Positions 1 through 64,000 of a DNA stretch of 64,000 bases are shown in pieces. Origin of the DNA: Isurus oxyrinchus. Taxonomy: Eukaryota. The stretch's first letter is position 1; the number at the start of each line of letters is the position of its first letter. The stretch spans positions 109,988,001 through 110,052,000 of the forward strand of contig JANJGN010000007.1 in the NCBI GenBank assembly GCA_026770705.1, written 5' to 3'. The position numbers were made by a program, and so were the translations under genes. The notes beneath the pieces are model-generated. The model was not told the origin of the DNA and searched no databases. It saw nothing but the letters and a program-made list of their open reading frames with translations.

Positions 1-59
1 AGGACAAATGAGGAGGCTGTTAAAAACAGAGGGGATACTTCATTTTATTGATGAAGACA

Positions 60-400
60 CAGGGTACGGTAAGGAAATTATTTTAAACTTTTATAAAGCA
101 CCAGTTCAGCCTCAGCTGGAATGCTTTCTTCAAATCTGAAGGATGTCAGGGACTTGGAGAGGGTGCAGAAAAGATTTGCTGAAGGTTCGCCTGGTTTAAG
201 GGTCTTGGGTTATGTGGAGAGATTGGAGAAGCTACAGTTGTTCTCCTTAGAGTCGAGAATATTAAGAGGAGGCTTGATAGCGACTTTCAAAGTTATGAAC
301 AGTATTGATTAAAGAAATTAGGAGAAACTGTTCCCAGTGACACAAGAGTCCTTAACCAGAAGATAGAGATTTAAGGTGATTGGTAAAAGAAACCGAGGCA
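60..400 (+). mobile_element. Old CR1 fragment (also at about 43940-44280)
   Basis: LERVQKRF..YVERLEKLQLFSLE. Confidence 0.75.
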
Positions 401-1480
401 TCTAACATTTGGCTGGAAGTTAGTTGCGTGTAGCCCCGTCCTGTTGTTGCCATCGGTTCGTACAGCTTAAATGGACGGCGGTGAGGAGCAGAAATCCTGA
501 TTGATTTTTGCCTCCTGATTTAGATAAGCTAACTCGGCACACAGCGGATTTGGAAACAGGAACCTGCAACACGCTGAATGCAGTGAATAATCAGTCTTAC
601 TTTCATTGATATCTCTTTTCTCTTTGCAACCAGCTTGCTTTAGTTAGTCCAAATGCAGGTTTCACCCAACACACCGCGAAAATTCCTTCCGAAGAATAAT
701 TATATTCGACTGGAAATTTTACTTCGGTTTCTATCTCTATAGATACTGCTGGACCTGCTGATTTTTCCAGGACTTTCTGCCTTTATTTCAGATCGTCAGT
801 ATCCCCAGTATTTTGCTTTTATTATTCGCGAATATTCCTTATTGCATTTCAGGCCTGCTGGACGAATAACTGTAACATTGAAAGGTGTAGATGTAGAACC
901 AACATTTCATCTCTGGTATGGTGAAGGTAAAATTGTCCTCAACAGCTCTGGGATGAAAAAAGGACGATGAGCAGGATTATTAATCTAAATTGCTGTTGCA
1001 GTGAGCTGTAACTATTCCGATGAGTGGAGGCTGGTTGGGGTCTCGATCTAAATATATAAATAAGAACTAAGTATTGGCACATTCACATTGTCTATGCTCC
1101 TACATGAAGTCGGATGCCTTCGGTGAAGTGCTGGAGGACTGCCTGCGCCTGCGGCCTACATCTTTAGTTTCAGTATAGAGTGAAGTATCAAAGGTAGGTG
1201 TTGACAAAGGTGTTGATTGGAACGAAGTGCCCCGGGAGCGGCTGAGAAAACATTACCCTTCACGTGAAGGCTTTTCAATCAGCAGTTAAGGGGTGATCTT
1301 CAATTTCCTAGACTCCACCACGGTAGAATAAACAGACCCAATACGCTGCGTTAGTCATGTGATCTCCATATCGTGGTCATACGTTTCACATATTTACCTA
1401 TGAAATAAAGTTCTTACCCAAGCCACTGGTGATATCATTCTCACTGACAGCAATTTGGCAACTAACTTTTTATTTGCAAT

Positions 1481-1535
1481 ATGTCGATACAAGCTACAGT
1501 TCAGTACATGACTCTTCTGCGCATGGTTTGGCCAG
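1481..1535 (+). CDS. Copy A exon 1, probable leader peptide (MSIQATVQYMTLLRMVWP)
   Basis: ATG at 1481, 55 nt ending CCAG|GTACC (phase 1, matches the V exon); conserved in copy B at 45364-45418. Only moderately hydrophobic. Confidence 0.65.
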
Positions 1536-4500
1536 GTACCTTTGGTTTTTATATGCTACCGGTTTCAGAATAGCAAATCGTAATTAAATTATTCTACAAC
1601 TGTTACGCATTGTAAAATTGCATCCTGTTCCTCTCAAATTCGACTGTTGGCAATTCATAATGGATCTTATATTTTACATCTTTGCTTGTTTTTCTTTATC
1701 TATTGTATGCACTGTCTTCTTCATTTTTTTTGATAGCTGCTGGAGCAACTTCGAACAAACTGGAGCAGTTCCCTAAAGACTTGGACGTGACCAGTGGCGC
1801 GAATGTTTCCATATTCTGCAGATTTCCCATATTTCAAGGTTTTCCTGATGTTCGTTGGTGGAAACGCGACGAGGAAACCTTTCTGGAACCAGATAGCAGA
1901 AAGCGAGTTGATGTAAAAAAAGGAAGTAGTTCGTTTGACATCCTGAATGTGACTTTTACAGACTCCGGGGTGTATTATTGCAAAGTAAGGCATAGGCAAA
2001 AATTAATTGGGGACGGAACTGGCACCCAGCTCACTGTGCACGGTAGGTTTTCTTGTAAGTGGAAGGGTTACAGCTCTTGCGATACATGTCATTTGAGCTT
2101 TTTATCACTTAAGGAAAACCTGGTGATATCGAATTCCTTTTACACATCATTGGGTTTTCTTCCATTGACATCAGTGTACAACGGGCGTCTTAAATTTGAA
2201 ATTAAGCAATGGAATAATATGAACAAAAAACAGAAAATGTCGGAAATATTCAGAAGGTCAGGGAGCCTCTGTGGAGAGAAACAGTTAGCGTTTCATGTCG
2301 ATGATCATAATCGATCCGAAAAGTTAACTCCGTTTCTCTACACAGTTGTCGCCCATTCTGCTGAATATTGCCAGCATTTTCTGTTTGTATTTCAGAATTC
2401 CAGCATCTGCAGTGTGTTGCAATGGATAGGATGGTTCGTCCTATCCAAAATAACGGAGCCACAGTGCAACAATGGAAACGACTATAACACTTCCTAGGTC
2501 AAGTCATTAACACAATATTCAATATCATTTAATTCACCTCAACAGTGTCGTAATTATAAGCTCAGGTGATAACTCCCCGACTACAGCGACGAATATTTCA
2601 GTCACTTTTTCCGCCCACTGCTCGAAAGAGTCCATTTAACAATTTGGATACCGAATTATTCGAAAACTGAGATGTCTATGTTTTTGTTAGGTGTGGGTAT
2701 CAAGGGAACAGAATTAAGTCGGACAAATGGTGTTGAGGTAAAGATCAACCATAATCTAAATGAATGGCAGGGCAAGCTAGCGGTGTTGGATGGACACCCT
2801 GTTCCTATGTCCGCAGTTTATACTTTGTACTTGTGTCCACTAATAACGTGTTCGAAATACCAAACTACTTCCACAAAGTCATACTACAACCCCGTAAGAG
2901 GGGAGATGTTGATCTTGCTCTCAATGTTGGATTCCACCCCAAGTCCTAGGACTTGAAGGACAATTGAGGTGCCCAATGCCCTTATTTCAATTGGTAAACC
3001 AATTGCACTCCTTCTGATGCACTCACAACTGGTAGAGTGGAGGGAGGACAACACCAAACATTTCTATAAACGTCTGGGCTCCCGTATTTGTAATTCATAA
3101 TTTCCATGCTCACTCTCCATATGCAGGCGGAAGTTAGAGCACGAGACCAAGAGAACACTGGCTTCTTTCTCTCCAGAGGGGATTCTGTCACTTTTTGTAT
3201 TAAACCAAAAGCAGATCCATGGGGAAAGGATAGCGAAATTCTGAGGCTTTGCTGGGAGTAAAGGCTAACAACATTTTGAAAATTAACAATGCCATTAATT
3301 TAATAATTTGCTATTAGTACAATACAGTAAAAGAAAACTTGTAAAGAAGACTGACTTTAACAAACAACAAAAGATGCAACCTAATAAGGGACTTTACTTC
3401 CAGTTACCAGGTGATTACAGATAGAGCGGACAGATAGAGCGTTTCACGTCAAGAAATGGTAAATTTGGATTGTTATAAGCAGAATCTTCCCCAGAAAATG
3501 CGTTCAACGGACGGAGACAGAATGCAGTTGTAGAATGGCAAAACCCTGGTATTATATAAAACATGCACTCTGGGTTAGGATTTCCTACTCGGTTTCCGTC
3601 ATCGGTATGGATGCTGTGATCTATACAGCCATAAATAACTATCAAAATAAATTATTTCTTGGCGTCCTAAACACTCCAGCTCTCCGTCCCCCTTTGGTGA
3701 AAGATGCACGATTTGAAACCTCTACCACAGACCCTTGAAATGTTATATAATCAATGGTAACGCACGGATTCTAATCTATATCATTTTCTGGAGTCTATTT
3801 AGATACCGGAGATATTTTCATATCACACATCTTCTCAATATAAACCATTAACACAAAATATCTTCTGAAACATATGAAATATTCGAAAACGGCCATTTTT
3901 AAAATAAGCATACAACGTTTAGAACGACAACGATTTTTACAGAAAACGAGCGTCGGTCCCATGGATCGTGTAGACTGGTTTGCGCTCTCTCGTTGATAAA
4001 TTCGGACAGGAATCTCACTCGGGGTCTGTGCTGCAAACCCTAATCCCGCTCTGGTACCTGACATTTCCATTCCAGGCAGTGACACTTGTTACAAAAACAT
4101 AAAACTGCCGATGCTGGAAATCGAAAACAAAAACAGAATTACCTGGAAAAACTCAGCAGGTCTGGCAGCATCGGCGGAGAAGAAAAGAGTTGACGTTTCG
4201 AGTCCTCATGACCCTTCAGCAGAACTAGGTGAATCCAAGGAAAGGGGTGAAATATAAGCTGGTTTAAGGTGGAGGGGTGGGTTGGGTGGGGGGAGAGAAT
4301 TGGAGGGGGGTGGGTACCCCTCTCCACTTCTCTCCCCCCACCCAACACCCCCCCCCCCAAAACCCCACCTTAAACCAGCTTATATTTCACCCTTTCCTTG
4401 GATTCACCTAGTTCTGTTGAAGGGTCATGAGGACTCGAAACGTCAGCTCTTTTCTTCTCCGCCGATGCTGCCAGACCTGCTGAGTTTTTCCAAGTGACAC

Positions 4501-6827
4501 TTGTTTCTCGGTTGTTACACAGCCTGGGACATACTCCCTCTTTGTGGGTCGCTCGAAAAGACACCTGGCAAATTTGCTGTGCTCCTCATTACATTGTATA
4601 AAATAAATGCAAACACAAAGGTAAACACGTGACAGCAAGGACCACTATTCTCACAGTATGAGGTTAAGAACATATCGAGGATAGATAACCTAGAATGTGC
4701 TCCTTTAAATTCAAAAATATATTTCTTTCCTGTTAAAGTACCTCCAACACCACTGAAAATTGTTCCTGTTGAAGGGATTTCAACGACTTCTCTGAAACTC
4801 GCGTGTAAAACGGCTACCTTTTACCCGGAGGATTTAAGAGTTTCCTGGCAAAGAGATGGTGTGGAAATTCTGACCGGAATAAAAACTGTGAAAAGCGAGA
4901 CCGTGGATGGGCTCTACGAGGTTTCCAGTTCTTTGGAAGAAGCACAGCCTGTCCAGAATAGAGTCGTTTATACCTGTCTGGTATATCACGAGTCTCTTCA
5001 GGTGCCCGTCAATGTCAGCTACATCATAAATCAAGGTAAGATTGGAAACATTTATAGCAGCGAGTGGGGATGTGCTCCAACCTGTGTTTACTCATTAGAC
5101 ATGTAGCTGGGCTGCTGTTCAAACTTGAGTATACAGGGTGAATGTGGACTGTATTTACTCTCAATGTCACATTAATGGGAATGAAATAAAATAATCAAAT
5201 GGTTTGCAGCTGGAGGAGGGGGAGAATATCTCCCTGATGAGATCTGATGGAGGTTGATGTGTGAACTGCTCTAAAAACTGAAAGCTCATTCCTCGTCACA
5301 TTTTTGCCAAATGAAACGAATTTACTCATAAAATGGATCGGTTTTAGCAGTGAATTTTATCTCCCGTATATTTAAATTGAATATATGAGAATATCATTGT
5401 GCTCATCAGTTTTCTCTGGACTGTGCTTTTAGCTGTTTCACCCATAGACTCAAAAATTCCTGCTCTAAATATTTCCGCCTCTCCAACTCTCCTTTTACAC
5501 GCTCCCTGAACTCTACCTCCACCTGTCCGAATATCACTTTATGCGTCTTGTTATTGTTTGATAACGCTGCTGTGAAGTGCGTTTGGGCGTTTTGCTCCGT
5601 TACATGCAAGGTATTCTTGTTACCTACTGAAAGTTGCAGGAGGTATCCTTTGGTAAGACTGTTTATCAGTATTGAAGAGTGGAAGATTTTGCCTCTCTTT
5701 GTTTCCAATGCGCATCTGTCTGGTGTAGCACAGAAAGGTAAAAAGTGTACGTGCCTTACTCTTAACAAACAACCCTCACGTCCATGAGAAGCTTCCTGCG
5801 TCTTTATTGATTTATTCCCTCCTTAAATTGCGTTACTGGCTTTCAGTTTATACCGTTTGGAACACGTTTTAATCCTTCTGCAGCTATGCCCAATTTATGA
5901 AAGCAACCGGTCCCCACGGACATTAAACGGTTACCCAAGAGACAGCTTTACACCTCGCCCTCCTATGTCTGACACATAACTCTGTATATAAATCTCGCTG
6001 TGATCTGCGGGTTCTTGTTTCAATCTTTTCTTGATCCTGTAGGTACTGATGTCAATCTTCTGCTGACCTTTCGATGGGCAGGGGGCATATTGGCGATTTT
6101 ACTATTGATAATTATTTTGACGATACTCATTTTAAAAGCATCAACTGGTAAGAGCATTTTTTTACCTCGCCACAGTCTTTATTTTCTAAAGCCCAGTTAT
6201 ACCGTCAAAAGACATAAAGGACGGGTGAATAGTGTTTCATTATAAAGGAATAACGAGCATGTTAATGCATCTTTAGATAATGAAGTTGATACCACGAGAG
6301 CGTTATGGGATTGAGAGTTCAACATGACAATATAAACCGATTTTGGAATGCGAATATTTCATCTTCTCAATGGAACTGTTCATTCGGTTCATACACTTTC
6401 AATTTGTTACCCCCGGGATCCTTGACGTTCTGCATTTTTAAAAATATCAGTGTAGATCCAGACCTCGACGTGCAAACACTTTGAAGTGAATTTTGACTTT
6501 CTGCGAAGTGTAAAACGGGTGATATATGGAACTGGCAATCTGTTTTACATCTCTGCCTGATTAAATTTCCATTGCAATGTTACGATGTAAAATGGCTCGC
6601 CGACTCTTTGTCACATGCTTTACGCTATCCCACACAAGGCAGTGAGCTCCATTGGGTGTAGCGTATTTACGGAGTACTTCAATTTTCAAGGCTCCTTCCT
6701 TTACACAGTGAAAGCGTTTAGCTTGGAAGTCAGGTTATTGGTTTTGCTTGCACGCTCATTAAGTTATTCAATTTGGAATTCTTCTCTTCCTTTAGGCGTT
6801 AACAGAAATTCTGTGGAAGCTGATTAG
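1481..6827 (+). CDS. IgSF receptor copy A (leader-VJ-C1-TM-short tail), 264 aa spliced; SIRP/NKp30/VJC1-like, candidate activating or tail-less receptor
   Basis: Exons 1481-1535, 1737-2042, 4739-5035, 6043-6147 and 6796-6827 all have GT-AG boundaries with phase-1 introns and sum to 795 nt with no internal stop. Domain motifs are given in the exon entries. Confidence 0.85.
1737..2042 (+). CDS. Copy A V-type Ig exon with J-like G strand
   Basis: TTTTTGATAG acceptor; EQFP..VTSGANVSIFC, VRWWK, DSGVYYC, GDGTGTQLTV; donor G|GTAGG. Confidence 0.93.
2225..2420. mobile_element. Older, decayed palindromic pLTR-like element
   Basis: Inverted arms (AACAGAAAATG..AATATTCAG / CTGAATATT..CATTTTCTGTT); also present in copy B near 47505-47700. 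Confidence 0.6.
4188..4226 (-). ncRNA. Minimal hammerhead-like motif (antisense arm)
   Basis: Reverse complement is AGTT-CTGCTGA-AGGGTCATGAGGACTC-GAAACGTC-AACT. Confidence 0.6.
4410..4448 (+). ncRNA. Minimal type I hammerhead ribozyme-like motif
   Basis: AGTT-CTGTTGA-A-GGGTC(ATGAG)GACTC-GAA-ACGT-C-AGCT: stem I, core, stem II and palindromic ACGU helix III, as in PLE minimal hammerheads; the core has U in place of A6. Confidence 0.65.
4739..5035 (+). CDS. Copy A C1-type Ig exon
   Basis: VPPTP..LKLACKTATFYPEDLRVSWQRDG..DGLYEVSSSL..YTCLVYHESL (C1-set FYP, W and YxCxVxH motifs); AAG|TA acceptor, G|GTAAG donor; 297 nt. Confidence 0.93.
6043..6147 (+). CDS. Copy A transmembrane exon
   Basis: GTDVNLLLTFRWAGGILAILLLIIILTILILKAST; TAG|GT acceptor, G|GTAAG donor; Arg codon CGA at 6072-6074. 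Confidence 0.88.
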
Positions 6828-6844
6828 AGTGAAGAGTCAATGTG
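6796..6844 (+). CDS. Copy A first cytoplasmic exon, with in-frame TAG at 6825-6827
   Basis: CTTCCTTTAG acceptor; GVNRNSVEAD*; TG|GTGAG donor; 49 nt, the same length as the copy B exon 52451-52499, which has CAG at the aligned codon. Confidence 0.72.
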
Positions 6845-6944
6845 GTGAGAATGTTCTTCATATTCCAAAAAGAGGGGTTAGCGGGAAACAGCAAGAAATA
6901 TTGCAACCAACCGAGAAGAATTTAATTAAATGTCATAGGATCAT

Positions 6945-7520
6945 AGAACTGAAGTTATTATGCCTGTCCCGCTTCGGTGAAAAAACTATCCAATCAGCCC
7001 AATTCCCCACTCTTTACCCCATAACGCTTCATTTTTGTTTGTACAAGAAAATCTCTAATTCGCTTTTTTTTAAGTTTCCATTGAATCTGCTTCCTGCAAC
7101 TTTGCAGGAAGTGCATTCCAGACCACAACAGCCGGTTACACTTAAAAAACGCACCTGGTCCTGATTATTTTTCCAATTATCTTAAGTCGCGGTCCCTTGG
7201 ATACCAACCCAATCACCACTGGAAACACTTACTCCATATTTACTTTCCTCAAAACCTCTCATAATTTTGAACAACTCCATTATATTCTTCTTTATCTTTC
7301 ACTGCTCTGTGGAGAACAATCATAGGTTCTCTAGTCTCTCCAACCTAACTGAAGTCCTTCATCCCTGGTACCGTTCTAGTAAATCTCCTTTGTAATTGTT
7401 CCTAAAAATGTTGTTCCCAGAATGGAACACAATGCACCAATGAGGCTTAAGCAGTGATTTATAAAGTTCCATCATAAATTCCTTATTTTTGCACCCCATG
7501 CCCTTATTTATAAGGCCAAA
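6945..7520 (-). mobile_element. Old CR1 3' fragment shared by copies A and B
   Basis: CR1-like tail and RT C-terminal sequence on -; homolog at about 52590-53390. Confidence 0.65.
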
Positions 7521-8397
7521 GTAAACGTGTATTTATTGTAACATACACTAATGATGGATACTGTTTCATCATTCAAGTCATTTCAACAATACGAGGTTCT
7601 TAGATGCCCTGTTGCTTAATTGGCATATTATGTAGCATACCCAGATGTGTAGCATAACTAGGAAGGCACCTAGTTAAAAGTGTTAAAAAGAAAGAACATG
7701 GCAATAGTGCAGGGTAAAGATATCGGTCATGATAGCCGCAGTGTGGCAGGAAGAGATGGGACATAAAGATAATTGGGTGCACCAGCAAATAGGTTCAGAG
7801 TAGGGAAATGGTAAAGGGACAGACATAAGCACTCTGTATCTGAATGCAGCCAGCACTTCTAACAAGATAGATTATTTGATGCTACACATAGGTGAGAAAG
7901 CATGTTCTGAGCAAGTCACAAAGAGAATGCAAAGGGATGTAGATAGGTTATGTGAGTGAGCAAGCATTTGGCAGAAGACGTATGATGTGGGAAAAGGTGA
8001 AGTTATCTTCTTTGGAAGCAAGAGGTGAAAAGTAGAATATCATTTAAATGGAATAAAACTACAGAATACCGTGGTACAGAGGATATAAGACAAAGGTGAG
8101 GAATTTCTTCTCTCAAAGAGTTATGGGGGATGGGGGGATGGGGGGCTGGAGGTAGGAAAGTAGTGTTGAGGCCAGAATCAGATCAGCCATGATCTCATTG
8201 AATGGTCTACTCCTACTCCTGCTTCTTGTCACCATGTCATTAACCTTTGCATTTTTGTACCCAGAGAACAATGGAGGCTGGGTAATTGAACATGTTCAAT
8301 TCTGAATTGGACAGATTTTCATCTACGAGAGTGTCAAGGGTGATTTTTGGCGTGGGGTGGGGGGGTAGTGGAGGGGGCAGTGGGTCGGAACGTGGAA

Positions 8398-8511
8398 GGC
8401 AAGAAAGGCAGTACTGAGAACAACTTGGCCTATACCACTGTCCAAGCCAGCACCAGGCAAAAAAACGCAAAGCCCATTCTGCCAGAGGAGAACATGGTAC
8501 AGATGAGATAA
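8398..8511 (+). pseudogene. Possible orphaned ITIM-like module of copy A (KKGSTENNLAYTTV...)
   Basis: LAYTTV fits the ITIM consensus and its context resembles KGRGRDNKLTYATL of the terminal exon. No acceptor is visible; the upstream segment is deleted relative to copy B. Confidence 0.4.
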
Positions 8512-8869
8512 TTCATTGAAACCCTATCAGTGTTATGTGGTATGACGTTAAGCTGTAGGAATTGGAAAGGTCCCAGTTTCAATAAACCAACTGTTGTTTC
8601 AGTTGATCTCAGCCAAGGTTCATCAGATTTGCCTCATGTCCTAGAACAGAAAGACCTGGGAGTATGTGTGCATTATTCTTTGAAGGTAGCTGGGCAAGGT
8701 AAGCGGGTGGTTAGCAAAGCAGGTAGGATCTTGGGCTTCATAAATAGATACATTAAGAAAAAGCAGGGAAGTCATGTTGAAAATTTATAAAGATTTGTTT
8801 AGTTCACAGAGTATTGCATCCAGTTCTGGTCACAACATACGTGGGCCTTTAGAAGGCTGTAGAGATGAT

Positions 8870-9946
8870 TTCCGCCATATCCCCCAACTCCAGCATGATG
8901 CCACCATCAAACATATCTTTCCTGCACCCCCGCCGCCCCCACCCCCTCCCCGCACCCCCTCCCCCACCCCCCCCACCCCGGTGGCATTCCGCAGGGATCA
9001 TTCACTACAGGACACCCTGGTCCACTCCTCCATCACCCCCTGCACCTCAACCCCCTCCCACGGCACCTTACCATGCAACCGCAGAAGGTGCACCACCTGC
9101 CCCTTCACTTCCCCTCTACTCACCGTCCAAGGGCCCAAACACTCCTTTCAAGTGAAGCAGCATTTCACTTGCACTTCCCTCAATTTAGTCTACTGCATTT
9201 GTTGCTCCCAATGCAGTTTCCTCTACACTGGAGAGACCAAACGCAGACTGGGTGACTGCTTTGCAGAACACCTTCGGTCTGTCTGCAAGCATTACCCAGA
9301 CCTCCCTGTCACTTGTCATTTCAACACTCCACCCTGCTCTCATGCCCACATGTCCGATCTTGGCCTGCTGTATTGTTCCAGTGAAGCTCAACGCAAACTG
9401 AAGGAACAGCACCTCATCTTCCGGCTAGGCACGTTTCAGCCTTCCGGACTGAATATTGAGTTCAACAATTTTAGATCATGAGCTCTCTCCTCCATCCCCA
9501 CCCCCTTTCTGATCCCCCCTTTTTTTCCAATAATTTATACAAATTTTTCTTTTCCATCCATTTCCATTATTTTTAAATGTATTTCCATCCATTGCTTTAT
9601 CTCTACCTTTTAGCCTTTTTTGATTCCTTCACCCCACCCCATCCCCACAGGGCTATCTGTACCTTGCTTGTCCTGATTTCTAACCTTAATTAGCACATTC
9701 CTTAGATAATATCACCACCTTCAACACCTCTTTGTCCTTTTGTCTGTGACATCTTTTGGTTATCTCCTCATATGACTGGCTCTACTTCTCCCACCCACCC
9801 CCACCCCCCTTAAACCAGCTTATATTTCACCTCCCTTCTATTTTTACTTAGTTCTGTTGAAGGGTCATTCAGACTCGAAACTGTAACTGTGTTCCTCTCT
9901 GCTGATGGTGCCAGACTTGCTGAGTTTTTCCAGGCATTTTTCGTTT
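8870..9946 (+). mobile_element. 5'-truncated Penelope-like element (GIY-YIG endonuclease, 3' pLTR with hammerhead motif at 9850-9888)
   Basis: CNRRRCTTC linker, LVYCICCSQC..LYTGETKRRL..EH, GLNIEF; TSD TGTAGAGATGAT at 8858-8869 and 9947-9958. Confidence 0.9.
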
Positions 9947-10470
9947 TGTAGAGATGATGTACCGGAATGGTTCCATGTATGGGGGATTTTGAGGGCAGAT
10001 TTGCTAAAGGTGTACAAGATTATAACAGCTTTAGAGAAAGTAGACAAAGAAAAACTTTCTATTAGCTGATGGCACACGGTCAAAGTTTTGGGCAACGGAC
10101 GCAGGGGAAATGTGAGGAAAAACATTTCAGACAGTGTGTGGTAATGACCCATAACTTGCTGCCCACCAAGGCGGTGGAAGCAGAGATCAATGACTTCAAA
10201 AGGAAATGGGATGGGCACTTCAAGTTCATTTCCTTCCAAGGTTACAGTGATAAGAGTGGGGGAATGGAGCTAACGGAATTGCTCCGTGGAAAGCCTTTAG
10301 ACTGGGTAGGCTGCATACCCTCCCTCTGAGCATCCAATGGACCCTGACTTTAAACTGAATTTGATAACTGATGAGAGAAAATTTCATTACAGCCTTTTTT
10401 TAAACCCTGATTGCCTCAAGCAACGAACTAACGATAAACTAACAGGTGACATTAAATATTACTTTCACAG

Positions 10471-10610
10471 ATTAAAGAGGCAGGGATAACAAGCTGATTT
10501 ACGCCACTCTGCAGCTCGCTGATCCAAGAAAACATCAAAACATTAACAGTAAGACGAACACGTAGTGTACGCAGAAGTGAACATGACAAGGAAAGAGAGA
10601 AGCTGAGAAT
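10471..10610 (+). pseudogene. Decayed terminal ITIM exon of copy A (probably 3' UTR now)
   Basis: TTTCACAG acceptor; LIYATL and VVYAEV are recognisable but lie in different frames, with indels and TAA/TAG stops relative to the open copy B exon 59410-59548. Confidence 0.8.
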
Positions 10611-11417
10611 CGAAAATCAATTCAAAGATGAGAGCTTTTTATGCGTGTAGGCCCAGGTCATTTAATTCTTTTTAACTGCTCTGCCCGAAGGCAGGTCCAA
10701 TCCACAGCACCTTGACCGCCCACCAAGGGTAGGGCAAGGAGGCAGGTCCCAAATCCACCCCAACTGGAACAGGGTTCTGCTGGCATCAGTCAAATCCACA
10801 TCCGCCACCCAGACAACTGTGTCAACCAGCCCCCCCCCACATCCCCCCCCCCCCCCCCCGCCCCCCCAAAGCAGTTCGAGTTGCCGTAGGAACATACACT
10901 TTTACATGCATGTTGTAGCATGGATAGTGATGGTAGGAGCTCCAACTTCTTTCCTTCATATGGATGGAAAAAAAGTGAGCATTTTGGTGCTAATACAAAT
11001 CAATAGTTTTCCCCGGACTGACGTTGAAATTCTACAGGGTTATCCTACTGAAATTTGAGCGGACCAGTGTTTTCCTTTCGTCAGGGTGGGTGGTGGTGGG
11101 TGGACGGCGTGAGAACACAACAGGGACACAGAGAAAGACAGGGAGACAGAGAAAAATGACAGCCAGGCAGAGAAGAGTAAGAGAGAAAGAGAACAAGGGA
11201 GTGGGAACAAGAGACAGAGAACGAGAAAAAGAAGCCGTAAAGAAAAAAATGTTAGCAGCAGCTTATCATTTCTCTTGGGTTCCTGATGTTACAGTAAGAG
11301 ACCAGTGATAGCTTCATCAAATGCCAGTGGAACTGTATTTAAACCAAGTGTTTTACACTATTTAAACAGTCCAGGTTATTTTCTTCATCACTCTCACCAG
11401 TGACAGCCCCATTCACA

Positions 11418-11587
11418 GAAACAGAAATACCTGGAAAAACTCAGCAGGTCTGGCAGCATCCTCATGAGGACTCGAAACGTCAATTGCGCTTTCCTCCACC
11501 GGTGCTGCCAGACCTGCTGAGTTTTTCCAGGTATTTCTGTTTCTGTTTTTGTTTTGGATTTCCAGCATCCGCAGTTTTTTGCTTTTA
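11418..11587. mobile_element. Short palindromic pLTR mini-element
   Basis: Inverted CTGGAAAAACTCAGCAGGTCTGGCAGCA arms; 15-bp TSD ACAGCCCCATTCACA at 11403-11417 and 11588-11602; empty site near 61213. Confidence 0.87.
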
Positions 11588-14500
11588 ACAGCCCCATTCA
11601 CACCTTGCTACTTCACTTTCCTTATACAGCTTTTGCCTGCCACCAATCAACATTAAGGCAACGCACATTATGTACAATTGCATGCAGTATTTTCAGTACA
11701 GTTTGATCCTATTAGGAATTATACATGCCTTCGGCAATCCTAGTGACAGCACTTCTAAAATGTATCCAGCATCTGCCAGGGGTAATGTTCTAGCATTCCA
11801 TTCTGCCAGTATGATGTGCAACACTACAACTAAGTACAGCATCAAAACCGCCCAGATCGTTAAAATCTCTAATGTTCACAAAGTGGAGCAAGATACTTCA
11901 CTCTACATTCTGGGAAGTGGATGGTACAGACAAGGCTACATTAGACACGGAGAAGGTCACAGTGGGCCTTCTCCTTGAATTATGCAACAAAGTCCTTAAC
12001 TTATCACACGTCTCTGGCTAAGCAGAAATTCCGATCATTTCCTGCACAAAATAGATATCGAATGAACCATGGGCCCACCACCAACTGGAGACAGATATCC
12101 TCTAGACCTGCACGTGGTGCATTACAATTTTCTCATCTCAGGCTAATGTTAATAGCTGCAGTCCAGTTCAAATTGATTTTTATTCCTTTGCAGCTTTAAA
12201 CATTTCCTCTTCGTTTTTTCGAAAACCTTTTGATACAAGTTCATGAAGATCTGTATCAGCCTTATGACTGCCTGCAATCAGATACGTACTGCAATACCCA
12301 GTGATTCTGAACATTGTAATTTTCTGAAAATTTAAATTACTTCACACACAACTTACGTTCAGCAGACACCGTTGCAAATTGCATAGGACTATTAAGCAGC
12401 AGCAGCAATCCGATCATTTACAAGCCTTAGTCACATGGTATGGGCAGAAAATAATTGTGTGTGTGTGTGTGTAAAACAGGCAAGAGTTAAAATTCCAACC
12501 AACACTGTAAAGCCTCGAGTCCCACATCTGATCATAAATGAGAAGAAATTTGTGCGAGAATGGAGTTAGACCAAAAAATTACTTCTCCAAAGACGAAAGG
12601 TAAACACTTCACATTTCTACCACAGTAACCAAAGCAGCAGAATCCATTCAATGAATTGCCAATCCAGCTAGTTTTCGAGTGCGACATCCAATTACAAAAT
12701 AGAAACAAAATGAACAGGATGAAATATAAAAATCGCATGCGTTTCAGCCAAATAAAAGCTCAAAAAATAGTGATTTTATTCATTTAATAAAGTAGATGAT
12801 GCAAACAATTACGCACGTGCAGAAAGAAACATTTCATTTTTTAGAAAAGCTGCAGTTAAGTTCCTTGTTTCTTATTGTCGAGTTAAACAGAGCACCAGCC
12901 AAGTCAGGACAAGTGCTGCAAAATGCCACAGGCTAGGGTAGAAGAACTAATTAAGTCCGTGGCTGATGGAAGCCACGCTTGATGATGTTCAGGGAAACTG
13001 GACTTACATGGCCATCATGATCTTGTGCCTGGGATATTCATAAACTTCATTCATGAATAAAATTAATCCGAGAACTTAAAAAGTTACCAGAATTTTAGAT
13101 ACCTTGAAAAATGTAAACATTAACTGCAATGAAAGAAATGATTTTCTTTTTTAAGTATGAACAATGCATTTAAATACAAGGGCATTGAGTCATGAAACAC
13201 TTTTAGGAAATCTGCGTCCGGTTTCAGGATTGAAGTTGCCCAATTGCATACAGTGAAGTAGCCTTGTGATGTATCGAGTATAATATATCAAAATATCATG
13301 TTGGGTTAATTGATTAAAATATTTTGTTTTTACACATAACCAAACTACAAGCTAGTTATTAACCTAAACTTTTCTACAGCTGGCCTTCTAGTTACAATCT
13401 GGTCATCATTACTCATATTGCTACGCTTGGCCTTTCAAATTAATTTTCTAGATTTCCCCTCACCTGAAACATCTTTCTTCACTGTTTAGTTTAAAGCCCT
13501 ACCTAAACTGCGACACCAATGGACTAGAAGCCCAGGTTAATGGCAGGGGTCCACAAATCATAGAATCTTCACAGTGCAGAAAGAGACCATTCGGCACATT
13601 GAGTCTGCACTGGCCTCTGAAATAGCTTTCTCCCTAGTCCCACTCCCCTGCCTTATCCCTGTAACCTTGCACAATCTTTCTTTTCAGATAGCAATCCAGT
13701 TCCCTTTTGAATACCTCAATCGAACCTGCCTCCATCACATTCTCAGGATGTTCCTTCCAGACTCCAACCACCCTCTGGGTGAAAAAAAACCCCTCATATC
13801 ACCTTTACTCCATTTGCCAATTGTATTGAATCTGTAACCTCTAGTTCTTGATGCGCTCTTGATTGGGAATGGTTTCTCACTCTTTACCCGGTCTATACAC
13901 CTCAGCACCTTGAATGCCTCTATCAAGCCTCCTCTCAGTCTTCTTTTCTCCAAGAAAAGCAGTCCCAAGCTCTCCAACCTATCCTCATAGCAACCAATCT
14001 TTATCCCTGGAATCATTGTTGTGAATCTCCTCTGTACTTTCTCCAATGCCTTCACATCCATTCTCAAGTTTGGCTCCCAGAACTGGATTCAGTACTCCAG
14101 ATGAGGCCTAACTATGTCCTTTTGAACTTCAAGACTATCCTCATGACAGTTGACGTTTTCAATCCTCGTACCATTTGCTAATTTTGAAATCATGGCCTGA
14201 ATATCACAGTCTAGGTCATTAATAAAAGACGACAGTCTAGGTCAAGAAGAGCCAAGGGTCCCAACATTGACCCCTGAGGAATCCACTACAAATATTCCTG
14301 CAATCAAAAAAGCAACCATTTATCATTACTCTGTTTCCTGTCACCCAGCCAATTTCCTATCCAAGTGCTCACTTTCCCTTTTATTCCATGAGCCAGAATT
14401 TTGGTCATAGGCCTGTTGTGTTTTTAACAAATGTCTTTTTAAAATCCATATACACCATATTAACAGCTTTCCCTTATCAACCTATTCTGTTTCTTCATTA

Positions 14501-15184
14501 AAAAAAGCTCCAGCAATTTAGTTAAATATAATTTTCCCTTAATGACCTATGCTGGCTTTCCCTCATTATCCTACACTTACTGAAGGGACTGTTGATTTTG
14601 GCCCAAACTACAGTTTCCTCAAATTTCCTTACCACTGAAGTCAAACTGAGTGGTCTGTAGTTGTCAGCTTTATCCTTACATCCCTTTTTGAACAAGGGTG
14701 TAATGTTTGCTATTCTCCAGTCCTCTGGCACCACCCCTGTGTCTAAGGAAGGCTGGAAGATTATCATTAGTGCCTCTGCAATTTCCACTCTCGCTTCCCT
14801 CTGTACCCTTGAATGCATCTCATCTGGTCAAAGGTAGCCACTCTAATAACTCCTCCTCCTCAATTGAAAATTCTTCTAGCGTACCAGTTATCTCCTCTCT
14901 CACCTCGGCCTGGGCATCTTCTTCCTTTGTAAAGACAGGTGAAAAGTATTCATTTAATACCCTGCTATTTCTCCTAACTCCACATACAAGTCCCATTTTT
15001 ATTCCTAATCACCCCCATTATGAATTTTACCACCCTTTTATTACTTATATGCTTATGGAAGACTTTAGGATTCCGTTTTCAATTGGCTGCCTGTCTCTAT
15101 TCATGCTCTTTCCTTGCTTTTCTTATTAGTTTTTTTCACTTCCCCTGGCCCTTCTATATTCAGCCTGATTCTCCATTATATTTT

Positions 15185-17495
15185 CCACCTGTCGTGCTTG
15201 CGGGCAGACTGAAGGTGTTCCTCAAAGCAGTCACCCAGTCTTTGTACGGTCTCTCCAATATAGAGGGGACCACATTGGAAGCAGCGAATGCTTTTGACCA
15301 AATTGAAAGAGGTGCAAGTGAAGCACTGCTTCATCTGAAAGAAGTGCTTGTTCTCACTTTTCACCCCACCAGCCTACAAATTCAAAGGGTCATCCTCTGC
15401 CACCTCCGCCAACTCCAGCATGATGCCACTGCAAAACAAATCTTCCATTCACAACCCCCTGTCGGTATTCCATAGGGACCGGTCACTCCAGGATACCCTG
15501 GCCCAATCTTCCATCACCCACAATACCTCATCCCCCTCCCACAGCACCCTGCTATGCAATCACAGAAGGTGCAACACCTGCCCCTTTACTTCCTCCCTCC
15601 TCTCTGCCCAAGGGCTGAAACACTCCTTTCAGGTGAAGCAGCGCTTGACTTGTGCCTCCTTCAATTTGATCTACAGCATTCACTGCTCCCAATGCAGTCT
15701 CCCCTATATTGGTGAGGCCAAATTCTGACTGGGTGACAGCTCTGCAGAATGCCTTCGATCTGCACACAAGCATGACCCAGACCTTCCTGTCGCTTGCCAT
15801 TTCATCTCATGCCCACATGCCTGTCCTTGGCCTGCTGCAATATTCCAGTGAAGCCATTGCAACATAGATGACTATGTGGGGGGGTAGGATTAGTAAGTTT
15901 GCGGATGACACAAATATTGTCTGGGTGGTTAACAATGAGGTTGAGTGTCTTGGGCTACAGGAAGATATAGACGGGATGGTCAAATGGACAGATAACTGGC
16001 AGATGGAATTTAACCTGGAAAAGTGTGAGGTGATACATTTTGGAAGGAGTAATTTGACAAGGCAGTATTCAATGAACGGCATGGCACTAGGAAGTTCTGA
16101 GGAACAACGGGACCTTGGCATGTGTTCACCACCTCACTAACATGCAGAGCGGCATGTTAGTGAAGTGGTGAAAAAGGCATATGGGACACTTGCCTTTATC
16201 AATCGAGGCATAGATTACAAAAGTAGGGAGGTCATTTGGAGTTGTATAGAACCTTAGTGAGGCCACAACTGGAATACTGTGTGCAGTTCTGGTCGCCACA
16301 TCGTAGGAAAGATGTGATTGTACTGGAGGGGGTGCAGAGGAGATTCACCAGGATGTTGCCTGGAATGAAACATTTAAGTTATGAAGAGAGGTTGGATCGA
16401 CTTGGGTTGTTTTCGTTGGAGCAGAGATGACTGAAGGGCGTCCTGATCGAGGTGTACAAGGTAATGTGGCCCATGGACAGGGTGGATAAGGAGCAGATGT
16501 TCCCCTCAATTGAATGGTCAGTCACAAGGGGGCATAAGTTCAAAGTCAGGGGCAGGAGGTTTAGGGGGGATGTGTGGAAAAACATTTGTACCCAGAGGGT
16601 GGTGATGGTCTGGAATACACTGCCCTGGGAGGGTGGTGGAGGTGGGTTGCCTCACATCCTTTAAAAAGTACCTGGATCAGAGCTTGACATGTCATAACAT
16701 TCAAGGCTATTGGCCAAATGCTGGTAAATGGGGTTAGGTAGGTAGGTCAGTTGTTTTTCACGTGTCGGTGCAGACTCGATGGGCCAAAGGGCCTCTTCTG
16801 CCCTGTGATTCTGTGTTTCTGAAGAAACAGCATCTCATCTGCCAATTAGGATTTTACAGCCTTCCAGCCTTAACATTGAGTTCAACAAGTTCAGACCATG
16901 AACTCTCTCTGCTGCATCCTCACGCCCTTTTTTATCGCCTTTTTTACTATTCATTTTCATTTTCTAATTTCTTTTTCTATCAATTTTTAATTTTTGTTTT
17001 TATCCACTTACTTTAATTTTATTTATTTTCATCTTTATTCATTGTTTTATCCCCACCATTTATCCTATTTTCAATCGATTTTCCTAAATGTCCCCTCCCC
17101 TCACTCCATCCTCACAAGGGCCATCTGAAACTTGTTCATGTTGTTCTTTCCAGACTGCTTCCTCTTGCCCAGCTGTTATCACATCCTGATTTCTGACCTT
17201 ATTGCCACCATCAGCACCTCCTTTAGCCAGCACCACTACCATTAACAGCCCTTTGTGCTTTTGTCCAGGACATCTCTGGCAATCTCTCCTTTGCCTCCAC
17301 CTATCACTGGCTTCTATATACCTTCAGCTGATCCACTGTCCTTAAACAGTATGAATGTCATCACATTTTTTTCATCTCTTTAAATCAGAAGAAGAGTCAT
17401 ATGGACTCGAAATGTTAACTCTGTTTTTTTTCCCCTCTCCACAGATGCTGTTAGAACTGCTGAGTTTTTCCAGCATTTTCTGTTTTTGTTTTAGA
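15185..17495 (+). mobile_element. Penelope-like element with an inverted 5' piece, nested in the CR1 and itself interrupted by a CR1
   Basis: GIY-YIG on - at 15185-15350 and on + at 15350-15860, resuming about 16820; pLTR-like end at 17380-17495. Confidence 0.8.
15865..16815 (+). mobile_element. CR1 3' fragment
   Basis: [21 protein letters not shown], (GATTCTGT)-type tail. Confidence 0.88.
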
Positions 17496-20400
17496 ATACC
17501 TGCTCTCTTGTTGGATCAGAAACATGCTGCTGCAGAAAATCATCCTGAACACATTCCAGTAAGCCTTGCCCCTCCTGTCCCTTTGCACTATCCCTATCTC
17601 AGGCTATATTTGGATAATTGAAGTACCCTATTATTATTACTCAGTAGTTTTTACACTTCTCTGTAATTTGTTTGAAAATTTGTTTATCCACATCCCTTCC
17701 ACTGGTTAGTAGCCTGTGTGCTACACCAATCAATATTATTGCACCTTTTCATTCCTTACTTTTTGCCAGAGAGATTCCATCCTTCACCCCCCTGTAATAT
17801 CTTCTCTCTCCAATACTGTAATGCCATCTTCAATCAATACTGCCAGTCCCTCGCCCCACCCTCATTTGTCTTTTCCTGTCTCTCCTAAAGGCCTTGTACT
17901 TGGAAATATTTAATAACCACTCCTGTCCTTCTTGGAGCCAGGTTTCTGTTATTGCAATAATATCATAATTCCATTTGTCAACCTGCACCTGTAGTTCACC
18001 AATATTAATAACTACACTCCATGCATTCACACACATGCACATTAACCCTGATTTAGGCTTTACTTTCCCCCTTACTCTGAGCCCATCTAATGACTTATTA
18101 TTGCCGGCGTTAATTCTATCAGGCCCTCCAAGTACTCCATTTACATTGATACTACTCTCTGATATAACCTCCTTATCAGTTCATACTTCTCTGTTTCCCA
18201 CTGCCAGTTCCTCTCCTCTCCATTTTGAACTTGCCCTCAGGTTCCCATCCCCTTGCCAATCTAGTTTAACCCGCACCTTCTCCTGCACTGCACCCACGCC
18301 CTCAACAGCAGTAGCAAACCTCCCCAAGAGGACATTAGTCCCAGTCCGGATCAGGTAACCCATATTTCTTTGATAGGTCACACCTGCCCCAGAACCAGTT
18401 CCAATGCCTCAGAAATCTAAAGCCACCCCTCCTATTCCATTTCTCTACCCATGGGTTGACGTGCTCAATCTTCTTATTCTTATGCACGTTATCAAGTGGC
18501 TGGGGAGTAAACCTGACATTACTGCTCTTGAGCTGCTGTGTTTAATTTCCTTCCTAACTCACTAACCTCTGCTTCCACGACCTCATCCCTTTTCCTACCT
18601 ATGCCCTTGGATCCAATGTGGACCACAAGCTCTGGCTGTTCACTCTCCTCCAAAACAATGTCCTGCAGCCACTCTCTGACATCTTTGACCCTGGCACCAG
18701 TGAGGCAAAATACCATCCTCGAGTTAGCCGCAGAAACACCCGTCTGCTCCCTATATAAGGAACCCCCTAACGCTATAGCTCATCCACTCCTCCTCCTCCC
18801 TTCCTCATCATCTGAACCACCTGTGATGCCATGAACTTAGCTCTTGTGCCAGCCCTCTGAAGAATGATCTTGTTCACCAGTATCCAAAATGGAAAAGTGA
18901 TCAGGGAGTGAGGTCTTCTCAGCAGATTCCTGCACTACATGGCGGTTTCTCTTAGATATTCTGGTGGTTACCCATTCCCTCTCTGCTTGTCTGTACATTA
19001 GCTGTGGTGTGACTGCATCTCTAAACATCCTGCTCATGTAATCCTCAGCCTTGCACCTCCAGGTGCACCACAGTGAATCCAGTCACTGCTCGAGTTCCAC
19101 AACCTGGAGCTCAAGTTTTTGTTTTTGGTGACACCCTCTGCAGATGTAGTCATCGAGGGCACTTTTCACCTGCATGACTTCCCACATCCTGTAGAATGCA
19201 CACTCCACATCACCGAACTGCATTGACATACCTTAGGCTTTATATAAAATGTTTATTATGGTATGGTATAATGTAATATCTCACCTGTCACTCACCAACC
19301 AATTGTCACATCCAGAAAGGCCAACACTTATAAACCAATCAACTTATAGGCCTCCTGTGATATCACTTTTAGTTTTTATCTGTAAATTCCCTGCTCTCTC
19401 TCTCCGCTTCTTTAAGCTCTCAGACCTCTCCAGTTAATTACCAGTTACCATAAGACCATAAGACACAGGAGCAGAAATTAGGCCATTCGGCCCATCGAGT
19501 CTGCTCCTCCATTCAATCATGGCATTACTGATTAACCTACGTCTTCTGCACCAAAATGGAAAACAAACACTGGAGGCTGATAAGAGTAGAAGAGCACCTC
19601 TTCCCCCCACTTCACCAAACTCCCAACACAGGAAGCTCTACCCCTTGCACTAAGTCTTACTTAAATCATTGAAGAGGAATGGGCCCTGTGCACTGAATTC
19701 CCACTTTGAATCAAATTCCCAAGTACTCACTCTGTTTCTGTCTCATTCAGGCAAAGTCTCTCTTACTGTAATATGGGATTAAATGCATTTAAATTCCAGC
19801 ACAGCAGCTTTTCAATTCAATTAATAATGTCTGGAATATGAAACCACCATTAATTGTTGTGAAAAAAAAAGCAAATGGTTCTCCCATGTCCTTTAGGGAA
19901 AGAATCTGCCATCCTTGCCCGGTCTAGCCTACATGTGATTCCTGACCAGCAGCAGTGTGGTTGACCCTTAACTGTCCTCTGAAATGGCCAAAAAGCCACT
20001 TAGTTAAGCATAATTAAGCGTGAGCAAGGAAAAAAAGAACAGGAAATTACTCATTGGTCTACAGTTGTATTTGAAATCAAAATATCTCTCTTCAAGTAAT
20101 AAGCTCCTTCAGGCTGAAATGCAAGACAAACCCTTTCACATGAATCAAAACAAATGGCCTGATAAAGGGAATTTTAATGGATGGGTTTCTTTAAACAACA
20201 TTAATGCATGCCCCAGGTTCTGCTGTGATTCATGTATGAAAACAATCAGGAGGTGGAAATGTCAAAATGAGCTGTACAAAGTATCGGCTACCAGAATGCA
20301 CAGACTTAGTAGCTCACTTACTTGTATTTCACTATTTCAATCATAGCTTGTTCAAAACATAACTAAGCTTGCAGTTAGCAACGGGATAAGTTCTCGTGAA

Positions 20401-20789
20401 TTAGCTGAGAGTCTGGAAGCCAAAGCTTTCATTCCAAGGGTGCCATTGTATCCGTGAAGACTGAAGCTGTGCATACTGAAAAAAGAAGGCTCGGCTGATT
20501 CACCTGAGGGAATGGTTAAATTACAAGATGCTGTACAGGAAGCTTTTTAAAAGGGCATTCTCACCCTAGATCATAAATAATGTTCCAGCCATGTTGCCAT
20601 TTAGCAAGCCTCCTACAACCAACGTTGCCCTGTAAAAACTTCTACCTTCGGAGTTTAGTGCTTTCCATTTCAACAAAGATCCAACCACAAGCAACAATAA
20701 CTCAAGGCGCACTTTAAAATTGCAGCATGATGTGGATACTGGAAATCGGAAAGTACAACAAGAAATGTTCTACAGTTTGTCTAGTGTTT

Positions 20790-23190
20790 TCTATTTGTTC
20801 AAGGGACATGGCAAGGACAGCATTAATTATCCATCCCTAGTTACCCATGAGAAGATCATGGTGAGCACCTTCTTGAACCCTTGCATTCCCTGTTCTGCAG
20901 GCACATCCACAGGGTTATTGCAGGGGGTGATGGTGGGGGTGAGTTCCAGGAATTTGACCCTGGCACAGTCAAGGAATGGCAATATATTCCCAGGTCAGGA
21001 TGGTGTCAGTTCTGGGCACCACACTTTAGGAAGGATGTGAAGGCATTAGAGAGAGTGCAGAAAAGATTCACAATAAAGGGTCCAGGGCTGTGAACTTTCA
21101 GTTCCGTGGAAAGACCAAAGAAGCTGGTGCTGTTCTCCTTGGAGAAGAGACTTAATAGGAGATTTGACAAGAGTGTTCAAAATAATGAGGGGTCTGGACA
21201 GAGTATGTAGGGAGACTGTATTGCCTTTGGCAGAAGGATCGTGAATCAGAGTGAGCGATTTAAGGTGATTGGCAAAACAAGTGACAATGACATAAGGAAA
21301 AGCTATTACGCAGTGAGTGGCTAGGATCTGGAATGCACTGCCTGAGAGTGCTGGAAAGGCAGATTCAATTGTGGCATTGAAAAGGGAATTGATAATTACC
21401 AAATAGAAAAGATTTGCAGGGCCATGGAGACAAGGCTGTGGGATGGTGGTTGGGTGAGGAGGGGGGTCGGGGGTGGGGGGTGGTGGGGGAGACGAGTTAC
21501 ATTGCTCTTGCATAGAGCTGGCAAGGTCTTGATGGACTGAATGGCCTCTTTCTTTGCTTTAACCATTCTATGATGCTCGGTAGTTGGGGTGTTGTGTTCG
21601 GAATGAATGATGCTATCCAAGGAGCCTTAGTGAGTTGCTGCAGTGCATATGTTGTTGCCACTGTGGGTCAATGGTGGAGGAAATGAAGGTTTAAGGAGAT
21701 GGATGGGGTGCCAGACAAGCAGGCTGCATTGTCCTGGATAGTGTCCAGTTTCTTGAGTGTGCTGGAGCCATATTCATCCAGGCAAGTGAACAATGTGGAC
21801 GTGGGAGGGGACTGTGGTGGGAAAGAAGATTGAGAAGGCTAAAAGCTGGGCATAAAACAATTAATAAGAATGGAAATTAATTTAAAATTAGTAATAATGA
21901 ATATAAGGGGGGGAAATATATAAATACATAAATTAAACTAAAAATTAAAAAATAAAAATGAATATAGAGAAAAGGGGGGGATGAAAAAGGGATGGGGATG
22001 GAGGAAATAGTTCATGGTCTGAAGTTGTTGAAATCAATGTTAAGTCCCGAAGACTGTAAAGTGCCTTACTGGAAGATAAGGTCCTGTTCTACCAGTTTGT
22101 GTTGAGCATCACAGCAACTTTGCTGCAGCCCAGGGATGGACCTTGAGAGCAGGATGGTGTGTTGAAATGGCAAGCGACAAGAAGCATAACTTATCCCCAA
22201 GCATGACCCTGAGATTTTATTGCCTTTGGAAGAAGGATCTTGAGCTAGCGCCAGCAATTTAAGGTGATTGGCAAAACAAGCAACAGTGACATGAGGAAAA
22301 CTGGTTTACGCAGCGACTGACTAGAATCTGGAATGCACTGCCTGAGAGTGAGGAGGAGGCAGATTCAATTGTGGCATTCAAGAGAATTGGATAATTATCT
22401 AAATAGAAAAGATTTGCTGGGCCATGGAGAAAGGGTGGGTGGGGAGACGAGTTAAATTGTTCTTGCAGAGAACTGGCACAGTCTTGATGGACCAAATTAC
22501 CTCTTTCTATGCTTGAACCATTCTATGATTCCAGGTATTTGAAGTGTCGGACTGAGAATGGGTGGTGCTATCCAAGAAGCCTTGACCAGTTCCTGCTGTG
22601 CATCATGCAGATGTTGTTGCCGCTGTGGGTCAATGGTGGAGGAAGTGAAGGTTTCAGATGATGGATGGGATGTCAATCAAGTAGGCTGCTTTGTCCTTGA
22701 TATTGTCCAGTTTCTTCAGTATGCTGGGGCCACATTAATTCAGGCAAGTGAAGAATATTCCACCACACACTTGGTTTGTGCCTTGTAGACAATGGACAGG
22801 TTTCGGGGTGTTAGGTGGTGAGTTACTCTGTACAGAATTCCCAGACTCTGACAAGGTTTTGCAAACACAGTTTTCATATGGCCACTCTAATTGGTATTCT
22901 TATCAACAACGAGACCAAGATGTTTACTGGGGTAGGGGTGGAGGTGGGGTGGAGAGAGTTTCTTCGCCAGTAATACCTTTGAACGTCAAGGATGGTGAGT
23001 GGATTCTCCCTTGTTGGAAGTGGTCATTGCCTGGCACGAATTGTGGAACGAATGTCACTTGCCTCTTATCGACCAAAGTCTGAAGGTTTCCAGGTCTTCC
23101 TGCATATGGACACGGATTGCTTCGGTATCTGAAGACTTGTGAATGGTGCAGAACACGGTGCAATCATCAGCAAAGCTTCCCCACTTTACA
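20790..23190 (-). mobile_element. Mosaic of non-LTR retrotransposon fragments (minus-strand RT with + strand CR1 tails and a PLE piece)
   Basis: FADDCTVF at about 23150 on -; CR1 tails at 21007-21570 and 22215-22530; PLE-like segment at about 21800-22190. Confidence 0.65.
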
Positions 23191-23353
23191 CGTGGTGTCA
23201 CTAATTTCTGACATATTCCTCGTCTGAGCTTCGTGAACCCACTCAATCTGAACCATCGACTGGTCATTTGCTTACTTGCATTGATTCAAATGCTTTTTTT
23301 CTATGTATACTGTCCCTGGGGATTGAACACAAGGGTGCAGATGTTTATTCTAG

Positions 23354-26300
23354 TATCTACGTTAGCTTTCTGATGGTGATTGGGGATTCCACAATCAGCC
23401 AAATACCCTGCCTTCAAGTTTCCGCTCAAACGAACAAACATCACCTGATAGGGCATCTTCCCATTCTTTCAAGAGGAGTCAGGTGTAGGGGTTCACTGGT
23501 GGAGACACGATAACCAGGAGAGCTTAGATGACGAGGAAGCGAAGAGACAATATAATCTTCCATTAAAGGGGGAGACGCCCTCTGTCTCTTGAATTCTTGA
23601 ATGTGAGATTCAAAGAATCTGTCCGCTATTACTACTATGTGTACTGCCGGGAAGGATAGTCAGGGATAGAACCGGCTCAGAGATTCTTGCGCCGGTTGAG
23701 TCGCAGGTTCGGGATGTTGCAGGAGTCAATCATGCAACAGGTACTTGGCGAAATTCCATCGAGGTAGCGAAGAGTGTGGGAATGGGACACCTGCCCAGGT
23801 TTTTGTATTTAGTGCCAGCAGCAAACCAGCCTAGAGCTAAGATTACCGATTTACGGGGAAGCTTATTTGCAAGTGTTTTTCTTTAATGTAGCCAGTTATA
23901 TATTTGTTAAAGTTTACAATTTCGTTACTGTGGAAGCATGATCCACATTCTTTTTAAAAGGTAGATGAATAAAAACGTCAATAAGGCGAACTAGATTAAT
24001 TTTTCGGGGCCAACTTAGCACACTGAGCAAATGCATTCCTACACTGCAAAGTAGTATGACTCTATAACCAAATAAACTAGGATTCGATAACCAACGAGTC
24101 CAGATTTACGAAAATTGACTAAAGAACAACAGGCGAAGGGAAGATAAATTGTTTTGCAAAGTAAGTTGCTATGATCAGGAATTTCCTGCCTGGAAGCAGC
24201 AATAGTAATTTTCAGGGGGAAATTGGATAGAAACTACAAAATAAATTCGGCGCTTTGCAGAAAGAGCTGTAGAGTGAGGTTAATTGCATTGTTCTTTCAA
24301 AGATCCAATACAGACACGATGGGCCAAATTCTCCATGACTCAGTACATGTTTCACTTTTCTTTCTCTTTTTAAGTGTCCATGTAATTTCTGGTTCATGTT
24401 CAATAATGCTTGAAGACGCAGAAGTTAAAAACGCTCCAATAAAACACCACGTTAAAGGACCTGTCCTAAAATTATGTTTTAAATTACAGGCTACAGAAAT
24501 AAAATAATAATTAATATTTCAAAATCAAAATCATTTTCTTTTCCTCCCAATTTTTTTCATTCTTCTGATTGAATCTAAATTCTAAAGCCATTTCACCAAC
24601 TCCACTGCGCAAATCAGTTGTTTTACCCTGAAGATCTCAGTGTGACTCCAGTTTAGGAACCATGCGACAATTAGAACAGGGACCAACACTCCGAAGCAAC
24701 GAACCACGGTGGGAATGTACGAGCCTTCCAGCACTTTAAGGTATACGGCATCAACCAGCAGTGGAGCTGCATACAGCTGCCAAGAGTGTCATCTTTCTCT
24801 TCAGACTCCAACATTGTCAATTAAAAATGTGAATGTAAGGTCATTTTTTTTTCAAAAACTCTTGCTCGTTTGTCGCCTCTCTTAATACAAGGGCGTTTGT
24901 GAATGCATGTTAGCATTTGGCGCTGTTGCATTCCTTTGTCACATTATGGATTTAATGCTTCAATCGCATTTTGTTATTTGTTGGCATTTATTTGAATATT
25001 TTTAAAACATACCTGTATTTGTATTAAATGCCGATTAAACGATTTGTTCTGATCCCATGTATCCCTTTGGTTTTTTTGTTGGTGTTGGTTTTATTGATAT
25101 TAACGCCTGTTGGCCTTACATCTCTGCAACTCTTTGCAGTCGCTGCTAACGTCGTTGTCGTCTCTTTGACGTTCGGCATTTAGTGGGTATGTTGGTAATA
25201 ACGGCGCTGCGTTGGAGATTATTTGAAGCTGAGGTGCTGCCAAAGGTGAGACACGCCTTTATTACCAGAACGCAGCGTCGCTTTGAAGATCAAACTTTTG
25301 CAATAAATCTGCAAAGTCGCGCTAACCGATAGGAGATGGCAATTAAGATCTTTGGTGATGGACATTTGGATAACACTTCACACGTTGAAAGCAATGAGAT
25401 ATTCTCCCGGGAAATTGCTGATGCACAGTTCCGACTATTGTTGCTCCGGACAAGCATTATCTTGCCAGAGACAACGACTTCCTCTGGAGTAGCAACGTTG
25501 GGAAGATATTTGGGGAGTTACCATGTTGTGGGGAAATGGTGGAAGCGATTATAAAAAGCCATATAAGATTGCACCAGAAAGGGCAGCCAGACGAATTTTT
25601 TCTAAGTTATCGCACGAGAGTAAAATGCCAACCGCCTCGATAACGGGCTAATGATTTGGTTTTTTACATCCTACACGGTCACCAGAATTGCCAGAGTCCT
25701 TTGCAGTCAACATTTGAAGTATGGTCAATGTTTTGATTGGGAAGCGTCACTGCAAACTTGCGCACAGCAAATCCACAAATTAGCAACGTGATTATGACCA
25801 GAAAACCCGTTTTCTTTTTGAGTGATGGAACGATTCGGTCATTGAAATTATGAAAGAGTTTGATATGGTTGATCCAAAGAAAATGTGTTCACTCGTGATG
25901 GAATCCAGAACTAGAGGGCAGAAATGGATAGCCATAAATGAATCGAATAGGTAATTCGTGAGAAGTTTCTATAGCGAGTAAGTGGTAAGAATGTGGAGCA
26001 TGCGAGAGAAACGAGTAACTGAGGAGAATAGACTACACACGTTTAAAGGGGAAGATTGATATACATATGTGGCAGGAAGATATATGCAGATTGGGATAGA
26101 AGAAGAGGAGGGAGGAGCATAAATGCCAGCAGATATCTGCTGGACCGAATAGCCTGTTTTGTGCTGTAGGCTCTATGCATTTGTATGCAATGCAGAACAG
26201 AACATGTTAGAAACACTTGATGAGAAAGATAAGTTAACGGTTCAGTCATAGCCCTTCATCAGAACTGGAAAGATGAAGAGGAAATCACAAATGACACAGA

Positions 26301-27005
26301 TGTTAATATCATGTCTTAAAAGTAGAAAGACGTACTGAAATGTTTCCAAAGAACTAACCAAAAAGAAAAATACATCCAGTCAAATAAATCGTATTAAAAG
26401 GGAGGAAGCAAAAAGTTGATCGAAGAGGTGGTTTTAACGAACAATATTAATGGGAGAGAAAGAATGCACAAGCGATGTCGTTGAAAGAGAGAATGGTGTC
26501 TAGACAATGGAGGTAAAATGATAATATTATATTACACTCCAGCAGTAGAAGAATGCAGATATGGGGGAGCGATTGGCTGGACGAGTTGTTGAGATAGGGA
26601 AGGGCACGGCCAAAAGGTATGAGAATTTCAGGGGTTGGGAAGTAATTGTAAGTCGGCCAGGATAGGAATGATGGGTGAGCAGGGCTAGGTGAAGGATGGG
26701 ATACGGCACCAAAGTTTTGAATGAACTAAAGTTTATGGAAATTGAAAGTCAGCGGGGTGGAAACAGACACCTAGGATTGCTAAAATGTAATTGGAGATTC
26801 CTTTGACTATGTGTGGTGCTGTAAATGGGTCGGCAGTCTGTTTTACATCTCTCCAGATTTATGTTTCCATTAACTTCTATTGATCAATATTGGGATTTAA
26901 CTTGCCAAGGATAACTGTTTCTGTTACAGAGGATTGAGATGGGATGCAGACGGATAATGTCACAGAGGGAGAAGTAGACAATCTTTGCAATGAAGAAGAT
27001 GTGCG
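23354..27005 (+). pseudogene. IgSF receptor copy C, an older diverged pseudogene (V, C1, TM, cytoplasmic exon 1)
   Basis: V remnant about 23354-23694 (ISQIP, VGVHWWR, FLNVRFKESVRYYY, DRTGSEIL); C1 remnant 24588-24834 (SPTPL, FYPEDLSV, GMYEPSSTL, YSCQECHLSLQTP, |GTAAG); TM remnant 25140-25245; cytoplasmic exon 26930-27005 ending NEEDV..|GT like NEEAV of copy B; frameshifts or stops in each. Confidence 0.8.
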
Positions 27006-28349
27006 GTCGCCATCACAGAGAATTTCATTTGTGAATTTGATTAGCACCTGCTTGATGGAAATCTGAATATCCAATAAGACGGGAATGGAACAAACGGAAG
27101 AGTGGTGGAAAAATAAACATGTTGTTTGATCGAGGAAGGAGAATGATCCCCTGCTTTCCATTAAATATTCCACCATTTCCAGTCTGCCGATGTATGCGTT
27201 CACATGCCTATCGGTGTATGCGTGTATATGATCGTGCATACGGATGTGTGTGTGTCCTACAATACAGCAGTGCCTACACTTCATTGGCTGTAAAGCGCTT
27301 TGCGACAACCTGACGCCATGGAAGGTGTTACGAAGGTACGAATCTTTCAATTTATGATTATTGCTGAAAAAAGAGACAGCTGTCAAAGCTTTTCATCTTT
27401 CACTCACCAGGATAAGTTCGCAAGAATAACTAATATCAAAGTCTTTCTTTGTGAGTTGGACTCTTCTTTCCATTTCTGCTTCTTTGTAAATGTTTCCTAT
27501 CTGTAATTTGTTCAATTCTGATAAAGGCCACAGAGGCATCCATTTTAGATTTCTGTTTGTAATGCGCCGCGATTGTTGCTGCCCAATTTGGCAACTTGTG
27601 TATAAAGAAAGGTCTCTTCTTACAGCTGATTTCTTCACTTAGCTAATCATTTACCAGCAAATGCATTCGGAGCTGGAGGGAAATTGCAAAAACTGCACAG
27701 CGATTCTGCTAACGATATAATGGAAACACTTGTGGTTAGCGGGTGCGCCCATCTCAGGACGTGCAAGCTGCACAATACTTGCGCTGAAAAGAAGTATAAT
27801 TTAAGAAATTAATTTGAAATCTCGCCTTTCTCAACCAAACCTTTCTAAATATGCTGATTCTGAAACTTGAAATGCGAAGCAATCATCTTGAAATCAGTTA
27901 AATGTCAATGTTAAAATATAGTTAATTTTAGAGATGTGTAATGGTTTTTCTGAGAACGTCCTAGAAATACCTCTCAGCATACCGCCCTCTCGGTTATTAT
28001 CAGCTGCAACAGAGAATAACGTTATCATTCAGCAAGTTTTCATTATGGGTAATGTCATCCAGGACACTGGATTTGAACGGAGAGATGCCCTTATTGTAGA
28101 AAGAAAATCAGACTAGTCTAATTAACGAAAGGAAAAGGAAAATAACTTGAATTTACGTAGTGCATTTTCTGAACGTTTGAGATCCCAGAGCGCGTTAAAG
28201 CCAATTAAAACCTTTTGACATCTTGTTTGTGTTTTAACGTAGGAAACGTAGCAGCCATGTTGCCATTGGCAATGTCCCACAACATAAACATTACAATGAG
28301 CAGCTGATTTGCATTAATGAAGTTGGTTGAGGGATGAATTCAGGGATGA

Positions 28350-29500
28350 CAAGGACAACAGCAACCTGATGCTGGAGGAAAGTTATAGGTCATGGAATAA
28401 AGGGGGCAGTAGCAACGTGGATACAAGATTGGCTGAGGGATAGGAAACAGAGAGTAATGGTTAATGGGTATTTTTCGGGCTGGAAGTAGGTTCGTAGTGG
28501 AGTTCCCCAGTGGTCGGTATTGGGACCCTTGCTTTTCCTAATATATATAAATTATCCAGATCTTGGTGTGCAGGGGGCAATTTCAAAGTTTGCAGACGAC
28601 ACAAAACTTGGGAGAATTGTAAACTGTGAGGAGGACAGAGTAAGAACTTCAAAAGGACATTGATACATTGGTGGAATGGGGAGATAGCTGACAGATGAAG
28701 TTCAATGTGAAGAAGTGTGAGGTGATACACTTTGGTACAAAGAACAAGGAGAGACAGCATAAAATAAAGGATACTACTCTAAAGGGTGTGCCGGAGCAGC
28801 GATACCTGGGTGTATATGTACATAGGTCATGGCATGACAGGTAGGGTGACCTGTTTTCTGAAAATATACAGTATTCTAGGCTTCATTAATAGGGACATAG
28901 AGTACAGGAACAAGGAGGTTAGGAGGAACTTATAGAAGACACTGGTTGGACCTCAGCTGGAGTATTGTGTACAGTTCTGGGCATTACACTATAGGAAGGA
29001 TGTGAACGCATTTGAGCGAGTGAAGAAGAGGTTTACGAGAATGGTTCCAGGGATGAGACACTTCAGTTATGAGGAAAGATTGCAGTATTTGGGACTGTTT
29101 ACCTTGGAGAGGAGAAGGCTAAGTGGAGACTTGATAGAAGTTTTCAAAATCATCCCGGTTCTGCGCAGAATAGTTTGAGAGAAATTGTTCCCACTTGTAA
29201 ACAGACTGAGAACCGAAGGGCACAGTTTTAAAGTGTTTTGTAAAATAAGCAAATAAAAGGTAAGAAAATACTTTTCCACACATAGGGCGAATTGGGTCTG
29301 GAATGCACTGCCTGGAAGTGTGGTGGAGGCAGGTTCAACTGAGGCATTCAAGAGGTCATTGGATGGTTACCTAAATAGAAACAATGTGCAGGGTTACGGG
29401 AAAAAGGTAGGAGATTGGCACTAAGTTAAAATGCTCAGAGAGCAGGTGCAGACATGATAGGCTGAATGGTCTCCTTCCACACCATAATAATTCTGTGATT
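28350..29500 (+). mobile_element. CR1 RT/3' fragment
   Basis: [29 protein letters not shown]1-like tail. Confidence 0.88.
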
Positions 29501-31261
29501 TTGGATCATGCTACGAACAACGTAACTCTCCTTTTCACTTATACAGTTACATTCTGTAAAGGGAGACCAACAAGGACAATATCAATGTCCTCATGCACCA
29601 TGGTTCACTGGTACAGATATAGAGACGATGTGTAAAGTGTGATGTCAGATCGCCTGGAACTCAAGGCCCAGAAGTGGAACTTCCATCCATTATTCTGGAT
29701 TACAGTAGAGTCCAGGTTCTGGATTTACATTGGGAAGTGGGAATAACATTCCATGGGAAATCACTGCATTTTAAAATAACTTTGCACCAACCATGCCCCT
29801 ACGATTGACCAATCATAATAATATGTGCATAAAATTATATTCACTTCTCGAAATTCTGGGAATGCTTGGTAAACTCCAAATACACAGCAAGTTTGCAGGC
29901 TTTTTAAATATGCCACTCTGAAGAAAGAAAGAATGATTTACATTAATATATAAGACCTCATTAACTCACTTATCAACTGTCCCAAAGTGCCTCACATTGA
30001 TTGCTTTGGGAATGGGAAAACCTGGAAATAAATGCACACAGCATGATCCCATTCACAATAGTAAAATGTCTTCTTCTTCAGTTCTTTAGTCAAAGATGGG
30101 TCCAACCCGTTGCACTGCAATCTACATCATAGTTAGGGCAAGGAGGCAGGTTCCAAATCCATCCTAGCCCGAAGGGGAATCAAACCCTATTTATTGCCAG
30201 TAAAGTGATCCACAACAGTTGTCCAAGCAACTGAAACATCTGCCCCCGCTGCCCACCCCCCCCCCCCCCCCCCACCCATGCCCCACTCCCAGACCCCATT
30301 CCCTCACCAAAAAAGTTGCACATTTACAAGCATGTTGTAGTCTGGAGCCATGAATAGTGATGGTAGAGGCTCTACTTTTTTTTCCATCACACAGCTGACC
30401 ATAAATCTCTCCACCTCCTGCTATTGGTGCATGTTCTAAAGCTTTACAGATTGATACTCAACCTGTTTGGCCAGATTATGAATGGACTTTTCTTGGCCAT
30501 CAAATCTTGGTGTGAGACTTGAACCCAGAGCTTCCAGCTCAGAGGCATGGATGCTACTACTGCACCACAAGACCTCGATGAGCAGAAAATATACAGCACT
30601 TTTCACAACTGCAAGATACTCCACAAACTTCACAACCAATAAATTATTTTTTTGTTGTTGCCATCATTGTAATGTAGAGAAAGATGGCAGGCAGTTAGCA
30701 AACTGAAAGGTCACACAAATGGAAATGAGCTAAAAGACCAGATCACCTGCAATTAGCAATGCTTTTTGATGGAATAATGCTGATCAGAACATTAGGAGAT
30801 CTCGATGTGAATTTGGATGTTTTAGGGCCCCCTAAAGAGACAGAGTGATCCAGGGTGTATTACCTCATGGTAAGAAGAACATCTTCAGAAAAGGAGGGTG
30901 TGATCAGCACTTTGGGGACACAGCTATTCAGGAGTGGTTATATGGCTGCAGTATGAACATTAAACTATCAAAATAATCACAAATTAAAATCAAGGCGCAA
31001 CTCTTTATCTGTGATTGATGTGATCTATTTACATATTTTGTTACATATTTGCACATCTCACAATTTAAATTGTCCCTCAGATTGTGCTAAAACTGAGGAA
31101 CTCACTGTAGTCTTCATGGGATTTAAAAACAAAGCAACGTAGAGAAAAGGGAGAGAATCTTGAGCCTGCCCCAACAAAAAAACCTCTCGATCCCTTTTAA
31201 CCCCCAATGCTTCCCTCACTTTAAAAAAAGCAATATCATGTTGTGGCACCTCTAGATATGT

Positions 31262-34170
31262 GTTGAAAGAGAAGCATGTTCCCTAAGTTTTTCATCTTGT
31301 CCTCATCAGGACAAATGCAAGAATTCAGAAATTCAAATGATCAAGAAAAGGGGTGCTGATCAGTTAACAAGTTGGCTCTCATTGGCCGAGGCATTGACAT
31401 GGAGAAAGCAGCAGGGAACATAAGAGCATAAGAAATAGGAACATCAGTAGGTCATTCAACTCTTCGAGCCCACTTGTACATTCAATAATATCATGGCTGA
31501 TCTTCTACTTCATCATCTCCCTCACTATCCCTATACCCCTTGATGTTTTTCATATGCAGAAATCTATCGATCTCACCCTTGAACATACTCAATGAGTGAT
31601 ACTCCACAGCCCACTGGAGCAGAGAATTCCAAAGACTCACCACCCTCTGAGTGAAGAACTCAGAGGCTCTCCATGTTTCCGGGTGATTCAAAAAGGGTAC
31701 ATGGCTTGAACATATTCCTTTTGTTTGCAGAGAATGAGTTTGTGCGTATGAATGTATGTCACTTCTAGCAAGTGTAAATGAGCTATGTCACAGGCTCACC
31801 TGCTTATTGTGTCACTACTGGCGGGCTCAGGATTATTCAGCAAGTGTTGCCCAGTTGCAGAATTACTTCTAACAGAAGTTGTTTTGTTTTGGGCTTTGGG
31901 ATTGTGGGCTGGTTAAGTATAGTCTGCACTATATTTTGAACAGCTGCAAGAGCATGTTTGATTTGATCAGCCAATCACTGGAACGTACAACCTGCTTGCT
32001 TGGCATCATAACATCATTTAACTTCATAGATGATATTACTCAGTTGTGTGCTAGGCAGAATGTCTGTTTGGACTGATAGCAGCACCTATTAGTGGAAAAT
32101 ACTGCTCACAAAGCCACTGCAGAGCATGTCATAACTTGTCTAAATGGCTGTTCACATTTTTGAGATACTTTGCTTTTCCAAGCTAATTTGAGGTAGACCA
32201 GTCACTTTTCAGAGCCAAGAGTGGCGACCTATGGCCTATTTGTGATTTTGCGCAATATACAGCAAACAGTGATCTGATCAGGATAGCCGTTGTTCTGCAG
32301 GATAGCTTTAGTGTGCTCCATTTCGGTGTCAAGTTAAATAGGGCCATATTTACCAGACTGCTGATAAGGCCAATCCTGTGCCATGTGGAGCTATATGAAT
32401 CCCGTATGTTAACCAGTGAAGATAGGCTTCTGATAGTCAGTAACAGACAAACCATTAGAAGATTTCTCAACTAGCATGTTGAGGAAAGGGAGCGCGTCAA
32501 GGAGAGGGAACTTGTGATGTACACGATAGGATCCTTATGCCTCACTACCTCCACACACGTATGGGCTGCCTAAGATGCACAAAGATGATGCCCCATTACG
32601 CCATATTTAATCTATGACTGATTCTGTGCAGCTTGAATTGGCCAATTGGTTGAGTAAATTACTACTTCCTGTTCTCAGCGAGTTTTCCGCGTACATAGTG
32701 AAGGATTACTTCACTTTTGCTAAGACTATACGCAATCTACATATTGATACCGATGCCTTGACTGTCTGCTCATTCAACACATTTAGCTTACTTGCAAATG
32801 TGTCGCTGAAGGAAGACATCGACATTTATGCTGCGTCACTATATCATGGCAATCTAGATGCGCCATCATTTTCCGAATCTGTATTCAATGAAAATATAAA
32901 CTTAGCAACTCGTACAGTCAAGTTCAGTTTTAATGACACCATATATGCCCAAATAGATTATTAGCCATGGGATCGGCTCTAGGTCCACCACCTGCTAATG
33001 TTTTTGTCGACTTCCACAAGAAATGCTTTATTGATGGGCTGAATCCTAACCTCCGACTCGATGCATATTTACAATATTAGATGAAGTGTTCGCTATCTTT
33101 GAATCTGCAGCCATATGTAATAATTTCCGTTGACACCTCAACGTGCTCCATCCCACGCTTTAATTCGTTTTTGAGATGCAGCAATCTAACGTGCTCCCTT
33201 TCCTCCACACGCTAGTTGAGAAATCCGTGAATGGTTTCTCCAATACTATCCACCGCAAGGCTACCTTTGTCAACCAATCTACAAATTGGGATTTGTGTAG
33301 TTCCTCACATTATAAGAATGGCATTATCAGCAATATTATAAATTGGGACCTGGCCGGTAATGGTGCGCATCAACAGCTATCCCGAAGGACAATGGCTGAC
33401 CTGATCAGATTTTGATCACTGTATAATCACACAAACTCACAAATGGGCCAATGGTCACATTTTTGGACTGAAAAGTGCCCCGTATACCTCAACTTAAGCT
33501 GGGAAGGTAAAGTATCTCAAAATTTGAACAGGTTTAGCAAGCCATATTGCCTGCAACAATGCAGTGCTGAAGCTAGTGGTATTCTCCACTAATCGGATGC
33601 ACCTGTAATTCCAAACAGGCATTCTGCCCACCACACAATCGAGTAATGTCATGCACTGGTGTGATGCCAGGTATGTAGGTTGTACATCCCAATGATTGGC
33701 TGATCGAATCAAACCACATGTTTCTCCGGCTGTTCTTAATATAAAGAGTACAGTCCATGCTTGCAAAATCCAAAAAAAGCATCTACTGTTAGATATGATT
33801 GGACAGCACTTGCTGAACAATAGTAAGTGCGCTAAAAGCTCCAAAGCAAACAATATAAGTTCATGAGTCCAGGTGGTAACATGGCTCATTTAACGTGCTA
33901 CAAGCAACTGACATTGAAACACAGTGACCTGTTCTCGGCAAATAAAAGGAATATGGATTGCACATTTTTTGAATTACCTAGAAGCATGGAGAACTTATAG
34001 TTCCCCGTTCATTCCATCATGGCAACATATCAACCAAACAGAGCAGACATATCAACCAATCACTATTTCTTTTCTCCTGTTGTATAAATTGCTCTGATCC
34101 ATTGAAATATGGCATTCTTGCATTTGACCTGATGAGCGCAAGACAACATGTCTCTTTTCAGCAATATAAA
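31262..34170 (+). mobile_element. Second Penelope-like family: RT plus GIY-YIG remnant on + (32520-34170) with an inverted 3' copy on - (31262-32490)
   Basis: YGLPKMHK..PLRH, AMGSALGP, LPFL..LV, YVGCTSQ*LADRIKPH; CTGATGA hammerhead cores at 34129 (+) and 31303-31309 (-); CR1 tail nested at about 31425-31660. Confidence 0.78.
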
Positions 34171-34329
34171 TATTTCTGATCTCATCCTTTACGAGTTGAG
34201 CTGCCCAGCCCTTTAGTTATGGCAGTTACAGTTAAAATGCTGGTAGTTGTTTTGCTCATCAAGACTATTGAAAAAATATGCATCGCATATGGAGGGTGAA
34301 AAAACATAATTTGAAAAAGAGGAAAAATG

Positions 34330-37300
34330 TCTCTTCAAAGTCTGTGAATGCAATAGTTATAGGGGATTCAGTTGTAAGCGGATTAGATAGACATGTCTGT
34401 GGCCGCAAATGAGACTCCAGCATGGTATGTGGCCTCACTGGTGCTAGGGAAAGGATGTCTCTTGGCATTCTGAAAGGGGGGGGAGGAGCGGTGAACAGCA
34501 CGTGTTCATGGTACACACTGGTAGAAATGACATAGGTTACAAAAAGGGATGAGGTCCTAAAAGCAGAATATAGGGTGTTAGGAAGTAAGTTGAAAAGTAG
34601 GACCTCAAAGGTAGTGATCTCAGGATTAGTACCAATGGCACATGCTAGTCAGAGTAGAAATAGCAGGATATATCAGATGAATGTGTGGCTAAAGAGATGG
34701 TGTGAGGGGGAGGGTTGCAGATTCCTGGGGCATTGGTACCAGTTCTGGGGGAGGTGGGCCCAGTGCAAACTGGACGGGTTACACCTGGGCAGGACCAGGG
34801 CTGATGTCTTAGGGGAAATATTTGCTAGAGTGGTTGGGGAGGGTTAAACTATAATGGCAGCGGGATGGGAACCTATGCAAGGAGTCAAAGGAAAGGAATC
34901 AAGGACAAGAACAAAAGACAGAAAGGGAAATCAGAAAAGTGATAGGCAGAGAAATAGATAGGCAGAGGCAGGGACTCAGTGAAATACAGTGGGAATGGGA
35001 CAGGCCTTAAGGCAATGTGCCTAAATGCGATGAATTAACTATGCAAATAGATGTAAACAGGTATGATATAGTCAGGATTGCAGAGACATGGCTGCAGGGT
35101 GACCAGGGATGGGAACTGAACATCCAGGGGTATTCAGTATTTAGGAAGGACAGAAAAGAAGGAAAAGGCAATGGAGTTGCATTGCTGGTTAAAGAGGAAA
35201 TTAACACAATAGTGAGGAAAGATATTAGCTCCGACGATGTGGAATTTGCATGGGTAGAGCTGAGAAACACTAAGGGGCAAAAAATGTTACAGGGGGTTGT
35301 ATATAGACCCCTAAACTGTAGTAGTGATGTTGGGAATAGCATTAAACAGGAAATTAGAGACGCATGCAATAAACATCTGTAATTATGGGTGACTTTAATT
35401 TGCATATAGATTGGGAAAATCAAATTAGTAACAATACCGTAGACGAGGGATTCCTGGCGTGTATATGGGATGTTTCTCTGGACCAATACATTGAGGGACC
35501 AATTAGAGAACAGGCCATCCTAAACTGGGTATTGTGAAATGAAAAAAGAATAATTGGCAATCTAGTTGTGCGAGGCCCCTTGAGGATGAGCAACCATAAA
35601 CGATAGAATTCTTCATCAAGATGGAGAGTGAAGGGTTTGATTCTGAGACTAGGATTCTGAATCTTAATAAAGGAAACTATGATGGTATGAGGCATGAGTT
35701 GGCTATGATGGGAAACATTACTTAAAGGGATGACCATGGCTAGGCAATGGTAAACATTCAAAGAGCACATGGATGAACTGCAACAATTGTTTACTCCTGT
35801 CTGGTGCAAAAGTAAAACAGGAGAGGTGGCCAAACCATGGCTTACAAGGAAAATTAGAGATAATATTAGATGCAAGGAAGAGGCATACAAATTGTCCAGA
35901 AAAAGCAACAGGCCTGAGGATTGGGTGAAGCTTAGAATTCAGCAAAGGAGGACCAAGGGATTGATTAAGAAGGGGAAAATAGAGTACGAGAGTAAGCTTG
36001 CAGGAAACATAAAAACTGATTGTAAAAGTTTATTTAAGTATGTGAAGAGAAAAAGATTGGTGAAGACAAATGTATTGTCCCTTACAGTCAGAAAGGGGAA
36101 TTTATAATGGGGAACAAAGAAATGGCTAACCAACTAAATACATACTTTAGTTCAGTCTTCACAAAGGAGGATACAAATAAAATACCAGAAATGTTGGGGA
36201 ACACAGGGTTTAGTGAGAGGGAGGAGCTGAAAGAAATCATGATTAGTAGGGAAATGGTGTTTGGAAAATTGATGGGAGTGAAGACCAATAAATCCCCAGG
36301 GCCTGATAATATACATCCCAGAGTACTTAGAGAAGTGGCCCTTGAAATAGGGGATGCATTGGTGGTCATCTTCCGAGATTCTATAGACTCTGGCACAGTT
36401 CCGACAGATTGGAGGGTAGCTAATGTAACCCCACTATTTAAAAGGGGAGGTTGAGAGAAAACGGAATTATAGACCAGTCCGCCTGACGTTGGTAGTGAGG
36501 AAAACTCTAGAGTCCATTATAAAAGATTTATTAGCTGAGTACGTGGAAAACAGTGGCAGAGTCAAACAGAGCCAGCATGGACTTATGAAAGGAATATCAT
36601 GCTTGACAAATCTACTGGAATTTTTCGAGGATGTAACTAGTAGAGTTCATGAGGAGGAGCTAGTTGATGTGGTTTATTTTGACTTTCAGAAGCCTTTCAA
36701 CAAAGTCCCACATAAGAGATTGGTGTGTAAAATTAAAGCTCATGGGAATGAAGGTACTGTTTGAGATGGATAGAAAACTGGTTGTCAGACAGGAAACAAA
36801 AAGTAGGTATAAATGGTTCTTTTTCCGAATGGCAGACAGTGACTAGTGGGGTAACGCAGGGATCAGTGCTGTGACCCCAGTTATTCACAATATATATTAA
36901 TGATTTAGATGAGGAACCTAAATGTAATGTCTATGAATTTGCAGAAGACACAATGCTGGGTGGGAGGGGGAGCTGTGAGGAGGATGCAGAGATGCTTCTG
37001 TGTGATTTGTACAATCTGAGTGAATGGGCAAATCCATGGCAGATGCAGTATAATGTGGATAAATGCGAGGTTATCCACTTAGGTGGCAAAAACAGGAAAG
37101 CAGATTATTATATGAATGGCTATAAATTGAGAGAGGGGAATGTGCAACGAGACCTGGGTGTTCTTGTACACCAGTCACTGAAGGGAAGTTTGCAGGTGCA
37201 GCAGGCGGTAAAGAAGGCAAATGGTATGTTGGCCTTCATAGCCAGAGGGTTCAAGCACAGGAACAGGGATGTCTAGCCGCAATTGGACAGGGCCTTGGTG

Positions 37301-37860
37301 AGACCATGCCTGGAATATTGTGTGCAAGTTTGGTCTCCTTGTCTGAGGAACAATGTACTTGATATAGGGGGAGTGCAGTGAAGGTTTACCAGACTGATTC
37401 CTGGGATGGTGGGACTAACATATGAGGAGAGATTGAGTCATTTAGGATTATATTCACTGGAGTTCAGAAGAATGAGAGAGGTTCTCATAGAAGCGTATAA
37501 AGTTCTAACAGGAGGAGACAAGGTAGATGCAGGAAGGATGTTCCCGATGGTGGGGGAGTCCAGAACCAGGGGTCACTGTCTGAGGATATGGGGTAGACCA
37601 TTTAGGATGGAGATGAGGAGAAATATCTTCACCAGAGAATGGTAAGCCTGTGGAATTCGTTACCACAGAAAGTAGTTGAGGCCAAAACATTGTATATTTT
37701 CAAGAAGGAGTTAGATATAGCTCTTGGGGCAAAAGGGATCAAAGGATATGGGGAGAAAGCGGGAGCAGGTTATTGAGTTGGGTGATCGGGCGTGATCATA
37801 ATAAATGGCAGAGCAGGTTCGAAGGGCCGAATGGCCTACTCCTACTCCTATGTTTCTATG
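34330..37860 (+). mobile_element. Near full-length degenerate CR1 LINE (ORF1 SGNH, ORF2 APE-RT)
   Basis: VIGDSVV, DGLHL, IAETWL, GDFN, SPGPDNIHPRVL, DFQKPFNKVPH, 3' TATGTTTCTATG. Confidence 0.92.
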
Positions 37861-37861
37861 A

Positions 37862-38270
37862 CCTTGGGACCTCCCAGAGCGTTTCAGCCAATGGAGTGCT
37901 TTTCAAAATGCAGTCACTGTTGTAGGAAACAGACAATAGCTTGTGGACATCAGAGTCCCACAAACAACACTGCGATATTTACCAGATAATAATTTTGAAG
38001 CGATATTAGTAAAGGGATAAATATTGTGCAGGAGGAGAACTCTGTTGTTCTTCCAATTGTCTGGTGGGATCATTTACCTCCACCTCTGAGGATTGAGGGA
38101 GCTTGTTTTAATGTCTCATCCAAGATGGAGCACCATTGGCCATGAAGTTGTCCTTCACTACTGCATTAAAGTATCGGCCTAGAATTTGATTTGAATTCAC
38201 TGGAGTAGGAAAAGAGCCATGGCCTTCTCACCCACAGGGAGAGTGCTACACTTAGCTCAGGCTGACACGT
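37862..38270 (-). mobile_element. SINE remnant with an L2-like tail (DeuSINE-like)
   Basis: CCCAGAGCGTTTCAGCCAATG..TGTTGTAGGAAAC block; similar blocks near 25670, 28140 and 30590. Confidence 0.5.
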
Positions 38271-39339
38271 TTGTGTTACCATCATTAGTTAAGTCTAAAT
38301 GATTTGCAGCCTAAGCTGCCAACTCTCTCTAATAGAATCATCCTTATACCAAGCAGAATACAATGCACCAGCATCAAAGACCGATGCTGCTGTTGTTCTC
38401 CCTGTTCTGAGTTTACACGGGTGATGCCAATGAGTCAGGATCCGAGCTGGAACAGTCCTGATGTCATCTGACACAATCATTTGTGCAAACATTCCAAAAC
38501 AATTCATGAATAGGCATTGAAAATATCTATGAATAAAATAAATACTTATCATTCTAACTGGATTGGCCTTTCATTTATAGGAAATTCTCAGAACCTTCAA
38601 AGGAAAGAAATAGTGAAATAAGGAAAAATATTTTACTTACATGCAGAAAGGTTTTGTTTACACTAATTGTATTGCTCAAAAGTGTAAAAACAAAAGTTAC
38701 TGAACTAATATGCACATAACCATACCCTGTATGATTTTGTTGTTGTCTTACTAGTGCACCTTGACCCCAAAGCAGGGGTTTCCTCCAATTTCCCAAGCAG
38801 CGAAACTGCCACCTGCAGAATCCATAAAGCATTCAAAACACACTCAGACATTGGAACCCATTCTAATTTAACTTCCAAAAATAGTTTGCCATTAATATGG
38901 TAAAGCCAACGCACACCAAAAAGTATCTGTCTGACTCTCTCTGTGTCAGTCTCCCTTCTGTGTTTCAACCAACAGTAAAATGGTTCCCAACTGACAACAG
39001 CACCAACCTTGGTGGATGAATTCTGCACACAATCTGTATAAGATTACATTGGCTATATGGCACAGAAACATGTTGTTTGATCTAAACAGTTCATGCCAGT
39101 GTTTATGCCCCATTCAAGCCTCCTCCCATTTCTCATCTAAATGTATAATTATAACTAATATTGCCCTCTCTCTCAAATGCTCTTCTAGTTTCCCATTAGA
39201 TTCATCCATGCAACAGCTGTCCCTCATTCTGCACACCCAATGTGTTCTTAAAAACAGTGTGCTAAACAAAAATCACTTTTCCATGAGAAAAGATATCAGG
39301 TGGCTTACTGTTCTGACCTGTCATTTTTACATTTTTTTA

Positions 39340-40300
39340 TTCATTCATGGGTTGTAGACTTCACTGGCTGGACCAGCATTTATTGCCCATCACTAGTTGC
39401 TCTTGAGACGGTAGTGGTGGGCTGCCTTCTTGAACCACAGCAATCCATGTGGTGTAGGTAAACCCACAGTGTTGTTAGGGAGGGAGTTCCAGGATCTTGA
39501 CCAAATGACAGTGAAGGAATGGCAATATATTTCCAAGTCGGGATGGTGGTTAACTAGGAGGGGAATTTCCAGGTGGTGGTGTTCCCATGTATCTGCTGCC
39601 CTTGTCCTTCTAGATGGTAGAGGCTGTGGGTATGGAAGGTGCTGTCTCTGGAGCTTTGGTGAATCCCTGCAGTACATCTTGTAAATGGTATACACTGCTG
39701 CTGCTGTGAGTTGGTGGAGGAAGTGAACGTTTGTGGATGGGGTGCAATCAAGAGGACTGCTTTGTCCTGGATGGTGTCAAGCTTCTTGAATGTTGTGGGA
39801 GCTGCACTCATCCTGGCAAGTGGGGAGTATTCCATTGCATTCCTGACTTGTGCCTTTGGGGAGTGAGGAGGTGGCTTATTCATCGCAGGATTCATAGCCT
39901 CTTACCTGTTCTTGTAGCCACAGTATTTTTATGCTTACTTCAGCTCAATTTCTGATCACTGGTAACCCCCAGGATGTTGACAATGTGGGAATCTGTGATA
40001 GTAATGCCGTTGAACATGGAGAGGTGATGGTTAGATTCTCTCTTGTTGGAGATGATCATTGCCTGACACTTGTGTGGTGTGATTGTTACTTGCCACTTGT
40101 CAGCCAAAGCCTGGACATTGTCCAGGTCTTGCTGCATTTGGACATGAACTGCTTCAATATCTGAGGAGTCGCGAATGGTGCTGAAAATTGTGCAATCAAG
40201 AGCGAGCATCCCCACTTCTGACCTTATGATGGAAGGAAGGTCATTGGTGAAGCAGCTGAAGATGGTGGGCCGAGGCCACTACCATGAGGAACCTATGAGC
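39340..40300 (-). mobile_element. Non-LTR retrotransposon 3' fragment (RT C-terminus)
   Basis: QQDLDNVQALADKWQV, KAQVRNAMEYSP; 3' end near 39340. Confidence 0.8.
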
Positions 40301-40399
40301 TGCCTTGAACCCTAACTGGCCCAAAGATCCTCCTAATAACACTACTATTAGTGTAAGTAACTCGCTCATTCTTAATAACTTATGAATCCTCTTTACTTC

Positions 40400-41090
40400 C
40401 TGCTCACACCTTCTCGTCTCTCCTGCTTGCCACCTCTCTTGCCTTCCCTGCTCTCCGCCTTCCCCCGCCCACTCCACTCACCGCTTCCCTCTCCCAACCT
40501 TCCCGTTCCACCCTACCCTCTCCTGGCCCTGTCACTCACCGCTTCCCTCTGTCGAAGATGTCCCTCACTGCTGCTTCCGTCTCTCCCACTTGCTAACTCT
40601 CTAGACTTTCCTCCTTGCTGCTTCTCCCTCCCTCTCGACGCCTCTCCCGACATTCCTGCTTGCTACGTCTCCTAACTCTCCCATTAGCTGTTTCCCTCTC
40701 ATGACTCTTCCCCCTCACTGCTGTCCGCTCCCGACATTCACTCGCTGCTTCTCCCTACCCTTCCGCTCACCGTTTTCCTCTCAGGACCAGCTCGCTCGTT
40801 GCTTCCCGTCACCCCCCACCCCCCCCCCCAACCCCAATCCCTCCCCACCATCTCTCCCGCTCCTTCCCTCCCACACGCGGCCCTCTCACTCCCTCGCTCA
40901 CTGCTCTCTTGCTGCCTCTCTTCTGAGCCTCAGTCACAGCGAGGGCTTGGTAGAGGGGTGACCAGCAAGCAGGGAGTGGGAAGCAGCAAGGATTCAGGAG
41001 GGAGAAGCGGTGAGTGGGAGGGAGCTGGAGGGTCGGGATAGGGAAGCGGAGAGCGGTAGGGTCCGGACAGAGAAGTGGCGAGCAAAGTAG
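40400..41090. repeat. Pyrimidine-rich then purine-rich low-complexity tract
   Basis: C/T-rich on + from 40400 to 40930 with repeated CACTCACCGCTTCCCTCT and CTCCCGACATTC, then G/A-rich. Confidence 0.7.
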
Positions 41091-41559
41091 AGGTTTGTTT
41101 AAAAAACCTGAGCATGTACAGAAACTTCACATTCTTCTCACTCTTTGGATAAAGAAATTTCTTCCGAATTCCCTGGTAGATTTCTTGCTGACTCCTATAT
41201 TGATGGCCCCAAGTTATGCTCTTCCCCACAAGAGAAGAAATCTCTCTGTGTCCACTCCTCAAAGTCTTTCACAATTTTAAAGACCAGCACGAAGTCACAC
41301 CTCGGTCTTTTTTCGAACAGACAAGACCCAGCCTGCTCAACCTTTCCTGATATACATACCCACGTATTTCTACCTCCATATCTTTTTATTAACATAGCGA
41401 CCAGAACTGCGTTCAGTGCTCTAAGTGATCTAATCAAGATGCGAAACAAGTTTAGCGTAACTTCCCTACTTTTCAATAGAATTAAATCCTAGACCTTGTT
41501 GTTAGGCAAAAGGCTGCACTGAGTAGAGGTGCCCAGCCAACCGTAAACAGCGTGAGTGT

Positions 41560-43564
41560 AAAGGAATCCTGAGGGTTATTGCTGGCGACTCGAAAGAAAC
41601 GGTGCTTGTACCGTTCGTGTTAATGCAGGCCTAGTAACCTGGCTGCTTGCAGCCAATTCACTTATCCGGGCACTGCTGGTTACCCACCTGTACCGAAACG
41701 CCGCTTCATTGCCGGTTTTGAGGATAGCGACATCGGGACCAACTAATATCAATTGGAAATTTCGTGCGTCCTGAGACAGCAACTGGGATAGAGAAACTTA
41801 CAGTAGAAACGCCACATAAGTAGCTTTTATTTAAACATTACTCACCATTAAATCTTCTCTTCTTGGGAGTTTTTTTACATTGATTTATGAATTACATTAC
41901 TGGTCTCACTATGAGACAAAGAGATACATTTTATTTTGGGCTTAGCAATAATAAGCTCAACTAACGTAAACACTTTAACATTTGCAGCTCGTCGCGTGTC
42001 ACGCAATCAAATTTAAGGTATACATTATTGGGTTACAGACCAGGCATTAGTCCACTAAATGGCAAAACCTGCTGGGAGAGCCAAGGAGCCCGACCCTTCC
42101 TCCTTTGACCTTAAGCATTATATGACAGATGACACATGGTGGAATCTTCAAAAATACATCAAAATAGATTTGCCAATCCTTCTGTGACTCATTACTTTTA
42201 CTACGTTTGCCGAGGCCTCATTAATGTACTTCCAATATTTGACATTTAATTTCATTCCCAACATTCATAATTTTATTTTCATTAATCCAAATATTCTGCT
42301 GATTGTGATATTAGTGATCTCTCGCGTATACTTATCCCCTTTACTGTTTATTAACCCGCTGCAAGTGTTTCTACTGGAAAATGTCATGCACCTTTTTCTT
42401 CCCCCTCAGAATGTCAGTACCGGTCCCGAGAGAGATCACAAACAACTGTGTCACTCAATCGGATCGGATCTGGAGCTACGCCCCTGTTCAAGTGATGACC
42501 ATCAACAATTCTTTTTCGAGTTATCCATTAAAAAGCCCTGCGGAATAACAGATTTGTAACTCTTTCAGAGTCACAAACAATTAAACTAAATTAACTAAAT
42601 GAGAGATAAATAACAGATTTGTAACTCTTGTTGAGTTAAAACAATTAAACTAAATTAACAAAATTAGGATAAATCAGGCACAGCCCCTAATAAGGTCAGC
42701 TGTAAAACCAAGAACAAAGTTTAAAGGAAACTTACAACTTTAAACCAAAATGTGATAAAAGGGGTCAATAAAGCATCCCAGTCCCTGCGGTGCCCACCGA
42801 GCATGGAAGGCCTCGAGTGTGCCAGCAGACACCGTGTGCTCCCTCTCCAAAGACACCCGGCTGCGAATGTAGCCACGGAAGAGGGATAAACAATCGGGCA
42901 GGATTCCCCCATCGATCGCCTGGACCTGTTAATAGCCAACTTGGCCAGGCCCAGGAGTAGGTTCACGAGGAGATCCTCCTCCTTCCCAACCCCCTTCTGC
43001 ACCGGATGTCCATAGATCAGGAGCGTGGGGCTGAAGTGCAAACAAAACATTAATAAAGGGTTTTTCAAGTAACTAAAAAGGGAGTGCAACCTACCACACC
43101 CTATATAAGCATGGTCCACGGATTCCACAAGACCGCAAAAAGGGCATGTGTCCTGGGAGTCCGTGAACCTATGCATTCTACGATTATAGGGGACTGCTGC
43201 ATGCAACACCCTCCAACCCAGGTCCCCGATAGAAAGGGGAAGGACACCTCCATAGATGGCCTCCCATCGGGGGGCCTCCGCCGCCGGACGGCAACAAAGC
43301 ACGCCAGGGCGTGTCCGGGCGGCGGACAAGGGCGAGAAAATGGAAGGTGTGCAGCAGCAGTCCATACAAAAAGCTCCTCCGCGCCGTGCCAAATGGCACA
43401 GAGGGCATGTCCCCGAGGCGGCTCATATTGCGATAACAGATTTGTATATAGGTGCAAAGCGCTGGCCAATTATTGGATTCAATAAGGGAGGACAGTTGAG
43501 GCGGACAACTATCCTTCACTAATCAAGCAGCTACCACAAGTTCGCTCCTTCAGAACAGACCGGA
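41560..43564 (+). pseudogene. Degenerate LicD/fukutin-family (phosphotransferase-like) gene with possible ricin-B-like lectin repeats
   Basis: Across frameshifts: NAGLVTWLLAANSLIRAL (41622), RFIAGFEDSDIG (41702, DxD), FYIDL*I (41873), PLNGKTCW/KEPDP..LKHY..DDTWW (42052-42143); then QLCHSIGSDLELRPCSSDDHQQFFF (42410 exon), interrupted by Tx1 insertions and resuming at 43447 to a GTAAGT donor at 43565. Confidence 0.5.
42559..43432 (-). mobile_element. Two tandem 5'-truncated L1/Tx1-clade LINE insertions (42559-42609 and 42624-43432)
   Basis: WRVLHAAV..CPFCGLVESVDHAYIGC zinc knuckle; ATAACAGATTTGTA at 42545, 42610 and 43433. Confidence 0.8.
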
Positions 43565-45597
43565 GTAAGTGGGAATAATATATGTTCTATTTCATTATCC
43601 TATACCTCACAACAAGAGAGATTTTGCACTGGCTGTTACCAAGTGACAGTGGTAAGCGCAGGTTAATTGCATGGCTAAGCGCCCCGTGGCTCTCATTAGT
43701 TCCGATGTCAGCTCACTTACATTTGTGTTTACTAAACACCTGCCGCCTTTCCTACCCTTCCTTAAGATGGAACTGTGAGGAGGAACTGAGATAATAGCTC
43801 ACGTTTTACTGATTGTAAAGAGAAAGGAGATTTCGGTGAAAGTAAAGACCTCGGGGCTTTTCCACAATTTTTGGCGGTGTTACAGCGAATGAGGAGGCTG
43901 TTAAAAATGGAGGGGATACTTCACTTTATTGATGAAGACACAGGGTACAGTAAGGAAATTATTTTAAACTTTTATAAAGCACCATATCAGCCTCAGCTGG
44001 AAAGTTTTCTTCAAATCTGAAAACTGTCAGGGACTTGGAGAGGGTGGAGAAAAGATTTGCTGAAGGTTCGCCTGGTTTAAGGGTCTTGGGTTATGTGGAG
44101 AGACTGGAGAAGCTACAGTTGTTCTCCTTAGAGTCGAGAAGTTTAAGAGAAGGCTTGATAGCGACTTTCAAAGTTATGAACAGTTTTGATTAAGGAAATT
44201 AGGAGAGACTGTTCCCAGTGACACAAGAGTCGGTAACAAGAAGATAGAGATTTAAAGTGATTGGTAAAAGAAACCGAGGCATCTAACATTTGGCTGGAAG
44301 TTAGTTGCGGTGTAGCCCCATCCTGTTGTTGCCATCGGTTCGTACAGCTTAAATGGACGGCGGTGATGAGCAGAAATCCTGACTGATTTTTGCCTCCTGC
44401 TTTAGATAAGCTAACTCGGCACACAGCGGATTTGGAAACAGGAACCTGCAACAGGCTGAATGCAGTGAATAACCAGTCTTACTTTCATTGATATCTCTTT
44501 TCTCTTTGCAACCAGCTTGCTTTAGTTAGTCCAAATGCAAGTTTCACCCAGCACACCGCGAAAATTCCTTCCGAAGAATAATTATATTCGACTGGAAATT
44601 TTACTTCGGTTTCTATCTCTATAGATACTGCTGGACCTGCTGATTTTTCCAGGACTTTCTGCCTTTATTTCAGATCGTCAGTATCCCCAGTATTTTGCTT
44701 TTATTATTCGCGAATATTCCTTATTGCATTTCAGGCCTGCTGGACTAATAACTGTAACATTGAAAGATGTATATGTAGGACCAACATTTCATCTCTGGTA
44801 TGGTGAAGGTAAAATTGGACTCAACAGCTCTGGAATGAAAAAAAGGACAATGAGCATGATTATTAATCTAAATTGCTGTTGCAGTGAGCTGTTACTATTC
44901 CGGTGAGTGGAGACTGGTTGGGGTCTCGATCTAAATATATAAATAACTAAATATTTGCACAATCACATTGTCCATGCTCCTACATGAAGTCGAATGCCTT
45001 CGGTGAAGTGCTGGAGGACTGTCTGCGCCTCCGGCCTTCATCTTTAGTTTCAGGATGGAGTGAAGTATCAAAGGTAGGTGTTGACAAAGAAGGTGATTGG
45101 AACGAAGTGCCCCGGAAGCGGCTGAGAAAACATTGCCCTTCACGTGAAGGCTTTTCAGCCGGCAGTTAGGGGGGGTGATCATCAACTTCCCAGACGCCAC
45201 CACGGTAGAATAAACAGACTCAATACTCTGCTTTAGTCATGTGATCTCTCATGTCGAGGTCATACGTTCCACACATTTATCTATGAAATCAAGTTCTTAC
45301 CCAAGCCACTGGGGATATCATTCTCACTTACAGCAATTTGGCAACTAACTTTTTATTTGCAACATGTCAATGCAAGCTACAGTTCAGTACATGACTCTTC
45401 TGCGCATGGTTTGGCCAGGTACCTTTGGTTTTTATATGCTGCCGGTTTCAGAACAGCAAATCTTAATTTAAATTATTCTACAACTGTTACCATTGTAAAA
45501 TTGGATGCTGTTCCTCTCTAATTCGACTGCTGGCAGTTTCATAATGGATCTTATATTTTACTTCTCTTGCTAGATTTTCGTTATCTATTGTATGCAC

Positions 45598-46582
45598 ATG
45601 ATAGGGTCCCCCTTGTCCTCACTTATCATCCCACCAGCCTCCGCATTCAAAGGGTCATCCTCCGCTTTTTCCGCCAACTCCAGCATGACGCTACCGCCAA
45701 ACACATCTTCCCTTCAACCCACCCCCGCAGCGGCGGCATTCCGTAGGGATCGTTCCCTCTGGGACATCTTGGTCCACTCCTCCATCACCCTCGACTCCTC
45801 AACCCCCACCTATGGCACCGCCCCATGCCCACACAAAACATGCAACACCTGCCCCTTCACTTCCTCTCTCCTCACAGTCCAAGGGCCCAAAGACTCATTT
45901 CAAGTGAAGCTGCATTTCACTTGCATTTCCCCTAACTTAGTCTACTGCATTCGTTGCTCCCAATTCAGTCTCCGCTACATTGGAGAGACCAAATGTAAAC
46001 TGGGCGACCGCTTTGCAGAACACATGCGGTCTGTCCACAAGAAAGATCCAAACCTCCCTGTCGCTTGCCATTTTAACACTCCACCCTGCTCTCTTGCCCA
46101 CATGTCTCTCTTTGGCTTGTTGCATTGTTCCAGTGAAGCCCAACGCAAACTGGAGGAACAGCACCTCATCTTCCGACCAGGCACTTTACAGCCTTCCGGA
46201 CTGAATATTGAATTCAACAACTTTAGATCGGGAACTCCCTCCTACATCCCCACCCCCTTTCCGTTTCTTCCCCCTTCATTTTGTTTTTTTCCAATAATTT
46301 CTATAGATTTTTCTTTTCCCACCTATTTCCATTATTTTTAAATTTTTCATGCCCTGTTAGTCTTTCCACCCCAACCCCACTAGAGCTGTACCTTGAGTGT
46401 CCTGCCATCCATTCTTATTTAGCACATTCGTTTAGATAATATCACCACTTTCAACACCTCTTTGTTCTTTTGTCTGTGACATCTTTTGATTATCCGCCCC
46501 TATCACAGCTTGCTTGTCCCTACAACCACACCGCACCGCCCCCCCACTTCTCTCCCACCACAACCCCCACCCCCCCCCCCTC

Positions 46583-46613
<31 letters not shown>

Positions 46614-46734
46614 TAAACCAGCTTATTTCACCCCTCTCCTAATATTCACTCACTTCTGTTGAAGGGTCATGAGGACTCTTTCTTTCTCCGCCGATGCTGC
46701 CAGACCTGCTGAGTTTTTCCAGGTAATTCTGTTT
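45598..46734 (+). mobile_element. Penelope-like element (GIY-YIG) in copy B intron 1
   Basis: ORF 45592-46341 has the GIY-YIG motifs; TSD TTGTATGCAC at 45588-45597 and 46735-46744; empty site near 1703. Confidence 0.9.
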
Positions 46735-46938
46735 TTGTATGCACTGTCTTGTTCATTTTCTTTTATAGCCGCCGGAGCAACTTCGAACAAACTGGAGCAG
46801 TTCCCTAAATACTTGGAGGTGCCCAGTGGCGCGAATGTTTCCATATTCTGCAGATTTCCCATATTTCAAGGTCTTCCAGATGTTCGTTGGTGGAGATGAG
46901 GTGAGGAAATCTTTCTGGAACCAGACAACAGAAAGCGA

Positions 46939-47168
46939 TAAAAAACAAAAAAAAACTACGGATGCTGGAAATCCAAAACAAAAACAGAATTACCTGGAAA
47001 AACTCAGCAGGTCTGGCAGCATCGGCGGAGAAGAAGAGAGTTGACGTTTCGAGTTCTCATGACCCTTCGACAGTTCTGTCGAAGGGTCATGAGGTCTCGA
47101 AACGTCAACTCTTCTTCTCCGCCGATGCTGCCAGACCTGCTGAGTTTTTCCAGGTAATTCTGTTTTTG
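46939..47168. mobile_element. Palindromic pLTR/hammerhead mini-element inserted in the copy B V exon
   Basis: Arms meet at about 47072; TSD CAAYAGAAAGCGA at 46926-46938 and 47169-47181. Confidence 0.9.
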
Positions 47169-50100
47169 CAATAGAAAGCGAGTTGATGTAAAAAAAAAAG
47201 GAAGTAGTTCGTTTGACATCCTGAATGTGACTTTTACAGACTCCGGGGTGTATTATTGCAAAGTAAAGCATAGGCAAAAATTAATCGGAGACGGAACTGA
47301 CACCCAGCTCACTGTGCACGGTAGGTGTTCTTGTAAGTGGGAGGGTTACAGCTCTTTGCGATACATGTCATTTGAGCTTTTTATCACTTAAGGAAAACCT
47401 GGTGATATCGAATTCCTTTTACACATCATTGGGTTTTCTTCCATTGCCATCGGTGTACAACGGGCGTCTTAAATTTGAAATTAAGCAATGGAATAATATG
47501 AACAAAAAACAGAAAATGTCGGAAATATTCAGAAGGTCAGGGAGCCTTTGTGGAGAGAAACAGAGTTAGTGTTTCATGTCGACGATCATAATCGATCCGA
47601 AAAGTTAACTCCGTTTCTCTACACAGTTGTCGCCCATTCTGCTGAATATTTCCAGCATTTTCTGTTTGTATTTCAGATTTCCAGCATCTGCAGTGTGTTG
47701 CAATGGGATAGGATGGTTCGTCCTAACCAAAATAACGGAGCCACAGTGCAGCAATGGAAACGACTATAACGCTTCCTAGATCAAGTCATTTACACAATAT
47801 TCAATATCATTTAATTCACCTCAACAGTGTCTTACTTATTAGCTCAGATGATAACTCCCCGACTACAGTGACGAATATTTCATCTACCAGTCACCTTTTC
47901 CGCCCACTGCTCGAAAGAGCCCATTTAACAATCTAGTTACCGAATTATCCGAAAACTGAGATGTCTATGTTTTTGCTAGGTGTGGGTATCAGGGGAATAG
48001 AATTAAATCGGACAAATGGTGTTGAGGTAGAGATCAACCATAATCTAAGTGAATGGCAGGGCAAGCTAGCGGCGTTGGATGGACACCCTGTTCCTATGTC
48101 CGCAGTTTATACTTTGAACTTGTGTCCACTAATAACTTGTTCGAAATACCAAACTCCTTCCACAAAGTCATACTACAACCCCGTAAGAGGGGAGATGTTG
48201 ATTGTGCCCTCAATGCTAGATTCCACCCCAAGTCCTAGGACTTGCAGGACAATTAAAGGGCCAATGCCCTTATTTGAATCTCTGGGGTACACCAATTGCA
48301 TTCCTTCTGATGCACTCACAACTGGTAAAGTGGAGGCAGGACAACACCAAACATTTCTATAAAGGTCTGGGCTCCCCTATTTGTAATTCATAATTTCCAT
48401 GATCACTGTCTATAAACAGACAGAAGTTAGAGCACGAGAACAAGAAAACACTGGCTTCCTACTCCCCAGCGGGGATTCTGTCACTTTTTGTATTAAACCA
48501 AAAGCAGATCCATGGGGAAAGAATGGCGAAATTCTGAGGCTTTGCTGGGAATAAAGGCTAACAACATTTTGAAAGTTAATAAGGCCATTAATTTAATAAT
48601 TTACTATTAGTACAATACAGGAAAAGAAAACTTGTAAAGAAGACTGACTTTAACAAAAAACAAAAGATGCAACCTAATAGGAGACTTTACTTCCAGTTAT
48701 CAGGTGATTGCAGATAGAGCGGACAGATAGAGCGGTTCACATCAAAACATGGTAAATTTGGGCTGTTATAAGCAGAATCTTCCCCAAACAAAATGCGTTC
48801 AACGGACGGAGACTGAATGCAGTTGTAGAATGGTAAAACCCTGGAATTATATAAAACATGCATCCTGGGTTAGGATTTCCTATTCGGTTTCCGTCATCGC
48901 TTTGGATGTTGAGATCTATACAGCCATAAATAACTATCAAAATACTAAACACTCCAGCTCTCCGTCTCCCTCTGGAGAAAGACCCTTTGGTGAAAGATGC
49001 ACGATTTGAAACCTCTACCACAGACCCTGAAATGTTATATAATCAATGGTAACGCACGGATTCTAATCTATATCATTTTCTGGAATCTATTTAGATACCG
49101 GAGATATTTTCATATCACACATCTTCTCAATATAAACCATTAACACAAAATATCTTCTGAAACATGTGAAATATTCGAAAACGGCCATTTTTAAAATAAG
49201 CACACAACGTTTAGAACGACAACGATTTTTACAGAAAACGAGCGTCGGTCCCATTGTTCGTGTAGACTGGTTTGCGCTCTCTCGTTGATAAATTCGGACA
49301 GGAATCTCACTCGAGGTCTGTGCTGCAAACCCTAATCCCGCTCTGGTACCTGACATTTCCATTCCGGGCAGTGACACTTGTTTCCTGGTTGTTACCCTGC
49401 CTGGGACATAATCCCTCTTTGTGGGTCGCTCGAAAAGACACCTGGCAAATTTGCTGTGCTCCTCATAACATTGTATAAAATAAATGTAAACAGGCGACAG
49501 CAAGGATCACTATTCTCACAGTATGAGGTTAAGAACATATCGAGGATAGACAACTGAGAATGTGTTCCTTTAAATTCAAAAATATATTTCTTTCCTGTTA
49601 AAGTACCTCCAACACCACTGAAAATCGTTCCTGTTGAAGGGATTTCAACGACTTCTCATGAAACTCGAGTGTAAAACGGCTGCCTTTTACCCGGAGGATT
49701 TAAGAGTTTCCTGGCAAAGAGATGGTGTGGAAATTCTGACCGGAATAAAAGCTGTGAAAAGCGAGACCGTGGATGGGCTCCACGAGGTCTCCAGTTCTTT
49801 GGAAGAAGCACAGCCTGTCCGGAATAGAGTCGTTTATACCTGTCTGGTATATCACGAGTCTCTTCAGGTGCCCGCCAATGTCAGCTACATCATAAATCAA
49901 GGTAAGATTGGAAACATTTATAGTAGCGAGTGGGGATGTGCTCCAACCTGTGTTTACTCATTAGACATGTAGCTGGGCTGCTGTTCAAACTCGAGTATAC
50001 AGGGTGAATGTGGACTGTATTTACTCTCAATGTCACATTAATGGGAATGAAATAAAATAATCAAATGGTTTGTAGCTGGAGGAGGGGGAGAATATTTCCC

Positions 50101-51375
50101 TGAAGAGAACTGATGGAGGTTGATGTGTGACCTGCTCTAAAAACTGAAAGCTCATTCCTCGTCACGTTTTTGTCAAATGAAACGAATTTACTCATAAAAT
50201 GGATCGGTTTTAGCAGAGTCACTTTTATCTCCCGTATATTTAAATTGAATATATGAGAATATCATTGTGCTCATCAGTTTTCTCTGCACTGCGCTTTTAG
50301 CTATTTCACCCATAGACTCAAAAATTCCTGCTCTAAATATTTCCGCCTCTCCATCTCTCCTTTTACACGCTCCCTGAACTCTACCTCCACCTGTCTGAAT
50401 ATCACTTTATGCGGCTTGATTTTTTGTTTGATAACGCTGTTGTCAAGTGCGTTTGGGCGTTTTCCTCCGTTACATACAAGATATTCTTGTTACCTACTGA
50501 AAATTGCAGTAGGTATCCTTTGGTAAGACTCAGTGCTGACGAGCGGAAGATTTTGCCACTCTTTGCAGCCAATGCGCATCTGTCTGGTGTAGCACAGAAA
50601 GGTAAAAAGTGTACGTGCCTTACTCTTAAAAACACCCCTCACTTCCAGAGAAAAGCTTCCTTATAGATTTATTTCCTCCATGGCTTTATGGCTTGATGTT
50701 AATGTCCTTTTGGACACATTATAATCCTTGTATAGCTATTGCCGATAGAAATAAAAGTGGTCGGTTCTCAGAGTAAATGGATACCTTTACCCGAGAGATA
50801 CTTTTGCACCTGACCTATGACTCTGTATATAAATCTCGCTGTGTCCTACAGGTTCTTATTTAAATCATTGTTGATCCTATAGGTACACGTCAAAGTTCCG
50901 CTCATTTTTGGATGTGCTGACGGCATATTGCCAATTTTACTGTTGATAATTATTTCGACGAGAGTCAAATTAAAAGCATCAGCTGGTAAGAACATTTTAT
51001 ATTTCGCCGCTTACTTCTATTTTCGAAGGTCCAGTTATACTGTCAAGACATAAAGCGCAGGTGAATAGTGATTCATTATAGAGGAATAACGAGCGCTTTA
51101 CTGCATCTTTAAAGAATGAACTTGATATCACAAGAGCGTTATATAATTGAGAGTTGAATATGGCAATGTAAACCGGTTTTGAAATGCAAATATTTCATCT
51201 TTCCAATAAAATTATTCATTCGATTTATGCACTTCCAATTTGCTACAACCGGAATCCTTAACGTTCTGCATTTTTAAAAATATCAGTACGGGTCTAGACC
51301 TTGAAGTGTAAACACTTCGAAGTAGAGCTCGACTTTCTGTGACAATGTGAAACGGGTGACATGGAACTGGTAGTC

Positions 51376-52195
51376 ATACAAACAAGGAGCAGGAGTAGGC
51401 CATTCAGCCCCTCGAGCCTGTTCCGCCATTTAATAAAATCATGGCTGATCTGATAGTAGCCTGTAATCTGCATCCCACCTACCGACAATAATGTATAACC
51501 CCGTTGCTAACCAACAATCTTTCCACCTCTGCCTTAAAAATATTCAAAGACTCTGCTTCCACCACCTTTTCAGGAAGAGAGTTCCAAAGACTCAGGACTC
51601 TCTGGGTGAAAAAAAATCGCCTCATCACTGTTCTAAACGGGCAACCACTTATTTTTAAACAGTGCCCCCTAGTTATAGATTCTTCCACAAGAGGAAACAT
51701 CCTCTTCCACATCCCCCCTGTCAAGACCCCTCAGGATCTTATATGTTTCAATCAAGTCACCTCTTACTCTTCTAAATTCCAGCAGATATAAGCCTAGTCT
51801 GTCCAATCTTATCTCATAAAACAACCCGCCCATTCCAGGCATTAGTCTGGTAAACCTTCTCTGAACTGCTTCCAATGTATTTAAATCCTTCCTTAAATAC
51901 GATACCAATACTATTGGCAGTACTCCACATGTGGTCTCATTAATGCCCTGTACAGCTGAAGCATAACCTCCTTACTTTTGCATTCAATTCCCTTCACAAT
52001 AAATGATAACATTCTATTAGTGTTCCTAATTACTTGCTGTACTTGCATACTAGCCTTTTGTGATTCATGCACTAGGACACCCGGATCCCTCTGCACCTCA
52101 GAGCTCTGCAGTCTTTCATCATTTAGATAATGTGCTTCTCTTTTATTCTTCCTGCCAAAATTGACAATTTCACATTTTCCTACATTAAACTCATC
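51376..52195 (-). mobile_element. CR1 3' fragment specific to copy B
   Basis: LYRALMRPHVEYC and RRFTRLMPG on -; absent at the aligned site near 6538. Confidence 0.87.
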
Positions 52196-52654
52196 TGTTT
52201 TACATCTCTGCCAGATTTTATTTCCATTGAACTTTTGCAATGTAAAATGGCTTGCTGACTGTCTATCACAGGGTTTTGCACAATCCCACAAAAAGCAGTG
52301 TGCTCCATTGGGTGTAGCATTACCAGAGTATTTCAATTTTCAAGGCTCCTTCCTTTACATGATAAAAGTGTTTAGCTTGGAAAGCATGTTGTTGATTTTG
52401 CTTGCACACTCATCAAGTTATTGAAGTTGGATTTCTTCTCTTTCCTTTAGACGTTAAGAGAAATTCTGTGGAAGCTGGCCAGAATGAAGAGGCAGTAGAG
52501 TGACAATGTTCTTTATATTTCAAAAAGGGGGATTAGGGAGGAATAGCAAGAAATATTGATATTTTGATTAATTTACTTAATTAAATTTCATAGAATCATG
52601 GAAATGAAGTTATTGTGCCTGTGCCACTTCTGTGAAACAATTATCCAATTAAAG

Positions 52655-52950
52655 TCATAGAGTCATAGAGGTCTACAGCGCAGATAAAGGCCCTTCGGCC
52701 CATCGAGTCCACACCAGTCAAACAAGTACCTAACTATTCTAATCCCATTTTCCATCACTAGGCTATAGCCTTGTATGTCATAGCATTGCAAGTGCACATC
52801 CAAATACTTCTTAAATGTTTTGAGGGTTTCTGTCTCTACCACCCTTTCAGGCAGTGAGTTCCAGATTCCCACCACTCTCTGGATGAAAAACTTCTTCCCC
52901 ACATTCCTTCTAAGCCGCCTGCCCCTTACCTTAAATCTATGCCCCTGGTT
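52655..52950 (-). mobile_element. CR1 3' tail fragment
   Basis: (CATAGAGT)n end; FFIQRVVGIWNSLP on -. Confidence 0.8.
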
Positions 52951-53832
52951 ATTGAATCTGCTTCCTCCAGCCTTTCTGGAAATGCTTTCCAGACCACAAT
53001 AGCTGGCTGCATAAAAAAACCTCCCTTCCCTTGATGATCCTAAGTTGTTGCCCCTTGGATACAATCCAACCACCATTGATAGCACATTGTCCTTACTTAA
53101 GCTTGTCAAAATCTCTCAATTTTGAGCACCTATTATATCTACTTTATCTTCCCCTGCTCTCGGGTGAACAATCATAGATTCTCTAGTCTCCCCAACATAA
53201 CCAAAGTCCTTCATCTCTGGTATCAATCTAGTAAATCTCCTCTGCAAATGTTCCCAAGTCTTTTATCCTTCAAAAGTGTAATGCCCAGAATAGGACACAA
53301 TATACCAAAGGGGCCTAACTAGTGATTTAAGATGTTTTAGCATAAATTCCTTCTTTTTTGCACTATGCCATTATTTATAAGGCCAAGTTAAATATTTGTG
53401 TTTATTGTAACACATATTTCTGATGGATACCCTTTCAAAATTCAAATTATTCCAAAATAGGAGGTTCCTAGATGTTCAGTTGCTTAACTGACACATGTTG
53501 CAGCATAACCAGATAGAGTAGGAAGCTGCCCAGTGCCAAGAGTTAAAAGGAAAGAACAATAGTGCAGGGTAAAGATATGGGTGATGATAACCATAGTGTG
53601 ACAGCATGGGACAGAGCATACAAACATAAGAGTTCAGCAACAAATAGGGTCAGAGAAGGGAAAATAGTAAAAAGACAATTAATGGCTGCACCTGGATGCA
53701 GACAGCACTCTTTATAAGATAAATTAATTGATGGTACAAATATATAGGTGGGAAAGCAAGTTCTGAGCAGAGTTGCAAAGGAATATAGATTGGTTGAATG
53801 GGCAAAAATCTGGCAGATGGAGTATAATGTGA

Positions 53833-55028
53833 AACAAAAACAGAATTACCTGGAAAAACTCAGCAGGTCTGGCAGCATCGGCGGAGAAGAAAAGAGTTGA
53901 TGTTTCGAGTCCTCATGACCTTCGACAGAACTTGAGTTCGAGTCCAAGAAAGAGTTGAAATATAAGCTGGTTTAAGGTGTGTGGGGGGTGCGGAGAGAGA
54001 GAGAGAGAGAGAAGTGGAGGGGGTTGGTGTGGTTGTAGGGACAAACAAGCAGTGATAGAAGCAGATCATCAAAAGATGTCACCAACAATAGAACAAAAGA
54101 ACATATAGGTGTTAAAGTTGGTGATATTATCTAAACGAATGTGCTAATTAAGAATGGATGGTAGGGCACTCAAGGTATAGCTCTAGTGGCGGTGGGGGAG
54201 AGCATAAAAAATTGAAAAATATTTAAAAAATAATGGAAATAGGTGGGAAAAGGAAAATCTATATAATTTATTGGAAAAAAAACAAAAGGAAGGGGGAAAC
54301 AGAAAGGGGGTGGGGATGGGGGAGGGAGATCAAGACCTAAAGTTGTTGAATCAGTATTCAGTCCGGAAGGCTGTCAAGTGCCTAGTCGGAAGATGAGGTT
54401 TTGTTCCTCCAGTTTGCGTTGGGCTTCACTGGAACAATGCAGCAAGCCAAGGACAGACATGTGGGCAAGAGAGTAGGGTGGAGTGTTAAAATGGCAAGCG
54501 ACAAGGAGGTTTGGGTCATTCTTGCGGACAGACCGCAGGTGTTCTGCAAAGCGGTCGCCCAGTTTACATTTGGTCTCTCCAATGTAGAGGAGACCACATT
54601 AGGAGCAACGAATGCAGTAGACTAAGTTGGGGGAAATGCAAGTGAAATGCTGCTTCACTTGAAAGGAGTGTTTGGGCCCTAGGACGGTGAGGAGAGGGGA
54701 AGTGAAGGAGCAGGTATTGCATCTTTTGTGTGGGCATGGGGAGGTGCCATAGGAGGCGGTTGAGGAGTAGGGGGTGATGGAGGAGTGGACCAGGGTGTCC
54801 CGGAGGGAGCGGTCCCTACGGAACGCTGATAGGGGGCATGAAGGGAAGATGTGTTTGGTGGTGGCATCATGCTGGAGTTGGCGGAAATGGCGGAGGATGA
54901 TCCTTTGAATGCAGAGGCTGGTGGGGTGATAAGTGAGGACAAGGGGGACTCTATCATGTTTCTGGGAGGGAGGAGAAGGCATGAGGGCGGATGCACGGGA
55001 GATGGGCCGGACACGGTTGAGGGCCCGG
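53833..55028 (-). mobile_element. Penelope-like element with pLTR/hammerhead motif (53895-53932)
   Basis: GIY-YIG ORF pieces on -; CTGTCGA..GAAAC core. Confidence 0.88.
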
Positions 55029-56001
55029 TTAGCCTCTTTAGTAGGAAGAATAATAAGTAGAATATTATTTAAATTGAGTGAGACTACAGAATATTGTGTT
55101 AGAGAGGAATTTCTTCCTTCCTTTTGGAGGGTGGGTAGACAGGAAAGTGGCTGAGGCCACAATCAGATCAACCATGATCTTATCGAATGGTAGAGCAGGC
55201 TCAAAAGGCCAACTCCTGAATCTTGTTGTTAATCTTCGGAACTTTGTACTCAGAAACAGTGGAGACTGGGTCATTGAATAGATTTGATCCTGAGTTAGAC
55301 AAATTTTTCCATCTCCGAAGGTGTCAAGGGTTATGTGGGGGAGGCAGGCTGATGGGAAAGTGGAGCTAAGGCCACTATCAGATCAGCCATGAACTTACTG
55401 AATGGCAGAGCATGCTCAATGGGTCAAATGGCCTACTTCTACTCCTATTCCTTATGTTATGTGCTTTTACCCCCACCTCTAATGTCTTAGCTGATCCAGG
55501 TTGGCTGCAGGTACCTTAATTGTCCTGCATCCCTCAGTTAGGCAATAGGATTGGAGATTCCTACCTAGGGCTACAAGTGTCTGGAAGTAGAAAGAGGCCA
55601 AATTCAGGCTTCACTGGGTCTTCCAATAGGCTGGGCTGGCGGAAGAGTAAGAAGATGGTCGACACACGCCACAGCAAGCGCAAACACTTTTGAGTAGAGA
55701 GCCAGAGATAATTGAGGAAGAAGGGAGGGAAATTAGCAATATGTATTATTCATAGGGTAGATATTAGCCGTGCTCCAAATCATCTTGATTTTAAATGTAA
55801 ATAATTTGAGCACCTGAAATTTCATATTTAGAACATTACCAACCAGCGATAAAATGATTGAGAGTAGACAGAATGTAATTGTGTCCTAATGTTATCAATT
55901 ACAGTCTGCATATTTACATTATCAGACTCAGTTCAAATTGATGAACGGTGGCTGTAGTATTCGGTTCTCCGCTATCAGTATTCAATACATTATTTTCGCA
56001 G

Positions 56002-56115
56002 GTTGGACAAGGACGACGTCACGATATTGTTGCCTACGCTAGTCTAAACTTGAGACACGACAATGGACCCTCCAAACATAGACAGGAGAAAGAGCACACC
56101 GTCTATTCCCAGGTA
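56002..56115 (+). pseudogene. Copy B cytoplasmic exon with ITIM VAYASL and ITSM-like TVYSQ(V)
   Basis: TTTTCGCAG acceptor; Tyr codons at 56035 and 56104 (23 codons apart). The phase does not match the flanking exons, so the boundaries or an indel are uncertain. Confidence 0.7.
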
Positions 56116-56989
56116 GGAAGGCGGGATTGGGACGAATAATATCCAAACTATTCCCGTACAAGATCATAACTCTGTGAAAACAGTCAATATTGATAAACTG
56201 TACAGAATCTACGGGGATAGTTTTGACTTTGTGGGATAAAATAAAATAGCAATCAGAAGATTGTAAAAAGAGCTGCGAACTCCTTATCATCCGCGTTTTC
56301 TTTGCCCTAAACTACAAAATACCAAATAGGAAACTCGCCTCTCAAGAGCACTAAGTGCGTGTTTTACAGAACAGCCCTACCGAAGCCAGGAACAGGACAA
56401 ATGGGAAACCTATACAGGCAGAGAAGAGTGTGGTATTTTTTCAGGAACAGCACAATCATTCATTGAAACCCCATCAGTGTTAAGTGGCACATCAACGAAC
56501 TGCAGGAAACGAGAAGGACCCAGGTTTAAACCAGCTGGTTGTGTCGGTTGACTTCAGCCAATATTTGCCTCGTGTCCCAGAGATCGGCGGGGGTGGGGAA
56601 AAGGTGGCTGAAAATTATGACCTTAACCTTAAGACAGTGCTTTGCAATATTAGCATTCCAAATACTCTTAACAGATAGTATTAAATTATTTTACCTGCTA
56701 TTTTAATTGAAGTATTAACCCTTAAGTGGGTTACAATAGCATGGGAACTCATTTTATACGAAGATTTCAACCGGAATATAAATATATATGCTAGCAGGCG
56801 GCAGGTGTAATTTTAAAAAGTGTGAGGGATGCATTTTGGCAGAAGGGATAGGGAGAAGCAACAAAGACTCAACGGTAGTTCTAAAGGCAGGACATAATAG
56901 TTTCAGGGAAATAGTTTTAAACCTTTATAAAGCTCTGGTTAGGCCAGAGAGTATTGCACTTAGTTCTGGTCACCACACATTAAGATGGG

Positions 56990-58878
56990 TACTGGCAAAT
57001 GAGGTTAAGGGATAAGTCCATAGAGAGTGCAGAGACAGATTTTTAAAGGGCTATTTCAGAATAGATACAATCCAATGAGAAAGAAAACGTCCAAATGGAG
57101 AACCCACTATCTGTACTTAACTATAAAAGTTAAAGATAGTATCAAGCAAAGAAAAAGCATATAATTGCTCAAAGGTGAGTGGCGGGTCAGAAGACTGTCA
57201 ATCTTAGTTCCTTGTATTCTTTCCAAAAACATTAATGAGGGAACAATTAAAGTTTGAGATATAGCTAGCTGGAAACAAAGATGGATAGTAAGAGTTTTAG
57301 ATATTTAAAAAAGTTAACAAAATGAGCGTTGAGCCTAGAGAGAGTCTGGGGAGTTAATAATGGAAAGCAAGGAGATGGAAGATGAATTGAACGAGTATTT
57401 TGCATCAGTTTTCACTATAGGGGATACAAGTAACATCCCAGAAATAGCTGTAAATGAGGAAATGGAAGGGAAGGGAGGAAATTCAGAAAATTACAATCAC
57501 CAGAATAGTATTCAGCAAATTGTTGGAGCTGCAGGCTAATAAATCACTGGGTCCTGATGGGCTTCATCCTAGGGTCTTGAAAGAAGTAGCTAGTGAAATA
57601 ATTGATGCATTGGTTTTAATTGTCAAAAATTCCCCAGTTCCAGGAAAGTTCCATTAGCAAATGTAACTCCTTTATTCAAAAAGGGAGGCAGAAAGAAAGC
57701 AGTTCAGTTAGCTTAGCTGCATTAGGGAAAATGTTAGAAGCTATTATTAAAGACGTTATAGCAGGGCACTTAGAAAAGCAATTAGGCAGAGTCAGCATAG
57801 TATTGTGACAGGGAAATCATGTTTAACCAATTTATTGGAGCTCTTTGAAGAAGTAACATGCTGCGGATAAAGGGGAACTGGTGGATGTATTTCCATAAGG
57901 TATTTGATAAAGTTCCACATCAAAGGTTATTGCAGAAAATAAAAACTCATGGTATCGGGGCAATATATTGGCATAGAAGAGTGTTTCCTGTTAGCTAGCC
58001 AGAAGGATCAGTGCTGGAGCCTCAACCTTTCACGGCTTGGATGAAGGGACAGATGGTCTGGTTGCCGAATTTGCTGACGTCACAAAGATGGGTAGGAAAG
58101 GAAGTTGTGAGGAGGATGCAAGGAGGCTACAAAGTGACATAAGTTAAGTGAGTGGGCAAAGGTCTGGCAAATGTGAAATCATCCATTTTGGCAGGAAGAA
58201 TAAAGAAATAAACATTATCTAAATGTTGAGATTGTAGAGCTCAGATTCAGAGGGATCTGGGTATCCTAGTGCATGAATCACAAAAGGCTAGTATGCAAGT
58301 ACAGCAAGTAATTAGGAAAGCTATTAGAACATTCTCATTTATTGTGAGGGGAATTGAATACAAAAGTAGGGATGTTATGCTTCAGTTGTACAGGGCACTG
58401 GCAAGACCAAAGCTGGAGTACTGTGTACAGTATTGGTCTCCTTATTTAAAGAAAGATGTAAATGTGTTACCAGCAGTTCAGAGGAGGTTTACTATGTTAA
58501 TACCAGGAATGGGCAAAGTTGGATAGCTTAGGTTTGTATCCACTGGAATTTAGAAGAGTAAGAGGTGACTTGAAACCTGAGTGGTTAAGAGGGGAAGTTT
58601 CCTCTTGTGGGAGAATCTAGAACTAGGGGTCATGGTTTAGAAATAAAAGTAGCTCATTTAAGACAGATGAGAATTTTTCTGAGGGTTGTGAGTCTTTGGA
58701 ACTCTTCTTCAAAAGGCAGGGAAAGCAGGGTCTTGGGATATTTCTAAGGCAGAGCTACATAGATCCTTGATTAACAAGGGGGTGAAAGGAAGGAGGTTAC
58801 AATCAGGTCAGCCATGATCTTATTGAATGGCAGAGCAAGCTTGAAAAGCCTGAAGAGTAGTCTACTCCTACTCCTAGC
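56990..58878 (+). mobile_element. Degenerate CR1 ORF2 fragment specific to copy B
   Basis: GPDGLHPRVLKEVA, LYRALARPKLEYCVQYWSP. Confidence 0.85.
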
Positions 58879-59409
58879 TCAGAGGGTGTAGAGGAAATGT
58901 ACCAGAACGGTTGCAAGCATGGGGAATTTTAGGTACAAGATGATGAACTTGGATAAACTGGGGTTATCCTTGGAGCAAATGAGACTCAGGAAATGTGACA
59001 GATGTACAAGATGACAACAGATTTAGAAAAGGTAGACAAAGAAAAACTGTTTCCATTAGCTGATGGTACAAGGGCAAGGTTTTGGGCAAGGGATGCATGG
59101 GATGGGAGGAAAATCTTTTCAGTGTGTGGTAATGACCATCAGTGATTTGAAAAAGGAAATTAGATGGGTACTTCCAAGTTAATTTCCTTCCAGGGTTACA
59201 GTGATAGAGTAGAGCAATGGAACTGATGGATTCGTTCCAGAGAGCGCCTTCAGCCTCAATGGGCCTTACACCCTCCTAAGCTGCTAAATGATTCTAAAGT
59301 GAAGTTGACAATTGAGAGAAAATTCCATTACAACCTTTTTATAAACCCAGATTGCCACAAGCAGAGTTGACAATGGACTAACAGGTGATATTAAATTTTA
59401 CTTTCACAG

Positions 59410-59548
59410 AAAAGGAAGAGGCAGAGACAACAAGCTGACCTACGCCACTCTAAAGCTCATGGATTCAAAGAAAACATCAAAATCAAAACAGCAAGTCCAA
59501 CATGCAGTGTACGCAGAAGTAACCGTGATAAAGAAAGTGAGAAGATGA
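59410..59548 (+). pseudogene. Copy B terminal exon, open frame with LTYATL and AVYAEV
   Basis: TTTCACAG acceptor, phase 2 matching the 52499 donor; KGRGRDNKLTYATLKLMDSKKTSKSKQQVQHAVYAEVTVIKKVRR*. Confidence 0.82.
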
Positions 59549-62500
59549 AAACCTGAAAACTATCCAAAGATGTGAGCTATGAGTGTAAGCCTAGGGTACT
59601 CAATTCATAAGTACAAGTCCAAACCACAGCACTGATCTCCATCACAGGTCCCAAATCCATCCCCAGGAATGGGGATCAAACCCTATGCTGTTGGCACCAA
59701 TCTGATTCACACCAGCCAACTTACCCACTGCACCACAAGACCTCCTGGTATTTGATTATACATCATACTGTTACATTTATTGTAGCCAAACTAAGGAATA
59801 ATGGTGCAAAACAGCAGAAGCATCTTGTGTGCATGTTGAGTGGGGCAGGTGAAGTGTTAATTTTCATCTTCAATGTTGAGGCGGTACATTGGTAGAATTA
59901 GTTGCTGGCCTAATATAGAACAAGTTCAATATTGGTCACTTTTCATGCCAAGAATGGTTTGCAAAACAAATTTCTCTTGGGTTGCAAATTTAAAATTTGC
60001 TCCGGTCCGTATGTTCTGGATTTCAAACGTACATGATGTTTTTGAAATTATATCAACCAAGTAATCCACATTTTGCAATGTCAGCTTATGATGGTTCTTA
60101 AAATTTCACTTCCATGGTTTGAGATCACAAGATTCCAAGACTCCATTCTCTTGAGGTCTATGAACGTGCTAATCGACTCAACTTTAATAAAATGAATATT
60201 TATTAATAACATCTGCCTTTTTAAAATTCATGTTCTGTTTGTTACTGTTTAAGGCAAGAGCAAGCATTTCATGTAAATACTGGACATGTGGCCTTTTGGT
60301 CACTGGATTTCAGTCTCTCTCTCTCTGTATCCATAACTCCACGAAATTCACCTAAATGTTTCTTAAAATAGGATCCAAGAGTAACTTAAAGGTAGCCCAG
60401 TTTCAATAAAGAGAGAGAGAGACACACACAAACAGAAAAGTTTACCACCACAAAGACAAATAAACTCTACACTTTAGGAGAAAATATCACTGAAATACAC
60501 GGGCTGATCAGAATGCAGTAACTATTGAAACATAGAAGCAATTTATTTTGTGCTGCTCCCAGAGAAGCACAGTTCAGCTGGGAGGATGGATGCTGGTTGT
60601 GAGGCTGGATTGTGTAGATTTCACTGCACTGTTACAAAATGTTCCAGCTGGCTAAACCCAACAGCTTCACCATTCTAGATCAATCATTTCTGGTTAGTAC
60701 ACCGATATGTCTAGAAAGGGACTTTGGGGAATGTAAATTAGTCAGAGGATCACAAGGTACAAGACCGAAGAGTGAAAGGGGTTTAGATATGGGTTCAACA
60801 GATTTGTACTTCTGAAGAACAGTCTCAAAAAAACTGACCAACATTTACATTAAACTTGTCAGCTGGTACTGTATTAGTAATAATAGTCAAAGTCTGTGTG
60901 ATGTAGCTCAAGAACTTTGGTACTAATACATGAATGGTTTTCCCCCCCACCAATTGCCAAATTCCACAGGCTACTCTGCTAAAACTGGAGTAGAGCTTTT
61001 TCTTTTTTTTTGAGGGGTGGGGATGGGGGCAGGGAAGGGAGAGAAGAGGGAGAAAAATCACAAAGGAAAAAAAAGTGTAAGGAGCTGTTTATCATTTTTC
61101 TTGGATTGCCAAAGTTACAGCAAAAGACCAATGATAATCTCACTGGTACTTGATGAAACTATTTAAACCAAGTGCTTTACACTATTTAAACAGTACAAGC
61201 TCCCACTAGTGACAGACCTATTCACACCTTGCTACTTCACTATCCTTATACAGCTTTATCCACCAACCAACTTTAAGGCAACACATTACTGTATAATTGC
61301 ATGCAGCATTTTCAGTGCAGTTTGACCCAGTTAGGAATTATAAATGTCAATAGCAATCCTAGTGACAGTACTTCTAAATAGTATCTAGCATCTGCCAGAG
61401 GTAATGTTCTAGCATTCCATTCTGCCATTATGATGTGCAACACTACAATGATGCACAGCAACATAATAGGCCAGACCTCTAACATTTAGACAGTGGAGCA
61501 AGATACTTCACTCCACATTTTGGGATGTGGATGGTACAGACAAGGCCACATTTGTCACCAAATAGGTCACAGTGGCCTCATCCTTGAACTACTGCAGCCC
61601 ATAATAATTCTAAAATTTCCCATGTTCTAACTCATCACACATCTCTTGCTAAGGAATTGAACTGGTTTCCTGCATAAAATAGATATCTAATGAACCGGGG
61701 ACCCACCACCAACTGGAGACAAAAACTCTAGGCCTGCACATGGTGCATTACCATCAGGATTACAATTTTTACAGCCCAAGTTAATCCTATTAACTTTAGT
61801 CCAGTTCAAATTGAAGTTCTCTCTTTTGTAAATTTAAAAATTTCATCCTTGATTTTTTTTTTTGAAAACACTTTGACACAAGTTCATGAAAGTCTGCAGT
61901 CTTATGACTGCCTGCAATCTTACATGTACTGCAGTACCCAATTCTGAACATTACAATTTTCTGAAAATGAAAATACTTCATACAATTCAAATTATACTCA
62001 GCAGACACTACAGCAATTTGCACAGGCCCATAAGCAGCAGTCTGAATGTTTACACACCTTAGTCATATGGAATGAAATTAATGTTTAAACCGGCAAGAGT
62101 TAAAATCCCAACCAATGTAAAGCCATTAATCGCAGATCTGATCATAAACAAGATCAAATCTGTAGGACACTGGAGTTGGACTAGAAAATTAATGCTCCAA
62201 AGATGATGAGTAAACACTTCAACCACAGAAACTAAAGCAGCAGAATCCATTCAGTGAATTACCAATCCTACTGGGTTTTGAGTGCTACTTCCAATTACAA
62301 AGTTTAAGTTAAAATGAAGGGGTGGAATATAAAAAAACCGCATGAATTTTAGCCAATTAAAACCCTCAAAAAAAAGATATTTTTATCCATTTAATAAAGT
62401 AGAAAATGCAAACAATTACACGAGCAGAAAGAAACATTTCTTTATATAAAAAAAAACGGCCAGTTAAGTTCCTTGTCTTCACTTATCGTAGAGTTGAACA

Positions 62501-64000
62501 GAGCACCAGCCAAGTCAAGTCGGGTGCTGCAAAATACCGCTGGGTTGGGTTTGAAGAACTGATTAAGTCCGTGACTGATGAAAGCCACGCTTAATGGTGC
62601 TCAGGGAAACTGGGCTTACATGGCCATCATAATCTTGTGTCCGAGATGTTCATAAACTTCAGTTATAAATAAAATTAAACCTAGAAGTTAAAAAAAAGTT
62701 AGTTTGTGGTACATTGAAAAATGCAAACAGTTACTGCAATGAAAGGAATGATTTTCTCCTTTAAGTATGAACAATGCAATGAATTACAAGGCCATTAACT
62801 GATGAAATCCTTTTAAGAAAACTGCATTAGATTCAGATTTGAGGTTGCCCAATTGTATGCACTGAAGCAGCCAACTTGATCCAAACTGGAATCTCCAAGA
62901 GTCAGTTACACTTTACTCATAGGAATGGTTTTAGAAGTCAACTAATTCCTGGCAGAAAATAAAAGTCATGACAAAGCAAACTGTGAAACAGAGGGTGGTG
63001 GGGGTGGATACCTTTTGCTGGAGGTCTTCTTCTCCCTCAGCTCATGCAAATATTCCAACTCTTTATGGGGACAAAATTCTGAAAAAATGTACAATTGGCA
63101 CACATTGCTTAGCGTGAAAATTGTCCAGCAACTTTTGGTGCAGAAGAGATATTCCCTAAAATTGTGAATTGCTACAAGCTGCTGGACAATTCGTGCTACT
63201 CAATTCAGGAAAGCTAAATTCCCTTGAGATTTGTATATTAATTGCTCATTAAACTCAAGTTAAACTTAATTTTTAATCATGCAAGTACATGTTTAATGTG
63301 ATTTTACGGAAAACTATCAACCTCTAGCTCAGAAAGTAATTAAAAGTGCACAGTCCTGTTCCTTCAGTTATTGATAAAATAAAATTAGTTTTTTTCAACT
63401 AATCTTTGTATCCCTTTCAGATTTGACATTGAATTCACCAACTAACTCACCCTCCTTTTCAACCCTTCGTCTATTTCTCAATCCTTAAATCTCATTGCCC
63501 TTTTTGCCAAAGTGTATCTTTGACCCCCTCGTTCTGTTATCAGCTTGCACCTACAGCAATTTACAAAGCAAAAATTTTCACCTCAGTGTGCAGGAAATAG
63601 TCAACTAACCAGGTACACAAGACACAATGAGCTGAATTTGCTGAAGCAGGGCATCAACAGCAAGTGTCTGGGTGATCTAAAGGGATAGCCCAAATCAGAA
63701 TGTCTCTCCTCAGTTTTACATAATTTCAAGTAATGAGGTCCTTAAGACAAAAGGATGATAGTTCCTGTGAAGGGGCCTTAAACAAATGATGCGATAAAGG
63801 AAACTATGATGACTGGAGTAGCACCTTTAAAAATGTTAATGATTGCACCAATTTCTGCTGTGACTCATATATGAAAGCTGGTGGGGGAGAAAAATGAAAA
63901 AGGAACCATTCAAGACATCAGCTACCAGAATCCAGAGACTTAGTAACTCACTTGTTTGTTTAAACATTCCAAAAATTGGCTTTAAGTTACAGATAGTTCA

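Follow-up and report, generated by a model that had tools for sequence, protein, structure and literature searches.

A shark VJ-C1-TM receptor gene with a membrane arginine and a lost ITIM tail: decaying copy or activating receptor

A locus of Isurus oxyrinchus, analysed here as a window of 64,000 nucleotides (the whole stretch of DNA, contig JANJGN010000007.1, forward strand), holds two related receptor genes, copy A and copy B. Copy A carries an arginine in its membrane exon and a stop codon early in its cytoplasmic tail, and a preliminary description had interpreted it as an inhibitory receptor converted into an activating one. Does copy A still work as a receptor, and of which kind, or is it a gene on its way out? 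The evidence that the changed copy A still works is thin, and we put at about an even chance the explanation that it is a decaying or unconstrained copy, likely no longer selected as a signalling receptor. New beyond the preliminary description are the pseudogene status of copy B, a conversion boundary at ~5750, an old Arg...DH class of membrane exons and the recurrence of Arg with tail loss in the wider family.

Exon structure of the two copies

The exons of copy A are as follows.

1481..1535, + strand: leader exon; codon 1520-1522 is CGC (Arg), in the hydrophobic core
1737..2042, + strand: VJ exon, germline-joined and open; Pfam V-set/I-set
4739..5035, + strand: C1 exon, open; Pfam C1-set; best solved relative is the UrIg2 C domain
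6043..6147, + strand: TM exon of the ITIM-type class; derived Arg at 6072-6074, adjoining derived Trp, derived Ile/Ile at the cytoplasmic end
6796..6844, + strand: first cytoplasmic exon; TAG at 6825-6827
8401..8499 (boundaries approximate), + strand: relic of a middle cytoplasmic exon, reading ..LAYTTV..
10471..10596, + strand: relic of the terminal ITIM exon, with LIYATL and VVYAEV in different frames

In this exon model, splicing follows GT-AG and phase 1 at every exon. Searches were run exon by exon, and the joined spliced reading was used only to check exon phase. As had been described, the leader, VJ, C1 and TM exons are fully open (no stops, no frameshifts), with an open reading frame of 763 nt that keeps both Cys pairs, the WW, the DSGVYYC motif and the GxGTxLTV J motif. 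The two substitutions reported earlier are both in the sequence: codon 6072-6074 of copy A is CGA, in frame, and is aligned with GGA at 50910-50912 of copy B, and the TAG at 6825-6827 is aligned with CAG at 52480-52482. Past the TM, the tail has 14 residues and is free of ITIM, ITSM or other tyrosine motifs, and indeed of Tyr. An ATTAAA occurs near 6925. The ITIM exons of copy A are decayed or missing; the terminal one, rightly called frameshifted, is short of copy B's 59410-59548 by 2 nt and by 1 nt and has in-frame stops. NMD was considered as evidence, the TAG lying 17 nt before the exon end, and the argument was set aside because it is valid only if the junction after the TAG exon is the last one.

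Copy B has the following exons.

45364..45418, + strand: leader exon, with Arg in the core as in copy A
46769..47320, + strand: VJ exon, broken; TGA at 46897-46899, insertion at 46939-47172, J-motif Gly changed to Asp
49604..49901, + strand: C1 exon, frameshifted by an additional base at 49658
50883..50985, + strand: TM exon, 2 nt shorter than that of copy A and out of frame; GGA at 50910-50912 opposite the CGA of copy A
52451..52499, + strand: first cytoplasmic exon, open; CAG at 52480-52482 opposite the TAG of copy A
56002..56112, + strand: middle ITIM/ITSM exon, VAYASL...TVYSQ; no counterpart in copy A
59410..59548, + strand: terminal exon, open; LTYATL...AVYAEV...TGA in one frame

Copy B is a pseudogene. 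The insertion inside its VJ exon is a 234-bp repeat with a 9-bp target duplication, and its TM exon, read with the conserved acceptor and phase, meets a TGA at 50918; because this frame is off by 2 nt, the 'Gly' of copy B exists only in a frame-corrected reading. The middle exon, 56002..56112, is homologous to the matching stretch of the tail of Heterodontus P0154. The gene that the preliminary description used as its ITIM-bearing reference carries a TGA, the 234-bp insertion and two frameshifts. Since copy B is dead, a live receptor pair is absent from this locus, and the two copies do not make up a pair of expressed receptors, close as their ectodomain exons are. No live inhibitory partner for copy A was found within the 64-kb window, which tells against an activating role.

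From position 1 to 5750, the copy A side is similar to copy B from 43888 to ~50610 on the + strand (~93-98% identity, ~95% overall), counting the introns and 1.5 kb of flanking sequence upstream, and past ~5750 identity is ~78% (range ~60-83%). The drop at ~5750 indicates ectodomain conversion; the ectodomain exons of the two copies are 92-97% identical. The pattern points to 5' halves re-homogenised by a conversion or crossover tract ending ~290 bp before the TM exon; the tandem duplication itself is old, and the membrane and cytoplasmic parts of the two copies have long gone on diverging. A recent switch by point mutation does not agree with so old a split and with an ectodomain likeness that stems from the tract. 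As an activating-type receptor, copy A would have its ectodomain held similar to those of inhibitory paralogs by gene conversion, and the tract, as in other paired receptors, speaks for such a role.

Membrane exon classes in an elasmobranch receptor family

The split leader, the single-exon VJ carrying a GxGTxLxV J motif, the one C1-set domain, the TM exon and the tail in exons of its own place copy A among the VJ-C1-TM receptors, a large family of elasmobranch genes that do not rearrange. The C1 of copy A is 68-70% identical to P0005 and P0006, and its TM and tail exons align to P0154. No publication describing the family was found in the literature searched; its members carry automatic names such as 'tyrosine-protein phosphatase non-receptor type substrate 1-like' (SIRP-alpha-like), 'tapasin-related protein-like', 'NCR3LG1-like' and 'Ig lambda-like'. 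Three members are central to the comparison.

P0154 (XP_067906043), Heterodontus francisci: family member, NCBI gene model
P0005 (XP_038662025), Scyliorhinus canicula: family member, NCBI gene model
P0165, S. canicula: family member, NCBI gene model

These family members have the same layout as copy A: a leader split in two, a VJ exon, one C1, and TM and tail exons. The TM of P0154 differs from that of copy A mainly at the Arg/Trp pair (Gly-Cys in P0154) and at the two Ile. In P0154 and its close relatives the TM retains Gly-Cys, the cytoplasmic edge has Arg and Lys, and there are four to five tyrosine motifs; copy A has none of these. With region 1-262 of P0154 as the query, 22 relatives were recovered; the window encodes none of them, nor does any come from a transcript assembly. 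Because other elasmobranch proteins show the Arg, the stop and the further TM changes to be derived, copy A descends from an ITIM-type gene, and its Arg, its TAG and the decay of its ITIM exons are all derived states.

The family has two TM classes, the ITIM-type and an old, dedicated Arg...DH short-tail class (class II), whose TM exon was not found as an alternative exon in the 64-kb window. With this old class already in the family, copy A is not the start of the independent paired system envisaged before. The Arg of copy A shares an alignment column with the conserved Arg of the Arg...DH class, a finding counted against decay and in favour of an activating role.

Moreover, in other elasmobranchs an Arg at this TM position or the next goes with ITIM-less tails beside ITIM-bearing relatives. 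In S. canicula P0165 the Arg stands one position later and the tail stops after the same exon as in copy A, ending at a read-through stop of that exon's donor, and further cases of Arg with tail loss beside ITIM relatives are stingray P0068/P0156, Hemitrygon P0089, Heterodontus P0118 and P0065. Such a combination has arisen repeatedly elsewhere in the family. In the raw table (3/13 vs 28/16), Arg is associated with ITIM loss (Fisher p = 0.003), which again counts against decay and for activation, but phylogenetically independent contrasts give a sign test p of ~0.25 and cannot reach significance because only 5 pairs are usable. In addition, a TM Arg coexists with ITIM tails in P0060 and, as part of a Glu-Arg pair, in P0160; the preliminary description had named this combination as one that would refute its proposal. 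It is possible, if doubtful, that the family is a true paired-receptor system, in which inhibitory genes repeatedly became activating by TM Arg and loss of ITIM exons, recombination kept the ligand-binding halves alike, and copy A is a live recent example by a second route besides the Arg...DH cassette.

The arginine, constraint and the competing explanations

Five apolar or neutral residues (LLLTF) stand before the Arg of copy A; after it come 20 apolar ones, then a Lys. As a result of these 20 residues, the best TM segment of copy A does without the Arg: on the Hessa scale, the best window (-5.8 kcal/mol) starts past it, and the best window with it reaches -2.75. This geometry, like the decayed or missing ITIM exons, was counted towards decay, and is in line with the caveat raised from the outset, that the residues after the Arg could span the membrane alone. 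In the other Arg-bearing members, 15-17 apolar residues follow the Arg and the best window contains it, the exceptions being the irregular TMs of P0065 (13) and P0060 (19). At the cytoplasmic end, copy A has Ile/Ile where the ancestral state is Arg/Lys; for one of these codons the sister species shows an intermediate Asn (AAA, then AAT, then ATT), and the three nucleotide changes lengthening the hydrophobic stretch are all towards Ile, a course that looks directional and was counted against decay.

These features bear on two explanations in which copy A makes a useful protein. It may be a working activating-type receptor, that is, an ITIM receptor reversed by tail loss and by an adaptor-docking TM Arg of the FcR-gamma/CD3-zeta type, an explanation we hold less likely than decay. 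The Arg and stop are derived on an ITIM-type TM exon, the frame is intact while the ITIM exons have decayed, and gamma/zeta dimers are known to make contact with an Arg close to the top of the TM (PMC13107469). On the other hand, burial of the Arg in the bilayer is not forced, with 20 apolar residues and a geometry unlike that of other Arg-bearing members. Considerably less probable is a membrane protein that lacks a tail, needs no adaptor and acts as decoy or ligand sink without signalling of its own, in which an interface Arg would be compensated by the lengthened hydrophobic stretch. A best TM window without the Arg, the change of two cytoplasmic-side basic residues to Ile, a motif-free 14-residue tail, the intact frame and the equivalent short tail of P0165 would suit it, but decoy function and neutrality are not separable from sequence alone.

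The signs of relaxed constraint tell against both. A-B divergence in the TM exon (20.4%) is the same as in the flanking introns (20-27%), and replacements polarised with 11 outgroup proteins are shared out almost evenly, with 8 derived in copy A and 9 in copy B; both results were counted in favour of decay. The replacements derived in copy A include family-invariant sites (E21A, A26T and A90V in C1 and G44D in V). Conserved sites are replaced as often in copy A as in dead copy B, and there is no sign of purifying selection specific to copy A. The Arg in the leader core was likewise counted towards decay, the position being Gly, Ala or Val in 11/11 relatives compared; copy B has Arg there too. 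Against decay, pN/pS between the copies in L+VJ+C1 is 0.56 (17 replacements vs ~30 expected at the silent rate), so that some constraint after the conversion acted on at least one copy, and copy B gained three disabling lesions in the tract where the frame, splice sites and core Ig residues of copy A stayed intact. Judging by how densely A and B differ in indels and substitutions within the converted tract, the chance that L+VJ+C1 of copy A stayed open by luck is estimated at ~0.12, which is not negligible.

The ortholog of copy A is present in a DNA run from a sister species, with 6 differences in 5793-6108 compared with 106 between A and B. At 4954 this ortholog reads T, turning CAG into TAG in C1, so that the ortholog seems to carry a stop there, on the single short contig covering the site; this possible stop weighs for decay and against an activating receptor and a decoy alike. 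The remaining exon differences listed are 5 replacements and 1 silent change, and with none of the listed differences at 6072 or 6825, the CGA and TAG are likely conserved. A search for matching sequencing runs turned up none recorded as RNA. In three small RNA-type runs of the sister species, of unknown tissue, reads fell only on the repeats at 2320-2503 and 3976-4527 and none on exons. This absence was entered for decay and against both functional explanations, although exon-free coverage of this kind is uninformative and not negative proof.

Decay would account for the locus as follows. In an old tandem duplicate, the TM and cytoplasmic halves of A and B would have diverged, and a later conversion or crossover would have made the 5' halves alike (promoter flank, leader, VJ, C1 and introns). 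Relaxed constraint would then have let in the TM Arg, the premature TAG, the leader-core Arg and the replacements at family-invariant ectodomain sites, and the 763-nt frame of copy A would survive because its 5' half was recently refreshed. If a protein is made, its Arg would come to lie at the membrane's outer interface and would not be a buried docking residue, because the hydrophobic stretch is four residues longer at the cytoplasmic end. Of the proposed change from inhibitory to activating, the ITIM-type origin holds up, through the TM of P0154 and the derived Arg and TAG; the activating end state is called into question by the geometry of the Arg, the leader Arg and the lack of constraint specific to copy A.

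If copy A works, brake and accelerator pairs on a TCR/Ig-like VJ-C1 chain would be evolving in sharks along the path taken by the mammalian KIR, SIRP and Siglec pairs. Receptor evolution of this sort would then be as old as the earliest jawed vertebrates and would occur in a family near the ancestry of antigen receptors. If copy A is a decaying copy, which is judged somewhat likelier, the locus represents ordinary birth-and-death turnover, and the useful results lie at the level of the family: the division into two classes of TM, the repeated coupling of Arg with tail loss, and an ectodomain conversion step.

Comparison with known receptor systems

UrIg/UrIg2 and PRARP, which are non-rearranging antigen-receptor-like genes, resemble copy A in their germline-joined VJ exon, split leader and true C1, and the best solved-structure match of the copy A C1 is the UrIg2 C domain 9dmx (E = 1e-16), with Ig heavy chains also among its best matches. 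C domains are numerous in UrIg and UrIg2, and an ITIM/activating pairing is undescribed for them (PMC12227049). Copy A was rejected as a UrIg or UrIg2 gene, having one C1 exon between VJ and TM instead of several C1-type domains (PMC12227049). For V, the best solved matches are I-set, TCR-alpha V and NAR. A SIRP proper (V-C1-C1) was rejected as well: copy A has a single C1, and no SIRP chain was among the 60 best matches in the V and C1 structure searches. The 'SIRP-like' naming is automatic.

In Ig receptors coupled to FcR-gamma or zeta, ~16 apolar residues follow the Arg and are succeeded by an acidic residue. The shark Arg...DH class has this spacing, whereas in copy A the 20 apolar residues lead to a Lys. 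What copy A has in common with CD89, NKp46, NKp30, LILRA and OSCAR is a short tail and an Arg close to where the TM begins on its N-terminal side; for CD89 the sequence is 'QNLIR', and the Arg has to be correctly placed (PMC13107469). PIR-A with FcR-gamma and the general pairing rule appear in PMC2213385 and PMC3533184.

Copy A and copy B differ from mammalian pairs in that the ITIM partner is dead and the Arg of copy A can lie outside the hydrophobic core. Paired receptors that came from converted inhibitory genes include SIRP-alpha/SIRP-beta, KIR2DL/KIR2DS, Siglec-5/14, Siglec-11/16 and PIR-B/PIR-A. Such pairs have ectodomains kept near-identical by conversion, and divergent TM and tail; one member combines a basic TM residue with a short tail, and pseudogenes are common. 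The two members are both expressed, and adaptor binding requires the basic residue, which lies buried. With their converted ectodomains, divergent TM and tail and, in copy A, a basic residue with a short tail, copy A and copy B are like the SIRP, KIR, Siglec and PIR pairs.

Structure and ancestry of copy A

Rebuilt from the sequence, copy A has the following exons:

1481-1535, + strand, leader exon of copy A
1737-2042, + strand, VJ exon of copy A
4739-5035, + strand, C1 exon of copy A
6043-6147, + strand, transmembrane (TM) exon of copy A
6796-6844, + strand, first cytoplasmic exon of copy A

Its exon borders are all GT-AG and phase 1 throughout, and, as the preliminary description held, the leader, VJ, C1 and TM exons are open, with the frame running uninterrupted from the ATG to the TAG at 6825-6827. 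The contrasts then drawn with copy B were also recovered: pairwise alignment places the in-frame CGA (Arg, 6072-6074) opposite GGA (50910-50912) and the TAG opposite CAG (52480-52482), while the terminal-exon homologue (10471-10596) has in-frame stops and two gaps, of 2 nt and 1 nt, against copy B 59410-59548. Near 8401-8499, copy A retains the relic of a middle exon other than that of copy B at 56002-56112.

The closest full-length relative of copy A is P0154, a protein of Heterodontus francisci (XP_067906043) with five tyrosine motifs in its tail. Its TM core is near-identical to that of copy A (AGGILAILLLIIILT), with Gly-Cys against Arg-Trp in copy A and, at the cytoplasmic edge, Arg and Lys against Ile and Ile. 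Because copy B, once frame-corrected, matches P0154 at these sites, the Arg, the Trp, both Ile residues and the TAG are derived in copy A. The proposed origin of copy A from an ITIM-type, inhibitory gene is sound on these comparisons and can be regarded as well supported, whereas its present function is not.

Copy B and the history of the pair

Copy B is a pseudogene, a point absent from the preliminary description. It carries four lesions: an in-frame TGA in VJ (46897-46899), an interruption of the same exon by a 234-bp repeat element (46939-47172) and its 9-bp target duplication, one additional base in C1 (49658), and a TM exon that falls 2 nt short of its copy A counterpart and, from the conserved acceptor, reads into a stop. 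Its tail exons remain open (52451-52499, 56002-56112, 59410-59548), the last encoding LTYATL...AVYAEV...TGA within a single frame. The middle one (VAYASL...TVYSQ), which has no counterpart in copy A, is a genuine family exon because the tail of P0154 has a matching stretch.

Identity between the copies is 93-98% from the window start to ~5750, across leader, VJ, C1 and introns, and then drops abruptly to 60-83%; divergence is 4.6% in 5036-5700, 27.5% in 5760-6042, 20.4% in the TM exon and 20.3% in 6148-6535. This step shows that the membrane and tail halves split long ago and that conversion or crossover later homogenised the 5' halves over at least 5.7 kb, in a tract whose 3' limit lies ~290 bp before the TM exon. 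Conversion of the ectodomain half is typical of paired receptors. Given such a conversion, the openness of the ectodomain exons of copy A is evidence only for the short time since it took place.

Other elements are scattered through the window. Between the two copies lies a third VJ-C1 relic (23458-24813, + strand), much older and more diverged, with a V-like piece at 23458-23547, C1-like pieces at 24597-24813, stops and a frameshift. The insertion splitting the copy B VJ exon is one copy of a very high-copy short repeat with the core ..CAGAATTACCTGGAAAAACTCAGCAGGTCTGGCAGCATC.., which often forms inverted pairs and recurs at 4091-4495, 46609-46739, 53832-54027, 9792-9950 and 11462-11580; in a sister species, where the RNA-type runs contain it as well, its summed contig depth ranges from hundreds of thousands into the millions. 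Another repeated element, with a long ORF, occurs at 8774-9481 (+), 45592-46341 (+, in the first intron of copy B), 53834-54826 (-) and 15347-15855; one copy has a weak GIY-YIG match that misses the Pfam cut-off (E = 0.006), a hint that the element is the 3' portion of a Penelope-like retroelement. A 223-aa ORF at 42721-43392 (-) has a weak match to zf-RVT, a reverse-transcriptase zinc-binding domain (E = 7e-5, below the Pfam cut-off).

Constraint on copy A and its sister-species ortholog

Copy A is open over 763 nt with core residues and splice sites intact, whereas over the same tract three lesions disable copy B. Substitution and indel densities between the copies put the chance that copy A stayed open by luck since conversion at an estimated 0.12 or so, small though appreciable. 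Over leader, VJ and C1, the Nei-Gojobori comparison of the two gave pS 0.061 (as in introns) and pN 0.034, a ratio of 0.56, which points to some constraint on one or both copies. When the 18 A-B replacements were polarised with 11 proteins as outgroup, 8 were A-derived and 9 B-derived, and copy A is no better conserved than the dead copy B. Replacements in copy A fall at family-invariant sites (C1 E21A, A26T and A90V; V G44D), and the divergence of its TM exon equals that of the flanking introns. In both copies leader codon 14, amid the hydrophobic core, is Arg, against Gly, Ala or Val in every relative listed; this should weaken the signal peptide.

A run search recovered DNA runs from the source organism and from another one, the sister species, which holds ~46% of sampled words, and reads were mapped within 1400-6900. 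Contigs from one sister-species DNA run are clearly orthologous to copy A, with 6 differences in 5793-6108 against 106 A-B sites. The exon differences listed comprise one silent change, five replacements and a C-to-T at 4954 that turns CAG into TAG in C1; the stop is probable, the call coming from one contig at depth 19, 31 nt from its end, with the reference base in no contig. None of the differences listed touches the CGA or TAG of copy A, and 44 more lie beyond those listed. Three small RNA-type runs of this species covered only repeats within this stretch, which weighs little.

The transmembrane arginine and the wider family

Two TM classes are found in the family, the ITIM-type and an old class in which the Arg precedes exactly 16 apolar residues, Asp-His and a short tail (P0005, XP_038662025, and P0166 of Scyliorhinus canicula; P0168, P0174 and P0034 of Heptranchias; P0043 and P0025). 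The old-class Arg shares its MAFFT alignment column with that of copy A, and mammalian FcR-gamma-coupled receptors have the same 16-residue Arg-to-acidic spacing as this class. Several ITIM-type TMs without ITIMs have gained an Arg at or near this column (P0068/P0156 of stingrays, P0089, P0118), one column on in S. canicula P0165, whose tail stops directly after the same first cytoplasmic exon, or three residues later in P0065. In the C1 tree, which groups by species rather than TM class, most of these members adjoin an ITIM-bearing relative.

The co-occurrence of a TM Arg with an ITIM-less tail proposed earlier thus holds as a tendency and is not proven. Raw counts, made noisy by possibly truncated gene models, were 3 with Arg and ITIM, 13 with Arg only, 28 with ITIM only and 16 with neither (Fisher p = 0.003); tails of at least 25 residues gave 3/9 versus 28/7 (p = 0.001). 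With phylogenetic control there were 5 independent pairs (sign test, median p 0.25), a number at which significance is unreachable. Moreover, Arg beside an ITIM tail, which the preliminary description had named as contrary evidence, does occur, in P0060 (with LAYASL) and in Mobula P0160. In the latter, a Glu-Arg pair in the TM accompanies a complete four-motif ITIM tail, unusual within an inhibitory-type TM; in Mobula P0160, P0159 and P0046 the column of the copy A Arg is occupied by Glu or by a Glu-Arg pair. Separately, the C-terminus of P0165 (..EEPVG, stop) aligns with read-through of the first cytoplasmic exon donor of copy A (6828-6850), which would give ..EESMW and a stop in GTGAGA; these genes may thus long have had the option of a short-tail isoform made by read-through or intron retention.

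In mammalian FcR-gamma-coupled receptors the Arg precedes a run of 15-17 apolar residues. The run is likewise 15-17 residues long in the Arg...DH class and in P0165, P0068, P0089 and P0118, whose best windows contain the Arg; in two irregular TMs, P0065 (13) and P0060 (19), the best windows exclude it. In copy A the run after the Arg extends to 20 apolar residues before Lys is reached. On the Hessa 2005 scale, with 19-residue windows, its best window (-5.8 kcal/mol) starts two residues past the Arg, and the best with Arg at least 3 residues deep scores -2.75. The earlier caveat that these 20 residues could span the membrane alone is real and specific to copy A, and the scores and spacing suggest that its helix can slide, leaving the Arg at the interface. 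The extra length comes from the two derived Ile residues, one of whose codons is ATT in copy A, AAT (Asn) in the sister species and AAA (Lys) in copy B. A correctly placed Arg near the TM top makes the gamma/zeta contact (PMC13107469).

Three readings of copy A can be weighed. There is about an even chance that it is a decaying copy drifting without constraint; pointing this way are the leader Arg, the replacements where the family is invariant, a TM exon that looks neutral, the unusual geometry of the TM and the probable sister-species stop. A working short-tail receptor is favoured by the open frame and by the repeated occurrence in the family of Arg without ITIM, and a predicted adaptor-coupled activating one is possible but rather doubtful; of the activating partner first proposed, the inhibitory origin stands, while its partner copy B is dead, the Arg may slide to the interface and copy A is no better conserved than B. 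A putative tail-less protein acting independently of adaptors is improbable, and a small remainder of the odds falls to none of the three.

Copy A matches V-set/I-set and C1-set in Pfam. In exon-by-exon searches, its C1 best matched a UrIg2 C domain among solved structures, followed by Ig heavy chains, and its V matched I-set domains, TCR-alpha V and shark NAR. Kinship with SIRP was rejected, as no SIRP chain was among the 60 best structure matches in the V or C1 search. The C1 exon retrieved several hundred relatives from 1.8 billion representatives; those with a single C1 are NCBI gene models from Scyliorhinus, Heterodontus, Heptranchias, Pristis, Mobula, Hypanus, Hemitrygon, Narcine, Chiloscyllium and Callorhinchus, under conflicting automatic names (SIRP-alpha-like, tapasin-related-like, NCR3LG1-like, Ig lambda-like). 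No published description of this family was found in the literature searched, and UrIg and UrIg2, which have many C domains, are distinct from it (PMC12227049).

Follow-up and report, generated by a model that had tools for sequence, protein, structure and literature searches.

A germline-encoded VJ-C1 transmembrane receptor gene from a large clustered family in the shark Isurus oxyrinchus

The focal gene of the window analysed here (the whole stretch of 64,000 nucleotides, taken from contig C7 of the Isurus oxyrinchus genome) is, on balance, read as a VJ-C1-TM receptor gene that is encoded in the germline, does not rearrange, and belongs to a cartilaginous-fish family of about 50 members with brake-type and charged-TM forms; the focal copy is read as a likely activating partner derived from a brake-type gene. 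This reading is based on the exon structure, the cluster, the two TM classes, the Gly-to-Arg change and stop together with their sharing among paralogs, and the mosaic identity pattern. Features of the window are listed in Table 1. Contigs C5, C10, C12, C18, and C21, referred to below, belong to the same genome.

Table 1. Exons of the focal gene and further family copies in the window
Feature	Coordinates	Strand	Evidence
Leader exon, ATG, phase-1 GT donor	1481..1535	+	tblastn with shark homologs; translation, donor
VJ in one exon: V-type Ig domain ending in a J-like GxGTxLTV strand	1737..2042	+	Pfam, RSS scans, AlphaFold2 model
C1-set exon	4739..5035	+	Pfam PF07654 E=2e-11; splice sites
TM exon	6043..6147	+	comparison with ITIM-type paralogs; contig of DNA run X1
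First cytoplasmic exon, in-frame TAG at 6825-6827	6796..6844	+	paralog comparison, DNA run X1
Decayed middle tyrosine-motif exon, approximate boundaries	8401..8510	+	matches paralog exons
Decayed last ITIM exon	10472..10606	+	comparison with paralog exons
Remnant of a third copy (V and C1, heavily decayed), other subfamily	23339..25555	+	DNA identity
Neighbour copy 2, ITIM-type pseudogene	45364..59545	+	paralog comparison

The focal gene has, in order, a leader exon, a single VJ exon, a single C1-set exon, and a TM exon. The VJ exon has an open frame with AG/GT borders in phase 1, and the J-like strand (GDGTGTQLTV) lies at its end, inside the V exon and not in a separate J. It matched Pfam V-set (E=8e-10) and I-set (E=6.8e-10), and the AlphaFold2 model of the V domain had an Ig fold with a pLDDT of 91.9. 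The C1 exon is open, and its C1-set match exceeded the Pfam cut-off. Exactly one C1 exon separates V from TM in the focal gene and in the mapped family loci; two C1 domains are shown by a few database models of the family (P0171, P0023). The initial annotation, drawn at 1737..5035, had described a V with its J-like strand in one exon, a single true C1-set exon, and a TM, all of which were recovered, with the TM exon and the leader lying beyond that interval. Its report that no RSS flanks the V also held: no RSS-like site was found within 1501-2400 around the focal V in a loose scan, and a stricter scan placed such a site within 200 nt of 1 of 30 family V exons, compared with 8/8 for Ig/TCR-type controls, whose loci are longer.

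The multigene VJ-C1 family that had been proposed was confirmed by 52 V matches in the genome, all on C7 and amounting to about 50 copies; stops are present in 14 of the 52, and C7 holds 58 C1 matches. Classes of TM and tail were scored on 35 C1-bearing loci. The TM was neutral in 21 (one locus with a mid-TM Arg being counted here), had an Arg near its top in 11, and was not found in 3. Tyrosine exons lay downstream at 17/21 neutral-TM loci versus 0/9 older-type Arg loci (Fisher p=5e-5, a value that treats paralogs as independent, which they are not; at two of the nine Arg loci only about 6 kb was examined). Many neutral TMs start with Cys. Both classes are present among database proteins of other sharks. 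There were 37 database matches, of which 34 carried a visible name and came from 15 cartilaginous species; the family occurs in sharks, in rays, and in a chimaera, and predates the shark-chimaera split. RefSeq models of its members are auto-named inconsistently as SIRP-alpha-like, NCR3LG1-like, tapasin-related-like, or IgL-like. No paper describing these genes as a family was found in the literature searched, where coverage of key VJ-C1 papers was incomplete, which is in keeping with the earlier suggestion that the family may be uncharacterised. One file of the elephant-shark genome supplement contained no SIRP, B7H6, ITIM, or non-rearranging match, and 200 kb of the other cluster flanks contained no Ig exon and no gene nameable by eye. 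With their clustering, similar ectodomains, and opposing TM/tail modules, the C7 genes are, on sequence grounds, a paired-receptor system.

In the focal TM exon, codon 6072-6074 encodes Arg where ITIM-type paralogs have Gly, and the next codon encodes Trp where most of these paralogs have Cys. Being on the margin of the hydrophobic stretch, the Arg might sit at the membrane surface. The TAG in the first cytoplasmic exon replaces the CAG or CAC of ITIM-type paralogs and ends a focal protein of 264 aa. Further downstream, the last ITIM exon has a 4-nt deletion at its start, a 1-nt frameshift, and two stops in the ancestral frame. All frame lesions of the gene are confined to tail exons, and the focal copy is without a working tyrosine tail, so the signalling tails initially annotated exist in the family but not in this copy. 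The stop is common to three copies (the focal gene and two paralogs), which are about 11-12% apart at flanking intron sites, and the Gly-to-Arg change is common to two, namely both stop-bearing copies that retain the TM exon. A contig of DNA run X1 spanning 5793-7000 had 18 differences (1.5%), none of them at the Arg or stop codon. Assembly error as the source of the TAG is ruled out by the sharing among paralogs and the agreement with this run. The TAG could trigger nonsense-mediated decay if the decayed downstream exons were still spliced in.

Identity of the focal gene to copy 2, the ITIM-type neighbour, is 93-97% over the 5' half, and to the Arg/stop lineage 86-91% over the 3' half; along the gene, identity switches near position 5600 from mostly 93-98% with copy 2 to 85-91% with the Arg/stop lineage. 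Such a mosaic is what homogenisation between opposing receptors would be expected to produce, and it has been described for them (PMC3210942). Copy 2 has a stop and an insertion in V and frameshifts in the C1 and TM exons; its tyrosine exons are near 56002 and 59411. The third copy has 65-70% DNA identity to copies at 109.73 and 109.78 Mb of C7. Both Arg/stop sisters of the focal gene are broken, one having no V match and the other having stops and no TM.

In ITIM-type members, the V domain would bind a ligand while the C1 stalk holds it off the membrane, and their motifs predict recruitment of SHP-type phosphatases. The focal copy has a tail of about 14 residues without tyrosine and an Arg near the TM top. 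Because of this tyrosine-free short tail and upper-TM Arg, the motifs predict that the Arg pairs with aspartates of an FcR-gamma/zeta-type adaptor, which would pass on an activation signal. If leader, V, and C1 were exchanged with an ITIM-type neighbour, the two partners would stay directed at the same or a similar ligand, and the focal receptor would work in the manner of SIRP/PIR/LILR pairs. PIR/LILR/KLR-type receptors use C2-type Ig or lectin domains, whereas the family has a VJ and C1 ectodomain. Like the family, they comprise Arg-TM short-tailed members opposed to ITIM members, with homogenisation limited to the ligand-binding part (PMC3210942). An Arg near the N-terminal end of the TM couples CD89 to FcR-gamma, and the same coupling is assumed for NKp30/NKp46 (PMC13107469). 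In a language-model comparison, SIRP-alpha clusters were among the neighbours of a full-length homolog (0.95-0.96), which is a lead only.

Several observations weigh against an activating focal copy. No transcript of the gene was seen, and the 6 synonymous and 10 replacement changes on its branch do not clearly depart from neutrality. Its Arg/stop sisters are broken, as is the ITIM-type partner in the assembly used; its leader has an Arg at a position where database homologs have Gly; and the edge position of the TM Arg and the conceivable nonsense-mediated decay count on the same side. It is possible, though doubtful, that the family is as described but that the focal copy is silent, decaying, or a signalling-dead decoy, whose ectodomain frame stayed open fortuitously or was recently overwritten by the neighbour. 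The pseudogenes among its neighbours and sisters, the proportion of V matches with stops, the branch counts, and pairwise dN/dS values of 0.4-0.9 are consistent with decay. However, the lesions lie only in tail exons, and simulated neutral survival of the open leader-V-C1-TM frame was 0.03, a post hoc figure since the copy was chosen as intact-looking from about 50. In addition, neither the Arg nor the stop is altered in DNA run X1, although the two data sets differ by 1.5%, and an Arg with a short tail is the recurrent second class of the family. No RNA data set was listed as containing the V exon, contigs of four presumed-RNA runs covered only repeats in 1400-2400, and two such runs gave no contig on 4600-7000; these results are uninformative on expression either way.

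The origin of the family was considered in relation to SIRP. SIRP receptors have two C1 domains and form a tandem cluster in which inhibitory members have several tyrosine motifs and others are short-tailed with a charged TM; activating SIRP-beta uses a central TM Lys with DAP12, not an upper Arg. The family resembles SIRP in its joined VJ and C1-set domain, type I TM, tandem cluster, and ITIM versus charged-TM members, but differs in its one C1, upper-TM Arg, roughly 50 copies, neighbourhood, and a V that a SIRP-like V query did not recognise. SIRP is placed among joined-VJ IgSF members (PMC11599192). The C7 cluster adjoins NUDT21-AMFR-BBS2 and not NSFL1C, linkage to which is a SIRP trait in tetrapods. 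SEP genes are on C12 and C5, the C12 exon matching p47; opioid-precursor matches, sought as a guide to PDYN, were only on C5. C7 and the NSFL1C contig have duplicated genes in common, and therefore the family may be an ohnolog of the SIRP cluster, its sister by whole-genome duplication. Under this tentative scenario, a VJ-C1-ITIM receptor off the proto-MHC pre-dated the second vertebrate genome duplication; cartilaginous fish would have kept and expanded the NUDT21-AMFR-BBS2 copy, and bony vertebrates the NSFL1C copy. Activating members would have arisen at least twice, with the focal gene as a record of the later switch (Gly-to-Arg and stop), after which its ectodomain would have been exchanged with that of an inhibitory neighbour.

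That the family is instead the true shark SIRP ortholog, relocated to another chromosome and with one C1 in place of two, is improbable. The combination of VJ, C1, multiple tyrosine motifs, and paired forms fits it, as do the SIRP-alpha-like auto-name of many members, the V-C1 profile scores (58.5 bits for the SIRP-alpha ectodomain, about 55 for light chains, 53 for B7H6), and the lack of a SIRP-like V found elsewhere in this shark genome. Yet a lungfish V whose match to mammalian SIRP-alpha has E=6e-15 gave no C7 match at E<=0.001 among 150 scored of 273 candidates, and its profile gave family V exons at most 28 bits versus 38 for IgL and NCR3-like V. Trees including one SIRP-like protein, with deep forks unresolved, do not unite the family with SIRP-like V, and the NSFL1C-like gene on C12 has no Ig exon in the surrounding 200 kb.

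An alliance with Ig/TCR/UrIg-type chains is very unlikely. VJ-C1-TM is the layout of an Ig/TCR chain, the top Foldseek ranks are filled by TCR and VNAR domains, UrIg2 was the best PDB match containing V-C1, and the TM-start Cys of many neutral TMs could form dimers. However, the TCR and VNAR fold matches tie with NCAM and titin domains, and C7 is neither the MHC contig (MHC class I is on C21) nor any contig carrying the sampled Ig/TCR-type V and C exons. The V and C1 trees separate the family from Ig/TCR/UrIg-like rows, placing it on one side of a branch with support of 97/96 and 92/93 (V) and 80/87 (C1), in trees that have few outgroups, no TCR C domain, and unresolved deep forks. An aromatic residue before GxG and a WYQQ-type C strand form the V-V pairing interface of Ig/TCR; each was found in 0/24 family V exons, and 19 of the 24 have Asn at the position preceding GxG, in 17 of them within a glycosylation sequon. 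Pairing of V with V as in Ig/TCR chains is therefore likely not a property of the focal receptor. The gene is not a germline-joined Ig/TCR, as the initial annotation had also held, but a special closeness to a pre-RAG antigen-receptor ancestor, which it had brought up, was not supported by the trees, the contig location, or the 0/24 aromatic count, and the MHC synteny that it had raised was not found. UrIg/UrIg2 are likewise elasmobranch and have a non-rearranging VJ followed by C1, but they have several C1 domains, Fc-like dimers, and MHC or antigen-receptor-complex linkage (PMC12227049), in contrast to the one C1, ITIM/Arg signalling modules, different contig, and separate tree position of the family.

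Other systems with similar parts were compared. PRARP and amphibian VJC1 have a VJ-C1-TM layout without rearrangement, which the family resembles. PRARP has been referred to as a VJ gene of the MHC (PMC10751288), whereas the C7 cluster lies away from the MHC contig. Another VJ-C1 gene, on C18, is placed outside the family by both the V and the C1 trees and may be the better PRARP candidate. NKp30 (NCR3) shares VJ in a single exon and an upper-TM Arg, but is without C1 and is MHC-linked; V exons on C21, labelled NCR3-like from motif resemblance, group apart from the family in V trees. Fold searches with the V model gave generic Ig ties, and SIRP and NKp30 were not among the matches listed, which excludes neither. 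When the V or the C1 domain was compared by itself with PDB sequences, the matches were mostly multi-domain proteins, and the search for representatives was dominated by long multi-Ig proteins. Reptile tandem-VJ receptors were not accepted as orthologs, their position having shifted between two trees; a turtle tandem-VJ V had 15 of its 19 matches, including the best, on C7, but the score of a C21 V was close to these. B7H6 (NCR3LG1) has a B7-type V without a J motif. An expansion of B7H6-like or tapasin-like ligands, as opposed to receptors, is scarcely credible, for although the NCBI auto-names (NCR3LG1-like, tapasin-related-like) and the B7H6 profile score point that way, GxG[ST] is present in 28/30 family V exons, the ITIM and Arg-TM classes are receptor traits, and the insulin/IGF2-like cluster, which marks the B7H6 chromosome (human 11p15) and is a proxy only, is on C10.

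To our knowledge, little is known from cartilaginous fish about large KIR/LILR/SIRP-type families of paired receptors. The genes on C7 represent a candidate paired family of about 50 genes hidden under inconsistent automatic names, and through them self/non-self sensing by shark leukocytes could be put to the test. Antigen-receptor origins are traced with the help of VJ-C1 genes, whose known relics are placed in the MHC or the antigen-receptor complex in the literature searched. A large VJ-C1 family off the MHC and antigen-receptor complex, and on what is likely a paralog of the SIRP chromosome, would show that innate paired receptors had already made use of this layout, and the layout alone would therefore be no sign of closeness to the RAG-invaded gene.

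The joined VJ exon followed by a C1 exon and a transmembrane (TM) segment, as proposed in the initial annotation, was borne out by splice-phased exons (table) and by Pfam matches to V-set (E=8e-10) and C1-set (E=2e-11) domains, and the predicted structure of the V domain is an Ig domain (pLDDT 91.9). The claim that the V exon is not flanked by an RSS also held, as no RSS-like site was detected in a scan of positions 1501-2400; a stricter scan was positive for 1 of 30 family V exons versus 8 of 8 Ig/TCR-type control loci, for which longer stretches were scanned. The annotated multigene family with signalling tails was confirmed as a family, but not for the tail of the focal copy itself, which is cut by TAG at 6825. 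The focal protein stops at 264 aa, with a cytoplasmic part of about 14 residues without a tyrosine motif, and no counterpart of the third tyrosine exon of ITIM-type paralogs was found in this gene. TM codon 6072-6074 encodes Arg, where ITIM-type paralogs encode Gly.

Features of the focal gene and its surroundings (window positions)
Feature	Position	Strand	Remarks
Leader exon	1481-1535		phase 1, AG/GT ends
VJ exon	1737-2042		phase 1, AG/GT ends
Inverted repeat, V-C1 intron	4130-4506		two head-to-head repeat copies, 117-nt arms, 93% complementary
C1 exon	4739-5035		phase 1, AG/GT ends
TM exon	6043-6147		phase 1, AG/GT ends
First cytoplasmic exon	6796-6844		in-frame TAG
Decayed tyrosine exon	about 8401-8510		3' of stop
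Decayed tyrosine exon	10472-10606		3' of stop
Retroelement fragment	42724-43422	(-)	zf-RVT match, below cut-off (Pfam)

A V exon search of the 4.98 Gb genome, in which 150 of 160 candidates were scored, returned 52 matches (14 with stops), all on the contig of the focal gene (C7): 19 at 96.4-97.6 Mb, 32 at 108.6-110.04 Mb, and 1 at 114.8 Mb. The window itself covers 109,988,001-110,052,000 of C7. The C1 exon search gave 91 matches, 58 of them on C7, including the entire top 53. Sixty stretches were retrieved and 35 C1-bearing loci were inspected, with TM and tail classes assigned by eye as 21 neutral, 11 with Arg near the top of the TM, and 3 with no TM found. Tyrosine-motif exons lie downstream at 17 of the 21 neutral loci. 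The 9 older Arg-type loci have none, and in the focal lineage (2 Arg loci) such exons are present solely as decayed relics. The older Arg-type TM exons, several of which end with an acidic residue and His, are found on differing V subfamilies in Isurus oxyrinchus and other sharks. A further subfamily of sharks and rays (C7 109,636,361 and 114,794,930; proteins P0172 and P0030) combines a neutral TM with a cysteine-rich juxtamembrane tail in which no tyrosine motif was found, and may have a different role. An aromatic residue before GxG belongs to the Ig V-V interface. This residue is Asn in 19 of 24 family V exons (17 within a glycosylation sequon) and aromatic in 0 of 24, which argues against V-V pairing in the family.

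The stop is common to the focal gene and the copies at 109.83 Mb (TAG) and 109.94 Mb (TAA) of C7, and the TM Arg to the focal gene and the 109.83 Mb copy, the 109.94 Mb copy being without most of its TM exon. The Arg/stop change is old, because the flanking introns of its carriers differ from those of the focal gene at 305/2583 and 256/2240 sites. A contig from a second DNA data set, possibly of the same individual as the assembly, showed 18 differences over 5793-7000; the TM exon contains one of them, and both the Arg codon and the stop codon are unchanged.

In 300-nt windows, identity of the focal gene to the ITIM-type neighbour (45364-59545) is mostly 93-98% (range 86-98) up to about 5600 and 64-86% beyond, and identity to the Arg/stop copies from 5600 onward is mostly 85-91%; by this comparison the focal gene is a mosaic, compatible with transfer in either direction. 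KLRC, KLRI, Ly49, and PIR pairs are described as homogenised solely over their ligand-binding part (PMC3210942). The neighbour is now disrupted in V, C1, and TM. At 46945-47170 its V exon is interrupted by an insert from the repeat family that also makes up the inverted repeat of the focal intron; that inverted repeat is itself absent at the corresponding place in the neighbour.

The probability that leader-V-C1 and TM would keep open frames and intact splice sites under neutrality was estimated post hoc, using half of the pairwise intron rates, at 0.068 x 0.44 = 0.03. Polarised changes numbered 6 synonymous and 10 replacement (7 in V) on the focal branch and 1 and 7 on the neighbour branch, with 2 sites left unpolarised, and pairwise dN/dS against paralogs was 0.4-0.9 for V and C1. 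Taken together, these values favour a functional gene at the level of sequence evolution, and a silent focal copy is considered the less likely alternative.

CD89 is coupled to FcR-gamma through an Arg close to the N-terminal TM end, and an Arg in this position is assumed to link NKp30 and NKp46 to zeta/gamma dimers (PMC13107469). The activating partners PIR-A and KLRI2 have an Arg TM and lack ITIMs (PMC3210942). By these precedents the focal copy, with Arg near the TM top and no ITIM tail, would be an activating partner, and the balance tips slightly towards a secondarily activating member. Since its TM derives from the neutral type, unlike the older Arg-type TM exons, activating-type modules appear to have had at least two separate origins.

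NUDT21/CPSF5 (E=1e-39), AMFR (E=4e-12), and BBS2 (Pfam) exons, but no further family exon, were found within 200 kb to the right of the window. These three genes map to human 16q12-13, and the human SIRP genes adjoin NSFL1C on chromosome 20. SEP-domain genes were located on contigs C12 and C5; the C12 exon matches p47 (E=1e-17, which may also fit a paralog of p47), with no Ig exon in the surrounding 200 kb. RB_A matches lie on C7, C12, and C18, and triple fn2 repeats are confined to C7 and C12; these distributions would fit RBL2/RBL1 and MMP2/MMP9, respectively. Because C7 and C12 have duplicated genes in common, the cluster likely sits on a paralog of the SIRP chromosome, a modest case with two chromosome-level markers; that the family is a SIRP ohnolog is less likely than not. 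Of the MHC class I matches, 31 of 33 are on C21 and the rest on C16. One at C21 66.13 Mb lies well outside the main class I cluster, inside an 845-aa open frame, and is possibly a single-exon or processed gene. Ig/TCR-type exons, presumed such by motif, were sampled on C26, C16, C13, C2, C49, and others (150 of 3319 V-set candidates scored).

In V trees of 59 and 52 rows, the second without 8 family rows and with one C18 gene added, a branch (97/96 and 92/93, respectively) separates the family from the Ig/TCR/UrIg-like rows, the deep forks being open in both. The family branch in the 48-row C1 tree (80/87) was obtained without true SIRP, tapasin, B7H6, or TCR C domains. A V-C1 profile scored 81.7 against UrIg2 in PDB, inflated by three C1 domains adding up, 58.5 against SIRP-alpha, about 55 against light chains, 53.4 against SIRP-gamma, and 53 against B7H6, pointing to no clear nearest kin. 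The family was not classed as SIRP, Ig/TCR, UrIg, PRARP, or B7H6.

Other VJ genes were observed in this genome. One of them (L128:3383-5607; C18, about 78.22 Mb) has a non-rearranging VJ exon whose FG loop is rich in proline, with a C1 exon behind it. It falls outside the family in the V trees as well as the C1 tree, where its C1 is placed next to the Ig group (82/90), and is a candidate PRARP/VJC1-type gene. Single-exon VJ genes (L139:1366-1752, C12, 40.65 Mb; L135:984-1814, C11, 161.43 Mb) had no C1 match within the retrieved stretches, and genes with several C1-like exons (L122 and L123; C10, 39.6-39.76 Mb) form their own clade in the C1 tree.

A lungfish SIRP-like V query had no match on C7 at E<=0.001 among the 150 of 273 candidates that were scored. 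The lungfish protein P0101, named 'protein turtle-like', carries six SIRP-like V repeats, one matching mammalian SIRP-alpha at E=6e-15. The closest non-shark V domains in a representative search were those of reptile tandem-VJ receptors, which may or may not be kin of the family. These receptors of turtles, lizards, and snakes (P0050, P0072, P0119, P0139, P0166, and P0182) have tyrosine-motif tails or an Arg TM and unrelated automatic names (titin-like, NCAM2, pIgR-like), and look like a further unnamed paired family.

All close homologs carrying a name are from cartilaginous fish. Of the 37 proteins matched in a profile search, 34 carry a name and come from 15 cartilaginous species, Callorhinchus among them; 2 with truncated names were taken as Callorhinchus from neighbouring accession numbers, and 1 has no name. 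Bony-vertebrate proteins were absent from the 37 matches, a weak observation in a search that relies on shared words. Matches within one species share one contig size (for example, Heterodontus 6/6, S. canicula 3/3). The cluster is not described in the accessible parts of PMC10751288, PMC12227049, PMC11599192, PMC13107469, or PMC3210942, or, by term search, in the PMC3964593 supplement. Nothing on it was returned by the literature search, within the parts of sources accessible; the genes may be covered in Ohta 2019, Flajnik 2023, Flajnik 2012, Fu 2019, or the accompanying supplements. The family would work like the SIRP and PIR pairs. It is a real, ancient, and large family of the paired receptor type, apparently unnamed so far.

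Follow-up and report, generated by a model that had tools for sequence, protein, structure and literature searches.

A transmembrane (TM) arginine marks coupling to FcR-gamma/CD3-zeta in NKp30, NKp46 and LILRA, and KIR use a lysine with DAP12. SIRP carry two C1 domains, and NSFL1C is a neighbour of the SIRP cluster. In the mammalian paired receptors NKG2/KLRC, KLRI, NKR-P1, Ly49 and PIR the ligand domains are homogenised, a process termed merohomogenization, in which conversion and recombination are both likely to take part according to the available text of PMC3210942. For SIGLEC11/16 the converted region measures about 2 kb at 97-99% identity and is described, in the accessible part of the source, as lacking a boundary motif (PMC5701461). 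Non-rearranging VJ and VJ-C1 genes have been reported in sharks (UrIg, UrIg2 and NCR3), PRARP being a further gene of this kind (PMC10751288, PMC12227049); the sections of these two papers at hand hold no ITIM-tailed family. Our literature search, which covered mainly the main text of open-access articles, returned no paper on a paired VJ-C1 family of sharks, and the family may already be named in Ohta et al. 2019 (VJ-C1 genes) or in supplements.

Here we analysed a window of 64,000 bases (positions 109988001-110052000 of contig C7) from the 5 Gb genome of the shark Isurus oxyrinchus, which contains two neighbouring genes of such a family, A and B. The mechanism that emerges is known from mammalian paired receptors, and the setting, a shark gene family, is new. 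As in the merohomogenization systems covered in the available text of PMC3210942, paralog affinity switches sharply between ectodomain and signalling exons, and TM-Arg, short-tailed genes face ITIM-tailed partners. Unlike in those systems, most of the likeness comes from a 7%-old block duplication extending over 21 kb of intergenic sequence, the youngest tract lies over C1 and not V, and the inhibitory-type partner is now a pseudogene. With SIGLEC11/SIGLEC16 and SIGLEC5/SIGLEC14 the locus shares a neighbouring inhibitory/activating pair of high 5' identity (PMC5701461, in part; see also PMC4042635), a boundary without sequence motif and the fact that one partner can be non-functional (PMC5701461). 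Siglec-11/16 conversion, however, recurs in each primate (PMC5701461), whereas the shark 5' region, at 94-96%, is older than the species split; and Siglecs are sialic-acid-binding V-C2 proteins, whereas the shark domains are VJ-C1. The predicted course of events resembles that of activating KIR and Ly49, namely a charged TM and tail truncation on an inhibitory-type backbone followed by a new ectodomain through recombination (PMC3210942, available text). Unlike in KIR, the shark Arg lies near the N-terminal end of the TM segment, in an unrelated Ig family and in a cartilaginous fish. A single-exon VJ-type V followed by a C1-set domain is also found in SIRP, PRARP, UrIg and NCR3/NKp30 (PMC10751288, PMC12227049, in part); with SIRP the family further shares ITIM-tailed next to charged-TM, short-tailed members, the shark genes having one C1.

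Results

Eight paralogs on the same strand (P1-P6, A and B) span 109.755-110.05 Mb of C7, A and B being the final two of the stretch that was fetched. The layout per gene is leader, VJ-type V, C1-set, TM and cytoplasmic exons. When the V exon of A was used as query, 52 of 150 scored candidates matched, all 52 of them on C7. Two homologue searches gave protein matches that were named as sharks, rays or chimaera throughout (24/24 and 4/4), with no tetrapod sequence. Their automatic database names are SIRP-alpha-like, B7H6-like or tapasin-like, and ITIM-tailed and short-tailed types both recur among the shark and ray homologues. A PDB search with the V domain returned generic Ig domains alone (17 sequences). 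The shark cluster is not on contigs with MHC class I matches, which fell on C21 (31/33) and C16 (2/33) and not on C7 (0/33), and no orthology to a named family was established. SEP-domain matches, one marker for SIRP-cluster synteny, were confined to C5 and C12. The array genes also depart from NCR3/NKp30, which has MHC linkage and a single V domain, in that a C1 exon is present. Five of the eight genes are clearly broken (P3, P4, P5, P6 and B) and P1 has a truncated tail; P2 and A look intact, P2 being of the inhibitory type by sequence.

Gene A has an open frame of 264 codons with canonical splice sites (Table 1). Its leader carries an Arg within the hydrophobic core, shared by B alone among the paralogs with an aligned leader; an ATG near 1660 was considered as leader start and rejected, since the homologue P0001 places the leader at 1481-1535. 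In gene B, this assembly shows lesions in the V, C1, TM and last exons. The C1 insertion may be an allele or an assembly error, because it was not seen in the contig of the own-species run X1 at that place. The last exon is out of frame owing to a 2-nt loss at its start, after a phase-0 intron; a reading in frame through a phase-2 donor was rejected, as P2, P4 and P5 show phase-0 introns and the 2-nt loss in B. B is thus a pseudogene in this assembly, and A and B make no working pair now. Since 34 V residues separate A from P2 and B is broken, A is left without an intact close partner in the assembly.

A and P3 carry an Arg close to where the TM helix begins (CGA versus GGA), the TM exon of P6 being lost. 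A, P3 and P6 have in common a stop after 10 tail residues, a dead donor, the lack of the middle Tyr exon and a decayed last exon, whereas P2, P4, P5 and B have Gly at the TM position and kept ITIM-like motifs. At the level of motifs, the family thus comprises charged-TM, short-tailed members (A, P3) and ITIM-tailed members (P2, P4, P5, B). From these motifs A is predicted to be of an activating and B of an inhibitory type, so that the paired-receptor layout of the original prediction stood as far as the TM Arg and 10-residue tail of A against the non-Arg TM and Tyr motifs of B are concerned, but not as a pair in working order. An older, different Arg-TM exon exists in Q2 and Q4 of the same genome and in Scyliorhinus and Heptranchias proteins. 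Q2 was also considered as a recent inverted conversion partner of P1/P2 and rejected, with about 19% substitutions over the leader-V region.

Table 1. Coordinates of genes A and B and of the comparison-based features, in window positions.
Feature	Position	Strand	Evidence or remark
A leader exon	1481..1535	+	matches leader of shark homologue P0001
A V exon, unsplit VJ type (GxGT motif), open frame	1737..2042	+	Pfam V-set/I-set; translation
Likely younger A-B conversion tract (B 48913-50635)	3618..5772		63/1716 = 3.7%; left edge support 144-3740, chosen post hoc
A-P6 distance drop 15.5% to 10.8%; likely older crossover point, best 4694	4553..4742		change point, 0/500 permutations
A C1 exon, open frame	4739..5035	+	Pfam C1-set E 2e-11
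A-B identity step, best 5772 (B about 50635)	5759..5829		change point; 61-nt A=B run to 5765; without tandem repeat
A TM exon; Arg CGA 6072-6074 (GGA in B, P1, P2, P4, P5; Arg in P3 too)	6043..6147	+	alignment
A first cytoplasmic exon; TAG 6825-6827; donor GT to AT	6796..6839	+	stop and donor loss common to P3, P6
A decayed last exon; ITIM-like LIYATL, VVYAEV out of frame	10471..10610	+	translation
A 3' UTR and downstream flank	12453..21796		676/9120 = 7.4% from P6 counterpart flank
Duplicated block, B side (intergenic and B 5' half)	21797..50635		counterpart: 21 kb before window to 5772
B leader exon	45364..45418	+	2/55 nt differ from A
Repeat-derived insertion, B leader-V intron; absent from A	45597..46738		comparison with A
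B V exon, broken: TGA 46897-46899; about 235 nt insertion (46939-47172)	46769..47320	+	translation, alignment
B C1 exon, +1 frameshift near 49658	49604..49901	+	alignment
B TM exon: Gly for A's Arg; Asp and Pro in helix; 2-nt deletion near 50886	50883..50985	+	alignment
B first cytoplasmic exon, without stop, GT donor kept	52451..52494	+	alignment
B middle cytoplasmic exon (VAYASL, TVYSQ)	56002..56112	+	in P2, P4, P5; not found in A, P1, P3, P6
B last exon (LTYATL, AVYAEV)	59410..59550	+	start 2 nt shorter than P2/P4/P5

It had been noted, from hand counts, that the identity between A and B falls sharply just ahead of the TM exon, and a change-point fit confirmed this. Divergence was 309/5767 (5.36%) to the left of the step at A 5772 / B 50635 (support 5759-5829) and 875/4674 (18.72%) to its right, a score equalled by none of 500 permutations. 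Further to the right no second step was significant (73/500 permutations). A run of 61 nt identical in A and B stops at 5765, and a tandem repeat, looked for at the step, was absent. The hand counts were exact: 8 substitutions in 297 aligned nt of the C1 exon, with a 1-nt insertion in B, 3/60 in intron 5401-5460, and 20/97 in the TM exon, which as a whole differs at 21/103 plus a 2-nt deletion in B. The intron after the step, described as hard to align, was indeed harder than the 5' side, but an alignment was still obtained. The notion of near-identical ligand-binding exons proved too strong, since 10 amino-acid changes and the stop in B separate the V domains; at the nucleotide level 5 synonymous stand against 11 nonsynonymous changes, B stop included.

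Trees of the 5' and 3' parts with the paralogs were built from A-anchored alignments, in which four repeat-rich stretches were masked and P3 was missing from the promoter tree. Their topologies were discordant. Over 1737-4090 A and B grouped together with 100% support, outside a P3-P6 clade (100%); over 5791-7990 and 10008-13263 A joined P3/P6 at 100%, with B outside. AU tests agreed, rejecting an (A,P3,P6) clade over 2421-4090 and an (A,B) clade over 5773-13263 (p about 1e-5). The ectodomains of A and B are therefore closer than their signalling exons, with discordant trees, and the proposed recombination boundary within the C1-TM intron is supported by both the change point and the trees. 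Over 5036-5772 the grouping (A,B,P6) was not recovered (AU p 0.07), maximum likelihood joining P3 with P6.

The distances indicate which gene is the hybrid. P3 and P6 are 10-14% apart along the whole gene, and the A-P6 distance drops from about 16% to 9-11%; as it falls while P3-P6 is steady, A switches ancestry. It then stays at 10.8% over 4493-12453 before going down to the flank level of 7.4%, and quartets over 5791-12400 place A no nearer to P6 than to P3. A single crossover is therefore insufficient, and further exchange or a lost donor is needed. B, for its part, is 16-17% from P6 in the promoter and early V-C1 intron, 13% in the late V-C1 intron, 70/718 (9.7%) in the C1-TM intron and 22% past the step (p 7e-6 and 5e-13), a dip which suggests that the middle of B is P6-type. 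P4 and P5 are 13-18% from A at the 5' side and about 28% at the 3' side, with the reverse toward P2 (29-30%, then 14-17%). This switch, near 5050-5100, is an older and independent exchange in the same C1-TM intron.

The likeness of A and B extends far upstream of the genes. The 21,060 bases before the window through 5772 align collinearly with window positions 21797-50635. The A-B intergenic upstream flank diverges by 1412/19777 (7.14%), and the downstream flank of A (13264-21796) diverges from that of P6 by 627/8311 (7.54%; p = 0.24 for the comparison). The blocks are thus direct and tandem, with ends inside paralogous genes and flanks of equal age. Adjoining each other, the two form a single repeat unit of about 45-50 kb, with its start inside a P6-type and its end inside a B-type gene, as would be produced, by an established mechanism, through unequal crossing-over between two paralogs. 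Since the block of likeness covers about 27 kb and is largely intergenic, most of the A-B likeness would stem from duplication ancestry and not from conversion limited to the ectodomain. The tract had been expected to comprise promoter, leader, V and C1; this limit did not hold, the gene portion being the end of a block that reaches 21 kb beyond the window start. No restriction of high identity to the 5' region, bounded near the promoter, was seen either, only a modest drop in divergence from 7.1% to 5.1-5.4% in the gene, and the V exon, at 19/306 (6.2%), is no closer than the intergenic flank. Upstream divergence is overdispersed (5.1-9.8% per 1.4 kb). Nor is age uniform over the duplicated unit, A-P6 standing at 10.8% over 4493-12453 and A-B at 3.7% over 3618-5772. 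About 10 kb of the P6-A interval has no counterpart in the A-B interval; a later deletion is the preferred reading, because the P3-P4 interval appears to contain this piece too.

The stretch 3618-5772, which comprises the end of the V-C1 intron, C1 and the C1-TM intron, is less diverged between A and B than any of 11 upstream windows of its length taken without overlap (5.1-9.6%). Such a sub-tract arose in 6/500 permutations, a figure to be read with the tract having been picked after the fact. Its low divergence would be explained if the C1 region of B had later been converted by A as far as the step, a view that is likely but less secure than the duplication; conversion of this kind is likely the part of the original prediction that survives. 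The A-B 5' divergence of 4-6% exceeds the orthologue divergence of about 1.5% (3' halves, the 5' contigs being short), so there is no sign of wholesale conversion after the species split.

Reads from four of 24 listed runs were compared with the assembly: X1 of the same species, which possibly comes from the sample that was assembled and is no independent check, and X5, X7 and X8 of one related species, from three studies. Both A-type and B-type 3' regions were present in all three related-species runs at about 98.5% identity. An X5 contig over 6079-7000 had 12 differences, none of them at the stop of A. The 2-nt TM deletion of B was present in X1 and absent in X5, X7 and X8; with the two extra bases at 50886, the TM exon of the related-species orthologue is in frame. 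For the Asp and Pro in the TM helix of B no change was listed in the related species, so that B may already have been decaying before the species split. Contigs over 50600-51380 from X1, X7 and X8 bridge the step in B, with at least 35 letters on its left; the step in A was spanned by none of 32 listed pieces (120 more exist), which end at 5734-5737 or start at 5793, a result neutral either way. Tandem arrays are prone to misassembly, but the halves of A and B are all distinct single-copy sequences in the assembly, the bridging contigs and the occurrence of both 3' types in a second species speak against a chimera, and duplicated blocks 7% apart with private insertions differ too much for alleles. 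A chimeric assembly at the step is therefore exceedingly improbable.

Discussion

The data indicate that recombination did leave a boundary in this shark array of paired receptors, and that most of the pattern goes back to a tandem duplication through which A became a hybrid, with a later conversion probably added. We consider it reasonably probable that A is a recombinant that takes promoter, leader and V with B and TM and tail with P3/P6, likely by an unequal crossing-over that duplicated about 45-50 kb, so that a receptor predicted to activate would have come to bear the V domain of one predicted to inhibit. The P3/P6/A lineage shows the TM Gly-to-Arg change, the tail stop, the dead donor and ITIM exons in decay, and in the 3' half it is nearer to B than to P1, P2, P4 or P5; it may have come from a B-like inhibitory gene and would signal through an ITAM adaptor of the FcR-gamma/CD3-zeta kind. 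The upstream flank of A is that of B and its downstream flank that of P6, at equal divergence, which could reflect a single event of unequal crossing-over, near 4700, in which a P6-type gene recombined with a B-type gene. The C1 region of A may later have been copied onto B by conversion as far as about 5772, which would have set the step of today; this part is weaker. B decayed thereafter, at least by the TM frameshift after the split from the related species, and the frame of A stayed open. The 10.8% between A and P6 inside the gene, the missing 10 kb, the post hoc choice of the 3.7% tract, the overdispersed upstream divergence, the tree over 5036-5772, the leader Arg of A, the Asp and Pro in the TM of B and the 10 V residues all count against this account.

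A single unequal crossover exactly at the step would need the fewest events. A would still be the hybrid and no later conversion would be called for, the C1 region of B having been P6-like earlier and the crossover having fallen inside a homogenised stretch. The end of the 61-nt identical run at 5765 fits this, as does the 6.1% between A and B over -439..3617, inside the range of the upstream windows. It predicts, however, about 7% up to the step, where 63/1716 was seen over 3618-5772, and the C1-TM intron alone stands at 34/730 = 4.7% (p = 0.008 versus upstream, overdispersion ignored), so that we regard it as rather unlikely. It is improbable that B is the hybrid, its 5' end replaced by a block of about 27 kb of the A lineage through duplication plus deletion or a very long conversion. 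The distance of B to P3/P6 jumps at the step and that of A does not, and the A-P6 match is imperfect within the 3' half; but the promoter and V-C1 intron of A are about 16% from P3/P6 and outside their clade, whereas its 3' half is at 9-11% and inside, and two adjoining flanks would have to be of equal age by chance.

The explanation originally offered was that old paralogs were kept alike by promoter-L-V-C1 conversion under selection for a shared ligand. The position of the step just ahead of the TM exon, the opposite TM/tail types and the lower divergence of the 5' gene region (313/5786 = 5.4% versus 7.1% in the upstream flank, p 3e-6) would all agree with it. The likeness, however, is unbroken for 21 kb upstream, which contradicts such conversion as the sole cause; the V exon is no closer than the flank, the best-fitting change point on the left is weak and poorly delimited (support -227..3699), B is broken, and the converted part of Siglec-11/16 spans about 2 kb at 97-99% (PMC5701461, available part). 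As a full account it is very doubtful. The proposed hybrid origin of A by duplication, with its probable later conversion, carries a caution: where identity drops ahead of a TM exon, a large duplicated block may simply stop there, and conversion need not have been limited to the ectodomain.

Exchange of ectodomains among genes of inhibitory and activating type, a mammalian pattern, is here seen in a cartilaginous fish. The family concerned is of the non-rearranging VJ-C1 kind, which has been discussed as kin of antigen-receptor precursors. A wider, speculative and on balance doubtful view would be that an arms race of paired receptors has gone on within sharks, in a VJ-C1 family as yet undescribed. 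Activating TM-Arg types would have arisen twice, once as the old shark-wide exon and once by the new Gly-to-Arg change on an inhibitory backbone, ectodomains would have been swapped repeatedly in the C1-TM intron (A/B, P4/P5), and A would be an activating counter-receptor, having captured the V of a pathogen-exploited inhibitory receptor that has since been lost. The array further yields a relative order of events by divergence, from the species split (about 1.5%) back through the conversion (about 4%), the duplication (about 7%) and the split of the tail types (about 19%) to the P1/P2 lineage (about 28%).

Mosaic structure and decay of the paralogs

P4 and P5, two of the same-strand paralogs 5′ of A (contig 109868000-109922000), are likewise mosaic genes. 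Their 5′ half is of the type found in paralogs P3 through B, their 3′ half is of the P1/P2 type, and in both the switch occurs directly past the C1 exon, equivalent to 5050-5100 in A. P1 and P2 themselves lie in a tandem duplication of about 50 kb with about 91% identity (contig 109730000-109825000). Since P1 is without the middle tail exon and carries a 4-nt deletion 5′ of its ITIM-like motif, its tail is non-charged and motif-free.

In the leaders of both A (window 1481-1535) and B (window 45364-45418), a Gly within the hydrophobic core has changed to Arg; this change is absent in P4, P5 and P6 and may weaken the signal peptide. The 1-nt insertion in the C1 exon of B (window 49658) was missing in the single contig of sequencing run X1 listed at that place; it may be an allele or an assembly error, or the X1 contig may derive from a paralog.

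The V-like fragment lies inside the duplicated intergenic block, with its duplicate copy about 19,400 bases upstream of the window. Both sets of short interspersed repeats are flanked by apparent target-site duplications and were inserted after the duplication; the second splits the V exon of B.

Features in the window and on the contig
Feature	Position	Strand	Basis or arrangement
Decayed V-like fragment, more distant family member	window 23437-23745	+	weak tblastn match, E 0.002
Short interspersed repeats	window 4091-4495		head-to-head or inverted pairs
Short interspersed repeats	window 46939-47172		head-to-head or inverted pairs
Q2 Arg-bearing TM exon	contig 109360544-109360633	-	homologue comparison
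Q4 Arg-bearing TM exon	contig 109075175-109075291	-	homologue comparison

Extent of the family

Among 150 scored candidates, 52 V-exon matches were located at 96.4-97.6, 108.6-110.04 and 114.8 Mb of the contig, forming two large clusters on a single chromosome, many of them with stops. This is a birth-and-death family, and the names available for it are automatic ones only. In the further members Q2 and Q4, the Arg-bearing TM exon is of a distinct type that also occurs in Scyliorhinus and Heptranchias homologues, so that the family holds two separate Arg-TM types.
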